From the NCBI RefSeq assembly GCF_052425735.1, contig NC_135769.1, forward strand, positions 12,090,001 through 12,154,000: a DNA stretch of 64,000 bases. Direction: 5' to 3'. Below, one piece after another: positions 1 to 64,000 of this stretch (positions are counted from its first letter, which is position 1; the number at the start of each line of letters is the position of its first letter). The position numbers and the translations under genes are program-made. The notes beneath the pieces are model-generated. The model had not been told where the DNA came from and did not search any database. It saw only the letters and a list, made by a program, of their open reading frames with translations. This DNA comes from Oculina patagonica. Its lineage: Eukaryota.

Positions 1-272
1 ACAACAAAAAGTTAAAAACTAAAAAATGGTGGTGAAAGCTGTGTTTCAATTGAGACAACCAATATTCTGCCACTAAAACTGTTGTGCACACAAATATATT
101 TGGAGTACTACATGTAGCATAATTTATTTACAACATCCTCAACATGAATGCAATGATTATTATCACTGTCTTCCAAGCACAAATTATTTTTCCTCTCTTT
201 AGCATGAGTTGATTTGCTAGTGCTTGAATGTTCAATTCTAACAACGACAGGTAATAAAATAACTATATTAAG

Positions 273-3200
273 TTATGGGTTAAGTATGAACATTCTTGCT
301 TCATCTTTCTTTCTCTTTGGTTTTGGTTCTCCAGTTTGTTCAACAAAATCAGGCATGTACTTTTTCAGCACAGTGTCAAAATATACTTCAAGATTGCGCC
401 CCATTTTTCCAACTTCGGATGTGGCCTATGAAATGAAATAGGATGCATAAAAAAAATTAAATTGTACATAGTGTATGTTGTGGTTCAATTTTGCCCTGCT
501 TGTAGAAAACTAATTATTAAAAATTAAATCATAACAAGAGCATAAAGTTCTATAAACATAAGAAAACGTTTTATACTAATGTAACAATAAATATTTAAAG
601 AAGATTGTTTAAAGCCGATCTGTTTTTCTTTACTAAATTTTCGGTGACATCTGTTCACCTTCATCAGAGTTAGTGAAAGTTTGTTGGAGCTCGCGCTACC
701 AATCCGTGCGTTAGTGCGACATTTTAATTTTGAATTAACGACACATAAGCGCGAGGAAAAGCTTTGCGTTCATTCCACTTTGGACAGCGATGCTATCAAC
801 GAACGCAAAGCTTTTCCTCGCCTTTATGTGCCGTTAATTCAAAATTAAAATGTCGCACTAACGCACGGATTGATAGCGCGAGCTCCAACAAACTTTCACT
901 AACTCTGATGAAGGTGAACAGATGTCATCGAAATTTAGTAAAGAAAAACAGATCGGCTTTAAACAATCTTCTTTAAATGTCTTCTACCGATCGCACTACT
1001 GGTTCCAGTATTTTCAGTAATAACAATAAATACTATACTTACTTCATTAAATATTGCACAATTATCAAATATGAGACGGCAATCACCAACAAACTCGCTA
1101 AAGGTTTGATAGTGTGCAAAGTTCTGTGTTTGAAGCTTGGCACGAACATTTGACAAATCCATGGGATGTGTGATGACTTTGTAGTAATTAGGAACCTAGT
1201 AGAAAGTTGATGAAAGAATGTTGTTTTAGATTTACTAATAAAAACAAACACAGCATTTTATAATAATCTTATTATACATGTAATCCATGCTGATTGGTTG
1301 TGCAGTTGCTTATTGAGACTATGTATACACAGCTATGATGCGTCATTGCATTTTAACAATCACTTTTTGTTTACATAGCCTGATACAAACACAAGGGAAA
1401 TCTAAGGAGAATTTAAACATTAGTGCTATTTATACTGCAACTGCAGCTTGGTTACACAGACTTTTGAACTCTCCCAAACTGTTTCGTGTTTGCATCAGGA
1501 CAGGCAAACATGGGTACCATTAGGACAAATTAGGGGTAAATCTGAAAAAGGTAGGGGTACACGTCAATAGGGTGTCTTCTAAGAGTGGTTTTCTAGAGCG
1601 GTTTTCAAATGAGTGTCGGAAAACTAAAGTTGTTGGTTTTCTGAAATTCCAAAACACCAATCCATTCAACCAATCAAAACTCAAACTAAAAACAAGTAGG
1701 CTGCAAATCCAGGCAAAACATGTGTGAACGAGCCACAACTGGTTTTGGTTTTACTTCTGATTTGATGAGAAAGTTGCACAAGATTTTTAAACGGATCACT
1801 AAGTGTAGAAATGCAAAACCAAAGAAAATGTGAATAACTTTTGATACCCAACTGAAAACTGCTCTAAACTAAAACCAAAACCAAAGTTATCACACCTGAA
1901 TAATCACAACAAAATAATACAAATAACACAATACACCAATCAGAAGTTCAACAACAACAATGAAAACAAACAAGTGCCAAGCACAAAACAAAAAATTGCA
2001 TATAAGCCAAGCCATCTTTGGTGTTGATGTTGCTCCCCACTTCTTCAAATAAACGGCATGCAGTGCATGCAGAGCCGATGACATTTCCCAAGGGGGTCTT
2101 AACTAATTTTCAGGAAATTTGTTAAGAAATTAACGTATAATATAAATACCAAATAAAAGTAGCTGCCAACTTCTGTGTTGATTGTTGGACAAATTGTGAA
2201 AATTAAGTCCAACAAAATATGCCCAGGCATTCAATTTTTCGCAAACTTAAATTCCCATGAAAATTAATAGCAATAAGGTAGAAACCCAAGCCAAACACAA
2301 ACATGTATATGTTGAAAAGAAATCTTAGCTGGGATCGCTACATATTATTGAGGGTTTTTTAGGGGGAATGTATCTATTAAATATATAGTGCTACTAACCG
2401 ATTTGCTAACTCTCTGTTGAAATGGAATACTGTCTGAGTGACAAAACAGCTCAAGTAGAATCTTTTCACAAACCTTAAACAAAAACATCATGTTTAAGTT
2501 TAACACTATATTCCCTTCAGAGATAAATTAATAAACATGAACTCAGAAGTATAACATGTGCCAACAATAAATTCAAATGTCAAGAAAAGACAGATTACAT
2601 AATCCTAGAAAATTATTGCATTATGAATTTATCTAAATCAGAAACCCATAAGAGTTAAAACGTGTAACTCCCTATGATTCGCATTGTACAAAGCGTTTGC
2701 ACATTCGTTTACACTAAGTACCATATTTGGAAAATCACGAGAAACATTTAACCAATCAAAATTACTATATTTGGATTAAATTCACAGCGCGCGCTAGCTC
2801 GCGCTCGATGGCATAATCTTGTTTTTGAACAAGCTTGGTTGAATAAAGTTAAATTTGGTTATATTCTCCTGTTTCATCTTCTTGAAGTAGTCTGGAGAAC
2901 TTCGCTTCGATACTCTTAATGTATTTCTTTAGTTTCTGTTAGAAACATACGGCGTTTAGGTCGAAACTCAAGCAACTTACCGCAAAACCAAAAATTATGT
3001 TGCGTGTGTCATTACGTGTATAAAGCATTCGCGTACAAATTCTTCGTGTTTCCAAATATGGTACTTAGCAAAATGAATATTCAAACGCTGTGCGTGCGCG
3101 TTACACGTTTCAACCCTTATGGCTTTCTGTCTAAATCTCATCCCCAGAAACAACTTGTCAGGGCTAGAAAAAAGTGTCGTCCAGTTATCCAGGACAAGTA

Positions 3201-6200
3201 GATTTTTCCGCTGGGTAAGTAACTTTCATGTAAATTCTTGCCTGATGAGTGGCGGCTGTATTTGCAGGCTTTTCATAATTTATCCATAAAAGATAATTTA
3301 TATCACCTGCCCGATTAAGGCAGGCACATTTCTCATTGGTGGAAATTAACAATTCCAAAGTCCACTCATCCAGCTGTGCATTTGGGCAAAGAGTGTGGAC
3401 TAATTTTCCAAAAAGCAGCTGGTAATCGAGCATATGTTGCAGGTTATATTAATCTCATGGTCTATACTCTCATCCAGTGAGCATGCAATATTCCTGTCGG
3501 TTACTGTAAAATCAATAATAGTTTTGACATCAACCGAATTCGCTATAACAGCCTGGCTACAGGTACTATGATAACAAATAAGCTATTACCTTTCTCTCGT
3601 ACTCTGTCAGACCATTACAAGAAGATCGCCTTTTATTGCCTGGAAGGATGCTTTCCTTATCTATTGGGTAAAAAGGAATTGGTAAATGAAACAACCCTTG
3701 AATATTGGTACATAAACAGTAAATAACCTGAACTTTGCTAAATAAAAATTTGCCAACTAAACATACCTTTCTGTTTTAATGCTTTCCAGTCAACTTGCTG
3801 ACATAAACCACAACTCCATGAGTCACTGCAGAAAATCAAAGTCAGTTTCATGTAAAACACAAGTACACGTTTAATTAATGTGACAAAGAGTTGCACTGAT
3901 ATATTATGAAAAGACAATTCAAAAGTTAACAAAGCATAAATTTGGTGTGTGTGTATTTGCAGAATACAGAACACAAACTGCAGTTTTTAATGCTTTGTTA
4001 TGAACTAGTTTAATGCTTACTATTAGGGTTAAGATTAGCTTTGTTAGAGTTAACTTAACCTGGTAAGGGTTAGTCTGTGCCAGGGAAACGGTTGTTCTGC
4101 ATTCTTCAAATTACCCACACCAGAACATTTGAAACTCACTGTGCTTGGATTATTTTCAAGCAATGTTCAAATTGTACATCCTTAAACACAAGAATACCTT
4201 GGAAGAGCAGGAAGGCAGGGCACATGACACTGCAGGTGGAACACTCGTGGGCAAGTGTCGCAGCAAAGCAGTTCTCCACCATTACGGCACACAGCACACC
4301 AGTCGTCATTTGAACTGGTTTCATCAATTCCACTCTCTCCACTAGTGGCATCTTCTTGTTGCTGCTGTAAATTGTACATTCCAATCAGTCATGCAATCAA
4401 TGAAAGAAAAAGAGTTCAAGATGTTTAGAACATTTAAATTTATTTACATGTAGCACCAGATTTACAGGTCCTGGACAGAAAACCAAATAATGAAAGCCAT
4501 AGATCCAAAACAACACTGATAACATCTTTTAGTTTTTATTGATCCAAAATAATAAAATGCAATCCATCACCAGGCCTGAAGTAGATTATGGCAGACTTAA
4601 GATTCAATGTTGATGTTCTTTACAGAAAGAGAAAACTTTTTCATTGTTTCTATTGAGGTAACATAAGGGGATAGTCAAGAGTATCAGAAAAGGTGCAGAG
4701 ACAACAGCTTTGGGTATTCACAGCCGTTTGGCACTTTCTCAAACTTTCACAAGTGTTTTCATCATGGGATCATGTTTCCATTTGTGCACACTCAAAGGAA
4801 AGAGGTTATATCAGACTAACATAAACAATATTTAGAATTAGGCACTGTTATCATAAGAATGTATAGTATTATAATAATATTATTAGTAGAATTACATGTA
4901 ACTCAATATTTTAAGATAACAACGATAATTAAAATGCAACATTCAAGACCCCATATGGCAGGAAATGTTCATGACACAAGTAACCATTTGTTAGTTACAA
5001 AATAAAGACATTATGGTCTATGATAAAGTCTTTTTTGGCGATGCTGATATTGCACTGAAATAGATGTATGATCTTTTACTTACTACCTTTTTGTTTTCCA
5101 TTTATAATTTTTATGGTTTCATAAACAAGATACCGCACATGTTAAAATAAGGTTTGGTTTTGGTTTCCATAAAGTAAAGAGCTGTCATTGGTTTCATCAT
5201 CAACTAAATTTAAAACACTGTATCACATTCATCATAGAAATGGTCTTCCAAAAAGTTGTGATGTTTAAAAACTAAATTACTTGTAAAATCCACTCACCGT
5301 CTGATCAATCAATCAATCAATAAAATTTATTTAATCTCGGAGCTGACTGGGCTGACTAGGCCCCTAGCAAACATATGCTAATATGCCGAGAGAAAAAAAA
5401 TAAATGGAAAATGTGTGTATATACAAAATGGGAAAGTACTCTTGTTTCTTCAACTTTGTTTTTAATTTTAAAGTTGGTCTACCATAATGAACTGATTGAA
5501 AATAAATTTAACACATATGCGGTGGCTGTGATGTAAAGCATTTGAGTTCTTGTTGTACCAGTAGTAGAAAGTGATAATTAACACTTACTTTATCATCTTG
5601 CCAAAAATAAAATATGATTATTATTGCCACTGGGTAGTCATTAATTTCTGTCCAATTATATGGAAATAGTTGGGACATTTGGTTACTGCCGGTGAGAATT
5701 TAGGGGACTTCTGATAATTAAAAACAGATACACACATGTATAAATTTAAAGAATTCAGGTGTTGTTTAGTAAATCAAACCATACCTTTTTCATGGATTCA
5801 TGGCACGGAGAGAAATCCATGGGAGATTCTGGTTTTTCTTGTTTGACCTTGACTGGTGGTGGTGAGCTTGTTGGTGGGGATACCACAGGCTCAGGCAGTC
5901 CCTGGGAACTGTTACTCCTCTTTAACACTGGTAGCAGTTTATGCACTGGGGGAGGTACTGCAGGGTCTGGCATTCCCTGGGAACTATTGCTTCTCTTTAA
6001 CACAGGGAGCAGTTTGGGTACTGTGGGGACAGAGTCGCCAACACTAGTAGGTGAGGTTGCCCCTAGAAAAATTAAAAAGTTCGAAAAAATATTAAATATT
6101 AAACTATTTTAACATAAACAGGCAGGGACATTATGTTGATCTGGGTAGTGCTACATGCATGTCATTAGTATGTTGTTGTTATTGTTGTTGATGTTTCAAT

Positions 6201-9200
6201 CAAACTTCATATGTCTCATTTATATATTGTGGTTCATTTTTACCCTCGGCACAAGAAAATAGAAAGGAATTTAAAAAGAATAGTCAAGCTTTAATTTTTG
6301 TACCCTTTTCATACCAAAAGCAAGACTTTTCAAGAAGCTCCAATAAATGATATGTCCCGGTTTTCAAGGACATACTGCATTACTAGTCTCTCTCAATAAT
6401 AATTATTATTATAACTATAGAAAATGGATTTATGTTTATTTTTTAGACTATTTACCATTTGGCAATAGGGAATCAGTAATGAAAACAACAGATTTCAAGG
6501 ACTTTCAATACCAAATTTCACTTTTCAAAGCCTCATATTCTGGGACCTACAAAGCTACACGGTACATGTTAGTAACAACACAATTGTTTTAACCTTACCA
6601 GGAATCTGTGGTTGAAGCTGACTTTTAAATTTACATTTTCAGGGCAACAATATCTCCTTAAAAAGCAACCAATTTTTCGATTGAAAGCAACAGTTTGTAA
6701 CATTTGTAACACTGTGAATGTAACATTAAACAAAATAGCAAACAATCATATAATTTGTGTTCACTTGTAAGATACCACAGAATAATCACACACCGTGTGT
6801 CCAAAACAAAAACAAAGCAAAATGTAAAAAATCATTGGTGGCCACAAATTCCATTTCCACTGATTTTCTTTCTTCCTTATAATTTTTATCTTCATTTTCA
6901 CTTTTCACACTATTTTTTCAGCTCATCAGCCATAAATAATCAGATTCTTTCAAACTGTCACTTTTTGTGAAGGCGCAACAAGTTAAACAAAAGGAACAGA
7001 TCGATCAGACTTCGTTAGAAGCTCGTCATTACCATTTTCAGCTGTACTTAGTTGACAATGAATTGTTTATTCCTCGTTAGCACTCTAAACTGCCCACTAA
7101 TGACTAGTCATTTATGATTCAAACAAAACTGGCTGAATACCCTTCATTTTCTACACTTTTAATCCTTAACACCCAACGATAAACCTTTCAGTCTGTGGAT
7201 GAAATCCAAGTGTGTGAAAATTCAATTGAAAGCTACTGAGCAGTACTTTAATGTGTGACTGTTTATTATGTTGTACAAAAGTGGTTCTACTCAGATGAGA
7301 CCCTACGATGTGTGGTGATTAAATAAAACAATGGTGCAGTAATCTCTTGGTCATCAATCGCCTATAATTAAAAATTCAACAACACTAAAATAAAATATGT
7401 CTGTAGTCAAAGAAAAAGAGAGCATTTCATATATCAGTTACAGGGCCCTTCAAGTCATGTTTCTCCCAGGTGAGATTTTGTTGTCATTTTGGGAGGAATA
7501 ACACAACGTTACCTAAGATATATAACAAACCTCCAGATCTAACAAACAAAGCTTGAAGAACCAGTAATTTCACCAGTAAAAACAATGACAAAATTTTGTC
7601 ACATACAGCGCATTAATATATAATAAGTATCTGACATAATGGACAGAATTTTCAGAAACAAGCAGGTTTTCTTTTAAACCACTTTGCACTGTAGAACTTT
7701 TATGCATGCAAACAACTTGTAAAAATTCAATGATACATTACGCAAGCCATGGTTTTAGGATTTGACATGGGAGTCAAACATAATCAAGTACAAGGTGTGA
7801 CTATAGCATTGTTACCAGCTGGAGATCTCAAGTTTTTTTTGTTTGTTTGGGTTTTTTTTGGTTGGAAGATTTAATGTTCTTTGGTTTGTCAGGCATGCAA
7901 TGGTTTTAAACTTAACTTTTCTGGAGAAGGCTTCAGTTGGTAGACCCTTCAATGGTTTTCAGCACCATCTTGACAGGGAGTAAACACCACTAAATTACAG
8001 GATATGTATGGGATTTAGACTGACTTTGAAACTCTGTACAAGTAACTCTGATCAAATTTGTTACATTTTCAATTTTGTAACTCTTTTTAGGAAAACAGCT
8101 ATGCCATTCATGAGCCTAAAGATTAGATTACTTTTGACAGCAACTTTAATTATATAACATGTTCTTTACAGCTGTTATTAATAGCTTATTCTCTATTTTT
8201 CTGGTCAAGTAAATTACTGGGCATGACTCAACCTGCAAAGAAAGTCCTGTCTGATAGCCTGGGGCTAGTGGATTTTCCTGGCGGGGTAGTCAATTTTATC
8301 CATTAATTGCTCAATGCATGGGTAAGTAACATTGGCAGATGCCTCCGGGGTAGCACATAACGGTAAGCTGGAAAATCCATTTTATTTGCACCCTGATGAC
8401 TGCTGTCAAACAGATAAATTTTCCAAGTTATAGAGGTTCAAAAGACTCCCGGCCTGTCCAATCGATGAAAATCGATCATCGGAAACCAATCGATATAATC
8501 AATATAATCGATAAACATCAATCGATTAATATCGATTGGTTCCATTAATCGATAAAAATCGATACTCACAATTCACGTCCTCTTAATTGTATCGATTTTC
8601 ATCGATTTTATCGATTATTATCGGTTATGATAAATAAATGAACCATTTATCAATTCTTGCAACATTTGTAATGCGATACGTTACGCATCCTTTTACTAAG
8701 TTAGTCAAATCGAAGTTCTGCGAGTCAAACAAAGCACGAAATGAACGTACTAATAATAGAGGCTATTGTGAAGGGCTACCACGAGTGCCCATTCTGATGG
8801 AATTTAAATCGCCTTTTCATGATTAAACAAAATAAAAAGAGCTAGCAACGTCCAAGAGTGTTGTAATTTTGATAGAGTTCCCGGTAGAGTTGGATACCAG
8901 TGAAAGCTCCTGCGAACCTGTGATACTAAGCTTGGAGTAAAGTCAGTCTATACGTGGAAAAAGCGGGAAATGGCCGGGTCTCTTTTTAATTGAAGAAGTC
9001 GGTAATTTCAGAAAACGTTGTTTAACAAATCCGCGTCTGTTCACATCAGAGATTATGGAGGGCTATTTAGAGGGTATTGTCCGCAAATCACGGGTTTCAA
9101 CTGATTAAACATTTCGAAGAGAGTTTTGAACACACTTTCAATCAAGTGTTTCGTAATTTTTACACATTTAGATGAGAATCAGCAATTGCACAACAGATCA

Positions 9201-12200
9201 CTTTTTCGGAAGAGGAAAAAATACAAAAGGTTAGACTCAATTGCCAATGGACGATTTCCGATATCCGATTTCGATTTCCGATATCAATCAATTAATTGCT
9301 ATCGATTATTATCGATTACAATCGATTTTATCGATTATCGAATTTCATTGATTGGGCACGCCGGGAAAAGACTTAAGTCAATCAAAATCATATACATTTA
9401 CATATGAGTAAGTACCACAGAGAAAGCTCTGGCAAGTTCTAATCTGGTTGTCTGTGACAAGTAGATTTTCCTGCCAAGCAAGTATCTTTTTATGTTCATT
9501 TGCCGATGGGTGGCATACCCAGGCAAGTCATCTGCCAACTAATTCTTTAAAAAAAGATGCAACTGGCTATGCAACTAGCATGCAACTGCCACAGCCAAAC
9601 AAAATTTGAGAGCTGCCCCTGGAATTATAGTTCTTTTTGAGAAAAACTTGTTTAGATTGCTTGCAAGATGGCAATCAAGGTAAATGAACATCCAACAATG
9701 TCAAGTACAGAGAAATACAACATAACAAATGGCATACAACTCACTAAATGCAATTTCTCAACAAACCTCCCAAACAATCTTGATTATTTTTGAATGCCTA
9801 ACAAACAAAGAAATGCAACAAAAATCAAAGAATTAGATGCCAAACAAAGAGGGAAAGACATCGAAATTTGATCCAACAATAATAATTTATCAGTGGCAAA
9901 GGCGTGGCATGTTTGACTGTGATAAAAATATTATTTAAACTACATTTCAAGCTGCTACCAAAAAAATGTTCAGCATTTTGGCAAAAGATCTGCAATTACC
10001 TTCCATATTTTAGTTTTTCTTGAAAGACAACTTCTTTAAACAAGAGAATTTTAAATGCAGTTTCAATTATTTTTCACATTTCTTCAATCTAGTAAGAATG
10101 AATTAATTTAACTGAGCTGACTGCATGTTGAGTAATACTATTACAATAACAATATTACTGTATTCTGTATTGCTTCAAGCAGTAAAAAACACTTTGTATT
10201 GAAAACTGAACTTGAAAGTAATGACACAAGATGTTTAAAGGATTAAACTCATTTGGTTTCATTTTTTGGTCTCATTTGGTTTCTTCTTTCAATAACACCA
10301 ACATTTTGTAGAAATACATGCATAATGCCATAAAAAATTAAATTTACTGTTTAGCTCAGTAGTCTAACTCAATATGTACAGGTTATGCACAGACACTGCA
10401 ATTAAATTTCAGGTAATAACTGCCATCACAGAGGCCAAAGAAAAATAAACTGCATTGTTACTTTTCATTTGAATTTCAAAAATTATAATCTGGTCATTGA
10501 GAGGTTGAAAAATGTTTAAAATGTAGATACATATATTAAGATATTTCAATTGTAACTTGAATTTTTCCTACATTGTATTTTTGGCCCAATAAAATACTTT
10601 TTGCATACATGTAGATCTGCATGTGAAAACCCATCACAAGTATGAGTTATGGTGAGTTGAAATTTGCAAGGTATCTGCATGAACAAAAACAAGCAAGCCC
10701 CAGAAAATTACTGACATACCAACATGTACTTTAGCCTTTTGAGAACACTGACCTTCAAGAACATGTTTCGACAAGAACATCCACTTTGATTTAAAAAGAT
10801 AACACAACATAAACCCATCTATAAACAAATTAGATTACGATCAAATTTATCAAGGTATAAATTTCAATTTCCTTGACAGGAGGAAATGAGTCCCTGCCCT
10901 TTACATCCCAGGAAACAATTCTTGATAAAGAAAAAATATTGAGTATCTATACATAAAAAGGATTGGTACACACTATTAAAAATACACATACAAGATTCCT
11001 AAAATACCTTTTAAAACTTGACTTGGTAGATCATTGGAAGCAGTTTGTTCCTCCCAGCCATTTTGCTTGGGTAAAGAACTAGGTGAATCACTTAGCGGGG
11101 ATGAGCTCTGATGACTGTGGTTGCTCCCAGTGCTTGGAGGTCTTGGTGGTGGTGACTTGCCAATTTTGCTTCCAATATCCTGAAAATGTCGCAGTGGGAG
11201 GGTGTTTCCATTTCGAACAGGGCCTGCAGGTATCGAGCATGTCATGCTAGACAAGTTGCTAACAGTTGGATTTCTCTGTCCAAATGTAAAAGTGCTATTG
11301 GAAATAGCGCTGCTTGGTTTCATTGGAAGGCTGCGCCCACCTGATGCTAATGGTAACCGAGAAACGCTGTTTGCTGGCACGACACCAACTTTAGTGTTTA
11401 AGGTTACACTAGCACCAGATGGATGAACTATTGCGGCTTGAAGGGAAGGGTATTTGTTAGTAGAATATGACTGGCTGGTTGGTGGGCCTAGACGCTTGTT
11501 TACGGCAGAAAGAGCTTCAATGGGGTTGGGCCGAACAGGAGTACTTGAGTTGACTGGACGGCTTGGCATCGCAGTACTGCTTGAATGTGATGCGTAGCTA
11601 CTAGCATTGGATAAACCGCGAAATGATGCATCTGGTCGGCTTGTGCTGGAATTATTTCGGTCGGCTGGTGTCATGACACTTCCAAGTTTTGAGATCACAG
11701 AGCACAGTTTTTCTGTCTCCACTGAAAATTTCAAATCACTGTGAGCAACTGGAAGGACATTGTACTTGAGGCTTAATAAATTTTGAATTCTTGAGCTAAG
11801 TTGTCTCTTGCTGTACAACAATCCCATGTCACTGCCATTCTTTAGTACATGTCTGGTAAAACCATAATTGTGTTGAAGAATCTTCTGCATCAGCCTGAGG
11901 TCTTTATTTTGTTTGGACAAAAGCTTGTGTTTAAAATGTACAAGAGCTTTCAATTCTGTTAACAAGACGTTCTCCCTCTGTTTTACAGCCTTAACAAGCA
12001 TCTCTGACGACTTTCTTATTTCAGATGCAATGTTTTCCTCCTTTTCTTGTAAACCTTTGGCGGCTTTTTCGACTTCACGGATCGAATCTGTCAAAGGCTG
12101 CGCTTGTTCGTACAACCGGTTCAGCTGTCCTCTTAGATAATCTTTATAACTAACTGCCGCTTCCTTAATGAATTGATATTTATGATCTTTATGTTCAAGC

Positions 12201-12805
12201 AGTTGACAATCCCGGCAAGTCAATTTCTCACAGTTTGCACAGAACAGTTTTAAGGACTCCTGTGGATGGGTGCTACAGAAAATGGGTTTCACATCGGCGG
12301 ACTCGGAGTTTTCCAAATACTCGGCCTCTGATTGAATCTTGTGGTCTTTCGTTACACGAACTCTCTGATGGGCAGAAACACAAGCATCGCAGAGCCAGTC
12401 ACTGCAGTTCAAACAAAACGACGAAGCAGGACTGTTGTCTTCACAAGAAGTACAGAACCGCTTGACATTTTCTTGTTTTCTCTGCAATTTTCCAATGTTT
12501 TCTAACACGAACTGATTATCCAGGAAGCCATGGACTCCCTTCGGAGGAACTAAAAACTCTTGACCACAATTCGGACATTTCAGCCTTGGAATCGAGTTCG
12601 TCGATGCACTAGCTGTTGTCGAAGGGACCTTTTCTTGCTGCTGTTCAGCAAAACGCTCTTCCAAGCACTTCAAACAGAAAGAGTGAAGGCAAGGCAGAAG
12701 CTTTGGGCTTGTGTCCACCGGCGGCTTTTTACACAAACCACACAACATATAGACGGATTCCTCCTCTAGATCTTCAGCACTGCCAGTAGCGCCGCCTTCG
12801 CTCAT
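273..12805 (-). CDS. TRIM33: TIF1-family E3 ligase/chromatin reader (TRIM24/TRIM33-like), 8 coding exons, ~917 aa
   Basis: Exons 12805-11008, 6062-5785, 4364-4198, 3825-3767, 3660-3590, 2473-2399, 1195-1043 and 425-273 all have GT-AG junctions and consistent phases (total 2754 nt). Domains: RING ([20 protein letters not shown]), B-box1 ([22 protein letters not shown]), B-box2 ([21 protein letters not shown]), coiled coil, PHD ([35 protein letters not shown]) and bromodomain ([29 protein letters not shown]). It is probably co-orthologous to vertebrate TRIM24/28/33, so the symbol is approximate. Confidence 0.93.
628..680 (-). ncRNA. Minimal type I hammerhead ribozyme motif (Penelope-like)
   Basis: Minus strand reads ACT-CTGATGA-A-GGTGA-acagatg-TCACC-GAA-AATT-T-AGT: conserved core, 5-bp stem II, palindromic loopless stem III, ACT/AGT stem I. 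Confidence 0.55.
892..943 (+). ncRNA. Second, slightly degenerate minimal hammerhead motif
   Basis: ACT-CTGATGA-A-GGTGA-acagatg-TCATC-GAAATTT-AGT; one G-U pair in stem II and one A fewer in stem III. Confidence 0.45.
1581..1866. mobile_element. Abundant MITE-like repeat, AGAGCG.TTTTCA family (diverged copy)
   Basis: Homologous to 50789-51073, 55524-55801 and 42308-42725 (AACCAATCAAAACTC, GGTTTTGGTTTTACTTCTGATT, TGAAAACTGCTCTA end). Confidence 0.75.
2639..3129. mobile_element. Non-autonomous TIR element with 7-bp TSD (P-like CA..TG termini)
   Basis: TIR CAGAAACCCATAAGAGTTAAAACGTGTAAC / GTTACACGTTTCAACCCTTATGGCTTTCTG, flanked by TCTAAAT on both sides. Confidence 0.85.
8448..9365. mobile_element. 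Non-autonomous DNA transposon with 8-bp TSD and ATCGAT-rich subterminal arrays (hAT-like)
   Basis: TIR CCCGGCCTGTCCAATC / GATTGGGCACGCCGGG; perfect TSD AAAAGACT at 8440-8447 and 9366-9373. Confidence 0.9.
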
Positions 12806-12852
12806 TTTGGAATCAACGGAATCGTTTCTTTAACGCGCAAAAGGCCTTCCAA

Positions 12853-12945
12853 CTACGGACCGCTCATTCGCGCTTACTCAAAATGGCGGGGAAACTGAAC
12901 ATGGCTTCCGAGCTTCCATTGACAAGAAATCATCCTGTGACGTCA
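12853..12945 (-). promoter_or_regulatory. Putative TRIM24/33 core promoter/5' leader (CRE, YY1-like motif, short uORF)
   Basis: TGACGTCA at 12938-12945, CCGCCATTTT (minus) at 12880-12889, and uORF ATG AGC GGT CCG TAG at 12867-12853, all just upstream of ATG 12805. Confidence 0.5.
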
Positions 12946-14965
12946 CCACAGTAGCATTTCGCATTTATGAATATTTCACGTTCAATTCCTTTGTTGTCAG
13001 CTCAGATTTAATCACTTCAATTTAGCGCTGTATCTTATTTTAAGAAATATTAATAGGACGCTGTCCTTAAATATTTCTCTAAGCACTTTTGCGTATTAAA
13101 AAATATCAGCTCTGGGCAACCAAATAGGAGTATGGACAAAGCGCCAACACGAACTGACACGTAAAACAAGCTCAGACAGTAAATTAAACAATGCATACAT
13201 AAAATTGACATGCCTTCCCCGGCACTTCCGACAATTGAGTGTTGCAAATGGATGGAAGGTCAAAGCACAATAAATCTGGAGCAAACGCGAAGTTGTAGTC
13301 GGCGTGATTCCGCTAATTTGGCGGCGGGACACCCTCCGATCTATCCTTACGCCTTTTCTTACGCCCAATAAAATTAATTTGGCCAACGCGGCAGTAAAGA
13401 CTTCCCCTAGCCTTTCCCCTATTAGTCTGGGCAACAACGGCAGAAACAATTAATTTAAAAGACAATTTATTAACGACAAACGGTTTTTTCAATTAAAAAC
13501 TTTCACATCCCATAAATCCAATTTAGCACCCTCCTTCTCCCAGAAGCGCACCCCCTTTTCAAACCCTCTTTGTTCAAGCTATAAATATAAAGCCGGCTTG
13601 ACGACCTTTCGTAAATTAAAAGCGTGCGATTTTTTTAAAACATTTATTGGCACAGAGGCCGCGGATTATCTGCAACATGTTTAGTCACTTGAAAAATTTC
13701 CACGCTACTCCTATTTAGTGCCAAAATTAGTGCGACTGGCGCTTAATAATCACTAGTGCTCTAAATTCGAATCATTGTTATAAGCCATTAGCAAACAGGT
13801 GAACGCAAAGAAAGGTCAGCTGACAAAATATAAATCAGACTGCAAACGGTTTTTCTTTTCTTGCACGCAATCTAAGCACAGCAATAAGACTAAAATAGAA
13901 CGAAGAGACGGGAGAAAAACCCGACAATTATTAGCCTAAGGGCAGTTTTGCGAAATTAATTTTAAAAGCCAGTCACAAATTTCAGAACGCTTTACTTTTA
14001 GTATCTCTGAAAGCATTCGACTGCAAACGACCAATTAGACTATTTAAATTTCATTTAGACCACTGTCTAGTCTTTTGTTTTAGTGCTTTTTCAGTGCTTC
14101 AAGATTAACTTGTATGTTCAGAGAGCGTTGATTTCTATTTGACAATACTTACTCGTGCAGCACTTTTTAACACGCGAAATTCCCTCCAGAAATTGCCATC
14201 ACCTTGTCAACAACCAATCATTAGTCGCCAAGCGGCTTACAGTGGTTGATGTCATCAATGGACCCTCCCATGATTTATTTAATAACTTTTGATGTTGGCT
14301 TTGTGAAGAAAATTTGTCGAGATCGATACTGCTTGAACAAAGAGCACCTCAAAATCAGTAAAACAGCCAAGATTGTGGGTCGTTTTACAGAAGCTTGAAT
14401 ACCAGGGGCAAAAATTTATCCGACTGTGTATGACTCACTACCTTATCCATTTTCGTTACTCGTCTTAAGTTGCTCTTTCCACGGCAGTGTCAATAGATTT
14501 TTGCCGAGTTTTCGCCACTTGGCCAATAGTGGAAGGTTCTATTGGCGCGGTTTTTTTTTTGCAGATACTCTGAGTGACAGATCTTATTTGCTAGAAGGGC
14601 GAACTATTTGCCTCTTATGCCATACTGATCTTAGTAGCCTTCAGACAGTCTTCAGTGCAGGCGTTTTTGTGGGCGAACACTAAATTAACAAAAGCAAGTC
14701 ACTCGCGTGCTTTTCAGCCTGACTCCCCACTATCGCTCAACTCTCAAAACACGGTGATGGAATATTCAGCGCTCGCTCGTCCAATTACAGGCTACGCTGA
14801 AGAACAACGCCTAATGTTCAAATCAAGACCTTTGCGAAAGAAATACCGGGATAGATAAACTATGTACACGCCTTTTTTGTACCGACCGAAAACTGGTGGT
14901 ACTGTGAGTAAGAACACGACCCCATAAGCATTGTGCTTAAAACCTGATCGTGTCAGTTTAAATAA

Positions 14966-14967
<2 letters not shown>

Positions 14968-15008
<41 letters not shown>

Positions 15009-15033
15009 GGAGGAGGAGGAGGAGGAGGAGGAG
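14968..15033. repeat. Compound microsatellite (GAT)n(GAG)n
   Basis: About 13 GAT units followed by about 8 GAG units. Confidence 0.95.
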
Positions 15034-17400
15034 AAAGGGTAATAGAAAATTACAAGAAATTCAACTGTCCTTTCCCAGAGAAGGAAAAACACAAGGAAAG
15101 CGAAATTTAAACCTGTTTCCATTTCCGGCCCCGCATTCTAACTTCTTTCATTTTCGTGGATTATACCAGTTTCGGAAAGCGGAAAACAAAATTAGAGCTT
15201 TTTAACTTGTGGTAAACGCACCAAATCTTTCCAAACCAGAAGCCTATTAACTACCAAAACTGTTTCCCGTTCACTTGAAAGCAAATATTTGTTTCGCTTT
15301 CTTCTCTTATAGATTAACTTATAAATTGAACACCGAACATTTCGTTACTGACGGTCTGGGTAAAGTGCTATCATCCAGCCAACATGACAAAATTCTAAAC
15401 GACCACCATTATCAGCTAGGACAAAGGTAACTTTCTCAGGCAGTGGCGCACCGAAGTGTTATTAAAAATTTCCAGCAAAAAAAAAATCAAGTCAATCAGC
15501 GATGCCTTAAAACGCATGCCCTGTCCGGCAACACGTCCCTGTTTGGACCAAACAGGGGAGTATCCCTCGCCTAAGGTGTTTGCGCAATCGACAAGATTTT
15601 TGACAAAGTCGACCCAGAAGCAACATGTTAATGACAGTCTAAATTGCACCGTGTATCTTCCTCGGAATCTATTTCGCGAAACATTGCGTAATGCTGTGGA
15701 AGTAGGTTCCTACCCGGCCTTTTTTTCCTTCCAGCCTGAGTAATGTACACCTTTTGGGCGAAGCCTTTAATTTCGTATTGTCCCCTATAGGGATTTCCCC
15801 CCGGCGGAAGGCGATTTTACTTCCGCAACATTTCGTGTAATAGTTGCAACGTGCGTTCGAATTCACTGCAACATTGCTCTCAGTATCGTTACACGACTAT
15901 CACAGAGCCATTTCACTCACTTCCTCTACCAACTGTTAGAAACTGCAACTTTATTTTGAAACCGAAACGAGAGCATTATGCAAATCATGAGTCTATTTTG
16001 GTATTCTTCCCTTAGCATATGTTTACAGAAGAGGAAAGTATTCATTTCATAACTTATGTAGTGGCTCACTTATGCAGAAATTAATCCTACCAAGGAACAT
16101 TTTCCCTAGAAAAATCTTTGTACTCTGATTTGTACGTTCTGAATCATAAAGCTAGTTCAGCGTATAGGTGATTTTGCACCTGCTTTTAGAACAAAGCCTC
16201 CGAATAATAAATGAGCTTAAGCTAGTGATTCTAATTAAGGGCGTGAAAAATATCTTAAAAATTCCTCTTAGCTTACGTAAGTCAAACTAAGTTGTCGAAA
16301 TGCTATTGGCTAAACTCGTTTATGACAATTCAATTGTCTTTTCGTTCTGCATGCCGGTTAGAGCGTGAGTCAAGATCACCAATGAACACCACGTTTCGTA
16401 ATGATGTTTTAGGTATATGTTTTGTTCCACCTGACTAATTAAAAAATTTCCACAAAATAGAAGTAACTCTGGGTTAACTCCCTGAATGCGCATGCCCATG
16501 TTAAAAAAATAAAAGAACACTTTTTAGTTTATAGTTTCACCTTAGTGAAGTCGGATAGTTGTTGGCGGCGGAAATAAGACTTCTAGTTATCGAAAGAGAA
16601 ACTGTTTTGTTTTGTTACCAGTCATGCAATTAGTTGGATTGCAATTCAGTCAGTTCACTTAAGTGTTAAAACTAGTCTTAATTAAAAATGTAATTTTAAA
16701 AAAATCATATTCTTTGGTAATCGGACCTCTCGCTGGAAATGAGTAAATTCATGGGAATAGACGGATTCTTTGGCTAGGCACTTGAGGATATGTAAATTTA
16801 AGTCTTGAATTTCTTTGCAAGGCTGTTTACTCTCACAGTGTGGCCACTTTTAACCAATCAAAACGCTAACAGAAAACAAGGGATGGTGACAACCTCGTTC
16901 CCAGGGTTCAACTTTAGTTTCGTTCCTGAATTTTGAGCGGTTATAAACGTTTCGGGGTTTCGAGCTATTTTTTTTTTTTTTTTTAATAAAACAATAGTTA
17001 TGATAATTTGCCGCCAACAGTTGGTCAAGGATGGGATCTGTAGAGGGTATACAGAATGAAGGAGTCGATAGTACGCAAATTCTTTCACTTGGTTTCAAAT
17101 TTGGTTGTAGAACTGTTGTCTGAATGCTCCGATGTAATTTGTCTGTTTACGAAAAAAATCACTATCCATGGTTCTCAATTTAAACTTTTTGATTGGTTAA
17201 CTTTGTTCCAAGTGGCCCAGCTCAAGTAGTCACACTGAAACACGCAATAACATTGTCGTTTGATCATTTGTTTGGTATTTTTTATGCCGTTTCTGTAGAT
17301 TCAATGACATACCAGGGTAGGCCTCTATCCCTTACAAAAGAGCCAAGCACAATCTAATCTTCATCTGTCCTTCGCCTGAGCAAAGCAAACTTATTCCAAT

Positions 17401-17581
17401 CTGCCTCGTCCCCATGCGCCGAATGCCGCCGATCGACCGGACAGTCGAGGCGGTAAGGCGGGAAAACAGGGAGCGCGGGGGTTGATGGTTGGAAAGCGAG
17501 CAAGCGAACCGTGCACGCCAGTCCCACAATGCCAAGCGGACTGTGCACGACCAAGGAGGAGGACGCCTGGAGACGAGGCAG
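17401..17581. mobile_element. GC-rich MITE with internal hairpins
   Basis: TIR CTGCCTCGTCCCCA / TGGAGACGAGGCAG; flanks ATTCCAAT and ATCCCAAT (8-bp TSD, 1 mismatch). Confidence 0.7.
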
Positions 17582-19336
17582 ATCCCAATTAAACGTTTCC
17601 GCGTCAGAAAATCTATTTTAACTGACAAACTGTTGCACGCAGTATCGTGTAGAAAGTTAAAGCGTTAAGCTCGTTCCCTGGTCTTGCGGTCATGCGTGGT
17701 TCGCATGGAGCTGTGTGAATGATGCGGGTGATTAGTCACCAAGTTCCACTTTCCCTATTTCCCGGCTCCCATATATCTCTCTCCCCCGCAGACTCTGTGG
17801 CAGGTATCCGCTGAACGGAATGAGTGCAGGCGCAAATCGAACGAGCAAACGTTTGTTGTAAGAGATTTTACTACGGTTGATTTGACTGACTAGATTCAAA
17901 TTCTCTTTGTTAAAAATCAAGCCAATCAAATCATGTGTCTCCAAAGCCACTTTTTCCTCTTGCCCCAAACTGAGCGGGACAAGGGGCTCTGGGGACGAGA
18001 AACTCAAGGCAAAGTACTCCCGATTCCGGGCAGCTGGAAAGGACCATAAAAAAAATTATATTTGATGAGTTCTATTAGATTTAGTAGACAGAAATCTTTT
18101 CATTCTTTCATTCTTTTAATTCGTTCCGAAAAGTGGAACTTGGGGACTAATCACCCGCATCATTCACACAGCTCCATGCGAACCACGCTGGGGACGAAAA
18201 ACTCAAGGCAAAATACTCCCGATTCCGGGCATGATAAATTCTATTAGATTTAGTAGACAGAAATCTTTTCATTCTTTAAAAAAGGGGCGGTGTAAACAAT
18301 TACAAGAGTGCGCTTGACCATCCGAGAGGTATCGTATGTTGTATATCGGATGTCACGCTACAAGATAAGTTGAACAATTCAACACAGAACGGTCCCTTGC
18401 TGTTTTAAGTTTTACTTCCATATACGTTAATTTTTTGACAAATTTCCTGAAAATTATTTAAGACCCCTTGTAAAACGTCATCGCTTCTGCATGCATTGCG
18501 TGCCGTTTATCATATGTACCGCATTATAATTTTCTTTTTGTTTATGTCATTAGCTGCTAAAATACTTCCACTGATGCTTGGCTGATCTTGTAAGCATTTA
18601 ATATCAATTCAATTGTAAATTATTTCAATATTTTAAAAATCAAAGGTAAGGTGAGACTACGACTATTTTGCTATGGTTTATCTGTTGGCAGTTAATTGTG
18701 GTATGGAGTAGTCTTTTGCTAAAGGGTGAAAGAGGCTTTTCATTTGTTTAGGAGTGCAAGTCTTGAAATATATATTTTCCCTGTAGGGTAAGCTCCTGTA
18801 TCTTTTAGCCATGGTTTGTTATGGATTTTAACTCGTTTGTACTTTGTATATTTCTAGTAGTTGGGGGTATGTTGCTGGAACTTTGACTCGTTTGCCGTAT
18901 ACCAAACCTTTTTTTTAGCTGTTTTGGCAGCCCTATATCATAGTATGAAAATTTCTGTCCTCCTGGATATTCGGGTTAGTCTATTAGGAGGAATGGCGGA
19001 ACGGTGGAACGGCACGGTTGATGGGAGTAACATTGTAAAATGCGCATTGACGTATTTTCTTAAAACGCGGAATGTCTGAATTTTGTAAAACGCAGAAGTG
19101 TGAAACATTTTAAAAAGTGGCAACAACAGCTACCAAAACAAACAATCTCAAGTAAAAATACGGCAATTTAAGGTAAAGAATGCCTCGAAGAATGATTTTT
19201 TTGGGGGGGGAGGGTGAAGTCGGGCATAGGCTCGAGACAAAGAAACGCATAAAGCCGAAGTAGGAAGCTGTTAAAAGGGAAATAAAAGTACCTGAAATTA
19301 ATAAGTTTGTACTGAGAAACTTAAAAATGGAATCGC

Positions 19337-20048
19337 AACAACAAGGGGTTTTCATAAGGTCATTCATCCAAGTAAAACCCCGCTCAAGGTGAGGTGGTGT
19401 GAGGTGAGCTACGCGTTCTTTCTTATATCACATGGAAAGTAGTGGTTGTCATCCTATCCATAGGCGTACGAGACGGGGGGGGAGGGGGCTGCAGCCCCCC
19501 CAGTGCCAAATTCGGGAAAATGTAGAATTCGGGCAACAGCCTAAGGAAAAAAAGAAAAAAGCCGAAAGGCGTCAACATTACGTTAAACGAATACAAACGG
19601 AAAAGATGGAAAACCTACTTGTGAAAGTCCAATCCAATCTGCGTCGATCCCTCGAATCATCGTGCGGACCGCGAAAGTAGTGAATCAGCCCAGCTGAGCG
19701 TGCGACGGGGACAGACAAGCTGAACAAATGAGAAGCATGCACGACCAAAGCCGGGCAGCGAACCCGAAATGATCACGCCGCGCTGTACACGCGAACCAAT
19801 GGGGGAGACGCGGCCCCCCCAAATGGAAGAGAGGAAAGAACGGGAGAGACCCGGAAACGCCACGAAAAGCAAGCAGGCAGCCCACTTCAATGCATGTCAC
19901 ATGCCCACGGCTCAACCCACGCACCGGGCAAAAGGCCCGCCCCCCAGGAACGATGGTGCCCGAAGGCCTATGATCCTATCGCCAAAGTTAAGGTTTGTTG
20001 AGCGGGGTTATTTTTGGATGGGGTACCAATAGGAAACCCCTTGTTGTT
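19337..20048. mobile_element. Element with ~50-bp imperfect inverted ends (AACAACAAGGGGTTT..CCCCGCTCAA), possibly a Helentron-type terminus
   Basis: 19337-19387 is an inverted copy of 19998-20048. It is interrupted by the 19459-19972 insertion and lies next to an OTU remnant. Confidence 0.6.
19459..19972. mobile_element. hAT-like non-autonomous element, 8-bp TSD
   Basis: Ends CATAGGC / GCCTATG with G/C-run subtermini; perfect TSD ATCCTATC at 19451-19458 and 19973-19980. Confidence 0.9.
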
Positions 20049-20284
20049 AAGTTTTGTTGTTGAGTTTTTGGAAATCCTTTTTGTCCTTCAAAGTGTTATT
20101 GCTATTCTAGACTTAATTGTTTTATATACTAGTGATCAGATTTCAGGCAAATGGTACTTTATTTTAGACGAAAACTCTTTGTTTTAAACATGTGACATAG
20201 CTTTGAATTTTCATCAAAGTCAACTAATTCAAACGCTTCTACAAAATGACCCAATCTGATGTTCAATTGATAATAAGAGCGATT

Positions 20285-20720
20285 AATATTTTTTTCAATA
20301 GTAGATACATAATGAGTTTCGTCAATGTGACCAATGACAATATTTCTGCATTCCCCTGTCATATTTATTGGTCAGTTGAACAACAGTCAAAGGAGCAAAA
20401 CTTTCATTAGATTCAACAATATAAATTGTCAAATTTAAACAATTAGCCACTGCTTGTACTATAATAGCATCAGCCCATGTACCCTGGCATGACATATTGT
20501 TTAAGTAACCTTGCCAAGAATGTTCAGTGTTGCTTTCGATAAACTGATCTGGGTTTTGAACTAAATAATTAACAGCAAGGGTACGTATAGATAAATGACT
20601 ATTAGGATTGCCATAAAGTTGATGAGAAACAGCTCTAAAAAAACAATCTCCACCTCCTCCAACATCAATTGCAGATAAATTTAACTCAGACAATCTTATT
20701 TCAAACAGTGAACCAGAATT
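20285..20720 (-). pseudogene. OTU cysteine protease domain remnant with a frameshift, likely from a Helitron/Helentron
   Basis: DVGGGGDCFFRAVSHQLYG and GTWADAIIVQAVA are in one frame; the catalytic-His motif IGHIDETHYVST is in another. There is no ATG-led intact ORF. Confidence 0.8.
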
Positions 20721-21662
20721 TGCTAAGGAAGCACTCTGTGCTTTTAAATTACTATTGGTATTGTCTTCATGTCTTCATGTCTTCAATGTCACCACTAAGA
20801 CAAATGACTCTACCACATATATGATAAGGTTGGAGTTCACACTGTTTTAATTTCATAATTATTAGCTGTAACTTATACATTCTTAAAATAAATTTTCTGT
20901 GTTTGTTTGACTTTCGACACATATCATAACTAATTTTCACTAATTATAAGTATTGCAAACTATATATTGCTTTAATCAGAAAATTTCAGCTAAGTAAAGT
21001 TATGTTGAGCACTCTATGGTGTCTCTCTTGCAAACGGAAATCTGTTGAGCACTCAAGGTAACTCTCTTGCTCCACTGAACATCTGTCTCTTTTCCAGAGT
21101 GAATTCTTCCAACGGTGATAAAAAGTTTATGACAACTGTCAAGTTCAGTGCTCTATTGAAAACAAGTTTATTGAGCAGTAAATAGAGCTCTATTGCTCCT
21201 TTAAACTTCGTAAACCGTTAAAAACCACTCCACTCCGCAACAGTTAAAAACCACTGGAATTTGTATCCGTTTATAATGTTATTTCATTAAGTTCACTCTT
21301 GCCAAACTAAAGCATTAACGTGCGTATCTTTGTACTGATAACTTGGGACTACTGGATAAAACGCACTCTGCAAGAACTTTCCTTTGAATACAAAGAACTA
21401 AACGTTTGAAAACAGTTTATGACCGATTTGGCTTGCGTATGCAAAAATTACAGTAATCTTCAATCCACGTGATGGGTCAGGTGACTGAAGAATAATATCC
21501 AAGGAAACAAGTCAACATTACAAAATTCTTCATATTTATCAAAAGCATATAAAGTCTTCGACTTAGCGGGGTTTTCGAATTAACCGAGCAATGACTGAAT
21601 ATTGGGTCCAAGTGAAATGGAAGTTAGTTCGCATTAGCGGGGTTGTTCGAGTTAACCGAGAA

Positions 21663-21759
21663 CCGTATTTACTCGAATAAGCGCCGCGGCGCTTATTGAA
21701 TTTTTCGCGTCCCAAATGCGGCGCTTAATCGGGGGCGGCGCTTATTCGAGTAAATACGG
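21663..21759. mobile_element. Small MITE nested in a pogo-like MITE remnant (~21560-21784)
   Basis: TIR CCGTATTTACTCGAATAAGCGCCGC / GCGGCGCTTATTCGAGTAAATACGG interrupts GAGTTAACCGAG|TTCGAGTTA; the host ends in CTACTGTA. Confidence 0.8.
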
Positions 21760-22612
21760 TTCGAGTTACTGGGATTCTACTGTATTAGAACTAAGCTTAC
21801 CTGAATACTTTACACTTCCCCATCACATTCTAAATTAAAACTGCAATCTAGAAGTAAACAATGCGCTGTTTACAAAACTCAACCGCAAATTAAGGAGCCA
21901 AAGAAAACCCAATGGAAAACACATTGAAAATACTGTAGTACTCGTGTCGCAATTCCGGCCTACTACAGCAAACAAACAGTTCAGCGGTTCAATACATTCT
22001 TCATATATACCCATTCTCTCGGCCCACATCCAAAAGAAATCCGTTGAATTGAGAACGCGAATAAATGATTATTTACTCGTGTTTAGCGTGACTAACGCAA
22101 TAGATTGTCGCGGAAACAAATCCTTTAGGTTGAATATTAGCACCGCTTTAAAATGTGAAAGACTTGTATTAACCACAGGTAGCCAAAGCTTTTAAAGATA
22201 CGACTGAAAATAAATAAAATGATCTGAAAACTTAATAAAATGATCTGAAATTATCAACGGCTTTAATATTGTTTTATCTATCTTCTATTAAATATTCATG
22301 TGAGCTTTGTTCTACGAGTGAAAATTAGCATAATGTATGCTAATACTAAAATTGCTCTCAACTAACAAAGCGAAGCGAAAGGTCGCACACTCGAGCCATC
22401 AGAATGCCGACCCGTGTTCACAAAATGAGCTGTAATTCTCAAAGTTTGCCATTTCTCACCCAAAACGCCTCACATTCATAGGCTACGATAATCATCCTGA
22501 AAATAAATACCGAAAAATTGCCCAATGTTACATCCTTTCCCCGTTAAAATGAATTATTTCAGTGGTAAACCTCAACGAACCATCCGTGGCCCGAGCTCTT
22601 CTGCATTTAATC

Positions 22613-22777
22613 ATATGCAATTTGGAACCACAAAAGCCACTTTCTAGGGGAGGTGTACGGAATGTCTCGTGCAACACATGATGACCTCATATTCATGAGC
22701 TCAGGGATGAAAAGTAAACAAACAAAATTCCATACACCTCCCCTAGAAAGTGGCTTTTGTGGTTCCAAATTGCATAT
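22613..22777. mobile_element. MITE with 45-bp perfect TIRs
   Basis: ATATGCAATTTGGAACCACAAAAGCCACTTTCTAGGGGAGGTGTA and its exact reverse complement. Confidence 0.85.
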
Positions 22778-23560
22778 CTAAACCACCACGCGGACACTGG
22801 ACTGGGGTTCTGGCAGTCTTTATTACAATGCACAAATAATATCTTATTAAGTACAATACACATAATATTGAAATACTGGATTGAAAACTACAAATAAAAT
22901 GGAAATCAACTAACGTACACGAAATGAAATAAGATTAGACACATATAAACTTAAGACTGCCCGGGAATGGGATGGGCGGGCAAAAAATTGCTAACTATTG
23001 GATTTGAAAAACTCTATATGCTATAAGATACGATGTGCCCGTATTGCTATGCCTATGCAATTTGTCCCGGGAAATTGGTCTGTATAGTCTTTAAGCAAAT
23101 AGTAGCTAGCTGATTGGCTGTAGGAATCTTGTGACTATCAGCTACATATTTAAGCTATAAGGTCATACCCATATGACTAGCACGCGTATGTTAGACGCCA
23201 GGTCCCAAATCCACGATTAAATGCAGAAGAGCTCGGGCCACGGATGGTTCGTTGAGGTTTACCACTGAAATAATTCATTTTAACGGGGAAAGGATGTAAC
23301 ATTGGGCAATTTTTCGGTATGTATTTTCAGGATGATTATCGTAGCCTATGAATTTGAGGCGTTTTGGGTGAGAAATGGCAAACTTTGAGAATTACAGCTC
23401 ATTTTGTGAACACGGGTCGGCATTCTGATGGCTCAAATGTGCGACCTATCGCTTCGCTTTGTTAGTTGAGAGCAATTTTAGTATTAGCATATATTATGCT
23501 AATTTTCACTCGTAGAACAAAGCTCACATGAATATGTAATAGAAGATAGATAAAACAATA

Positions 23561-26500
23561 TAGTCCAGTCATTTTGTGGTTGGACCTGCAACTTAATGCA
23601 ACAGAAGCTTTCTTACCGCCAATCATTTCGAATAAGTCCCTAGATCAACATACTAAAAGTCCCAAAGGATCCATGCATGGGAACATCTCGAAAATTTAAC
23701 GGATTCTGAGTCGTGCTTTTGCGTAACATGTAAACGAGGCTCAAAAACAGAAATTCTGTTATTATGCTTGTTTATGGCCAGAATTCCATTCATTTCATCC
23801 AAAAACCATGAAATGTACTTCAAATATGCCTGAAAACTTTCATCCGAAGGAAAAAGTGATCAAAAAGTATTCTGTAAGCAAAATAAATCTCATTATATGA
23901 GGTGCGCGCGGACTGCGCGTTCAATGATTTTTGACGCATATATTAACTCCAGAACTTCCCTCTACCCTGATCCTTCCATAGGATGACCAATGCTAACAAG
24001 GAAGCTTATTTGCGTGTGAAAGGCTCCTAATTGCAAAATAACTTTGCCTAAGTCACTGTTAGCTGGTTCGGTGCTGATGATGTGGAACACCTTCCACCAA
24101 AGGGGCTGGTCAAATGTGACGATGGGGTTAGCGATGTTGTGGCGCCGCGCATGTTCAGACACAAATTTTTAGAGTGGAGGAAATACATGTGACGTCGCTT
24201 GGGTTCAGGTCCCCTGATGGTTACCCCGGTGGACAGCTTGCATCATTCCAGCCCATGCTGGGCGTGTGGTGTTAAACAGCAGAAACGTCTTCCAAAGTAT
24301 GTCCAAATTCGCTGTGGGATCTACTACTACATTTGCAACAACTACGTTATTGTACTCTATTTCCACTTGTGATTGCCTTGGCTCAGATGGCGGGCGTATC
24401 AGTATTTCTTTTTTTTCCAGCTGCTGAGATGTCTTGAGGACTAATCTTTCGTCTCGGGACTCGACGGGACGCTTCTTTTTCGGTTAGTGCCAGGAGTGAT
24501 GGTACAAATCATGCCCATGCCATGAAAGGTGTCTTTACCGTCAAGGGTTCGTAGATTATGTTCCACATTGTCAGCTACGTACTAAACAAACTCTCTGTCA
24601 TAATCCAGAAGCCATGGCGATGAAGGGTGTCTATTAGAAATCGCGATGCGAAGTTGTGATGGAGCTGCACTGCTAAACCAACTTGTAAAGGCGCAAGAAT
24701 CACTCTTGGTCGCGCCACCTGAACAATAGCCCGTTCAATTGATGCTAACTTCCCGTTATCTTTACCAACCAGAATACCCTCCAAAAACATCTTTAGCATG
24801 GCTAGGAGGAATTTAGCGCTTTTCTCAGCTTCGTTTTCGATCAAAGGGTAGATTTCGATGGATGTTTTATGCAATTTGATGTCATTCTTGATCAACCTTA
24901 AGGCAGTTCAGATTATACTTAATTTTTCCGTATCCAGATCAACATCCTTTTGTTGTGGGTGAAATTTGTGCAGAATAGCTGATGCGGTACGTACTTTTAA
25001 AGTTTTCCTGAAGTCTTGCTTTCATATGGGTGCGGCTATGCGGCAGTAGTCGAGTCACCAAGATACTCCTCCATTTTATCCATTAGATCCATGACAGTAA
25101 TTTGTTCGTCGTCGTTCTCCTTAAGAAAGCTCGCCACTTTGACAAACGCTTCGTTTTTTTCTTCATCTTGTGGACGTCCGATTTTTCTTTTCTTACTATC
25201 AGACTGATCTAAGGCAATGAATACTTTTGGCATTTGTTTTTTGGTCCTGAAGTTGACGCTGCATAGCTGATGGTAAACAGCACCGGCGGCCGGCAAATCA
25301 TAGACATTTGAAATTCTCGCCTGTACCACTTCAACCCCAAAATCCCCCCTTTCAGAACATGCCTCTAGTACAGTCACTCTTGTCTCGAGGGTTGTCACAC
25401 GGAACACTTCTCCTGGCTTTTTCTTTTGCTCCTCAAAATCAATTTCGTTACCACAGTAGAAACAGTCCGTATTAAAGCTAAAGAATTTTTCACTCTTGCG
25501 ATCCAATGAACGACGTTGGCTTGAGGTTTGCGAGCTTGCAATTTCTTGTTTCTTGGCTTGGGCAATGTTACTAGGGTGGGAATACGCGCGGCGACATGCC
25601 TTGTGTACCTTTTAACCGGGAACAGTTTGGATGTTGTCATTGCGCTCTGCGCTTGCGCGGTTTATACCCTCACTTCCCTTCAGACGGAGAGATACTATGT
25701 CATCTTCAAGCGATTTTTGGCAAATCGCACAACACATTTTATTCATTTTAGGCTCTTGCTGGTCTAAAAATTACCAGGATACAAGTTAGACTGTGTCAAA
25801 CGTGCAATAGAATCATAGACGCTCTATGTTTAGTCCAATAAATTTCAGCAATCGGGTTTAAAACCTTAACATATCATTCTTTATAAGTAGAAGAAAGGAT
25901 AACATTGTTCTTATTTTAACTCACTGCAGCGTCGTATGCAGTGATCTCGCTTTTTAGTTTATATTTTCGAAGCCAGAATGTAATACGTTGCATTTCAACT
26001 GCGTTGAAAGACTCAAGGAAATACTGTAGCCGCAGAAACTCGCTAGAATCGCTTTAGAAACAATGCTTTGGATGTGATACACTATGATTCAGCAAAGGGA
26101 AACTTCTCCATTTTGAAAGAAAAATTACTCTTGAAGAGAACTCAGAATACACTTACCTGGTCGGAGCACAGAACATTGAAGTTCTCAAGCCATTTTGTTC
26201 GACGGAGATTAAAATTTCTGCAGGCGTCAAACACAGCACACTATACCTGCGAACTCTCCCGCCTTGGGTGTGAGTCTCGGCTCCGAGTTAAAAACTTCGA
26301 TCTCACGCCAACTCACGCTTTTCTTACTCTTTCCGCACGAAAATTAAGCTTTCTTGAATTGTATCACTATTTTTTGAATAAAGGTTTAAACAGTTCAACA
26401 AGTTTCATTAAAAAGAAAAAAAAAAGAAAAAAATCGCTCCAGAGAAAAAAACAACTTAATGTCATTTAGTCCTATACACAGGGTTGCGGGTTTTAACACG

Positions 26501-26868
26501 GCAAGCACCTGAAATACACTTAAAATTAAAGCTGTGTACATATGAAATGTCCCAAATTAATTTGATTTCTAAAATAAAAAAACCTTCAACTTGAGATATC
26601 GTTTCAAATTTTGTTGTATTTTTTACTTTTAAGGCATAAACACGCGCGTTTTTATAAAAGCTTTATTCAGCCTCGTTTCCATGTATCTCTAAAAACGTGT
26701 CTCGGAGCTTCTCAAAAAACCCATTTTTCAATAACTTTCCCTTCCGGGATTTTCTGGGACGTTTGATATGTTATTAACGATAAGTTTCTCGGTCAAAAAC
26801 CGTTGAAATTTCTTCTGTTGCAATTAGTTGCAGGTTGACCCATTATTTTTAGTAAAATGACTGGACTA
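23561..26868 (-). mobile_element. Decayed, internally deleted DNA transposon, probably Academ (AcademX-like)
   Basis: TIR TAGTCCAGTCATTTT / AAAATGACTGGACTA with a 3-bp ATA TSD. Frameshifted transposase fragments on minus: CFYCG..VYHQLCSVNF, ADNVEHNLRTLDGKDTFHGMG, VTFDQPLWWK, LGAFH..IGHPMEGSG. The superfamily is inferred from TAG ends, the 3-bp TSD and recalled motifs. Confidence 0.75.
23962..25640 (-). pseudogene. Fragmented transposase of the 23561-26868 element
   Basis: ORF pieces 25036-25506, 24575-24895 and 23962-24162 are in different frames and truncated after GSG. Confidence 0.8.
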
Positions 26869-27327
26869 ATAAGCTGTTGATAATTTCAGATCATTTTATT
26901 AAGTTTTTAGATCATTTTATTTATTTTCAGTCGTATCTTAAGCTTTGGCTACCTGTGTATTAACCCATTGGCGCCTGTGCCGGCCGTAGCCGGCCGTGCG
27001 AAAACCACCCCCAAAATACAATGTATGTAATCCTATGAAGAGGACAAGCTACAAAAATAACAAATAAACAACAATTTATCTGGAAGAAACGTGCGACTCT
27101 GTGATTTACGTCGTGTAACGGCCAAGCACTTACACACAAACAAACCGTTGCTAGCATCATTAGAGCTAGATCGGGATCAGTTTGATGACAGATCTGATTG
27201 GAGCAGGCAGTTATTGTGGTCACCAAATAAATAAATGTTAAGTGATTAACGAATGCATAATTTGCCCGCCACCGCACACGGCGATTCAGGGAGGTGGCGA
27301 TTGAGTTTGCGGAACAATCTCGGAAAA

Positions 27328-27882
27328 ATGCAAGCATGTTTATGGAAAACCACCAAAAAATGGGAAAAGAGCTTCAACTTTATCTCAGGAAAGAAACATT
27401 ATTCTGTCGAACTTGTTCGCTTTAAGCGATGGTGTGGCGAAGAAGTTCGCATATTTACGAACGGATTGCAAATACATCACGCAACATTCAAGCGACTGAA
27501 TGGCTTAGCTGTGTGCAGTAGAAGCGAACAACACTCGTGGGAATTCGACGGCCGTTCATTTTTACTAATGATTGTTCCTGGAGTTTGGTCTATGACAGAG
27601 TATCATTTACTAATCGATGGTTTGCAGATCGAAAGGGATCTAACTCCGTCGGAGTTATGGAGACGCCGCGGATGGGTGCTCGTTTATTTTGGACTTATCG
27701 AAGTGTTGATTGGAATTTTATTGGAATCAATAAGGTACTTTGAGGACACCGTACCGTACTTTGTGTTATGGGAACTCCTAGGACGAGTTTTGTTAATCTT
27801 TGGCTTGTTAAAGATTGTGGAGGGTTTAACATCACATGTGGCGAGATATTCTAATCGTTACGGACCTGTTTACACAGTATAA
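27328..27882 (+). CDS. Intronless uncharacterised membrane protein, FAIM-like beta domain plus 2 TM (paralog A, 184 aa)
   Basis: The ORF track starts at 27253, but alignment to paralog B (MQACLWKTT vs MPSCCKTT) and the AAAATG context favour ATG 27328. It shares EExRIxxNG, WExDGxSFLL, LxI[DN]G and WRRRGW with paralog B, followed by two hydrophobic segments. Confidence 0.8.
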   Translation: MQACLWKTTKKWEKSFNFISGKKHYSVELVRFKRWCGEEVRIFTNGLQIHHATFKRLNGLAVCSRSEQHSWEFDGRSFLLMIVPGVWSMTEYHLLIDGLQIERDLTPSELWRRRGWVLVYFGLIEVLIGILLESIRYFEDTVPYFVLWELLGRVLLIFGLLKIVEGLTSHVARYSNRYGPVYTV

Positions 27883-29734
27883 GAAAACTCCAAACCGCAA
27901 GTATTACTTATTCAAGCTGGGGAGAGAGAGAGAGAGTAGGAAACAAGATCTCGACGCTTCACATATTGTAAACTTCCGGCACTCTCGCCACGAGTTTAGC
28001 CCAGAAACTAAACAGCGTAACGTTTCGCTAAATTATGGTAATATTTAAAATGTTGTCTGGAAGACATATTGAAAATATGGAAAGATTGTTTACATTATCA
28101 TGTCGAGGAAAATGTCAGTACGGTCCGGAGGCGAAAATGGACCAAAAAACAACAAATAAAAAAGGCTGGACTTTAACACTTGATCGCGATCATTGAAGTT
28201 TTATTTTCAAATTTTCCACACTCAATTTGTGCCCAGTCATTTAATTTGGACACGCTATAAAGCGCATGCAAATACAGCGCCGTGTTTTGATGTTCCGTGA
28301 ACTGAATGAAATATGTAAGCAATAATTTGAGTTGCGTGCAGGGAGAAAAAAAGAAAACAAACATTTTTTCAAAAACCAGTTAAAAAAACGAGCGCGTTTA
28401 CAATCTTTAGATAAGCATGTGTTTTTTTCCTGCCCGCATCTCTTGAAAAACCATGCTTAATTGTTTCTTTTCCAATATTCACCTGTCACGGATCCACGCT
28501 TTTTACAACTCCATTCATATTGTACTGTATTTATACCAGCCCCGCCTTTTACAAACGGCTTGTAAGATCACAATAAAAACCACCTTTACTTCTACCACTG
28601 TCTGAAAATCGCTGCTAAATCATATCTGAAGAATATTAAATCTCTGCTACATTTAACCGCGCCCGATGAATTATTCATGTAAACATTCAAGGTAACTATA
28701 TTATTTCCATAATAATCTGTAAAACGGGTGACTGCGCGGCCCGTGCCCGCTCGCACAATTTTTCTACATCAACTGTTCTTAACATAAAAAACACTTTAAT
28801 CCCTCTTTTGCGACATTCTTGACCTTTTAGAACTCGCTTTGGATGGATTACCCAAATTTATGACAAATGGACTCATCTTTTGAAAATTTTGGTCACGTGA
28901 TTAAACATGGTATTACATTTATTTTGCATTATTATTAGTGCTTGCTGCGCAAATTTTCGCATATTTTAAAAATATTTTCTTCTTGTTTTTTGATTTTTGA
29001 AAACCATGCCTAACATTTTTACTGACACCGGAATGATATTAGTTTAGTTTTCTAATCGCTCGTCAAGGGTAGCCTCGGAGTCTGCGAGGTCTCTGATAAT
29101 TATCAAAAGCGAATATAATGCGTTAAAAAAGATGGAAGGTCAAGCAAGTGAAATTTAGACAAATTGCCCAAATTCAATTTCTATTTTTATTTTTGTTGTT
29201 TAGAAAAATATTAGTGGACATATATTGCGATTTTTATTCGCTTGAAAAGAAATAAGAAACTGTAGCAGTTTTTCGTATTGATGCACAAACGGCGAACTAA
29301 TATTCTTAGATTCTTGGATATTTGGATTAAAATATTGAACACACTCTTTTCGCCTGCTTTTCGCACAAAATATTACTCTAACTTTAATTAGCCAATCAGC
29401 ACTCGAGTCTTCTGTCGTATTGACACTATGCAAATTAACACGAATACATTGCGAGGAAAGATGTCACGCAATAATATTGTGACATGTTTGCATTTAGCAA
29501 ACGATTTTTGGCAAGAGAGTATCATCGATCACCATTTATTCCTTGGTTTGCGGATAATTCATCCTAATTACAGCTTAACTTGCCATTGGCTTGAAGAAAA
29601 CCCGCAGATAAAGGCAAAGCGACTAAGCAAAGGGTCTCAAAAGACCTCTTAATCCGAAATTTATTAGAAAGTTTTAGGCGAAGATCGATATTGTCGCTGT
29701 GAACTTCGCTAGCTGACTGCCCCGAACCGTCGCG

Positions 29735-30307
29735 ATGCCTTCGTGCTGTAAAACGACTTGTACTTGGGCGCAAAATCTGAAGGTTGGTCCAGAATATCGA
29801 CAGTACACGGTCCAGCTAATCCGAGAAATTGGTTGCTTCTGTGAAGAATACCGTATCTACGTAAACGGACACGAACTGGATCACCACGGGCTGACTTACA
29901 ATCCCTGCAGCCCTCTTTGTTTTGGTAGCGGGCAATACGAGTGGGAACAAGATGGCCATTCTTTCCTGCTTATTTACAACTCTCTGTCGTGGACGAACTA
30001 CTTTGGGGGATTTCGGCTTTTTATAAACGGAACAGATGTGAATACTGGGCGAGAATTTTCGTCGTTTTGGCGGCGACGCGGTTGGCAAGTGATTTTCGCT
30101 GGCCTTGTCATGTTGTTGCTGGGCACGACTCTATCACTGATATTCCACTATGCCTTGTCCAAGCCAAGATCTTTGATAGCAGTTGGTTATGCTCTCGTTG
30201 TTACTGGTGTGCTTTATATTTTCTTGGGGCTTATTCCAATTTTGCGATACCGAAAACCACGATACGATAGATCTGCCGCCATGGAGTACGCAACGAACAC
30301 AGTTTGA
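29735..30307 (+). CDS. Intronless uncharacterised membrane protein, FAIM-like beta domain plus 2 TM (paralog B, 190 aa)
   Basis: Open ORF collinear with 27328-27882 over its whole length. TM segments are VIFAGLVMLLLGTTLSLIF and LIAVGYALVVTGVLYIFLGLIPIL. Confidence 0.85.
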   Translation: MPSCCKTTCTWAQNLKVGPEYRQYTVQLIREIGCFCEEYRIYVNGHELDHHGLTYNPCSPLCFGSGQYEWEQDGHSFLLIYNSLSWTNYFGGFRLFINGTDVNTGREFSSFWRRRGWQVIFAGLVMLLLGTTLSLIFHYALSKPRSLIAVGYALVVTGVLYIFLGLIPILRYRKPRYDRSAAMEYATNTV

Positions 30308-31501
30308 TACAAGCATGGATTTCATCTGTGACTTGCGGTGTAGATATGGCAGTTTGATTACAATTTTTACCTTTACGATCACCAAGTATTTGCTTGAAAT
30401 GTGATCAAGGCTATTCAACAAGGTTCTAGAAGGTTTATAACTGCAATAGATCGAACAGTAATTCCCTTCAAGAACTTATTTGTGTACATATAAGAATTGA
30501 AAAGTGTACAATTCACATCACAGTTACTATAATTTCTGTAGAACGCTCGCGCTATCGTTTAGAAAATTATTCATAGTGGGTGCATATTAGCTGACAATAA
30601 AAGTTGTTTCCTTGCTGTGACACTTGGCAATTAACATTGATAGATCGTGAACCTGACCAACATTTATGATTAAAAGCTACTACAAATCAGCTGTCAGATT
30701 GAGAAGTTATTAAATGTAATTGAAAAAATCAAAACAATTCTTTTGAGCTCTTTTCTTAGTGTTTGTGTCGAAGTATTCTCAAGTTGTCATGTCAAATAAT
30801 TTCTTTTAACTGCTGCAGTTTTTTAAAATTTTAAACAGCACAACACTAGCCGTGTTTAATTGAAGTGGTTTTGAGGCTTACCTGTCAGTGACCAATGCCT
30901 TATTTAAACATTAATATTTTATTTTGGATTAATGAGAAGTGATGGATAGCTCACTTTCGGAAGAAGCAGCCAGAATTTGTTTTGGTAGCATAAAATCAAA
31001 CAAGACAAAACTGTCTGCTATTTCTGGCTATTTATCATGCTTTTTAAAAATGTTAATATTGTTTTGAGTGTATTATAGGAGTGTATAGTGTATAGGAGAT
31101 TCGCCTTTATTTAAAGCTGGATTTAAATATGTTAGAACTGGCGATGTAATGTTTAGTATTTAAACTCATTTTTTTTGCCATATGCATGGCAAAGCTTAGA
31201 TGGTCTTATCTTTACTTAATTGTATATTTGAAAGGGATCATTTCTTAAGTTTTTCCAAGCAGCATAGTTTATGAAAAGCCCAATGTATGCAACTTTTTTT
31301 GATTTTCAGTAATGGGAAATCTTTTTGTAGTTTAATGATTTTATTCTTGGGGGTCTTTACTTTTGATAATTTTTGAAGCTAATAATTCAAGCAAGGAGCA
31401 TATGTGATTAAATATAGGATTACCTGTCACATGGCTGACGTTTATTGATAATCTTTGACAAGGCAGGTGACATCTCTAGAACTGGTATTTAAATTGTCTG
31501 T

Positions 31502-31758
31502 GGAGGGGAACAGGTGGGTGGGAGCCTGGGAGAAAAGGGGCGGGAAGCAGAAGGGAGGGTGCGAAGCGGGATTCCTAAGGTGACGGGAACTGGGAGAAAA
31601 CAAGTAAAATTTTGCAACATTTCATTATATTCGCAATAGATATGGGACAAAGAGGAGAGAATGGCTACGGAGAGGGGCCGGAGGCAGGAGTAAAAAATAT
31701 GTGAAGCAGGAGTAAAAAGCACAGGAGGCGGTAGGTTCAGACCCCTCTGTCCCCCTCC
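31502..31758. mobile_element. G-rich MITE-like element
   Basis: Imperfect TIR GGAGGGGAACAGG / CCTCTGTCCCCCTCC; no clear TSD. Confidence 0.5.
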
Positions 31759-32168
31759 ACAACGTCAGTAATTTTTCATGTCCTTGATCAATGGATGGAC
31801 CCTGGATGTTAATTATTTTTCATGCATTTGTTTGCTGAAAAGAATTAAATTTACCGATAGCGGTCAACAAATCAGTTCAGATGAGTCACTGGATTGTGTC
31901 AAAACAATAATTATTAGTGGTTGCCCTCAGTTTCTATGGACTTTGATGGATGGCTTAAGGCTCCTCTTACTAACCATCAGCTGAAAGAAACCTTCATCTT
32001 GAATCAGAAACCCAATGGAAGGTTGAAGAATTACAAAAGAAACAGTGTTTGAGGGCAATTCTTGGTAACAATCTTCATAACAATGACCAGATGTAGCTCC
32101 CTCAAGGACAGTACTCAATAACATGCACAGTTCTGAGACAGTGTGTTAACTCGAAGGACTATAGAAAT

Positions 32169-32333
32169 TAGCCTGTTCCAGGCTATCGGTAGTTGGGGGA
32201 GAGCGAAAAATGCAGGCGTGCAAGGAAAAAACGAGGAGGACGAAGGCGAGCGAAGGCTTTGTCCTCCTTGTTTTTTTTCCATATGCCCGTGTTTTTCGCT
32301 CTCCCCCAACTACTGAGAGCCTGGAACAGGCTA
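32169..32333. mobile_element. TAGCC-ended palindromic MITE, 9-bp TSD (AcademH-like)
   Basis: TAGCCTGTTCCAGGCT / AGCCTGGAACAGGCTA; TSD TATAGAAAT / TATAGAATT. Confidence 0.85.
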
Positions 32334-35300
32334 TATAGAATTGGGCAATGGTACAGCGTTGATACATCTGTCACCTTGTGTCCGAACAGGATTTGAATAG
32401 ACTAAGTTCGTTCCAAAATGCTAGATATTGAAGAGGCCAGATGCTCATTGGTGCAAATTTTTAACTATTTCAATTATGACACCTTAGAGCTTGTTGCTGG
32501 GGCTGTCACATAAGTGGTTATGCAAATCCAAGCCATTCCATACAACTGAACTTAAAGCTGCACTGTGCACACGTACGTATTGCGGACCTATATATGCTCG
32601 TTGTTCTTTCTGTTTTTTGGACCACCAAGAATAGACAAGACATAAAAAAGAGCGCGTAAATATAACATCCCCATTACTTTGCTCGAAACCTTGCGCAACG
32701 TTGGAGCAGACCTCCTCCTCCCCAAGCCACCTGCCGCTTCGCCGCTGCTTGTGTGCACTTTAAACCCCAACAAAACCGCCAGCTACGCAGGCTAAAGTCG
32801 GATCATCAGTTCGTTTGCACCGTACATTAACCCAGGAGCCTTGATATCAACCAGATATCCTAGGAGTTTATAGACTTGCATGTTTTCTTCGGGGGTACTG
32901 CGCTTTCATAACAATGTAAAGGCAAGCTACAAATAAAGGAACGGGATGGTCTCCGGTAAATCAAGGAGTCCGGAGCTTGATGGGAAGGAAGTGAAACTTT
33001 ATCAGTCCCACAACTCCAAGCGCACCTTGTGCAACGTTGAAGCAGACCTGGGAACGAGGCACTTCGCACATTCAGTCCGTTAGTCCAACATAAATTGCCA
33101 AATGTTTTTAAATGTTTGAATACCAACAATATTCTTTGACGTTTGACAGCTTGGTCACATTCGGCACCAAGTTAGCCAAGAACAATTAAGCAGAGAGATT
33201 AGTCAAATTTCACACTAACAGATGAGAAAAATCAATTTTATTCATCAGATGTGAATGATGCCATAAAATAATAATATACAGTGAAATTTGAAATGGCCAG
33301 ATCTACAATTTCTTACATAATATTTACTTCCCAGCTTCGAAAAAAAACAAGCGATTAAAGTGGGCCAGCTAGAGTATCGAATTAAACTTAAATTTACGTT
33401 ATATCAATTGATAAAATTAACTATTTCCCTTCCCAGTAAGGTTAATTTCAAAGTGCAAATGCTGTTTTGACATTACAATATTACAGCCTCTTAACTCGTA
33501 CAACTTACTAAATTTGAAAAATCAAGCAAAAAGGTTGTACCGTATTGGTCTTAAAACGTTTCATTAATTAATTCCGGCATCGTGATCATAAATAACTATT
33601 ACTTTTTTGATAAATTTATATTCACTTTTATAAATAAAAGGGTAAAATATTTTCAACAATATAACTAGTTTGTACAGGTTTTCTAATCTTGCAGGTCACT
33701 GAAGAAATTTTAAAAACGTTTTTAACCAATTTTGAATATATATCTCTAATTTTTTCTTTAATTTGTGATTGTAAGTTAAGTAAGTACCATTACTATTACA
33801 TAACAATCTTCTTTCTTCCGTTCCTGAAGAGTTTTCAAATTCTTATTCTTCTTCCCATACTCAAGATGTTTTCGACGTCTTCAGATTCTGCCTAACTTTT
33901 AAGATGCAAGTCGCCGTTTACACAACAGGGCTACCACGTTTTTGTTTAACAAACCACTCTTAACAAAAGTACGTTTCACCATTCAAGCCCCAGTCGGAAT
34001 TTGTCAAAGAACTTTGGCTTACTGGCAAAGCGGTCTCTAAACTGTCTGTCTTTACTACAGTAAACAAGCCAAACTTCGAAGACAAAAACATCCAACCCGC
34101 GGAAAGCGCGGGAAAACATTAGAATTGTTTCGTTTCTGATTGGATGAAAAACAGCAAGTTCAATCTGATTGGCTAAAGCACAACGTACGAGTATCATGAC
34201 TTCTACGACAGCTACCATAGCAAACGCATAACACAAAAAACGTTCTTTTAAGATCATTTCCCTTTGATGATCATGTCCTAAATCATGTCATCTGCAAAAC
34301 CTGATCTATTTTGGGGCTGAAAGGGTAAAATGACGTGGCATTTGATAGATAAATAGTACTTTGCTTGCTTACTTACTAGTATTATTATGTTGGTTTCCAA
34401 AAAATCGTACAATCACATTAATATCTAGAGGGCCAATTTTGACCGTCCAACTTACACCAAGAATAAAATCGCACCGTCCGAATCGGCCCTTGGATCAACA
34501 TAAGTTGTTTCTATTACTTAACATCAACGAATGTCATCTCCAAACACAATCTCAGCTACCTTACGTCATACAAAAATACAACTTTCAACATGCGTATTAT
34601 TAACAATACAATAACAATTACAAAGAATGAACAAACTGCACTGAGATTACATTTGCTCAACTTTGTGATGTGGAACTTTAAAAACACCCACCAAAATGAA
34701 GAGGGAAACAACATTAAGCTTTTCTTCGCTGTGCAAAGCCTTGCTAAGTTAAATGTGTTAGGCGAGTTTAGCCAGTGGTAACTGCTTCCGAACACGTTAC
34801 GAACGTACTTCGGAGACAAACCGCTTTCTTCGGAAAATGCCCACGACCAATCCGAGCATAGTCACGAAGAACAATCGTTTCTACGTAAAAATGCCAGAAA
34901 CAATTCCAAGCGTGCAGTGAACACACTTCGGGGACCCGGTAATCGTTTCCTCGGAAAAATTGCCCGAAACCCTACCGAACATGATACAAAGATAGTCGTA
35001 ATGCATCTAGCTAACACCGAGTATTTTCCGAAAACTGTCGATCTCGAATCACTCAATCACTGATCGGCCTCGACGCATTTACCGTTGCATCATTGAGATC
35101 TATCTGTCCTGTTTCTTTACCTGTAGCTGCGAATATTTGGCTTTTACCATCAACGCCCTTGATGAAACTAACTCCCCCTTAAATTCCTGCAAAGCATACG
35201 AAAATGAATACTGTAGAACTTAATTTTCAAGTTCAATACTTTTGCGCAATCAGGTTTAAAATTATGAAATGATGTTTCAGTTTTCTCAATAAATTTCCCT

Positions 35301-35522
35301 TGCAACCACGTCTCAGGAAAAGAGATTTTCAACGTCAAGATCTCTTCAAAACCTCAGTTAAAAAATGTCCCGATAAATCTCAAGGACATATTATTTCATG
35401 GACTTTTTTTTCGACGCTTCAAAAAGATTTGGGGTGTTAGAATCTCAACACTCCTCTTCTTCTAAATGGTTTCCTTTCGATTAACATTTAAGCATTTGTA
35501 CCGTAAGCATAGCACACCACGA

Positions 35523-38500
35523 TCATCTGTAGTACCAGTGAAAGAATCCTTGAGTTATTACAAACATAAGCAGTAAGAGCCAGTCTTTGAACTGAAGTGT
35601 AGCAAGGTCGTCCTGATGAGAGGAATAATGTCGACGCAGGTCGCTTCTAATCGCCCTCATCTGTTGCACGCATTCCTTCTGTAAATCCTTCAGCGGTTGA
35701 AACACCTTCTCTAGACTCGCCACGTCAATGTTTTCCTTGATGCTCGAATCATCGTCATCATCCTCGACACTACTCGAGTGCTCGGCTTCGGGATCGGGCG
35801 TCGACGTACCCGAGCGGTCCATCGAGCTCCGTCGTGATCCCTTCGCTTGACCACTGCCCCGTGATCGACCCGACGAGGGACGTTTTCGTTTTGATATGGG
35901 TTTCTTGATCTGATCTGGTGTTTGGACACTAAGTAGGCTGGTTGTTCTAACCATTGGCGCTTTAAGTCTGTACTGGGTCTTGATGATACCTTCATACTCA
36001 TACTCCTTTAGGTCTGTCATCGGGTCCCAAGGTCGAACGCTAAAAAATAAATCAAACCAATATAAAAGTGTTGAAAGGATGTATGGGAAGCAGGGATGGC
36101 GCAGTGATAAGAGTGCTCGCCTCCCACCAGTGTGGCGTGGGTTCGATTCCGGTGTCATATGTGGGTTGAGTTTGTTGTTGGTTCTCGCGTTGCTCCGAGG
36201 GTTGCTTCTCCGAGGGTTGCTTCTCTGGTTTTCCTCCCTCTTGAAAAACTAACATTTTCAAATTCCAATTCGATTTGGATAGGGGACCCGCATGAAAAGC
36301 AGCTGGGGCTTTTTTTTTCTAGAATTGCTGGGCTAATTGTGACTATTTGCCGGCCAGTGTCGCTAATCACTCGTCAAGTAAAGGTTTTGGACTGAAATGA
36401 TAACTTTTGGGATTGCGAGAATAACATTGTTCAAGGGATGGGAAGGTGGGTAAGACTAACCGAAGAGGAGGCGGCGTGGCCAAGTGGTTAGGGCGCTGGA
36501 CTTGGATTTGTGTTCGGTGGTAACGAAATCAACTCCTCCACACTTTGACCATATAGCCAGCTGGTCAGCCTCCTACCAGATGGAATTTTTTAACAAGTTT
36601 CTATTTATCTACATGTTTGTTTGTTTATTTATTCAAGGGCTACATTGTAGACTACTGGGACACCAGTAATTGTGTTTACCCTGTAAAGTTAATTTTTTTA
36701 ACCGCATCCGATACAAGAAAAGATGGTGAATATAAATGACAGTTTTACTAGTCACTTACTCTCTGTATTTGTAAAGCCATCTATTGATAGCATTAGGAGC
36801 TGCTGGATCTCGTTCAAACAGTTTAGGAATCCATTCCACCCCTGCTTCTCTCCTCTCCCTGTGACCTTTCCGCTGAGCTTCTTCAAGAATAAACTTCTCA
36901 TTTGTGGCCTTTTCCTGAAGAAAATCACAAGGACACAAGTATTCTTAGGTAAAATAATAAAGTAGAAGCTTGGATCAAAAACTGTTTCGTTTTGAAGCGC
37001 CGTTTCTCGCTTACTTTTGTCGTCAAATACAATCAATTATATCTGGACTGCAATCGTTGCACGTTCTTAATATCATATCAAAAAATTAATCATATATAGT
37101 ACATCAGCTCCCCAAAATGCCCATTAGGCCTCAGACAGCATCCACCTTTCTTTGTATAATAGATTTTATTAGACTCAGCTTTGTTTTTCGAGCTCGACTA
37201 CCAAAAAGAGTGACAATGAGGATCTGCAGACAAGGATTGTTCTCCTACCTGGTCATTTATCCTGATGGCATCTCCGACATGGGTCCATAACCTGTAAATT
37301 AGATTGTGACATTTGGTGAATGTTACACACGGTGGCGTACAATGCAGTACAGGATTGTCGAACTCTTTTTAACATAATTTCGTGAAGATCAATTTCAATT
37401 TGAAGTACGATTTCTGTGAGAGTCGGAGAAAGGTTTGGGGGCGGGGGGAGAGGAGGGGCTTATAACAGGGGTGGAAGAATAGGACTCTAATTACAATCGG
37501 GAACTTGCGTGTATAAGCGGGAAGGGGGGGGGGGGGTTATTATAATCGGGAGTTGATTGTATCTTAATTTAAAAAGTGGTGAGCTTGCATGCCAAAACTG
37601 CACAACAGTATAATCTTGAAAGGTAACCATTCAGTTGCGTATTCTTCGAACAGTTTTCCACTTGACAGATTAAAGCACAACATGAATGAGGTTATTTTAT
37701 TTCTGTGAGAGCGTTAGTAAGTTAAAAAGAAAAGGTTGGAGGGGAGCGGGTTTTAACGGGGGTGGATGTGTAGGACTCTAACTACTGATAAACAGCAACT
37801 TACATGTATAAGCAGGAGGGGATTATTATAACCGGGAGTTTACTGTATTTATTGTTTATTGCATTGTCCTTGTTGAAAGTTAACTTAGAAGTATTTCACT
37901 TGCACGGCATTCAGTTGCGTATTCTTCAAACACTTGACAGGTTATAAGGAGAAGCCACGAGCCAAGCGGCCCACACTGCCGGAGCTTATCCCGGTTTCCG
38001 TAGCATTAAGCGGCTAGGAATATTTCTACTCCCCCCTGAATGGGATGCTAGTCCATTGCAGGGTTCCCCCCCAGCATTATGTCGCCGGTACCCATTTATA
38101 CACCTGGGTGGAGAGAGGCACTTTGAGAGTAAAGTGTCTTGCCCAAGAACACAACACAAGTGACCCCGGCCGGGGCTTGAACTCGAACCGCTCGATCCGG
38201 AGTCCGGCGCTCTAACCATTAGGCCACCGCGCCTCCCATTGACAGATTATAACACTACATAAATACAGTCAACTCTCTCTTAAGGACACCTTTCTAAGAC
38301 GGACAGTTGGAGCCCGCCCGACGGTGTCCGTCTTAGAGAACACGTTATGTCACACTACTTACTTCTCAGACTCGAATTCTCCCTGAGTGCTGTACTCCAC
38401 CAAGTGTCTTGGAAGTCTCTGCTGTCTGATTTCAGGAGTTGGATCCCAAAACAGTTCAGGCAGAGGTTCGATCTCCTAAAAGAAATGCAGATTTGAATAT

Positions 38501-41500
38501 TTTTGTAATTATCACATGAAAAGAAGTATCAGCGGTGAAAAAAACCTAAGGGGTTCTTCACTACATGAACAGTGCAAAAAGAATCACTAGTGAATTCGTA
38601 TGTACAAGAAAATTCTCCATCTCTCTGAATAATGTTGAAGTAGGAAAAGGATTCAGAAGCAAGTCTCACTTACCCCTGCAGGAATTGGCGACTTCAAGTC
38701 TGTGATAACGATCTCGCCGTCCTAAAATAAAAAGAAAGAAACAATGAAAAAATATTACTGGGAAAATCAAATAGCAATGAGATTCTAAATACACTGGTAT
38801 TTGTTTCTATCCATTTATTTATTGTTTAAGTAATTTAGTAATTTTGCGGTTCAAATAAACGTTGTTGTTGTTGTTGTTGTAGCAAAGCTACATTGTAGTC
38901 CTCTTTTCCAAAATCTTCTCGCTGCCTTGCCACTCGTTTTTCAGGTTTCCAGCCGATATTATTTGGCCACCACTCAACAAGATCCGTAAAATAACAGTTA
39001 AAATAACACATCTAATAAGGGACTGGTCAAAAAGTACCAGGGGGGGGGGGGGTGGGCCGGAGCAATTGGAAAAGTGATGGTTCGAAAATTTGTGACCCAC
39101 CCCTTCCTCCTGGCTCAAAACTGATTGACCCACCCCTGGTAGGGGGTTAAAAATTACATGACCCACCCCCTTTGCTAAAACAAATCAAGGAACCAATCTT
39201 TTCTTTATTATCCGTTAAGGGTTGGAGGTTTTTGATTTGACATAAGTTTTTAAGTGAAATTACCTACATGTACATATAACACCCTGATTCTCCCTAATGG
39301 ACACTGCTGTTCCTGGTACGTCTTTTCCCGTTTCTTAACACAGTAAAGAAGAATGAATCTATCACTTCTTATACTAGTCTGTTGTAAGTTTATTTGAGTT
39401 TACTGGTATTAAAAGGCTGAAAGCCCAGCGTGAATCTATGAAGGTTGGAGAGAGACAGGCAAACCTTATTTTATGATCACAAACCATCTAGGGGGGTCAG
39501 GGGGCATGCTCCCCCGGGAAATTTTTATACTGATGACCCACCCCCTTTCTGCTCCGGCCCACCCCCCCCCCCTGTACTTTTTGACCAGTCCCTAAATAAC
39601 AGTTGCGATGAATAGTAAGTAGACATACTCACCCATTTGCCTTCTATTCTACATAGTGTTTCCTTGCCCATCTTTATCTTGCCAGCAATGTAATTGGATT
39701 CTCCACTCTTTTTCCAAAAGGGCTACAAAAAAAGGAACAGTACGATATTTTAAAAAAACAACCTTCCACATTCCTAAAGATGCCTTGATACACATGATAC
39801 TGCCTGGGCGTTTGTCCAGTGTAACAGTACACGAGGAAAGTTCGTGCAGTCCTTGTTTACAAAATTTATTTCATTGCGGGCCCAAGAGAGGCCCGCAACC
39901 CTAATCTTGACAGTGACCAGCGGATTGCGTATGACGCGTGCGCGCCACGTTTTTAAAAGACTAGCTGCAAAGCGGAAGTTGAAAATTTTGTTCTTCCACT
40001 AAGAACGATCAGAATGCGAAAAATGTGTCAATCACAACAGTTTGTCGAAACACCGGAAGTTGAAAATCTGTTCATGTGTCAAATGTTCATGTGTTCATGT
40101 GTCAAATGTCGAAAAATGTGTCAATGTCAACAGTTTGTCACATAAGATCTAGGCTTCTGTCACATGGAAGAAACACTACGTTTTGCAGACGTTGTTCAGG
40201 CGTTGGTTTTGAGAAGATTTGCTGTGATTGTATTACAGATAAACCAGAGCAAAACGACAACAACAGTTATTTAATCTCGAAAAATTCCTTACAACACTGA
40301 CAACAGAGCGAGTTCACCGACAGAGGAAAATCACATCTTAATTGCACCGCGTGCTCGATTAAATCATGCATTCCTCGCGTGACGCGTTACTTTTGTCCAG
40401 TGATTTGTCAATTATCAATCCTTAATCTTCGACCATGAACGGTTAAAGCACATGCAAAAGGATCTGAAAATGTATCGTTCAAACACTGGGAAGTTGAGAA
40501 TTTTTTTCCTCCACAAAGAACGATTAGAATCCGAAAACAAAAGTTTGTCGAGGCCCGCACTTTCTAACCTGTGGTTACCACTAGTAATAGCTGTTAATTA
40601 TGCTTATTCGCCCAATGAAAAAACAATACCATAAGTTATCACCAGTATATAAAAAGAAAGACAGAAATCAAAATTGAACAAAAAGATGTTTCCACTCAAG
40701 AAGTTCAAACGTCTGCAACTAAAGACACGTACTTCTGTCATATATTTTATGGTTTCTGAATGTCAGAGCCTCCATAAATTTATCGAATTATGCTAATAAA
40801 GTAAATTATGTCAACAATTTTTTTACCCATACGTACTTTGAGTTTGAATTCAATTTCAGCCTTGTACCCAGTCTTCTCACAGTTGATGGTAACGACTCCT
40901 CCTAATTCCATCGTTAACGTGCCGATCAAAATACCTGGAAAAAAGAAAAGAAATACTGTAAGCTCAAATGTACAACATCAACTAGGCTCCTTCCCAGCCG
41001 TTGTTTGGGTTTGTCAAACAACGTTCCCTCATGGGAAGAAGCATGGTAAACGATTTTCTAAATACCCAGACATTTTTAATGATACGTTGTTGCTGTGCAG
41101 AAGTCAGCTAAGAAATGTGATGCACCAAAACATGGTTGCCACAGACATCAGTTTTCAGCTTTCAAAATTCCCCGACTTCTCCCTGATAAAAATAAAATTT
41201 CCCTGACCGAATAAATAAAATGTCAGATATAGCAGCAACCTTCAGCCTCTGCTTCAAAAACAAAACGTTGTTGTGATCACAGTGACCTGAAATGTTTCTT
41301 CCAACCATCAATGGTATCAAATCAGAGGTGTTGTAATTTCAATTTGCCCTGACTTTCTTCAGAATGTCAATTTTCACTGACTCAGAATAAAATTCCATGA
41401 CTTTTCCCTGAGCTACAAGAATTTTGTTTCCCTGACCATTTCCTGACCTGTGCCAACCCAGCCTGCAGGTGTATAGCTCGTGCAAAGCCATTGTAATGTA

Positions 41501-44500
41501 AACCTTTTTATCTTATCAGAGTTTAAATATAAACGAACCTTTACAGTGTGCATAAGGCATGGTCATCACATAGTCCTCTCCAAACCTCAAAAGAGTCATT
41601 GTACCAACTCCATCTAAAATGGCAGATGACGAATTTCCTGTGCAAAAAAACATACCGTACATCTTTAATATTGAACGATTGAAAAATGGACAAATGTAGA
41701 ATCTTGAGTTTTGTGCTTTCAAGTTTAAACACAGATGCATTTGAAAGTTGAAGTTGAATTCTTAAACTAAATTACCCAGAAAGATCTCCAATTAGAAATG
41801 GAGCACTAAGACCGTAAATAAAAGTACTGTAAGCATGTACATTGCATGGGAACTCAAATAGAGTAAGATATTGTACATGTCGGATGAAGAAATTTCTTTG
41901 AAAAGTTTAAAGAAAGTTTCATATGTCATTTAGTTACAAATAAAATCAAGAAAAATCAAGAATAGAGACCCTTTCCACCTTCATTTATTCACAACTAGTT
42001 TTGCACATAAATACGTTGGTGATGGTTCTTCTTTTGCCAATATCACAAAACTAGAGCTCACCATAAAATTTCGACTTGGCCAGACATGAGCAGTTGACGA
42101 CAAACCCTTCTTTTCTGTTTGACAAATAGAATGCCGACACAGGTGGATGATGGGACACCTGTTCAGCTACAAAGTGTGTCTTGGTGCCGTTAGGATGAAG
42201 CCAGTAGCACCGAAATGTCTCACCCAGAATAGGGTTGTAAGGTTTCTTTAAACCCTAGGAATGAACATGCAAATGAAATTGTTATTCAATTGTCAAACAC
42301 GTAACTAAGAGTGGTTTTCACTTGAGTGTCGAAAGTAATTCGCATTTGCATTGGTTTTGCATTACTACGCTTAGTAATAAGTTTAAGGCTCTCGAACCAC
42401 CAACTATCTCAGCCAATCCGAAGTAAAACCAAAACCAAGCATGACTTGCTTGTGCACGTTTTCCCGTGCTTTCAAGACATGCTGGCAACATGTATTTGCT
42501 TTGAGTTTTGATTGGTTCCCCGGTTTGTCTGTGTTTTTCGTGATTGGCCAGAGTGATTACTTTGGTTTAGCCTGCGTAGCAGGCGTCTGAGTAGTTTTTG
42601 TAGCGCGCGTATGGGAGAAACGCGAAAGGCGCGAGAGGGCCACGCGAGGGAAAAATTAAACGCGCTGAAAACTACACAGACGCCTGCTACGCAGGCTAAC
42701 TTTGGTTTTGGTTCTAGGACACTGAACGGTAATTATGCCCGGGAGACACAAATTTGGTTGCAATGAACCTATGATTTTGTCATTTAAATCTATAAAATAA
42801 TTTCTTTGCAAACATTCAGTTTCATAACGAGTATTTGGTGAGAAATGATAAAATAAACAAAACTTAGCTGTGACACAATCCCTTTAATTCTACCATTATT
42901 AATTTGTTTCCCACTCTTAAAATTGTACAGATTTTGTCAGTCACTAACCTTTGGTTTCTTGTAGAATCCTGACACATACCACCTCACTACTTCTTTCATC
43001 CTGCTGTAGGCATTCTCTTCTCTAGCAGCTCTACAAACAACAACCAACCAAAGAAATTATTAACTACAGAAATTACTTTGCTTTAATTCACCACAAAACA
43101 CACAAACAACCTTACTCTAATCCTAACCAACATTATTTAACTGAATTGTTGGTGCTCGACCTCAAAACTTTCTTTACTGAAAGGAGAGTTTCCTTTTAAT
43201 CAAGACATTTGCCTAAAGGCCGATTTACACAGTACAATTTTGTCGCAAGCGACATGCTTGAGACATGCTTACAACAGACCTACGGCACAAATTGTGCCGT
43301 GTAAATCGAACCTACAACTCGCTTTCGGCTGTCGTAGGCGTGTGGTAAGCTTGTCGCATGCGACAAAATCGTACCGTGTAAATTGCCCTTAAGATGTTCA
43401 GATGCTGTACTGCAGTTACTTGCCTACTCATTAAAGTGACCATTGCAAGTATAACATTACAGCTAATGCAAGTGTCGTGTCTACCAATACATGTAAATAC
43501 ATGCCAGTGGGACAAGGAAAATTATTTACCTGGACAAAATATCAGCATGGAAATAGAAGTCAGACAGCTTGTCTAAAAATGACCTGGGTTCCAGAATAAA
43601 GGTTGGTAAAGTAACTCTAGAAAGGTCCATGCCTGGTTTCACCTGTTAAATAACACACACAGAACTCATGATTTAAACTCTACATCACTAATAATGTCAC
43701 ATTTCAGTAATACATACTTTAAATAATAATTGCTTTAAACAGTTATTGTTTAAGAACGATATTATTGTTATAACTCTTCCCAGTCAATCACCCTTTGATA
43801 AAATGAAAATGTATTGCATGCATTTATATACCACTGCACAAATCAACTCCTAAACAGTGATGAAAAAAAGGTGATCATGCAGTCACATTTATATGCACAT
43901 TCTAGAAGCAATGTAGATGTGTAAAATAGAGTTGTGACCTCATGAGCAGTTTTCAGTTGGAAGAGCAGTCAACCAAAAAAAAAAGTTTTTAGAAGACTGC
44001 ATGTAATAAGCAATTATTGGATGAGGTTGAGCATGATATCGTGAATAATTCACGATATCATGCTCAACCTCATCCAATAATTGCTTATTACATGCAGTCT
44101 TCAAAACCTCGTGTCTGTGTTATCTGCCGAAGCCGAATAATAAAACAATAGCCCATTTCCGAGTTCTTGCATTTTAGAGATCTGGTGCCGACTCATGAGA
44201 TCGAGGCTAAGTGCCTTGCATCCCATCAAACAAATTGTCAACGAAACACATTTTGCACATAGAAAAACTGTAATTAAGCAGCGCTTTACAAGATTTCGGA
44301 CGATCTTCACAACCTACGAATATCGCAGGATATCTGTCATGTACAAATGACAGATATTGTCAACATTTTGACCATATATGGGCAGCGTGCGCATCTGTTG
44401 AATAATAATTCACGATATCAGGCGAAAACCGAATTCAATAATTGTTTTATTATACGTTTTCACACAATTTGCCATCACTTTTTCTAGTGCCGATGTAAAA

Positions 44501-47500
44501 CTTCGTCAGAACATTGGCCAAAGCGGTTTTATCTTGTGGTTCCTCCAGGTTCTTCTCCCTAAAATAATCATTCAGAAATTTTACACTTGTGTTTGTTGTT
44601 CTCTTGGTGTTTTTAGAATCTTTATTAGCGATTAAAACTTTCAATTCCTCTTCCGAAACGGAGGCGAATCGTTCAGCCATATTTTCAAAAGTTTGACAGC
44701 ACTACACGGACGAGGGACTTGGAAACTAGGCGGACTTTGAACTCGACATGATAACCCAATATCTGCTGCAGATATTGGGTTATCATGTCGAGTTCACATG
44801 CTACTGTATATTGACTGAATGCTCTTGACCAATCACGTGTTTCAAAGTAATTCTAATGTATAATAATGAGAATTATACTAGGGCCGCGAAGTGGTCTGAA
44901 GTAATAATTCGGATTATATTTATTTAACAGACGAAGAGAGAAATATATGAGAAAACAAAGGTTTAAAGCACTAACTGGGAAATTCCTACCATTTGTTTTC
45001 TCATATATTTCGAACGGAGTCTGTGAAATATAATTAATATAACTTTCAAAATAGTAATAATATTGTAATGGATTGAGCTGTAATGAAACGTAATGTAAAT
45101 ATTACTAAACTTTGAAGAACTTAATTGACTATGTAGATTATAAGATTAAATCCCAGGGCCCTGAGGTTAAATCATCTTAAGTTAGCAGTAGTAGGTTTTT
45201 TAATTGTTTTGTATTTATAGCTTATGTTCTGGCCATCGCTGTTGAAATGCAACCTATCTGGAATTTGCATTACTGTGGTTTAATAAAGATTACATTGCAT
45301 TGTTACACAATTTAGGACAGACAATCTATGTCTACAATCTAACCTGTTTGAGAAGTGCCCACAGAATGCTTTTGTTTTCATCTTCAATCTCCTCCACCAT
45401 CTCTTCACCAGCCTATTACAAAAAAAAAAACACTTTAGCTTGATTTGTTTAGTCCTGATGATGACAGAAATTCTCCTTAATGGTCTCCATACATTTAGAT
45501 ACATTTCGATATGAGAATTTCATGATACATTAACTTGTTCAGCCTTGATGAAGCACAGAAATGACTTTTCAGTGTGGCTTAAAACTTTGATGCAATACAC
45601 ATGAAACTGAAGGAAGTATGATGGACTCACTCAAAAACTGCATTACAGTGGAACTCCGATATAACGATCCTCGATATAACGATATTCCCGATATAACAAT
45701 GAATATTCTATGTCCCAGCAAAAGTTACAGTAAAATGTATGGGACGGAACCCCGATATTACGATCTTCGATATAACGATATTCCTGATATAACGATGAGA
45801 ATTTAGCGGACCGAAACGTAAAATCCTCCCGATATAACGATATTATCAGTACACAGTCACATTTTATTTTTGCAAAACATCAAATTTAATGCAGTAACAT
45901 TACGGTAATCGAGTCATCTCTAACGTTTCTAAAAACAGCTTTGTACGATGATAAACGAAAACGATACTGTGTTCTAAGCCTTCTTATCAAAATTATTCTC
46001 TTTATCCTCCTCTTTTATGCAATAAAAAGTACTTGTTAGGTTTACCCCGATATAACGATAGTTTCGGTTATTTTACGGCCATATCGTTATATCGGGAGTT
46101 TTGATATAACGATTCTTCGATATAACGATATTATTTACTGCTCCCTTGGCATATCATTATATCGGGGTTCCACTGTATTTGTTTTTGTCAAAAAGGGCAA
46201 CCAACTTTAAAGTTTTTAACAAAGAATATTTAGTTGTTTGCTAAACAGAAAGAAACCAGGATACGTTACCTGTCCTAAGTACTCCTCGCCTTTCTCATCA
46301 ACATAAACTGTTTCTACAATAGGTCCTTCTTCCACCTCATCATCACCTTCTGTGGTAAAAAGGAGATTGTGTGGGTCAGCTAAATAATCATGATATTTAC
46401 CCAGATTAATAATTCAACATTAGGAGAACACAACCTAATCCTGTCATTATACAAAGAAAAAACAAGTGTCAGTTTGTGGTATCCAATTTACCTACCTCTG
46501 CCCAGTGGTCCTATTGTGTCATCTAATTCATTATCAGAGTCAGATTTGTCCTGCAAATAAAAATTAAAAAATTATTATTGGACGTGGTTGAGCAGAACTA
46601 TTGTAATTTATTCAAGCCAAATAAGTGAGCTGCATGACACTAGCAAATCATGACTCATTCTACTAATAGCTGTAGGATATGGGTGCAGTGGGAATGTGCC
46701 TTCATGTTCGCAAAGATACGCTGTATCACATATAAGATGAATGAAATTTACAGTAATGGATATAACACACTCAAATACACATTTTGTAAGTATTTGTCAT
46801 TTGCAAGTGATGTCAGTGATCTCAAAAGAAGAGAAAGCACTTCACGGTAAAGGTCACATAACTGATATGCAATCATGACCAGCAAACCAAATTTCTAAAT
46901 TCTTATTACTAAAAAATAAGGAAGAATAAATAAAGGACTAACCATGCCATCATTGCTGTCATCATCCTGATCTGTAATACGAAGCAAAAACATCTTAACT
47001 ATTTTTTAAACAAGGTTTTTTTTTCGCCAAAACAGCTAACAGTACACTGTAGAAGTAGAAGATAGCAAATAATCCTATCATCATGATCATTGATGGCACT
47101 TGAGATCAGCTCATAGCCATGCAAAGTAAAATTAAATCACAAGATTTTAGACAGGTTATTTTACCTTGGATGCCTGGAATTACACCCTCTTCATCTCTGT
47201 CTTCTTTGTCATCTTTGCCATACAGTTCACTCACCCTGCCATTAAGCATACATTGTATTATTGATTGTTTTTCTGCCATCAGTTCTAGTGCTTTCGTATC
47301 ATTCCACAAACATCACATGGATACACATATATTATTTTATGCAAACTTGTGTCAACATTGACACCATCTTAAGTCACTCATTCATGAGTGTTAAGTCAGG
47401 ATAAGATTGTTAGCTTGTGTCTGCTTAATTTTCTAAAGAGCTTATCATTGACTTTGATCAACATGTTACATCCTGGTATACAATGTATATTTAATTTTTT

Positions 47501-50500
47501 ATATTTTTTATATTTTTAATCATTTTAATTATATTATCTATAGTAGCTAGCATTTTTATATTGTATATATTTTAATTAATTCAGATTTTAGTTTTTAATT
47601 TCGTGAAATAACTGTAAACTAGCCGTAAAGCTAAGCTTATTTCACGCTACTAAAGTATCTATCTATAAAGTACCGGTATCTATCTATCTATTAACAGCTA
47701 TCTGACAACTTCTTCGCCTTCACCTATGTGTATTTTATAGTTTCTTTATACTGTTTAGGGAGAGGGCTTTTTATATTAACTTGTTACATTTCTGATCTGT
47801 TGCCACCGTATTGTGTATTGTAAGCAATATCTTGTAAATAGTGTTGTTATACTTGTACGAAGTATGATATTGTAAGTATTTTTCTTTTGTGTTAATTTCT
47901 AAATGAATAAAAATAAAAATAAATAAAGAGCTGATCATAGATATTATTTTACTCAAAGTCCATTGACTATGAAATATATCTACCATTTAAAACCACTGGT
48001 CATTATTCTACTTATGGACATGATTCTTTTAAGGAGAATTCTTGGAAGAAAAGCCCAATATAGCATTTGAAGGCAAGTGAAGCATGCAGACGGCAAGGTA
48101 GTGGCATCTTATTTTATATCATAGAAATGTTAAATGATTATTGTCATTATTTTTATTCATAATACATACATTCCTTTGTTGTCTTTTTGAATGCTGTATC
48201 CCTGGTTTTGAGCAACTTCTAAAGCATCCAGCCAACAGTGACCTGAATCACAAGTATTGTCTTTAGATATATTGTTTCATACAACACCGGCTCAATAAAA
48301 TCAGAGAGCTTGGCTGTTTTAAAATGCTTGACCAATCTTGTCAGCTACATTTTATAAATGTGATCTGATAACCTCCCTTACATCTGCGTTTTAAAGGAGC
48401 TATGTCATGGAGAGTGCATCGTGAAAAAACTGGCAAGTTTTTACAAGTTTGTCGTTTGTAATCCGTCTTAGTCTTCATTAGTCAAAACCATCCTCAGTTA
48501 TTTTGGCGTTTTTCTTATTCCTTTGTAGGTTTCTGTTAGAAAACTATTATTTTGAGGTTTCCTTCAATTTGAAAGAAATCAGAATAAACGGCATGCAGTG
48601 CATGCAGAGGCGATGACGTTTTCCAATGGGGTCTTAGCTAATTTTCAGGAAAATTAACGTATACTAAATAAAAGTAGCTGACAATTTCTGTGTTGAATGA
48701 TTGTTCAACAAAAAGTTGCGTTATTTTGTAGTGTGACATTTGATATAGTTTACGATATTCAATACTTCTCGCGAGCGACACGCAAGGTCAAGCGTTTCCA
48801 TTGTATTTTAAAATAAATGTAGAGATGTGATCATGTCTGTTCACTGAATTCAATAAAACTCGCAAATACATAATTTGTCTCTTTCGTTCATACTTTGTAT
48901 CAGTCCTTTCTAATTTTCCAGGAGTATTTTGCTTCGTGTTTTGCAGCGATTTCTTGTTAACTCATTCGGTTCTATTGATCGGTCGATCGCAACAGAATCG
49001 AAACAGAAAGTGGTACAAATTCCGCCCACTGCCTCTGGCATAAGGCTTGACTGACGTCATCGCCTAAAAATGACTTAAAATATTGTGACAGTGCTCCTTT
49101 ACAAAATGCCACCGCAAATCCTAAATAACCAGATGTGACACTCACCATCAGATTCTGAATCAGCTCGTAAGATAAGATAATCCTTTGGCATGGGCTGAGC
49201 AATTGAGCCTGCCATCTCCCCCTTTGGACCTTTTGTTGACCAAATGTAGTGTTCCAGGGGATGGTAGATCTTAAAACAAAATCCTTCTTTCTTGGAAGGT
49301 CTCTGTAGAATCTCGCATCCATTCAAGAGCACTGTGCCAACCCACTGTCCATGCTGTCAAATAAAAGCAGAGATACGTTAATATACAAATTCTTTTTACT
49401 AGAAACAGGGATGGCGCAGTGGTGAGAGCACTTGCCTCCCATCAATGTGGCCCGGGTTCAATTCCTGGACCAGGCACCATGTATGTGACTGGGTAATAGG
49501 TTTTTGTTGGTTCTCATCTTTGCTCCAGGGGTTTTCTCTGGGTTCTCCGGTTTGCATCCCTCCACAAAAACCAACACTTCCAAATTCCAATTTGATCGGG
49601 AATGCATGACCCCACAAGCTTCTAGCTTTAAATATTACCATGTCTAAATAAAGTTTTTTTTTTTTCACTGACATAACGGAAATAAAACTTTTTAAAATGG
49701 ATCTTGCCCAAACAAAAGATAGCAAGATCTGATCACTGGCCAGACAACAAAGAGTGTTAATTGTTTGGAACAAGTAAACTGATGTCACAAAATTGCTATA
49801 CGTTCTGACAGGACAGTTAAGGTATAAAATCGACATACTGATAGCTATTCAAAACTAGTTAAAAAAAGAACATTTTGTAAATGAGAAATGGGACACTTTT
49901 TAAAGAAATCTCAGTTAACATTTAAAAAGATTAAGAAATATATTTATCCCCCTTCCTATCAATGTTGACTCAAGAGTGACCCATTTAAACAAAATGTCAT
50001 CAAATTTTGTAGAAATTTATAAGCGTTTGTCTCAACAGTTTTGTCCAGGATTTCACTTGAGATTAACCACTAGCCCTTGGCTACTAGGGGCAAATTATGC
50101 TCTACTTTTCAACCAACAATATATCATTTTGTAAACAAAGACTGAGACCTCCTCTGAGTTTAAAATGTTTGCAAAATTTATACCTTTGCACTTTTGTAAA
50201 TAATCAGCATGCCAGGCTTCACAACACACCAGAACTTAGCCCAGCCCTTCAGTGTACCACGCACCTGGAATTTAACAAAATAACAGCATTACCTCAAATT
50301 GATAAAATGTGATTAAACACCTGTAATCACCATAAATAAATTATCAGAACTTGAAATTGGTTTTTAAAAGGCTCAGGACTTTGAGCCTCTCTGTGGGTAC
50401 TGGCAGACTCATATTTACATTGACAGTGAAGTTAGTGTAATTCAAAGCCAACAAATTTTCCCTTCAATCTAGAGTCTGAGATCTATGTTTTTTTTCCCAG

Positions 50501-53500
50501 TAATCATCACATCTTCAATTTCTTTGGAAGTTCCCATTGAGGGACGCGACCTTAATTGGCAATTTTTACCTTAAGCCAAGAGGAAAGAATAATAACTGAG
50601 GGGTCCTTCAATACACTTGATAACTCCTTTATTCTTCGCTTCTGTTCTTGTCTGTAACTCTGTTTCATTGCCTACAAAAATAATTTATTTTTTAGAAGAA
50701 ATATAGTTAATGTAAGGTGACAATAAACTATTTTCAGTCATCTAAAAAATTAAATGAATATTAACTCTGACAAACACATCGTACTATATAGAGCGATTTT
50801 CAATTGAGTGTCGTAAAACCAAAACCAAAGTAATTACTCTGGCCAATCACAAAAGACACAGACAATCCAGTGAACCAATCAAAACTCGAAGCAAGTACAT
50901 GTAGCTGACACGAAGCGCGGGAAAATGTGTGTGAGCGTGTCATGATTGGTTTTGGTTTTACTTCTGATTGGCTGAGAAAGTGGCGCGAGATTTTTAAGCC
51001 AATCACTAAGCGTAGCAATGCAAAACCAAAGCAAACACAATTTACTTTCGACACTCAAGTGAAAACCGCTCTATTACAGGGTTTTCATTAGGAATTATAA
51101 TTGCAGGAGAATATAGTGTAAAGTAACCGGAGAATGATTTTTAAAGGTTTCGCATCTCAATAAAAAAATAGGTAGAGGCCTTTGAAATTTAGCTGAAGAA
51201 TTCTACAGTAGAAGGAGAATTCTCCGATCTCCGATGCCTAATAAACACCCTGTATTAATAAATTTACCTAATATTCCATAACATTTTATTATCTATTTTA
51301 ACTATAATTTGGTATTCAATCATAACCAGCTGGACTGTCTCTTGTCAGTTTGAGCAAAAAATGGGATGGCACTTGATCTGGTAATCAGCTTTGTGTACAA
51401 GGTTACTAATGGGAGTGTCCTAAATAACTCTTAAAAAGCTTAGAGAAAGACAATGACAAAGATGTCAAGCTACCCAGAAAAAAATCAAGAGTTCTCTTAA
51501 CAGGAGACAAGCCTATGACCTTCCACACACTGATCAATAGCTTACGTCACTGACTGAATAATATTTTGCTCACAAGATAACCTTAAGTTTAACATCTTCT
51601 AACACCACTCAATCAGGCCAAACATTTGACCAGAAATAAGTCTACTGTACCTTGAAAGATTCCTTTGTGGCCTTCCTTTGAAAAGATGGAGACCTGTCAG
51701 GCTGTGAGAGTTTTTTCTCCAGATTTTGCTATTAAAATAAAGAAAGCCTCTTAGAGGATGATTTACAACACCCAAGAAAAAACACTCTTACATTCAACAT
51801 CAACACAAACATTTTCCCTTCGCAATCATTAAATAATTAGGGGGTGGGAGTGGTGCAGTGGTGAGAGCGCTCCCCTCCCACCAATGTGGCCCAGGTTCGA
51901 TTCCCAGACCCGGTGACATATATGGGTTCAGTTTGCCGTCGGTTCTTGTCCTCCAGGCTCTGCCATTTTCCTCCCTCTACAAAAACCAACACTTCTAAAT
52001 TCCAATTGAATCAGGGAACAGTGAATGAAGAGCCACTTTGTGGAAATGCCACTGCAAATTCCAATGATGATGATGATGATGACGATGATTATTATTATAA
52101 ATAAGCTACCATATTACATAGTTTGCTTACAAGTCTCTCTTTATCTCTATCCTTCTTGTCCACCTTGACAGGCGGGGTTGAATTCCTTGAGCTGCCTGGG
52201 CCATCAAATTTAAAGTTATTTTCTGTGTCATCTTGAGCTGAAAGAAAAATTGCATTATCAAATTTATTATCAAGATTAAAAGATTTAGTACATCCGGGTT
52301 ACATCAAAGAAAACCTATACCACATACCAGTAATCAAATAAAAGGTTATAAAATTACCTACAAGATGATACTAATAAATTTCAATTTTGAAAAATCTGCG
52401 ATTGTTCTGTGGCTCCTCTATGCAAACGTCTGTATCACCTCTCTTGGCGTAATTATTATTATTATTATTTTGGTAATATGATTTTTATTTTTTTTGTTTG
52501 AGATTATGATAATGAATACAAGATATGTTTTGAATTATTTTAAACCAATGATAAAATTAACCACAACATGTCTACCGCTGGTGACCTTAAAAATCAATTC
52601 CAATATTTGTTAAGTCACTTATTACCTTAAAATGCAACAACAGTATAAAAGAAGCAACTACCGGTATATTTTATTATATACCTGAGGATTAAATATCAAG
52701 GTTTTTGATTTAAATTAATTATTTATTGACGTTGATTACCGAGTTGAACCATTATCAAACAGGAATATAAATTCCCCACTGCTGACAAACAAAACCTTCC
52801 AGCTTGTATCATTTCAACACGGCATCCAGCAGCTAGCTTACAATCAGTACATGAAACTCAAACATACAGTACTACCAAGGAGATACAACACATTCATGAG
52901 CTGCTTAAAGGAGCCTCCTCGTAATAAAACATTTTGCTTTCAAGACCAGCTGTCCAAAATGATAATTTACACGACATGCACAATTGCTAAATGCTGTTAT
53001 TAACACCATATTCAAACTCAATCTCCCTTGGAACAAATTGAGAAAAGTGTTAAAATTGCTCTGCCTTATTGAAGATGCAACACCCCAAAAATTTAAACTC
53101 ACAAAACGGATTTCTGGTCACTTTCGAGGGAAATGTGTGTGAGAAATTTTTATTGCAAACTACCGTGTAAATCAAATAAAGACTAATTAAATGCTTTGCT
53201 TTCGGTGCAAAGAAATGTGAATTCAATCCATAAATAATTATTTTAAAACTGAACAGTCAAATATATTTGTTATTATGATGGAAGTAGATAATTCACACAG
53301 TCATTTCAATGCAACACATTTAAACTGAAAAATCATAAAAATTAAAAAATGTATGTTCAAACAGGCTAGTCACAAAGCTGATGTAAATGTAAACTCAAAC
53401 ATAATTGTCACAGAACTGACTCAATAAATAGTACTAGACATATATTGGGTAATAAGCAAAATGTTACTTATTCAAAGCAGTGTGTAATGAAAATTACCCC

Positions 53501-56500
53501 AAAAATACATGTCGTAGGTACAGAAAACTTACAGACATCATGTTAACTACAATTTGATACATGTACCTTGTCTATATTTGCCCTTATCCTTCTTTGCTGA
53601 CATAACTTTCATGGAAATTATGTGTCAGCCCAGCACTATACACCTAAACACATTAACTCTTGTATGCAACAGTAATTTCCATTTCTGACAAAAACTTATT
53701 TCCTACCACAGACGCTTTGTCATTGTCAACAATGGATTTGAACACCTTCAAGAAATAATGCGGTAGCTTAGAAGAGCTGGAATCCAAATATTTTAATCCT
53801 TGCTAAGCTTAAAATCACAGACAGAATCAATTACATGAGAAAGTAAACATATGTGGTATCAACAAAATTTCCCCAAATATAAATTATTCAATGGCCAGTA
53901 AACTCTTACACACTCGAGACAATTCCAAATTAATTTTACCTTTGAATAGTTTTATTTGTTATTATTCATTAAATCTAGATTTGTCAAACATTTGCACCTT
54001 TTAAGAGCAACCTGATTAACAATGTGATGAAAGTGTGCAAAAGAAACAAGGGAATTAAAAACAAGACTGTAACAGATTTAGCAGACTACCGGTATTTAAT
54101 ATGCAATCTTCTTAAGAAGCTTCATGACATAAATGGAGACAAGTGTAAATTTCAGCCAACTTGAGATGAACAAGATAATTTGTTAGTTATCGCATAATTT
54201 TTCATTGAAAACCTTTGAGATGCAATAAAGGATATAGAGAAATTTAATAAATTTGCAAGATGAAAAAAATTCATTATCTACATCTGGACAGATTAATTTT
54301 TTTCACACCTCCAAAAATCATTGGCATGAAACAACAGGCAGAAATCTGTCTGCATTTGGCAGTTATGCAAAATTTGCATATTTTGGTCAGCAAATTTTTG
54401 TTTGAGTTCAAATTTTACATACCAGTTTGATTTTTTATTTCTTTCTTTATATTCATAATTAAAATCTGAAACATAAAATTTTTTAAACTTTCTAATCAGA
54501 AACAAATTTAAACCATGTACAACATATATTTCAACTGAAAAGTGTATATAATATAAAATTCCCAATGTAGTTGAATGTGAAATTTGATGATTTGTGTAAA
54601 AAGAACATACGCATGCAAGCTTGGATTGAAGATAAAATGTAGGCCAACAAAAAGCCTCATGACTGGACTCCATAGACTGAAACCATAGCTTTGAGATCTA
54701 CCATTCGCTTTCTTGAACGATATGATTATAGGTTGAAGTCTTGGGAAAGTAGTCACAGCAGTTACATGTTGTCTGTAGTTTACTGTAGCAGAGAAGAAAA
54801 AGGCCTCCTAATATTAGTGGGAATTTAATTTTACACTTTTGTGTGCCACTCCGCAACTTTGTACTCATTTTTTATTGCAAATATACAATTTTAGTGCTTG
54901 TTCTAGTAATAACACCCAGAGTGTAATTAATGAAAATAGATCATCAATTAGCTTAAGAATCAAATTAAAAATTTAAATTGATATTTATCGATGGCATTAG
55001 TTATTGTTAATTGGTATTAATTTATATATTCATTTGGTAATTGATGATTACCTTATTATAGGAAATTAACGCTTGTGTTAATTAAGGTATTTGAAATTAA
55101 CGCGACTTAAATTAACGCAAATTGAAGGAAAAATTACTTCCCAATAAAGGAAATTAACGCGAAAGAGGGGGTAACATTTCAAAATGAAGGAAATTAACGC
55201 GACGTACACAACAGAAACAAGTTTATTTCAACACTTGTAGGCGTATAATCTTAAACGAAAACAATGTTTGTGGTACTTTTCACACTTTGAGCGTTCTTCA
55301 AGGTATCAATGATAGTGGCAGATAAAATTATGCTTTTTTCTTGGAGTCAAGAACATCTGGACTGTAACGAAAAATTGGGGCCAAAATAATGGAAATTAAC
55401 GTCATGGAAATTAACGCTCCACTTAATTAACGGCGCGGAAATTAACGCGACTAAAATTAACGCGAGAGTTTGAAATTCGTGTTAATTTCATGACGCGTTA
55501 ATTTCCTATAATAAGGTAATCAATAGAGCAGTTTTTCAATTGAGTGCCGTAAAACCAAAACCAAAGTAATCACTTTAGCCAATCACAAAGAACTCGGGCA
55601 ATCCAGTAAACCAATTAAAACTCGAGGCAAACACATGCAGCCGCACAAAGGGCGGGAAAACATGCACAAGCCATTGGTTTTGGTTTTACTTCTGATTGGC
55701 TGAGAAAGTGGCACGACAGTTTTAAACCAATCACTTAGCGTAGTAATACAAAACCAATGCAAACGCGAACAACTTTTGACACTCAAGTGAAAACTGCTCT
55801 AATCACGCCTAGCTGTTCACTTATTGTAACCATTGATTACGGTAACCATCAACTAACATCAATTACCATCAAAGTAAGATGAGAAATAGAAAGATGAGCA
55901 AAATAGAAAGTGAAAAGGAAAGTTCAAAGTCAGTGATGCAACTGATCAGGTTTTAATGTTGAATGTTTATTTACTAAGTCTAAAAGGCCTTTTGAGCCGA
56001 GATTTCTGCAAAAAGGTGCGGATTATACACGAGTTTTTACAGTAGTCTACTCTGTTCTATAAATTGTATTACCGTAAGTAAAGAATACTAGTACATTTTG
56101 TAAACACCTCTGGTGGCATGATTGTAAGGTACCATAAATACTTGCATCACCTACCTAAAGGACTCCCTCCAGGTGGTAAGTTGCGATCCTCTTCACCATT
56201 ATCAATGTTGGCCTTGCCCCGTGACAGATTTCCAAGAAGTATTGCAGTGTCAGCTAAAAATGATAATAATATAAACACAGTTTAAGCAGACAATTAAATT
56301 GAAAATAATAAGATAAGGTAGCCTAGTACCCCATCTACATGTATGAGCAGTGATACTCTTAAATACACTTAATGCCAGAGAAACTGGAGTCATCATTACC
56401 ACCACTACAAAGCTTTGCTTCGTAAAAAAACTCGCAAAGTTGTACAGTTGAACCTCTCTAAGGGCCTCTTTACATGAGAGCCAGTATGAGTTTTGTCCCA

Positions 56501-59500
56501 GGATGAAAAAAATGTTCATATTACATGGGCATTTTCATCCCGGGATGCGGGGACATAAGTCGTCCTGCCTGAGTTGAATTCATCTCGCCCGTGCTTATAT
56601 AACATTACATTTCACCCCGGAAAGACTGTTTACATGGCGTTTTTTCGACACGTTTCATCCAGGGATAACATTTCATCTCGGTGCTCAGGACAGGAATAAA
56701 ATCGTCCCGGGTTAAGTTCATCCCTGGACGAAAACATGTAGACAGCAACAAGAAAATGACCAGACACCGAGATGAATTCATCCCGGGATGAAAGTCATCC
56801 CAGAATGAAAACTCTCATGTAAAGAGGCCCTAATACTGACACTGAATACCTGACTGAAGTGTTTGTAGTTTAGAGGGTACTTGTAATAAAGGTCACAGGT
56901 ATGATGTCATTTCAATGGGCTTCTCAAGTGGCCGTAATTAACAAGTACTTAATTTTTTATAGGGCCCAAATTCACAAAGTTCACATAAAAAATTAAACTT
57001 TTATGACATGTACATCTAGAACAGTACTGTGTATGTGTAGGACAAATAAATACACTCAGATGCTGTTTGCAGATGCCTTTGCATAAATGACATCTACATT
57101 TGAATAACAATACATATACATCCTAAGCCTCACATTCACGTAAAAGATCCTTTGTCTATAAACATCCACATGAGGCTAAGGATGTATTAAGTATTGTTAT
57201 GCAAATTTGGGTGCCATTCATGCAAAGGGTCTATACTGTAATGACGTCAACATTATCTTCTCTAGTGAAATGTCACCTACAAGAAGGTGTTATAAATTGG
57301 CAAAGAAAACAATGACAGTCCTTGAGTTGCAAATGACTGCCACAAATTCAAACAATATGTAATTATTACTGTGTTCAGCAACCACCTGGCTAAGCAGGTC
57401 GCTTACTACATATGTGCAGCTAAGAACTTTGCTAGAGCACCAGTCTTCGACAGGACAGGTGCTTCACAGGAAGTTCAAACACATTAAAAGGCAGAGCCAT
57501 CTGCACAAAGCTGTGGGGATGGTAAAGCTAAGAACCACACAGAATATAATAAACTTGACAACTGTTACCACCCTCTGTGTGGGATTCTGGGGGCACTTTG
57601 AAGAGGTCTTTTTGTCCTAATATATTATGTTCTATAAACACGATACCCACATGTACAAAATGTATTCTTTGGCGAAAAAGATAAATTGAAAAGCAAAACT
57701 ATGTCAGCGTATAAGCATGATTCCCATTGATGTTTTTACAGCAAATCTTGGCATCTTAATGTGAGACATAACCACAAATAAATCAAGAAGATAGGGGCTG
57801 AAATTCAGAATCATTACGATATATAGGAACAAGGCCGTGAATGTACAAATAGGTACCACAAATTAACTGTTAAATGGATTAAGTCTCATTTGTCTAGTTG
57901 TCAACACAGTTTGAATATGTTTTAGATACACGTTTCAAACCTGCAGTTCACTGTTAGTATTATCATAACAATGTCATGTTTTGGTTTCCCTGACTCGGTA
58001 GCAAACTGTTTTCAAGTTATTAAAGATACATGATAACTAAATATTCTCTCCATATCAATTCGCCTTCTCAAATACCACTTATATATCTACCCTGCCTCCA
58101 ATGACTAACTTAAAGTAGACGTATCAACATCCTTAACACTTCCCTGTTTGCAAAGAATATGTGACAACTCTATTGTCGTAAACTAAATTATAATTTAAAT
58201 TACAAGTATAATACCCCATAAGCAGGGAGAGAATCATTCTTGCTATTATTAAATAGGAAAAAACTGAAACAAGGTCGATGGTGATGCTATCAGATTTGGT
58301 ATTGTATGCATTACCAAGTGTAAAATTCATCACTCTTTCGATAACAATGTTTCTAATAATTTCAAATTTGGTTTTTCAAAAAGTTGTTTCGCTTCCTTAT
58401 AAAATCAAAAACGCACATCACATTCGTTATCTGTTATTTCCCACCAAGAACTTTTGACTGCTTCCTGGGATATTCAAAGAAATCAATGAGCCTTAAAGAA
58501 AATATTCCAAATTAAAAAAAAAACAAAATCGAAATTTCAACGAGCTGTCGAACTTGCTCAAAAAATAATGTCGCATGATTTTTTTCACGATGTACTTACC
58601 GAGTGAAAAAGATCGAAACTTCCTTCGTTTTGGAGTGTTTTTCCCTCGTTTTCCTTCGGCAGCATCGTCTTTCGACTCTCCATTATTGTTATTCGACATA
58701 ATTCGAATGAAACTATCGCAAATGCCGCGTGAAATTTGCTAACCGGATTTCTCCATTCCTAGCAGCGTCGAATGCTAAATTCTAACCACCTCCGATAACT
58801 AACCGCAACATGTCCCAGCAATCCAACCCTTTGCATCTCACAAATAATTCATTTCTTTCTTAACGAGATCGCAGACGGTAATATTTTGCTATTTCGGTCG
58901 CAAAAACAGTCAGATTTCTTTTTCTAGAACCCCCACAGGAGTACACAAATAATACGTTCAATAGTTATTTAGCTGAAAGGAAATCGGAGCAGATGTAAAC
59001 TCGGTGCTATGCAAATTTTCCATCGGATATATTTGAGGATGTTTTCTCTTTTTTTCATCTGAGGCGCCGATTTTCTTCGGAAAAACAATCACCAAACCCC
59101 TTGTTTATTTATTTATTTACGCTGGAGGAAAACTAGACAGACACGATAAATCATTTCCGCGTGAAAATTTTAAAAATATTCCGAAAGGAAATATTGATCT
59201 TGAACGCACTCGGTACTTGCGTTCCTAACTCTCCTTGGCTAATTGCCAGGATATTATTAAAAATACACTTGCTTTGAATGTTTCGGACCGTAAAAAAAAA
59301 AAATAAGTTAAAGAATAATTGATAAAGTACAAAGTAAAGCGGGGCAAGAAGTCACTTATTAATAGAGTAGAAACGAACCATATTTCACCCTCCACAAATA
59401 CGGCGGTGTATCTATCACCGGTCAAACACAAAGGGAATTTACAATAAACAACCCCTTTTCGTAGTGCACAGGGATGAAAAAACATCAGGAATTTTAAGAA

Positions 59501-60817
59501 AAAGCAAAGCGAACTAACGATTCCAATCACAAAATTTTTGCATGGAAAGAATGGCGTAATAATCGTCTGGCATCGAATCATTGTCCTAACAAATGTGAAA
59601 TTTCGCACCAGACATGTATTCCCAGAGGATTTTAACAGAACAAAAAATATATACCTTTCTCTTCGTTCTTCCGTACACTCATTTCTGAGTACATCCCACA
59701 AACTGAGGCCTGTTTGAGCAGAACCTAAACTGCCGGTTTGCAAACCAAAGCTCCTTCAATATGGCGGCGGCCTATGGCAACAACGACTCAGAATTTTGAC
59801 GTCAAATTTCACGCTGGATAAGATTGACACACTATACTTTGCATATTTTAAAACGACAGTTATCGCTAATTTTATGCAGTATGAACTTCTTCGAAAGTAT
59901 TGTGCTTCGTAAAGGGTAAAAATAGTTAGTTGCCGCCTACAACCGCTCTCGCAGTGTTCAAAGTGCAAATATCCGGCGAAATAGCCGAGCCCGCTGTATA
60001 CACATCAAGTTTACATCATTTCCGGTGCTCGAAACCCCGTCACCCACTCCCATCAAAATCAAGAGCAGATATGAGATATTTATTATTCAACAATGCGCGC
60101 GCGCCCATATATGGTCAAAATGTTAACGATATCTGTCATCCGTACATAACAGATATCCTGCGGAACGTAGGTTGGAAGATTCGTCCGAATCGTAAAGCGC
60201 TGCATAATTACCGTTTTCCGCAAAATGTGCTTGACATTTGTCGAATATAAAACAAATCCGCTCAACGCGGAAATCGCGATTTAGCCAACTCGGCCTACGG
60301 CCCGTCGGCTAAGTATCAGGCATTCCCGCGATTCGCAGGATAATTGTTAATTATTCGGCAGGATGAAAGCTTTAAATATTAGTCAGGTGCTCGAATAGAA
60401 ACATAGAATGCTAAACAATGAAGCCAGAATGTTTTTATTTCCTACCAGGGTCTATCGGGATGAAGCCAGCGGCCGAACAGTTTTCGATCTCACTGCAGTC
60501 GCTTCCAGAACTATCTGTCTGAAATATAAAGAAGACAGGGAAAGTTGCGTGTCATTTGATACTCGTAAATGGCTCTACGCATCAATTATAAACATTCGAA
60601 GCTGCTTGAAAGTTTAATAAAACTACATAGTAAACCACAGCATTAAAATGAATCAAGAATCGTCACACGTTGTTTTGGTTACGGAGCTTACCTCGTAACC
60701 GCTCATGGTGACAACAGCACCTGGCTTGCTATCAGCGCGACTTTCTTCGACAAACTCGAAAGGATTGTCGTTCGACGTGATGGTTGGCGTAAACAGCGAA
60801 GAATCGTTTAAGTCCAT
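35523..60817 (-). CDS. OSBPL8: Oxysterol-binding protein-related protein ORP5/ORP8-like (PH, ORD, C-terminal TM anchor); ~933 aa from the distal start, ~900 aa from the 58699 start
   Basis: Exons: [60817-60692, 60518-60446] or [58699-58600], then 56253-56155, 52237-52131, 51728-51651, 50671-50570, 50264-50184, 49353-49146, 48242-48170, 47235-47165, 46971-46943, 46550-46496, 46349-46270, 45412-45344, 43642-43530, 43030-42949, 42254-42062, 41637-41539, 40934-40837, 39722-39633, 38721-38674, 38475-38363, 37291-37249, 36914-36760, 36039-35523. All are GT-AG and in phase. Motifs: PH ([32 protein letters not shown]), LPTFILE (PS-transfer subfamily), [20 protein letters not shown], and a tail anchor ([19 protein letters not shown]). 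Confidence 0.93.
36085..36305 (+). mobile_element. tRNA-derived SINE (family 1)
   Basis: A box TGGCGCAGTGA, B box GGTTCGATTCC; body homologous to 49404-49620 and 51846-52065. Confidence 0.85.
36467..36600 (+). mobile_element. Degenerate tRNA-derived SINE
   Basis: tRNA-like head GGCGTGGCCAAGTGGTTAGGGCGCTGGACTTG, with the B box deleted. Confidence 0.6.
37410..37947. repeat. Diverged ~290-bp tandem duplication in an intron
   Basis: TTTCTGTGAGAG..GGGGTGGA..TAGGACTCTAA..TGTATAAGC..CATTCAGTTGCGTATTCTTC..CACTTGACAG occurs twice in tandem. Confidence 0.75.
37948..38238 (-). mobile_element. tRNA-derived SINE (family 2) with TSD
   Basis: Minus-strand head GGGAGGCGCGGTGGCCTAATGGTTAGAGCG..GGTTCGAG; flanked by TTGACAGGTTATAA and TTGACAGATTATAA. 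Confidence 0.88.
39019..39592. mobile_element. PIF/Harbinger-like MITE, TAA TSD
   Basis: GGGACTGGTCAAAAAGTAC / GTACTTTTTGACCAGTCCC, flanked by TAA. Confidence 0.88.
41131..41462. mobile_element. Degenerate hAT-like MITE
   Basis: Ends CATGGTTGCCACAG / CTGTGCCAACCCAG with repeated TTCCCTGAC subterminal motifs. Confidence 0.55.
42568..42698. mobile_element. TAGCC-ended MITE with 9-bp TSD, nested in an AGAGCG-family repeat (42308-42725)
   Basis: TAGCCTGCGTAGCAGGCGTCTG / CAGACGCCTGCTACGCAGGCTA; perfect TSD ACTTTGGTT. Confidence 0.9.
43217..43391. mobile_element. PIF/Harbinger-like MITE
   Basis: GGCCGATTTACACAGTACAATTTTGTCGCA / TGCGACAAAATCGTACCGTGTAAATTGCC. Confidence 0.75.
44004..44866 (-). 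mobile_element. Non-autonomous Crypton-like element with a tyrosine-recombinase N-terminal remnant
   Basis: ORF 44450-44680 ([38 protein letters not shown]) resembles the core-binding region of Crypton/DUF3504 (ZMYM/QRICH1/KCTD1-like) proteins. A 59-bp palindrome lies at 44738-44796. Confidence 0.7.
45646..46175. mobile_element. Tc1/mariner-pogo type MITE, TA TSD
   Basis: TA|CAGTGGAACTCCGATATAA..TTATATCGGGGTTCCACTG|TA, with many CGATATAACG internal repeats. Confidence 0.9.
48395..49098. mobile_element. Kolobok-like non-autonomous element (TTAA target)
   Basis: TTAA|AGGAGCTATGTCA..TGACAGTGCTCCT|TTAC. Internal segment 48587-48697 is shared with 2050-2180. Confidence 0.65.
49404..49620 (+). 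mobile_element. tRNA-derived SINE (family 1)
   Basis: CAGGGATGGCGCAGTGGTGAGAGC..GGGTTCAATTCC; homologous to the 36085 copy. Confidence 0.85.
50789..51073. mobile_element. Abundant MITE-like repeat, AGAGCG family (intact copy)
   Basis: Inverted ends TAGAGCGATTTTCAATTGAGTGTCG / CGACACTCAAGTGAAAACCGCTCTA. Confidence 0.88.
51846..52090 (+). mobile_element. tRNA-derived SINE (family 1 variant) with (GAT)n tail
   Basis: TGGTGCAGTGGTGAGAGC..GGTTCGATTCCC head; ends CACTGCAAATTCC followed by a GAT/TAT microsatellite. Confidence 0.85.
53567..53603 (-). CDS. Candidate short internal first exon of the ORP5/8 gene ([12 protein letters not shown])
   Basis: ATG at 53603; 37 nt ending AAG|GTACAT in phase 1, compatible with the exon at 52237. 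It is short and could occur by chance. Confidence 0.4.
55051..55516. mobile_element. MITE with TA TSD and GAAATTAACGC arrays
   Basis: TA|CCTTATTATAGGAAATTAACGC..GCGTTAATTTCCTATAATAAGG|TA. Confidence 0.88.
55524..55801. mobile_element. AGAGCG-family MITE-like repeat
   Basis: Homologous to 50789-51073. Confidence 0.85.
56462..56830. mobile_element. PIF/Harbinger-like MITE, TAA TSD
   Basis: TAA|GGGCCTCTTTACATGAGAG..CTCTCATGTAAAGAGGCCC|TAA, with internal TCATCCCGGGATGA repeats. Confidence 0.9.
57076..57227. repeat. Imperfect inverted repeat (old MITE)
   Basis: CCTTTGCATAAATG..ATACATCCTAAGCCTCA versus TGAGGCTAAGGATGTAT..CATTCATGCAAAGG. Confidence 0.7.
58600..58699 (-). CDS. Candidate alternative first exon of the ORP5/8 gene (polybasic N-terminus)
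   Basis: Encodes [33 protein letters not shown], then G|GTAAGT, a consensus phase-1 donor. Confidence 0.7.
60446..60817 (-). CDS. Candidate distal first exons of the ORP5/8 gene (acidic 66-aa N-terminus)
   Basis: ATG at 60817 is open to GAG|GTAAGC at 60692. TTTCAG|60518-60446 is open and ends G|GTAGGA in phase 1, matching the phase-1 exon at 56253. Confidence 0.7.
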
Positions 60818-61459
60818 TCGTGGAACGTTGCTTACTTACTGCGTCAATCGCTTACCGACTAACGTAATTAATTGACATGTAAATTTTTCACAATAATCCC
60901 AGGAGAAGTAAACCGCCGAATAAATTAGAAAGGAACAAGGGACTGACTGTCGGGGGTAGTGATCGTGTTTATTGATCGGTAATTAAGAAGTGAATTAGAC
61001 AATTTTTCCGTGATCAGCCTCCTCAGACACGGTAAGGAGACGAACACATATCGCCTTTTGGCAAGCAAACCAGTATATAAACAAAATATTGATACCTTAT
61101 TTCGGTGTACGCAATTCCATAAGTAGTGTGGTTTACCTGTCACTTTATATTTTCCAAAAAAAAAAAAAAAACTAAATAGAACCTAAAAATAAAACTTATA
61201 TATTGTTATAGATAACTAGGTTTTCCAAAAAATGGGATGATTGTAGAAAGGACAGGCCTTTTATCTAAGGGCAAACAACCCAGCTGACCCAAGAGGCCCG
61301 TGAGATCGAGTGAATGGATATGCTCGGGTTTGGGGCCGCACCTCATCTCGTCCCCCAAAAAAAAGCATCCTTTCCGTTTATACAGAGTCAGCCTGAGTAG
61401 TCTGAGTACAGCCACCCAATTTCCTTAAGAAAAATACGATTGTTAGTGAAAGAATATTC

Positions 61460-61662
61460 NNNNNNNNNNNNNNNNNNNNNNNNNNNNNNNNNNNNNNNNN
61501 NNNNNNNNNNNNNNNNNNNNNNNNNNNNNNNNNNNNNNNNNNNNNNNNNNNNNNNNNNNNNNNNNNNNNNNNNNNNNNNNNNNNNNNNNNNNNNNNNNNN
61601 NNNNNNNNNNNNNNNNNNNNNNNNNNNNNNNNNNNNNNNNNNNNNNNNNNNNNNNNNNNNNN
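61460..61662. other. Assembly gap
   Basis: Run of N. Confidence 0.99.
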
Positions 61663-62113
61663 AAAAAAAAAGTAGCAGTCTACGACTTCGGGCGGGAATT
61701 CGGAAAGGGGCTCATTGCGTGACATGGACTGGCTGTACTCAGATGGAAGAAAAAAAAAACAGTGCCAACAGTGGGACGGATGATTAAAACTTTCCCACTC
61801 TCCTCGCAGTCTCAGCGTTATTCAATTCAGGATTCGCAAGCGAAGAGCTCGCGAGTCTCCTTTGCAGCCGTTTTCGGGATATCACGCAACGATTCCTGTA
61901 AGTTTCTGGGGAGCGTTGCATGACATCCCAAAAAACAGCTGCGAGGAAGTAGATAAAACTGATATTGCGCGCGTGATTGCGAGTGGCCGCGCGCGAATTT
62001 CGGGGACAATCGTTGGAGGAGTCGGAGTTCGGGGACATACAATGAACCAGCACATCACATGTCACATCTAGTTGCTGGCAAATTTACATCATCTCCGCAC
62101 TCCCAGGAGAAAC

Positions 62114-62196
62114 TAGCCTCCCACGCAGTCGTTCTTAGGGGCGATCGCGTTACACTCCTCCCCCCTCGCCCCTAAGAACGACTTCGTGGGAGGCTA
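62114..62196. mobile_element. TAGCC-ended MITE, 9-bp TSD
   Basis: TAGCCTCCCACG / CGTGGGAGGCTA; perfect TSD AGGAGAAAC. Confidence 0.9.
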
Positions 62197-62223
62197 AGGA
62201 GAAACATGTCTGAAACGGGTCCC

Positions 62224-62377
62224 TAGCCTGCAGAACAGGCGGATTATTTTTCGGGGCGATTTTGCGAGTCGCGCGAAGCGCGACGCCACGAGCGCGAAGC
62301 GCGAGGGAAAAATACCCTCGCGCTTCGCGCGACTCGCAAAATCGCCCCGAAAAATAATCCGCATGTTCTGCAGGCTA
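62224..62377. mobile_element. TAGCC-ended palindromic MITE, 9-bp TSD
   Basis: TAGCCTGCAGAACA / TGTTCTGCAGGCTA; perfect TSD ACGGGTCCC. Confidence 0.9.
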
Positions 62378-62671
62378 ACGGGTCCCTGGCAAACGCTCCA
62401 GCGAGTAAAACCAAAAACTCCTCCCCTAACAATTGGTCATGAGCTTGGATGAAGAGCCATATTTCCAAAGTAAATTAATTATTTTGGTACCTAGAGAATT
62501 TTGTATTCACAAGGGTAATTTTCGGGGCTTGTTAGTAAAATGTTTCTCCTTTAAACAACGTTAAACAGAATATGTCGCCAGGTCATGAAAAACAAACTTT
62601 TCCATGCTCGGCCAGCAAGTAGTTTCCTTCGGAACTCTTAAGTCAACAGTAGGCAGTAATAATAAGGTGAT

Positions 62672-62809
62672 NNNNNNNNNNNNNNNNNNNNNNNNNNNNN
62701 NNNNNNNNNNNNNNNNNNNNNNNNNNNNNNNNNNNNNNNNNNNNNNNNNNNNNNNNNNNNNNNNNNNNNNNNNNNNNNNNNNNNNNNNNNNNNNNNNNNN
62801 NNNNNNNNN
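62672..62809. other. Assembly gap with low-quality homopolymer flank
   Basis: Run of N followed by poly-T/C/A tracts. Confidence 0.99.
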
Positions 62810-64000
62810 CCCCCCTTCCCCCCTTTTATTTTTTTTTTTTTTTTTTTTTTAGAAATTATTTTTTTTTTTTTTTTTCTCAATATATATTTCTTTTTTTCTT
62901 CAAAAAAAACAAACAAAAACCCCCCCCCCCCATTGCAGCTCTTGAAAAAGAGCAAAGGAGACCGTCGACGTCGGATGTTATATTTCTATTTAGTGAAATG
63001 CTATAAAACTGCTTTTAAACTGAATGGTTAAAAATTAGAGACTACTTTGAACAAAGTCATAGACACATGGCAAGGTCGCGGAACCACAAGTGCCAGCTAC
63101 TGACAAAATCTGCGAAAATTAATTGCCAACGAAAAGTCGATCCTCTTTCTGTTAGTAATATCAAGCCATGGAAGATCACTGAATGACCTACCAAAGCATG
63201 CTAAGGAAGATGGAAGTGTAAAGAAATTCAAATTGTTGTTTAAGAAATTAATGTAAACACTGATTAGTTTGTTATCATTTTATTACCAAAGCTGCAAAAA
63301 ATAAATCACCAGGCATCAATCAATTCGAAGCTATCACACTTTTATGCTTATTATGTTAGGGGATCCTTCATGAATGCAGGGATAAGCTTTGGATATCCAT
63401 TTTAAACTGAAATGTCTTTGAAATTTTGATTCAACGAGTCAGTCTTGATCATGAATAAGCTTAAACACAGGGCCATACAAGCGGTGACTGTGTAAAGTAC
63501 ATGACTTGTCAACGTATCAGCAAACAGTTACATCATCTTGTTAAAATACTGTGAAAAATCGCTTCTGCTTATTTCTCAGTTCAGGTCAACTAATATAGTT
63601 CTCTGAATTGCATAAATTACAAAAAATGCAAAAAACACGAAAGCAATAAAGCAGATTTGATAGCAGAGTTCCGTATTTCCTCGAAAATTATAATTAAAAA
63701 CGCAACTGAGGGGGATAATTATTCATAGAGGGATTACTTCAAATATTTCATGGAAAAGGGGGCATCTAGTTTTTTGTGTGTACGTAGGAGCTTATTAAAA
63801 ATCATGATATTTGTTTTAAAGGTTGGGGGCGATTGTTTATGAGGGGGATAAGTTTAAATATAAGGTCCAAAGGGGGGCAATTAGTTGAGGGGGATTTCAT
63901 TTTTAAATGTTTCATTCAAAGGGGCGATTATTCAAGTATATGGATAAAAAGGGAAGATTATCTTAGGCGGACTTAATAGAAAAATATGTATATGTTTGGT

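Follow-up and report, generated by a model that had tools for sequence, protein, structure and literature searches.

Is the FAIM1 fold found only in FAIM1, or can a single FAIM-type domain also be carried by a membrane protein? The question is raised by a 64-kb stretch of DNA from Oculina patagonica (here called the window), in which two short open reading frames, ORF1 and ORF2, lie one behind the other on the same strand (Table 1). FAIM1 is an ancient and protective protein whose mechanism is obscure. A single FAIM-type domain located on a membrane, if that is indeed what these genes encode, would be a natural separation-of-function variant of FAIM1: it would imply that the domain is able to work singly, and would indicate membranes as a place of action.

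Table 1 Positions of the two genes, their predicted domains and the contig-covered units in the window.
Feature	Position	Strand	Remarks
ORF1 CDS, A-clade paralogue	27328..27882	+	184 aa plus stop (stop 27880-27882); ORF listing
ORF1 β domain, residues 1-110	27328..27657	+	putative FAIM fold, through homology to ORF2
ORF1 juxtamembrane WRRRGW	27658..27675	+	R112-R114 and W116 invariant in A clade
ORF1 TM1, residues 117-135	27676..27732	+	hydropathy 2.24; E133 invariant, E125 near-invariant
ORF1 TM2, residues 144-167	27757..27828	+	hydropathy 1.97; R153, E165 invariant; E149, K162 near-invariant
ORF2 CDS, B-clade paralogue	29735..30307	+	190 aa plus stop; ORF listing
ORF2 predicted FAIM-fold β domain, residues 1-111	29735..30067	+	AF2 models, VIA-align; dN/dS 0.02
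ORF2 juxtamembrane WRRRGW	30068..30085	+	W112, R113, R114, G116 invariant in 26 sequences
ORF2 TM1, residues 118-141	30086..30157	+	hydropathy 2.45; AF2 helix 108-140
ORF2 TM2, residues 147-170	30173..30244	+	hydropathy 2.3; AF2 helix 145-171
ORF2 basic Tyr-rich tail (RYRKPRY...NTV)	30245..30304	+	conserved in B clade
Transcription unit 1, approximate	27279..28559	+ (strand inferred from ORF)	contigs of four runs, depth 6-58
Transcription unit 2, approximate, 3' end not fixed	29500..31281	+	contigs cover 29458/29500 to 31281-31300

The gene pair and its family

A preliminary description of the locus reported a same-strand pair of single-exon genes for proteins of 184 and 190 residues, about 1.9 kb apart. 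The ORFs were found as described, with a measured spacer of 1,852 bp, and the CDS is one exon in every orthologue seen (this applies to the CDS, the UTRs being judged from contigs). For ORF1 there is an alternative in-frame ATG upstream at 27253, giving a protein of 209 residues. The ATG at 27328 is preferred because similarity to orthologues starts at 27327-27343 and the contigs of two runs start at 27279/27280, one of them with adapter letters just before. The nucleotide similarity of ORF1 to orthologous loci is limited to 27327-27900, and in ORF2 the stretch that resembles distant orthologous loci reaches from 29735 to 30289-30307. The 64-kb window contains no third copy, and none was found elsewhere in the O. 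patagonica genome, making a total of two. The genome also contains, elsewhere, a canonical two-domain FAIM1 gene, which scores 155 bits with the Pfam FAIM1 model (PF06905, cut-off 22 bits). Scans for other elements gave no match to Rfam between 20 and 40 kb of the window, and no three-unit heat-shock element in the whole 64 kb (1.3 expected by chance). A scan for promoters and terminators of bacterial type did no better than chance, and has no bearing on a eukaryote.

Contigs from four runs, belonging to four studies and presumed to be RNA, cover the two genes as two separate units with an almost bare spacer, which is a transcript-like pattern. In the region between the units (28640-29470) the depth is about 0-2.5 in three of the four runs, and the X2 contig continues to 28953. 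The contigs of unit 1 reach further upstream in two runs, to 26923 and 26967. A splice site in the 5'-UTR was considered for the loose ends at 26923-27017 and rejected: the contigs branch there, within a local tandem motif and a dispersed repeat. The UTRs of unit 2 are similar to a contig of a close relative over 29521-31030.

The suggestion that both copies are under selection has been borne out. Selection is purifying, with dN/dS far below 1, at 0.13 for ORF1 (A type) and 0.08 for ORF2 (B type), and in ORF2 the value for the helices is 0.21, compared to that for the head domain given in Table 1. Five of the six CDS variants listed are synonymous. On the grounds of conservation, dN/dS and coverage, pseudogenes or chance ORFs are rejected, and ORF1 and ORF2 are regarded as real genes.

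The two proteins are 31% identical over 169 residues (BLASTP, E 2e-24), close to the 30% previously estimated by eye. All of the shared motifs that had been pointed out are present in both, namely KTTxxW, YxVxLxR, EExRIxxNG, WExDGxSFLL, LxI[DN]G, WRRRGW and tails ending in TV. Both belong to the same anthozoan family, as judged by full-length collinear similarity, alignments and a tree, and both have the residues that are invariant in it (W11, R30, G74, F77, L95 and the WRRRG motif) as well as the two helices. The family amounts to 80 clusters among 5.8 billion. A search with ORF1 matched 18 of 1.8 billion 50%-identity clusters (E 7e-85 to 2.5e-4), its orthologues being 66-91% identical, and ORF2 has 57 homologues that are 49-89% identical (E 1e-29 to 1e-115). 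The A and B clades are strongly supported in the tree (100/100), and each is present in Acropora and in Montipora. The tandem pair is also kept in at least two other assemblies, L009 and L012, and a third (L006) has an array of six genes of the family. There is stable synteny with a TRIM gene.

All members with a name are entered as "uncharacterized protein" and come from Acropora, Montipora or Nematostella, all hexacorallian Anthozoa; examples are LOC5521574 of Nematostella, and LOC114959595/6 and LOC114964623 of Acropora millepora. A literature search found no paper under any of eight LOC, UniProt or RefSeq identifiers that belong to the family, and a comparison of language-model features with the named clusters of the ESM Atlas gave no usable match and no named relative. 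This is thus a small, unnamed family with named members only from hexacorallian Anthozoa, in agreement with the earlier suspicion that it was undescribed.

The N-terminal head and FAIM1

The N-terminal 110 or so residues had been read as the β-sandwich of FAIM1, on the basis of sequence patterns seen by eye. A check of this reading with the Pfam FAIM1 profile went against it: neither ORF1 nor ORF2, nor 35 head domains of the family, nor six further members, gave any match up to E 10. A search of PDB sequences with the family profile likewise found no FAIM, and returned only TM-helix noise (E >= 0.3). Several sub-threshold Pfam matches (Asp-Al_Ex, FA_desaturase, DUF308, holin-like, DUF7139) are mostly compositional matches to the TM helices, and are rejected as identities.

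In a comparison of profiles with hhalign, for which the E-values are pairwise and not calibrated on a database, the family aligns with the FAIM C-terminal domain (CTD) with a probability of 87.7% (score 36, 81 columns), and with the whole of FAIM1 with 65.5%. As a yardstick, the N-terminal domain (NTD) of FAIM aligns with the CTD at 94.5% (score 43), and reversed controls give 0.3-0.4% (score 14). The A and B clade head domains match one another at 99.5%, but with single clades the probability against FAIM1 drops to 9% (A alone) and 30% (B alone). The motifs that align with the FAIM1 profile are the strand-1 Trp and two turns, VNG and the final IDG. The sequence evidence is marginal, and the FAIM reading rests mainly on structure.

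AF2 models of the ORF2-type head have a pLDDT of 81-82. In an exhaustive VIA-align comparison with 48,161 PDB chains, the two best matches are the two domains of FAIM, with the CTD (2kw1) first at Z 8.2 and the NTD (3mx7) second at Z 7.5, followed by the next match at 4.9; Z values of 7-8 can reflect a common arrangement and are often the best score for models that have no true relatives. The alignments cover 84-85 of 89-90 residues, with an rmsd of 3.0-4.3 Å and 13-14% identity. Foldseek assigns the FAIM domains a probability of 0.98-0.99 and a TM score of 0.55-0.56 by target, with weak E-values (0.06-0.4). FAIM1 also comes top of a search of Swiss-Prot structures (probability 0.97-0.99), and in the ESM Atlas and AFDB clusters those bearing PF06905 come next after the family's own cluster. 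On the modelled structures, therefore, the reading of the head as a FAIM1-type domain is supported, and we infer that a remote homology with the domains of FAIM1 is probable.

The likeness has clear limits. The β-sandwich is common to the heads and to both FAIM1 domains (PDB 3MX7 for the NTD, 2KW1/2KD2 for the CTD), as are the strand-1 Trp, the VNG and the terminal I/V-D-G, and FAIM1 and the family heads are both predicted to be cytosolic. However, FAIM1 is a soluble protein of about 180 residues with two tandem domains, encoded by a gene with introns and found across animals, whereas the family proteins, whose CDS is intronless, have a single domain followed by WRRRGW, a two-helix hairpin and a tail that is basic and rich in Tyr. 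The conserved loop 48-66 of the family (YNPCSPLC) has no counterpart in FAIM1. We also asked whether the two single-domain paralogues could together rebuild a two-domain FAIM; the predicted complex of ORF2 with ORF1 had a score of 0.00 and poorly folded chains (pLDDT 55-58), and speaks neither for nor against binding.

It is worth adding that the similarity does not extend to other proteins of the same name. FAIM2/Lifeguard (TMBIM2) and FAIM3/TOSO have only the name and the membrane location in common with the family, and appeared in no search result here. FAIM2 is a multi-pass membrane protein of the TMBIM (Lifeguard) family, and FAIM3 an Ig-domain IgM Fc receptor.

Membrane hairpin, topology and termini

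Each protein has two hydrophobic windows of 19 residues, with Kyte-Doolittle means of about 2.0-2.4, in agreement with the two TM helices originally proposed. The N-terminus is polar, and there is no signal peptide. Over 58 members, Lys and Arg residues number on average 3.7 ahead of TM1, 1.6 in the loop between the helices and 3.2 beyond TM2, and the corresponding mean net charges are +2.4, +0.5 and +2.0; in the A clade the loop is acidic. This distribution matches the positive-inside rule for a protein whose N- and C-termini are both cytosolic, as had been predicted. The N-in/C-in topology therefore fits the charges, and is further suggested by the MGC and CC N-termini of the ORF2-type relatives. 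The opposite arrangement, with an external N-terminus and a disulfide-rich ectodomain, is rejected in view of how the charges are distributed, of the MGC starts, and of the conservation of only one cysteine (C62) throughout the family. The last residue is Val in 46 of the 58 members. The helices of the B clade have no conserved charges.

Cysteines close to the N-terminus of both proteins had been suggested as sites of palmitoylation. In ORF2 the cysteine is conserved, with C4 present in at least 90% of sequences, but the MQAC start of ORF1 is not a feature of its clade, which mostly starts MQxYLWK, and conservation lends no support to its palmitoylation. An MGC start is found in 13 of the 58 members, and the B-type orthologues of Acroporidae begin MGC[RHY]K[ST]T, which fits the consensus for N-myristoylation together with a palmitoylatable Cys. 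Proteins that start with MGC and are dually acylated include the Src-family kinases and G-alpha i/o, and a similar modification is predicted for the Acroporidae proteins. ORF1 (MQAC) and ORF2 (MPSCC) have no Gly2, and so could have S-palmitoylation at most. The B-type head is thus probably also anchored by N-terminal acylation, through CC here and MGC in Acroporidae.

Possible function and alternative explanations

On the basis of these observations, we propose that ORF1 and ORF2 are expressed and constrained A and B paralogues with a cytosolic FAIM1-type head on a membrane hairpin. We consider this explanation probable, though well short of certain. The single β-sandwich would be held at the cytosolic face of the membrane by the WRRRGW-TM1-TM2 hairpin, in the B type with acylation as a probable additional anchor, and its likeliest mode of action would be that of a membrane-tethered protein-binding module. 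It may be the membrane counterpart of soluble FAIM1, engaging stressed, ubiquitinated or death-signalling proteins. FAIM1 guards against death induced by death receptors or by stress, is recruited to ubiquitinated aggregates, and has been described as unrelated to any other protein (PMC7056718). By analogy, we infer that the family may have a role in apoptosis or stress; the lack of a heat-shock element in the window counts against this.

The architecture is probably not unprecedented, since there are bacterial proteins in which a FAIM1 domain is fused to a membrane module (DUF3592). These DUF3592/FAIM1 fusions and small proteins of Bacillota and Actinomycetota (158-321 residues) have a single FAIM-like β domain plus putative membrane or helical segments, and are the nearest in shape after the family's own cluster, with TM 0.59-0.66 by query and rmsd 2.5-3.1 in a comparison of shape alone. 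Neither ORF, nor the 35 head domains, nor the six further members matched DUF3592 itself (PF12158).

It could be argued that the resemblance of the heads to FAIM1 is an analogy of fold, in which a small β-sandwich has converged on the FAIM arrangement, within an orphan anthozoan membrane family whose function is unrelated to that of FAIM1. The empty Pfam search, the low single-clade probabilities, the low structural identity, and Z values of a size that is common for models without true relatives all speak in its favour. We nevertheless think it unlikely: both FAIM domains lead by 3 Z units with near-complete coverage, FAIM1-domain proteins are returned by four independent libraries, and three conserved turn and core motifs are in register, with a profile score near that of the FAIM NTD against its CTD. 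Even if the match were mere analogy, the genes would still form a well-delimited orphan family of membrane proteins of corals and anemones.

A distinctly less probable explanation places the main activity in the helical hairpin, which would either oligomerise into a small channel or pore or remodel the membrane, while the β head would serve as a regulatory cap. This would apply especially to the A type, which has conserved charges inside both helices (Table 1) and no conserved N-terminal cysteines, and there are sub-threshold matches to holin-like and other small membrane proteins (Phage_holin_3_6, E 0.002-0.014). None of these matches, however, reaches the gathering score, and all look compositional; the B-clade helices lack such conserved charges, and the constraint on the B type is strongest on the head. 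Very improbable, in our view, is a bacterial origin, in which a membrane protein with one FAIM domain was acquired by horizontal transfer and is not derived from an animal FAIM1 gene. The genes are intronless and have a narrow taxonomic range, the family itself aside, the closest shapes are those of bacterial clusters of similar length (158-195 residues, some with PF06905), with some alignments entering the helical part, and bacterial FAIM1/DUF3592 proteins are among the AFDB matches; but no bacterial relative turned up at E up to 0.001 when 1.8 billion representatives were searched exhaustively with phmmer, the profile is in register with animal FAIM1, and the TRIM synteny is stable, with a deep A/B split within Anthozoa. 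A search of bacterial genomes with a FAIM1 alignment gave no confirmed relative.

Returning to the membrane-tethered FAIM-type module, its most far-reaching form would be that this is the first eukaryotic FAIM-domain family outside FAIM1, an anthozoan invention that pins the single domain to the membrane, with the A/B pair guarding survival or proteostasis; as a whole this is speculative, and we would not expect it to hold. The guard could be membrane-proximal, with death receptors, or the symbiosome or plasma membrane under heat stress, as examples of its site. Heat and oxidative stress are processes at the heart of bleaching and cell death in cnidarians. A membrane guard of this kind, if it exists, would be of direct relevance to the biology of coral bleaching, and would provide a handle on the binding partners of the FAIM fold. 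With their short length, their lack of introns and their occurrence in Nematostella, the genes are easy to tag, knock out and stress-test.

Gene pair, selection and probable transcription

The two same-strand ORFs claimed in the preliminary description, of 184 and 190 residues, were found and are listed in the table with the other features. Their identity, judged by eye at roughly 30%, measures 31% over 169 residues (E 2e-24), and every motif previously listed is present in both proteins. The claimed two transmembrane helices also appear in each as a pair of hydrophobic segments; Kyte-Doolittle means over 19 residues reach 2.24 and 1.97 in ORF1 and 2.45 and 2.32 in ORF2.

Positions of the gene pair, of other features in the window and of related loci (the last five rows lie outside the window)
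Feature	Position	Strand	Description
ORF1	27328-27882	+	184 aa, from second in-frame ATG
ORF1, longest frame	27253-27882	+	209 aa, from first in-frame ATG
ORF1 helices	27676-27828	+	residues 117-167
ORF2	29735-30307	+	190 aa
Contig coverage, ORF1	26923/27279-28559		depth 6-83
Contig coverage, ORF2	29458/29500-31300		depth 6-83
Spacer	28640-29470		depth ~0-2.5 in three of four runs
Repeat-like segment	26880-27017		short tttcagatcattttatt-like tandem motif; GC-rich at 26960-27017
TRIM/TIF1-type open exon	10976-12805	-	609 aa; RING, two B-boxes
Small ORF	35523-36158	-	211 aa from ATG; middle rich in Ser/Arg/Asp; hydrophobic, tail-anchor-like C-terminal stretch
N runs	61460-61662; 62672-62809		assembly gaps or masked stretches
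L009 pair	7619-8170 (A); 10001-10579 (B)	same strand	
L012 pair	1200-1754 (A); 3532-4110 (B)	same strand	
L006 array	10001-18161	one strand	six intronless members within 8 kb: one A type, then five B-related
Canonical FAIM1 gene (L001, L002)	G000:C7:33199965-33203945		two or more coding exons, matching the profile at 1-109 and 122-171
FAIM1-like match (L003)	G000:C6:34115012-34115302		E 0.13, 20 bits, below cut-off; two TAA stops

For ORF1 the later ATG, used in the preliminary description, is preferred because all orthologues start at the equivalent Met (MQxYLWKTT), nucleotide similarity to orthologous loci sets in at 27327-27343, and two runs have contigs starting at 27279/27280, one with adapter letters ahead of it.

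Both copies had been thought to be under selection, in agreement with Nei-Gojobori dN/dS values of 0.13 (ORF1, dS 1.0) and 0.08 (ORF2, dS 0.69) against the closest available orthologues; for pairs further apart, synonymous sites are saturated. Within ORF2 the head domain alone gives 0.02, and the helices and tail 0.21. Five of the six CDS variants listed are synonymous, and in distant orthologous loci similarity ends at the CDS boundaries.

Contigs from four sequencing runs (four studies) cover each ORF, and three of the four leave the spacer nearly bare; in the fourth, X2, a contig continues to 28953 before depth drops. This fits two transcription units, the runs being guessed to be RNA and the contigs being strandless with inexact ends. 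The segment just upstream of ORF1 looks like a dispersed repeat, at whose tandem motif and GC-rich part contigs from several runs branch into different continuations; a splice site there was rejected for that reason. The small minus-strand ORF has no Pfam match; it could be a further small intronless gene or else an exon.

A small family with two old clades

No third copy was found by tblastn across the window, and a profile search over all 529 Mb of the assembly found ORF1 and ORF2 as the sole members. ORF2 has 57 homologues (E 1e-29 to 1e-115), and ORF1 has distinct orthologues of its own at 41-91% identity. The family is small: an exhaustive phmmer search with ORF1 against 1.8 billion representatives returned just 18 clusters, and the family profile matched 80 of 5.8 billion clusters. 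All named members are "uncharacterized" or "predicted" proteins of Acropora, Montipora or Nematostella.

A maximum-likelihood tree separates an A clade of ORF1-type proteins from a B clade of ORF2-type proteins, with support of 100/100 for each. Acropora, Montipora and this genome have members of both clades, and the duplication is therefore old. Two other assemblies (L009, L012) repeat the A-then-B order and the 1.8-kb spacer, and in L009 a 597-aa RING/B-box ORF orthologous to the TRIM-type exon lies upstream, so that the neighbourhood is conserved. The array in a third assembly (L006) is a lineage-specific expansion; its final two copies are shortened at the N-terminus and measure 169-170 aa. 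The A type of Acropora appears to lie on another scaffold than the adjacent B copies.

Fold and origin of the head domain

The head, the N-terminal ~110 residues, had been likened to FAIM1. No family member matched the Pfam FAIM1 profile, and the family profile found no FAIM chain among PDB sequences; exon 1 of this genome's real FAIM1 gene scores 155 bits. The weak match at L003 may be a decayed FAIM-like fragment or else noise.

With hhalign, a head alignment of 35 family sequences was compared with FAIM1, for which 35 animal proteins were collected, giving a probability of 65.5% (score 34.0) for whole FAIM1 and 87.7% (score 36; 81 columns, the whole domain) for its C-terminal domain (CTD) alone. 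The N-terminal domain (NTD) and CTD of FAIM gave 94.5% (score 43) against each other and reversed controls 0.3-0.4% (score 14); against the CTD, the B clade alone gave 30% (score 25) and the A clade 9% (score 21). The alignment is anchored by the Trp of strand 1, the VNG turn and the final I/V-D-G turn, all part of the strand pattern given in the preliminary description. AlphaFold2 models of ORF2 are confident (pLDDT 82 and pTM 0.75 at full length; pLDDT 81 for the head alone) and have six main strands, then helices 108-140 and 145-171. Among 48,161 PDB representatives, VIA-align ranks FAIM-CTD (2kw1; Z 8.2, 85/89 residues) and FAIM-NTD (3mx7; Z 7.5, rmsd 3.0 Å, 84/90 residues) first and second, with third place at just Z 4.9. 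Foldseek probabilities for FAIM are 0.98-0.99 with weak E-values (0.06-0.4), and human, cow and rat FAIM1 top the Swiss-Prot structure library. The head very probably has a FAIM-type fold; both this assignment and the definition of the family are solid and easily tested.

Common descent is the likely source of this fold. Resemblance by fold analogy alone, to which the empty Pfam search might point, is improbable beside the shared anchors. In the AFDB clusters and ESM Atlas, the family's own cluster is followed by bacterial FAIM1 or DUF3592/FAIM1 proteins among unnamed ones; a bacterial origin of the family is nevertheless very unlikely. Bacterial FAIM1-domain proteins fused to membrane modules are already annotated, so the coral architecture is not categorically new. 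The FAIM-related literature searched yielded no description of a membrane-bound FAIM1-like family in animals, and no paper in the searched literature mentions any of eight family identifiers.

Membrane topology and possible function

Counts of K+R in 58 full-length members average 3.7 over the 15 positions leading up to WRRRG, 1.6 between the helices, where the A-clade loop is net acidic, and 3.2 over the 15 positions that follow helix 2; no family protein has a hydrophobic N-terminus. An MGC[RHY]K[ST]T start is found in thirteen members, among them the named B types from Acropora and Montipora. N-myristoylation and then palmitoylation of such starts could occur only in the cytosol, and the motif would fit both. 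Of the other B members, most carry CC or a C within positions 3-5. From these features we infer an N-in/C-in hairpin with the head at the cytosolic face, as previously proposed. The suggested palmitoylation of N-terminal cysteines would suit most B members, but Cys4 of ORF1 is not conserved within the A clade. C62 is the one cysteine conserved across the family, which gives no indication of a conserved disulfide or of a Cys4 zinc site.

The helices of 15 A-clade sequences share invariant E133, R153 and E165, while E125, E149 and K162 are each kept in at least 90% of them; such charges suggest salt bridges within the membrane, ion binding or a partner helix. The B-clade helices are plain hydrophobic and Gly/Thr-rich, without conserved charges; in this clade the head is very constrained and contains a conserved YNPCSPLC loop, and there is a RYRKPRY juxtamembrane stretch. 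A channel or pore role centred on the hairpin, above all in the A type, is an unlikely reading. The most economical one is that ORF1 and ORF2 would encode membrane-tethered single-domain FAIM-like binding modules, with a putative role in cell death, proteostasis or other processes. FAIM1 guards cells against heat and oxidative stress and goes to ubiquitinated proteins (PMC7056718). No heat-shock element was found in the 64-kb window.

The A clade ends in GPVYTV and the B clade in (S/T)N(A/T/I)V. A C-terminal Val is present in 46 of the 58 members; that it might serve as a PDZ ligand or ER-export signal is speculation.
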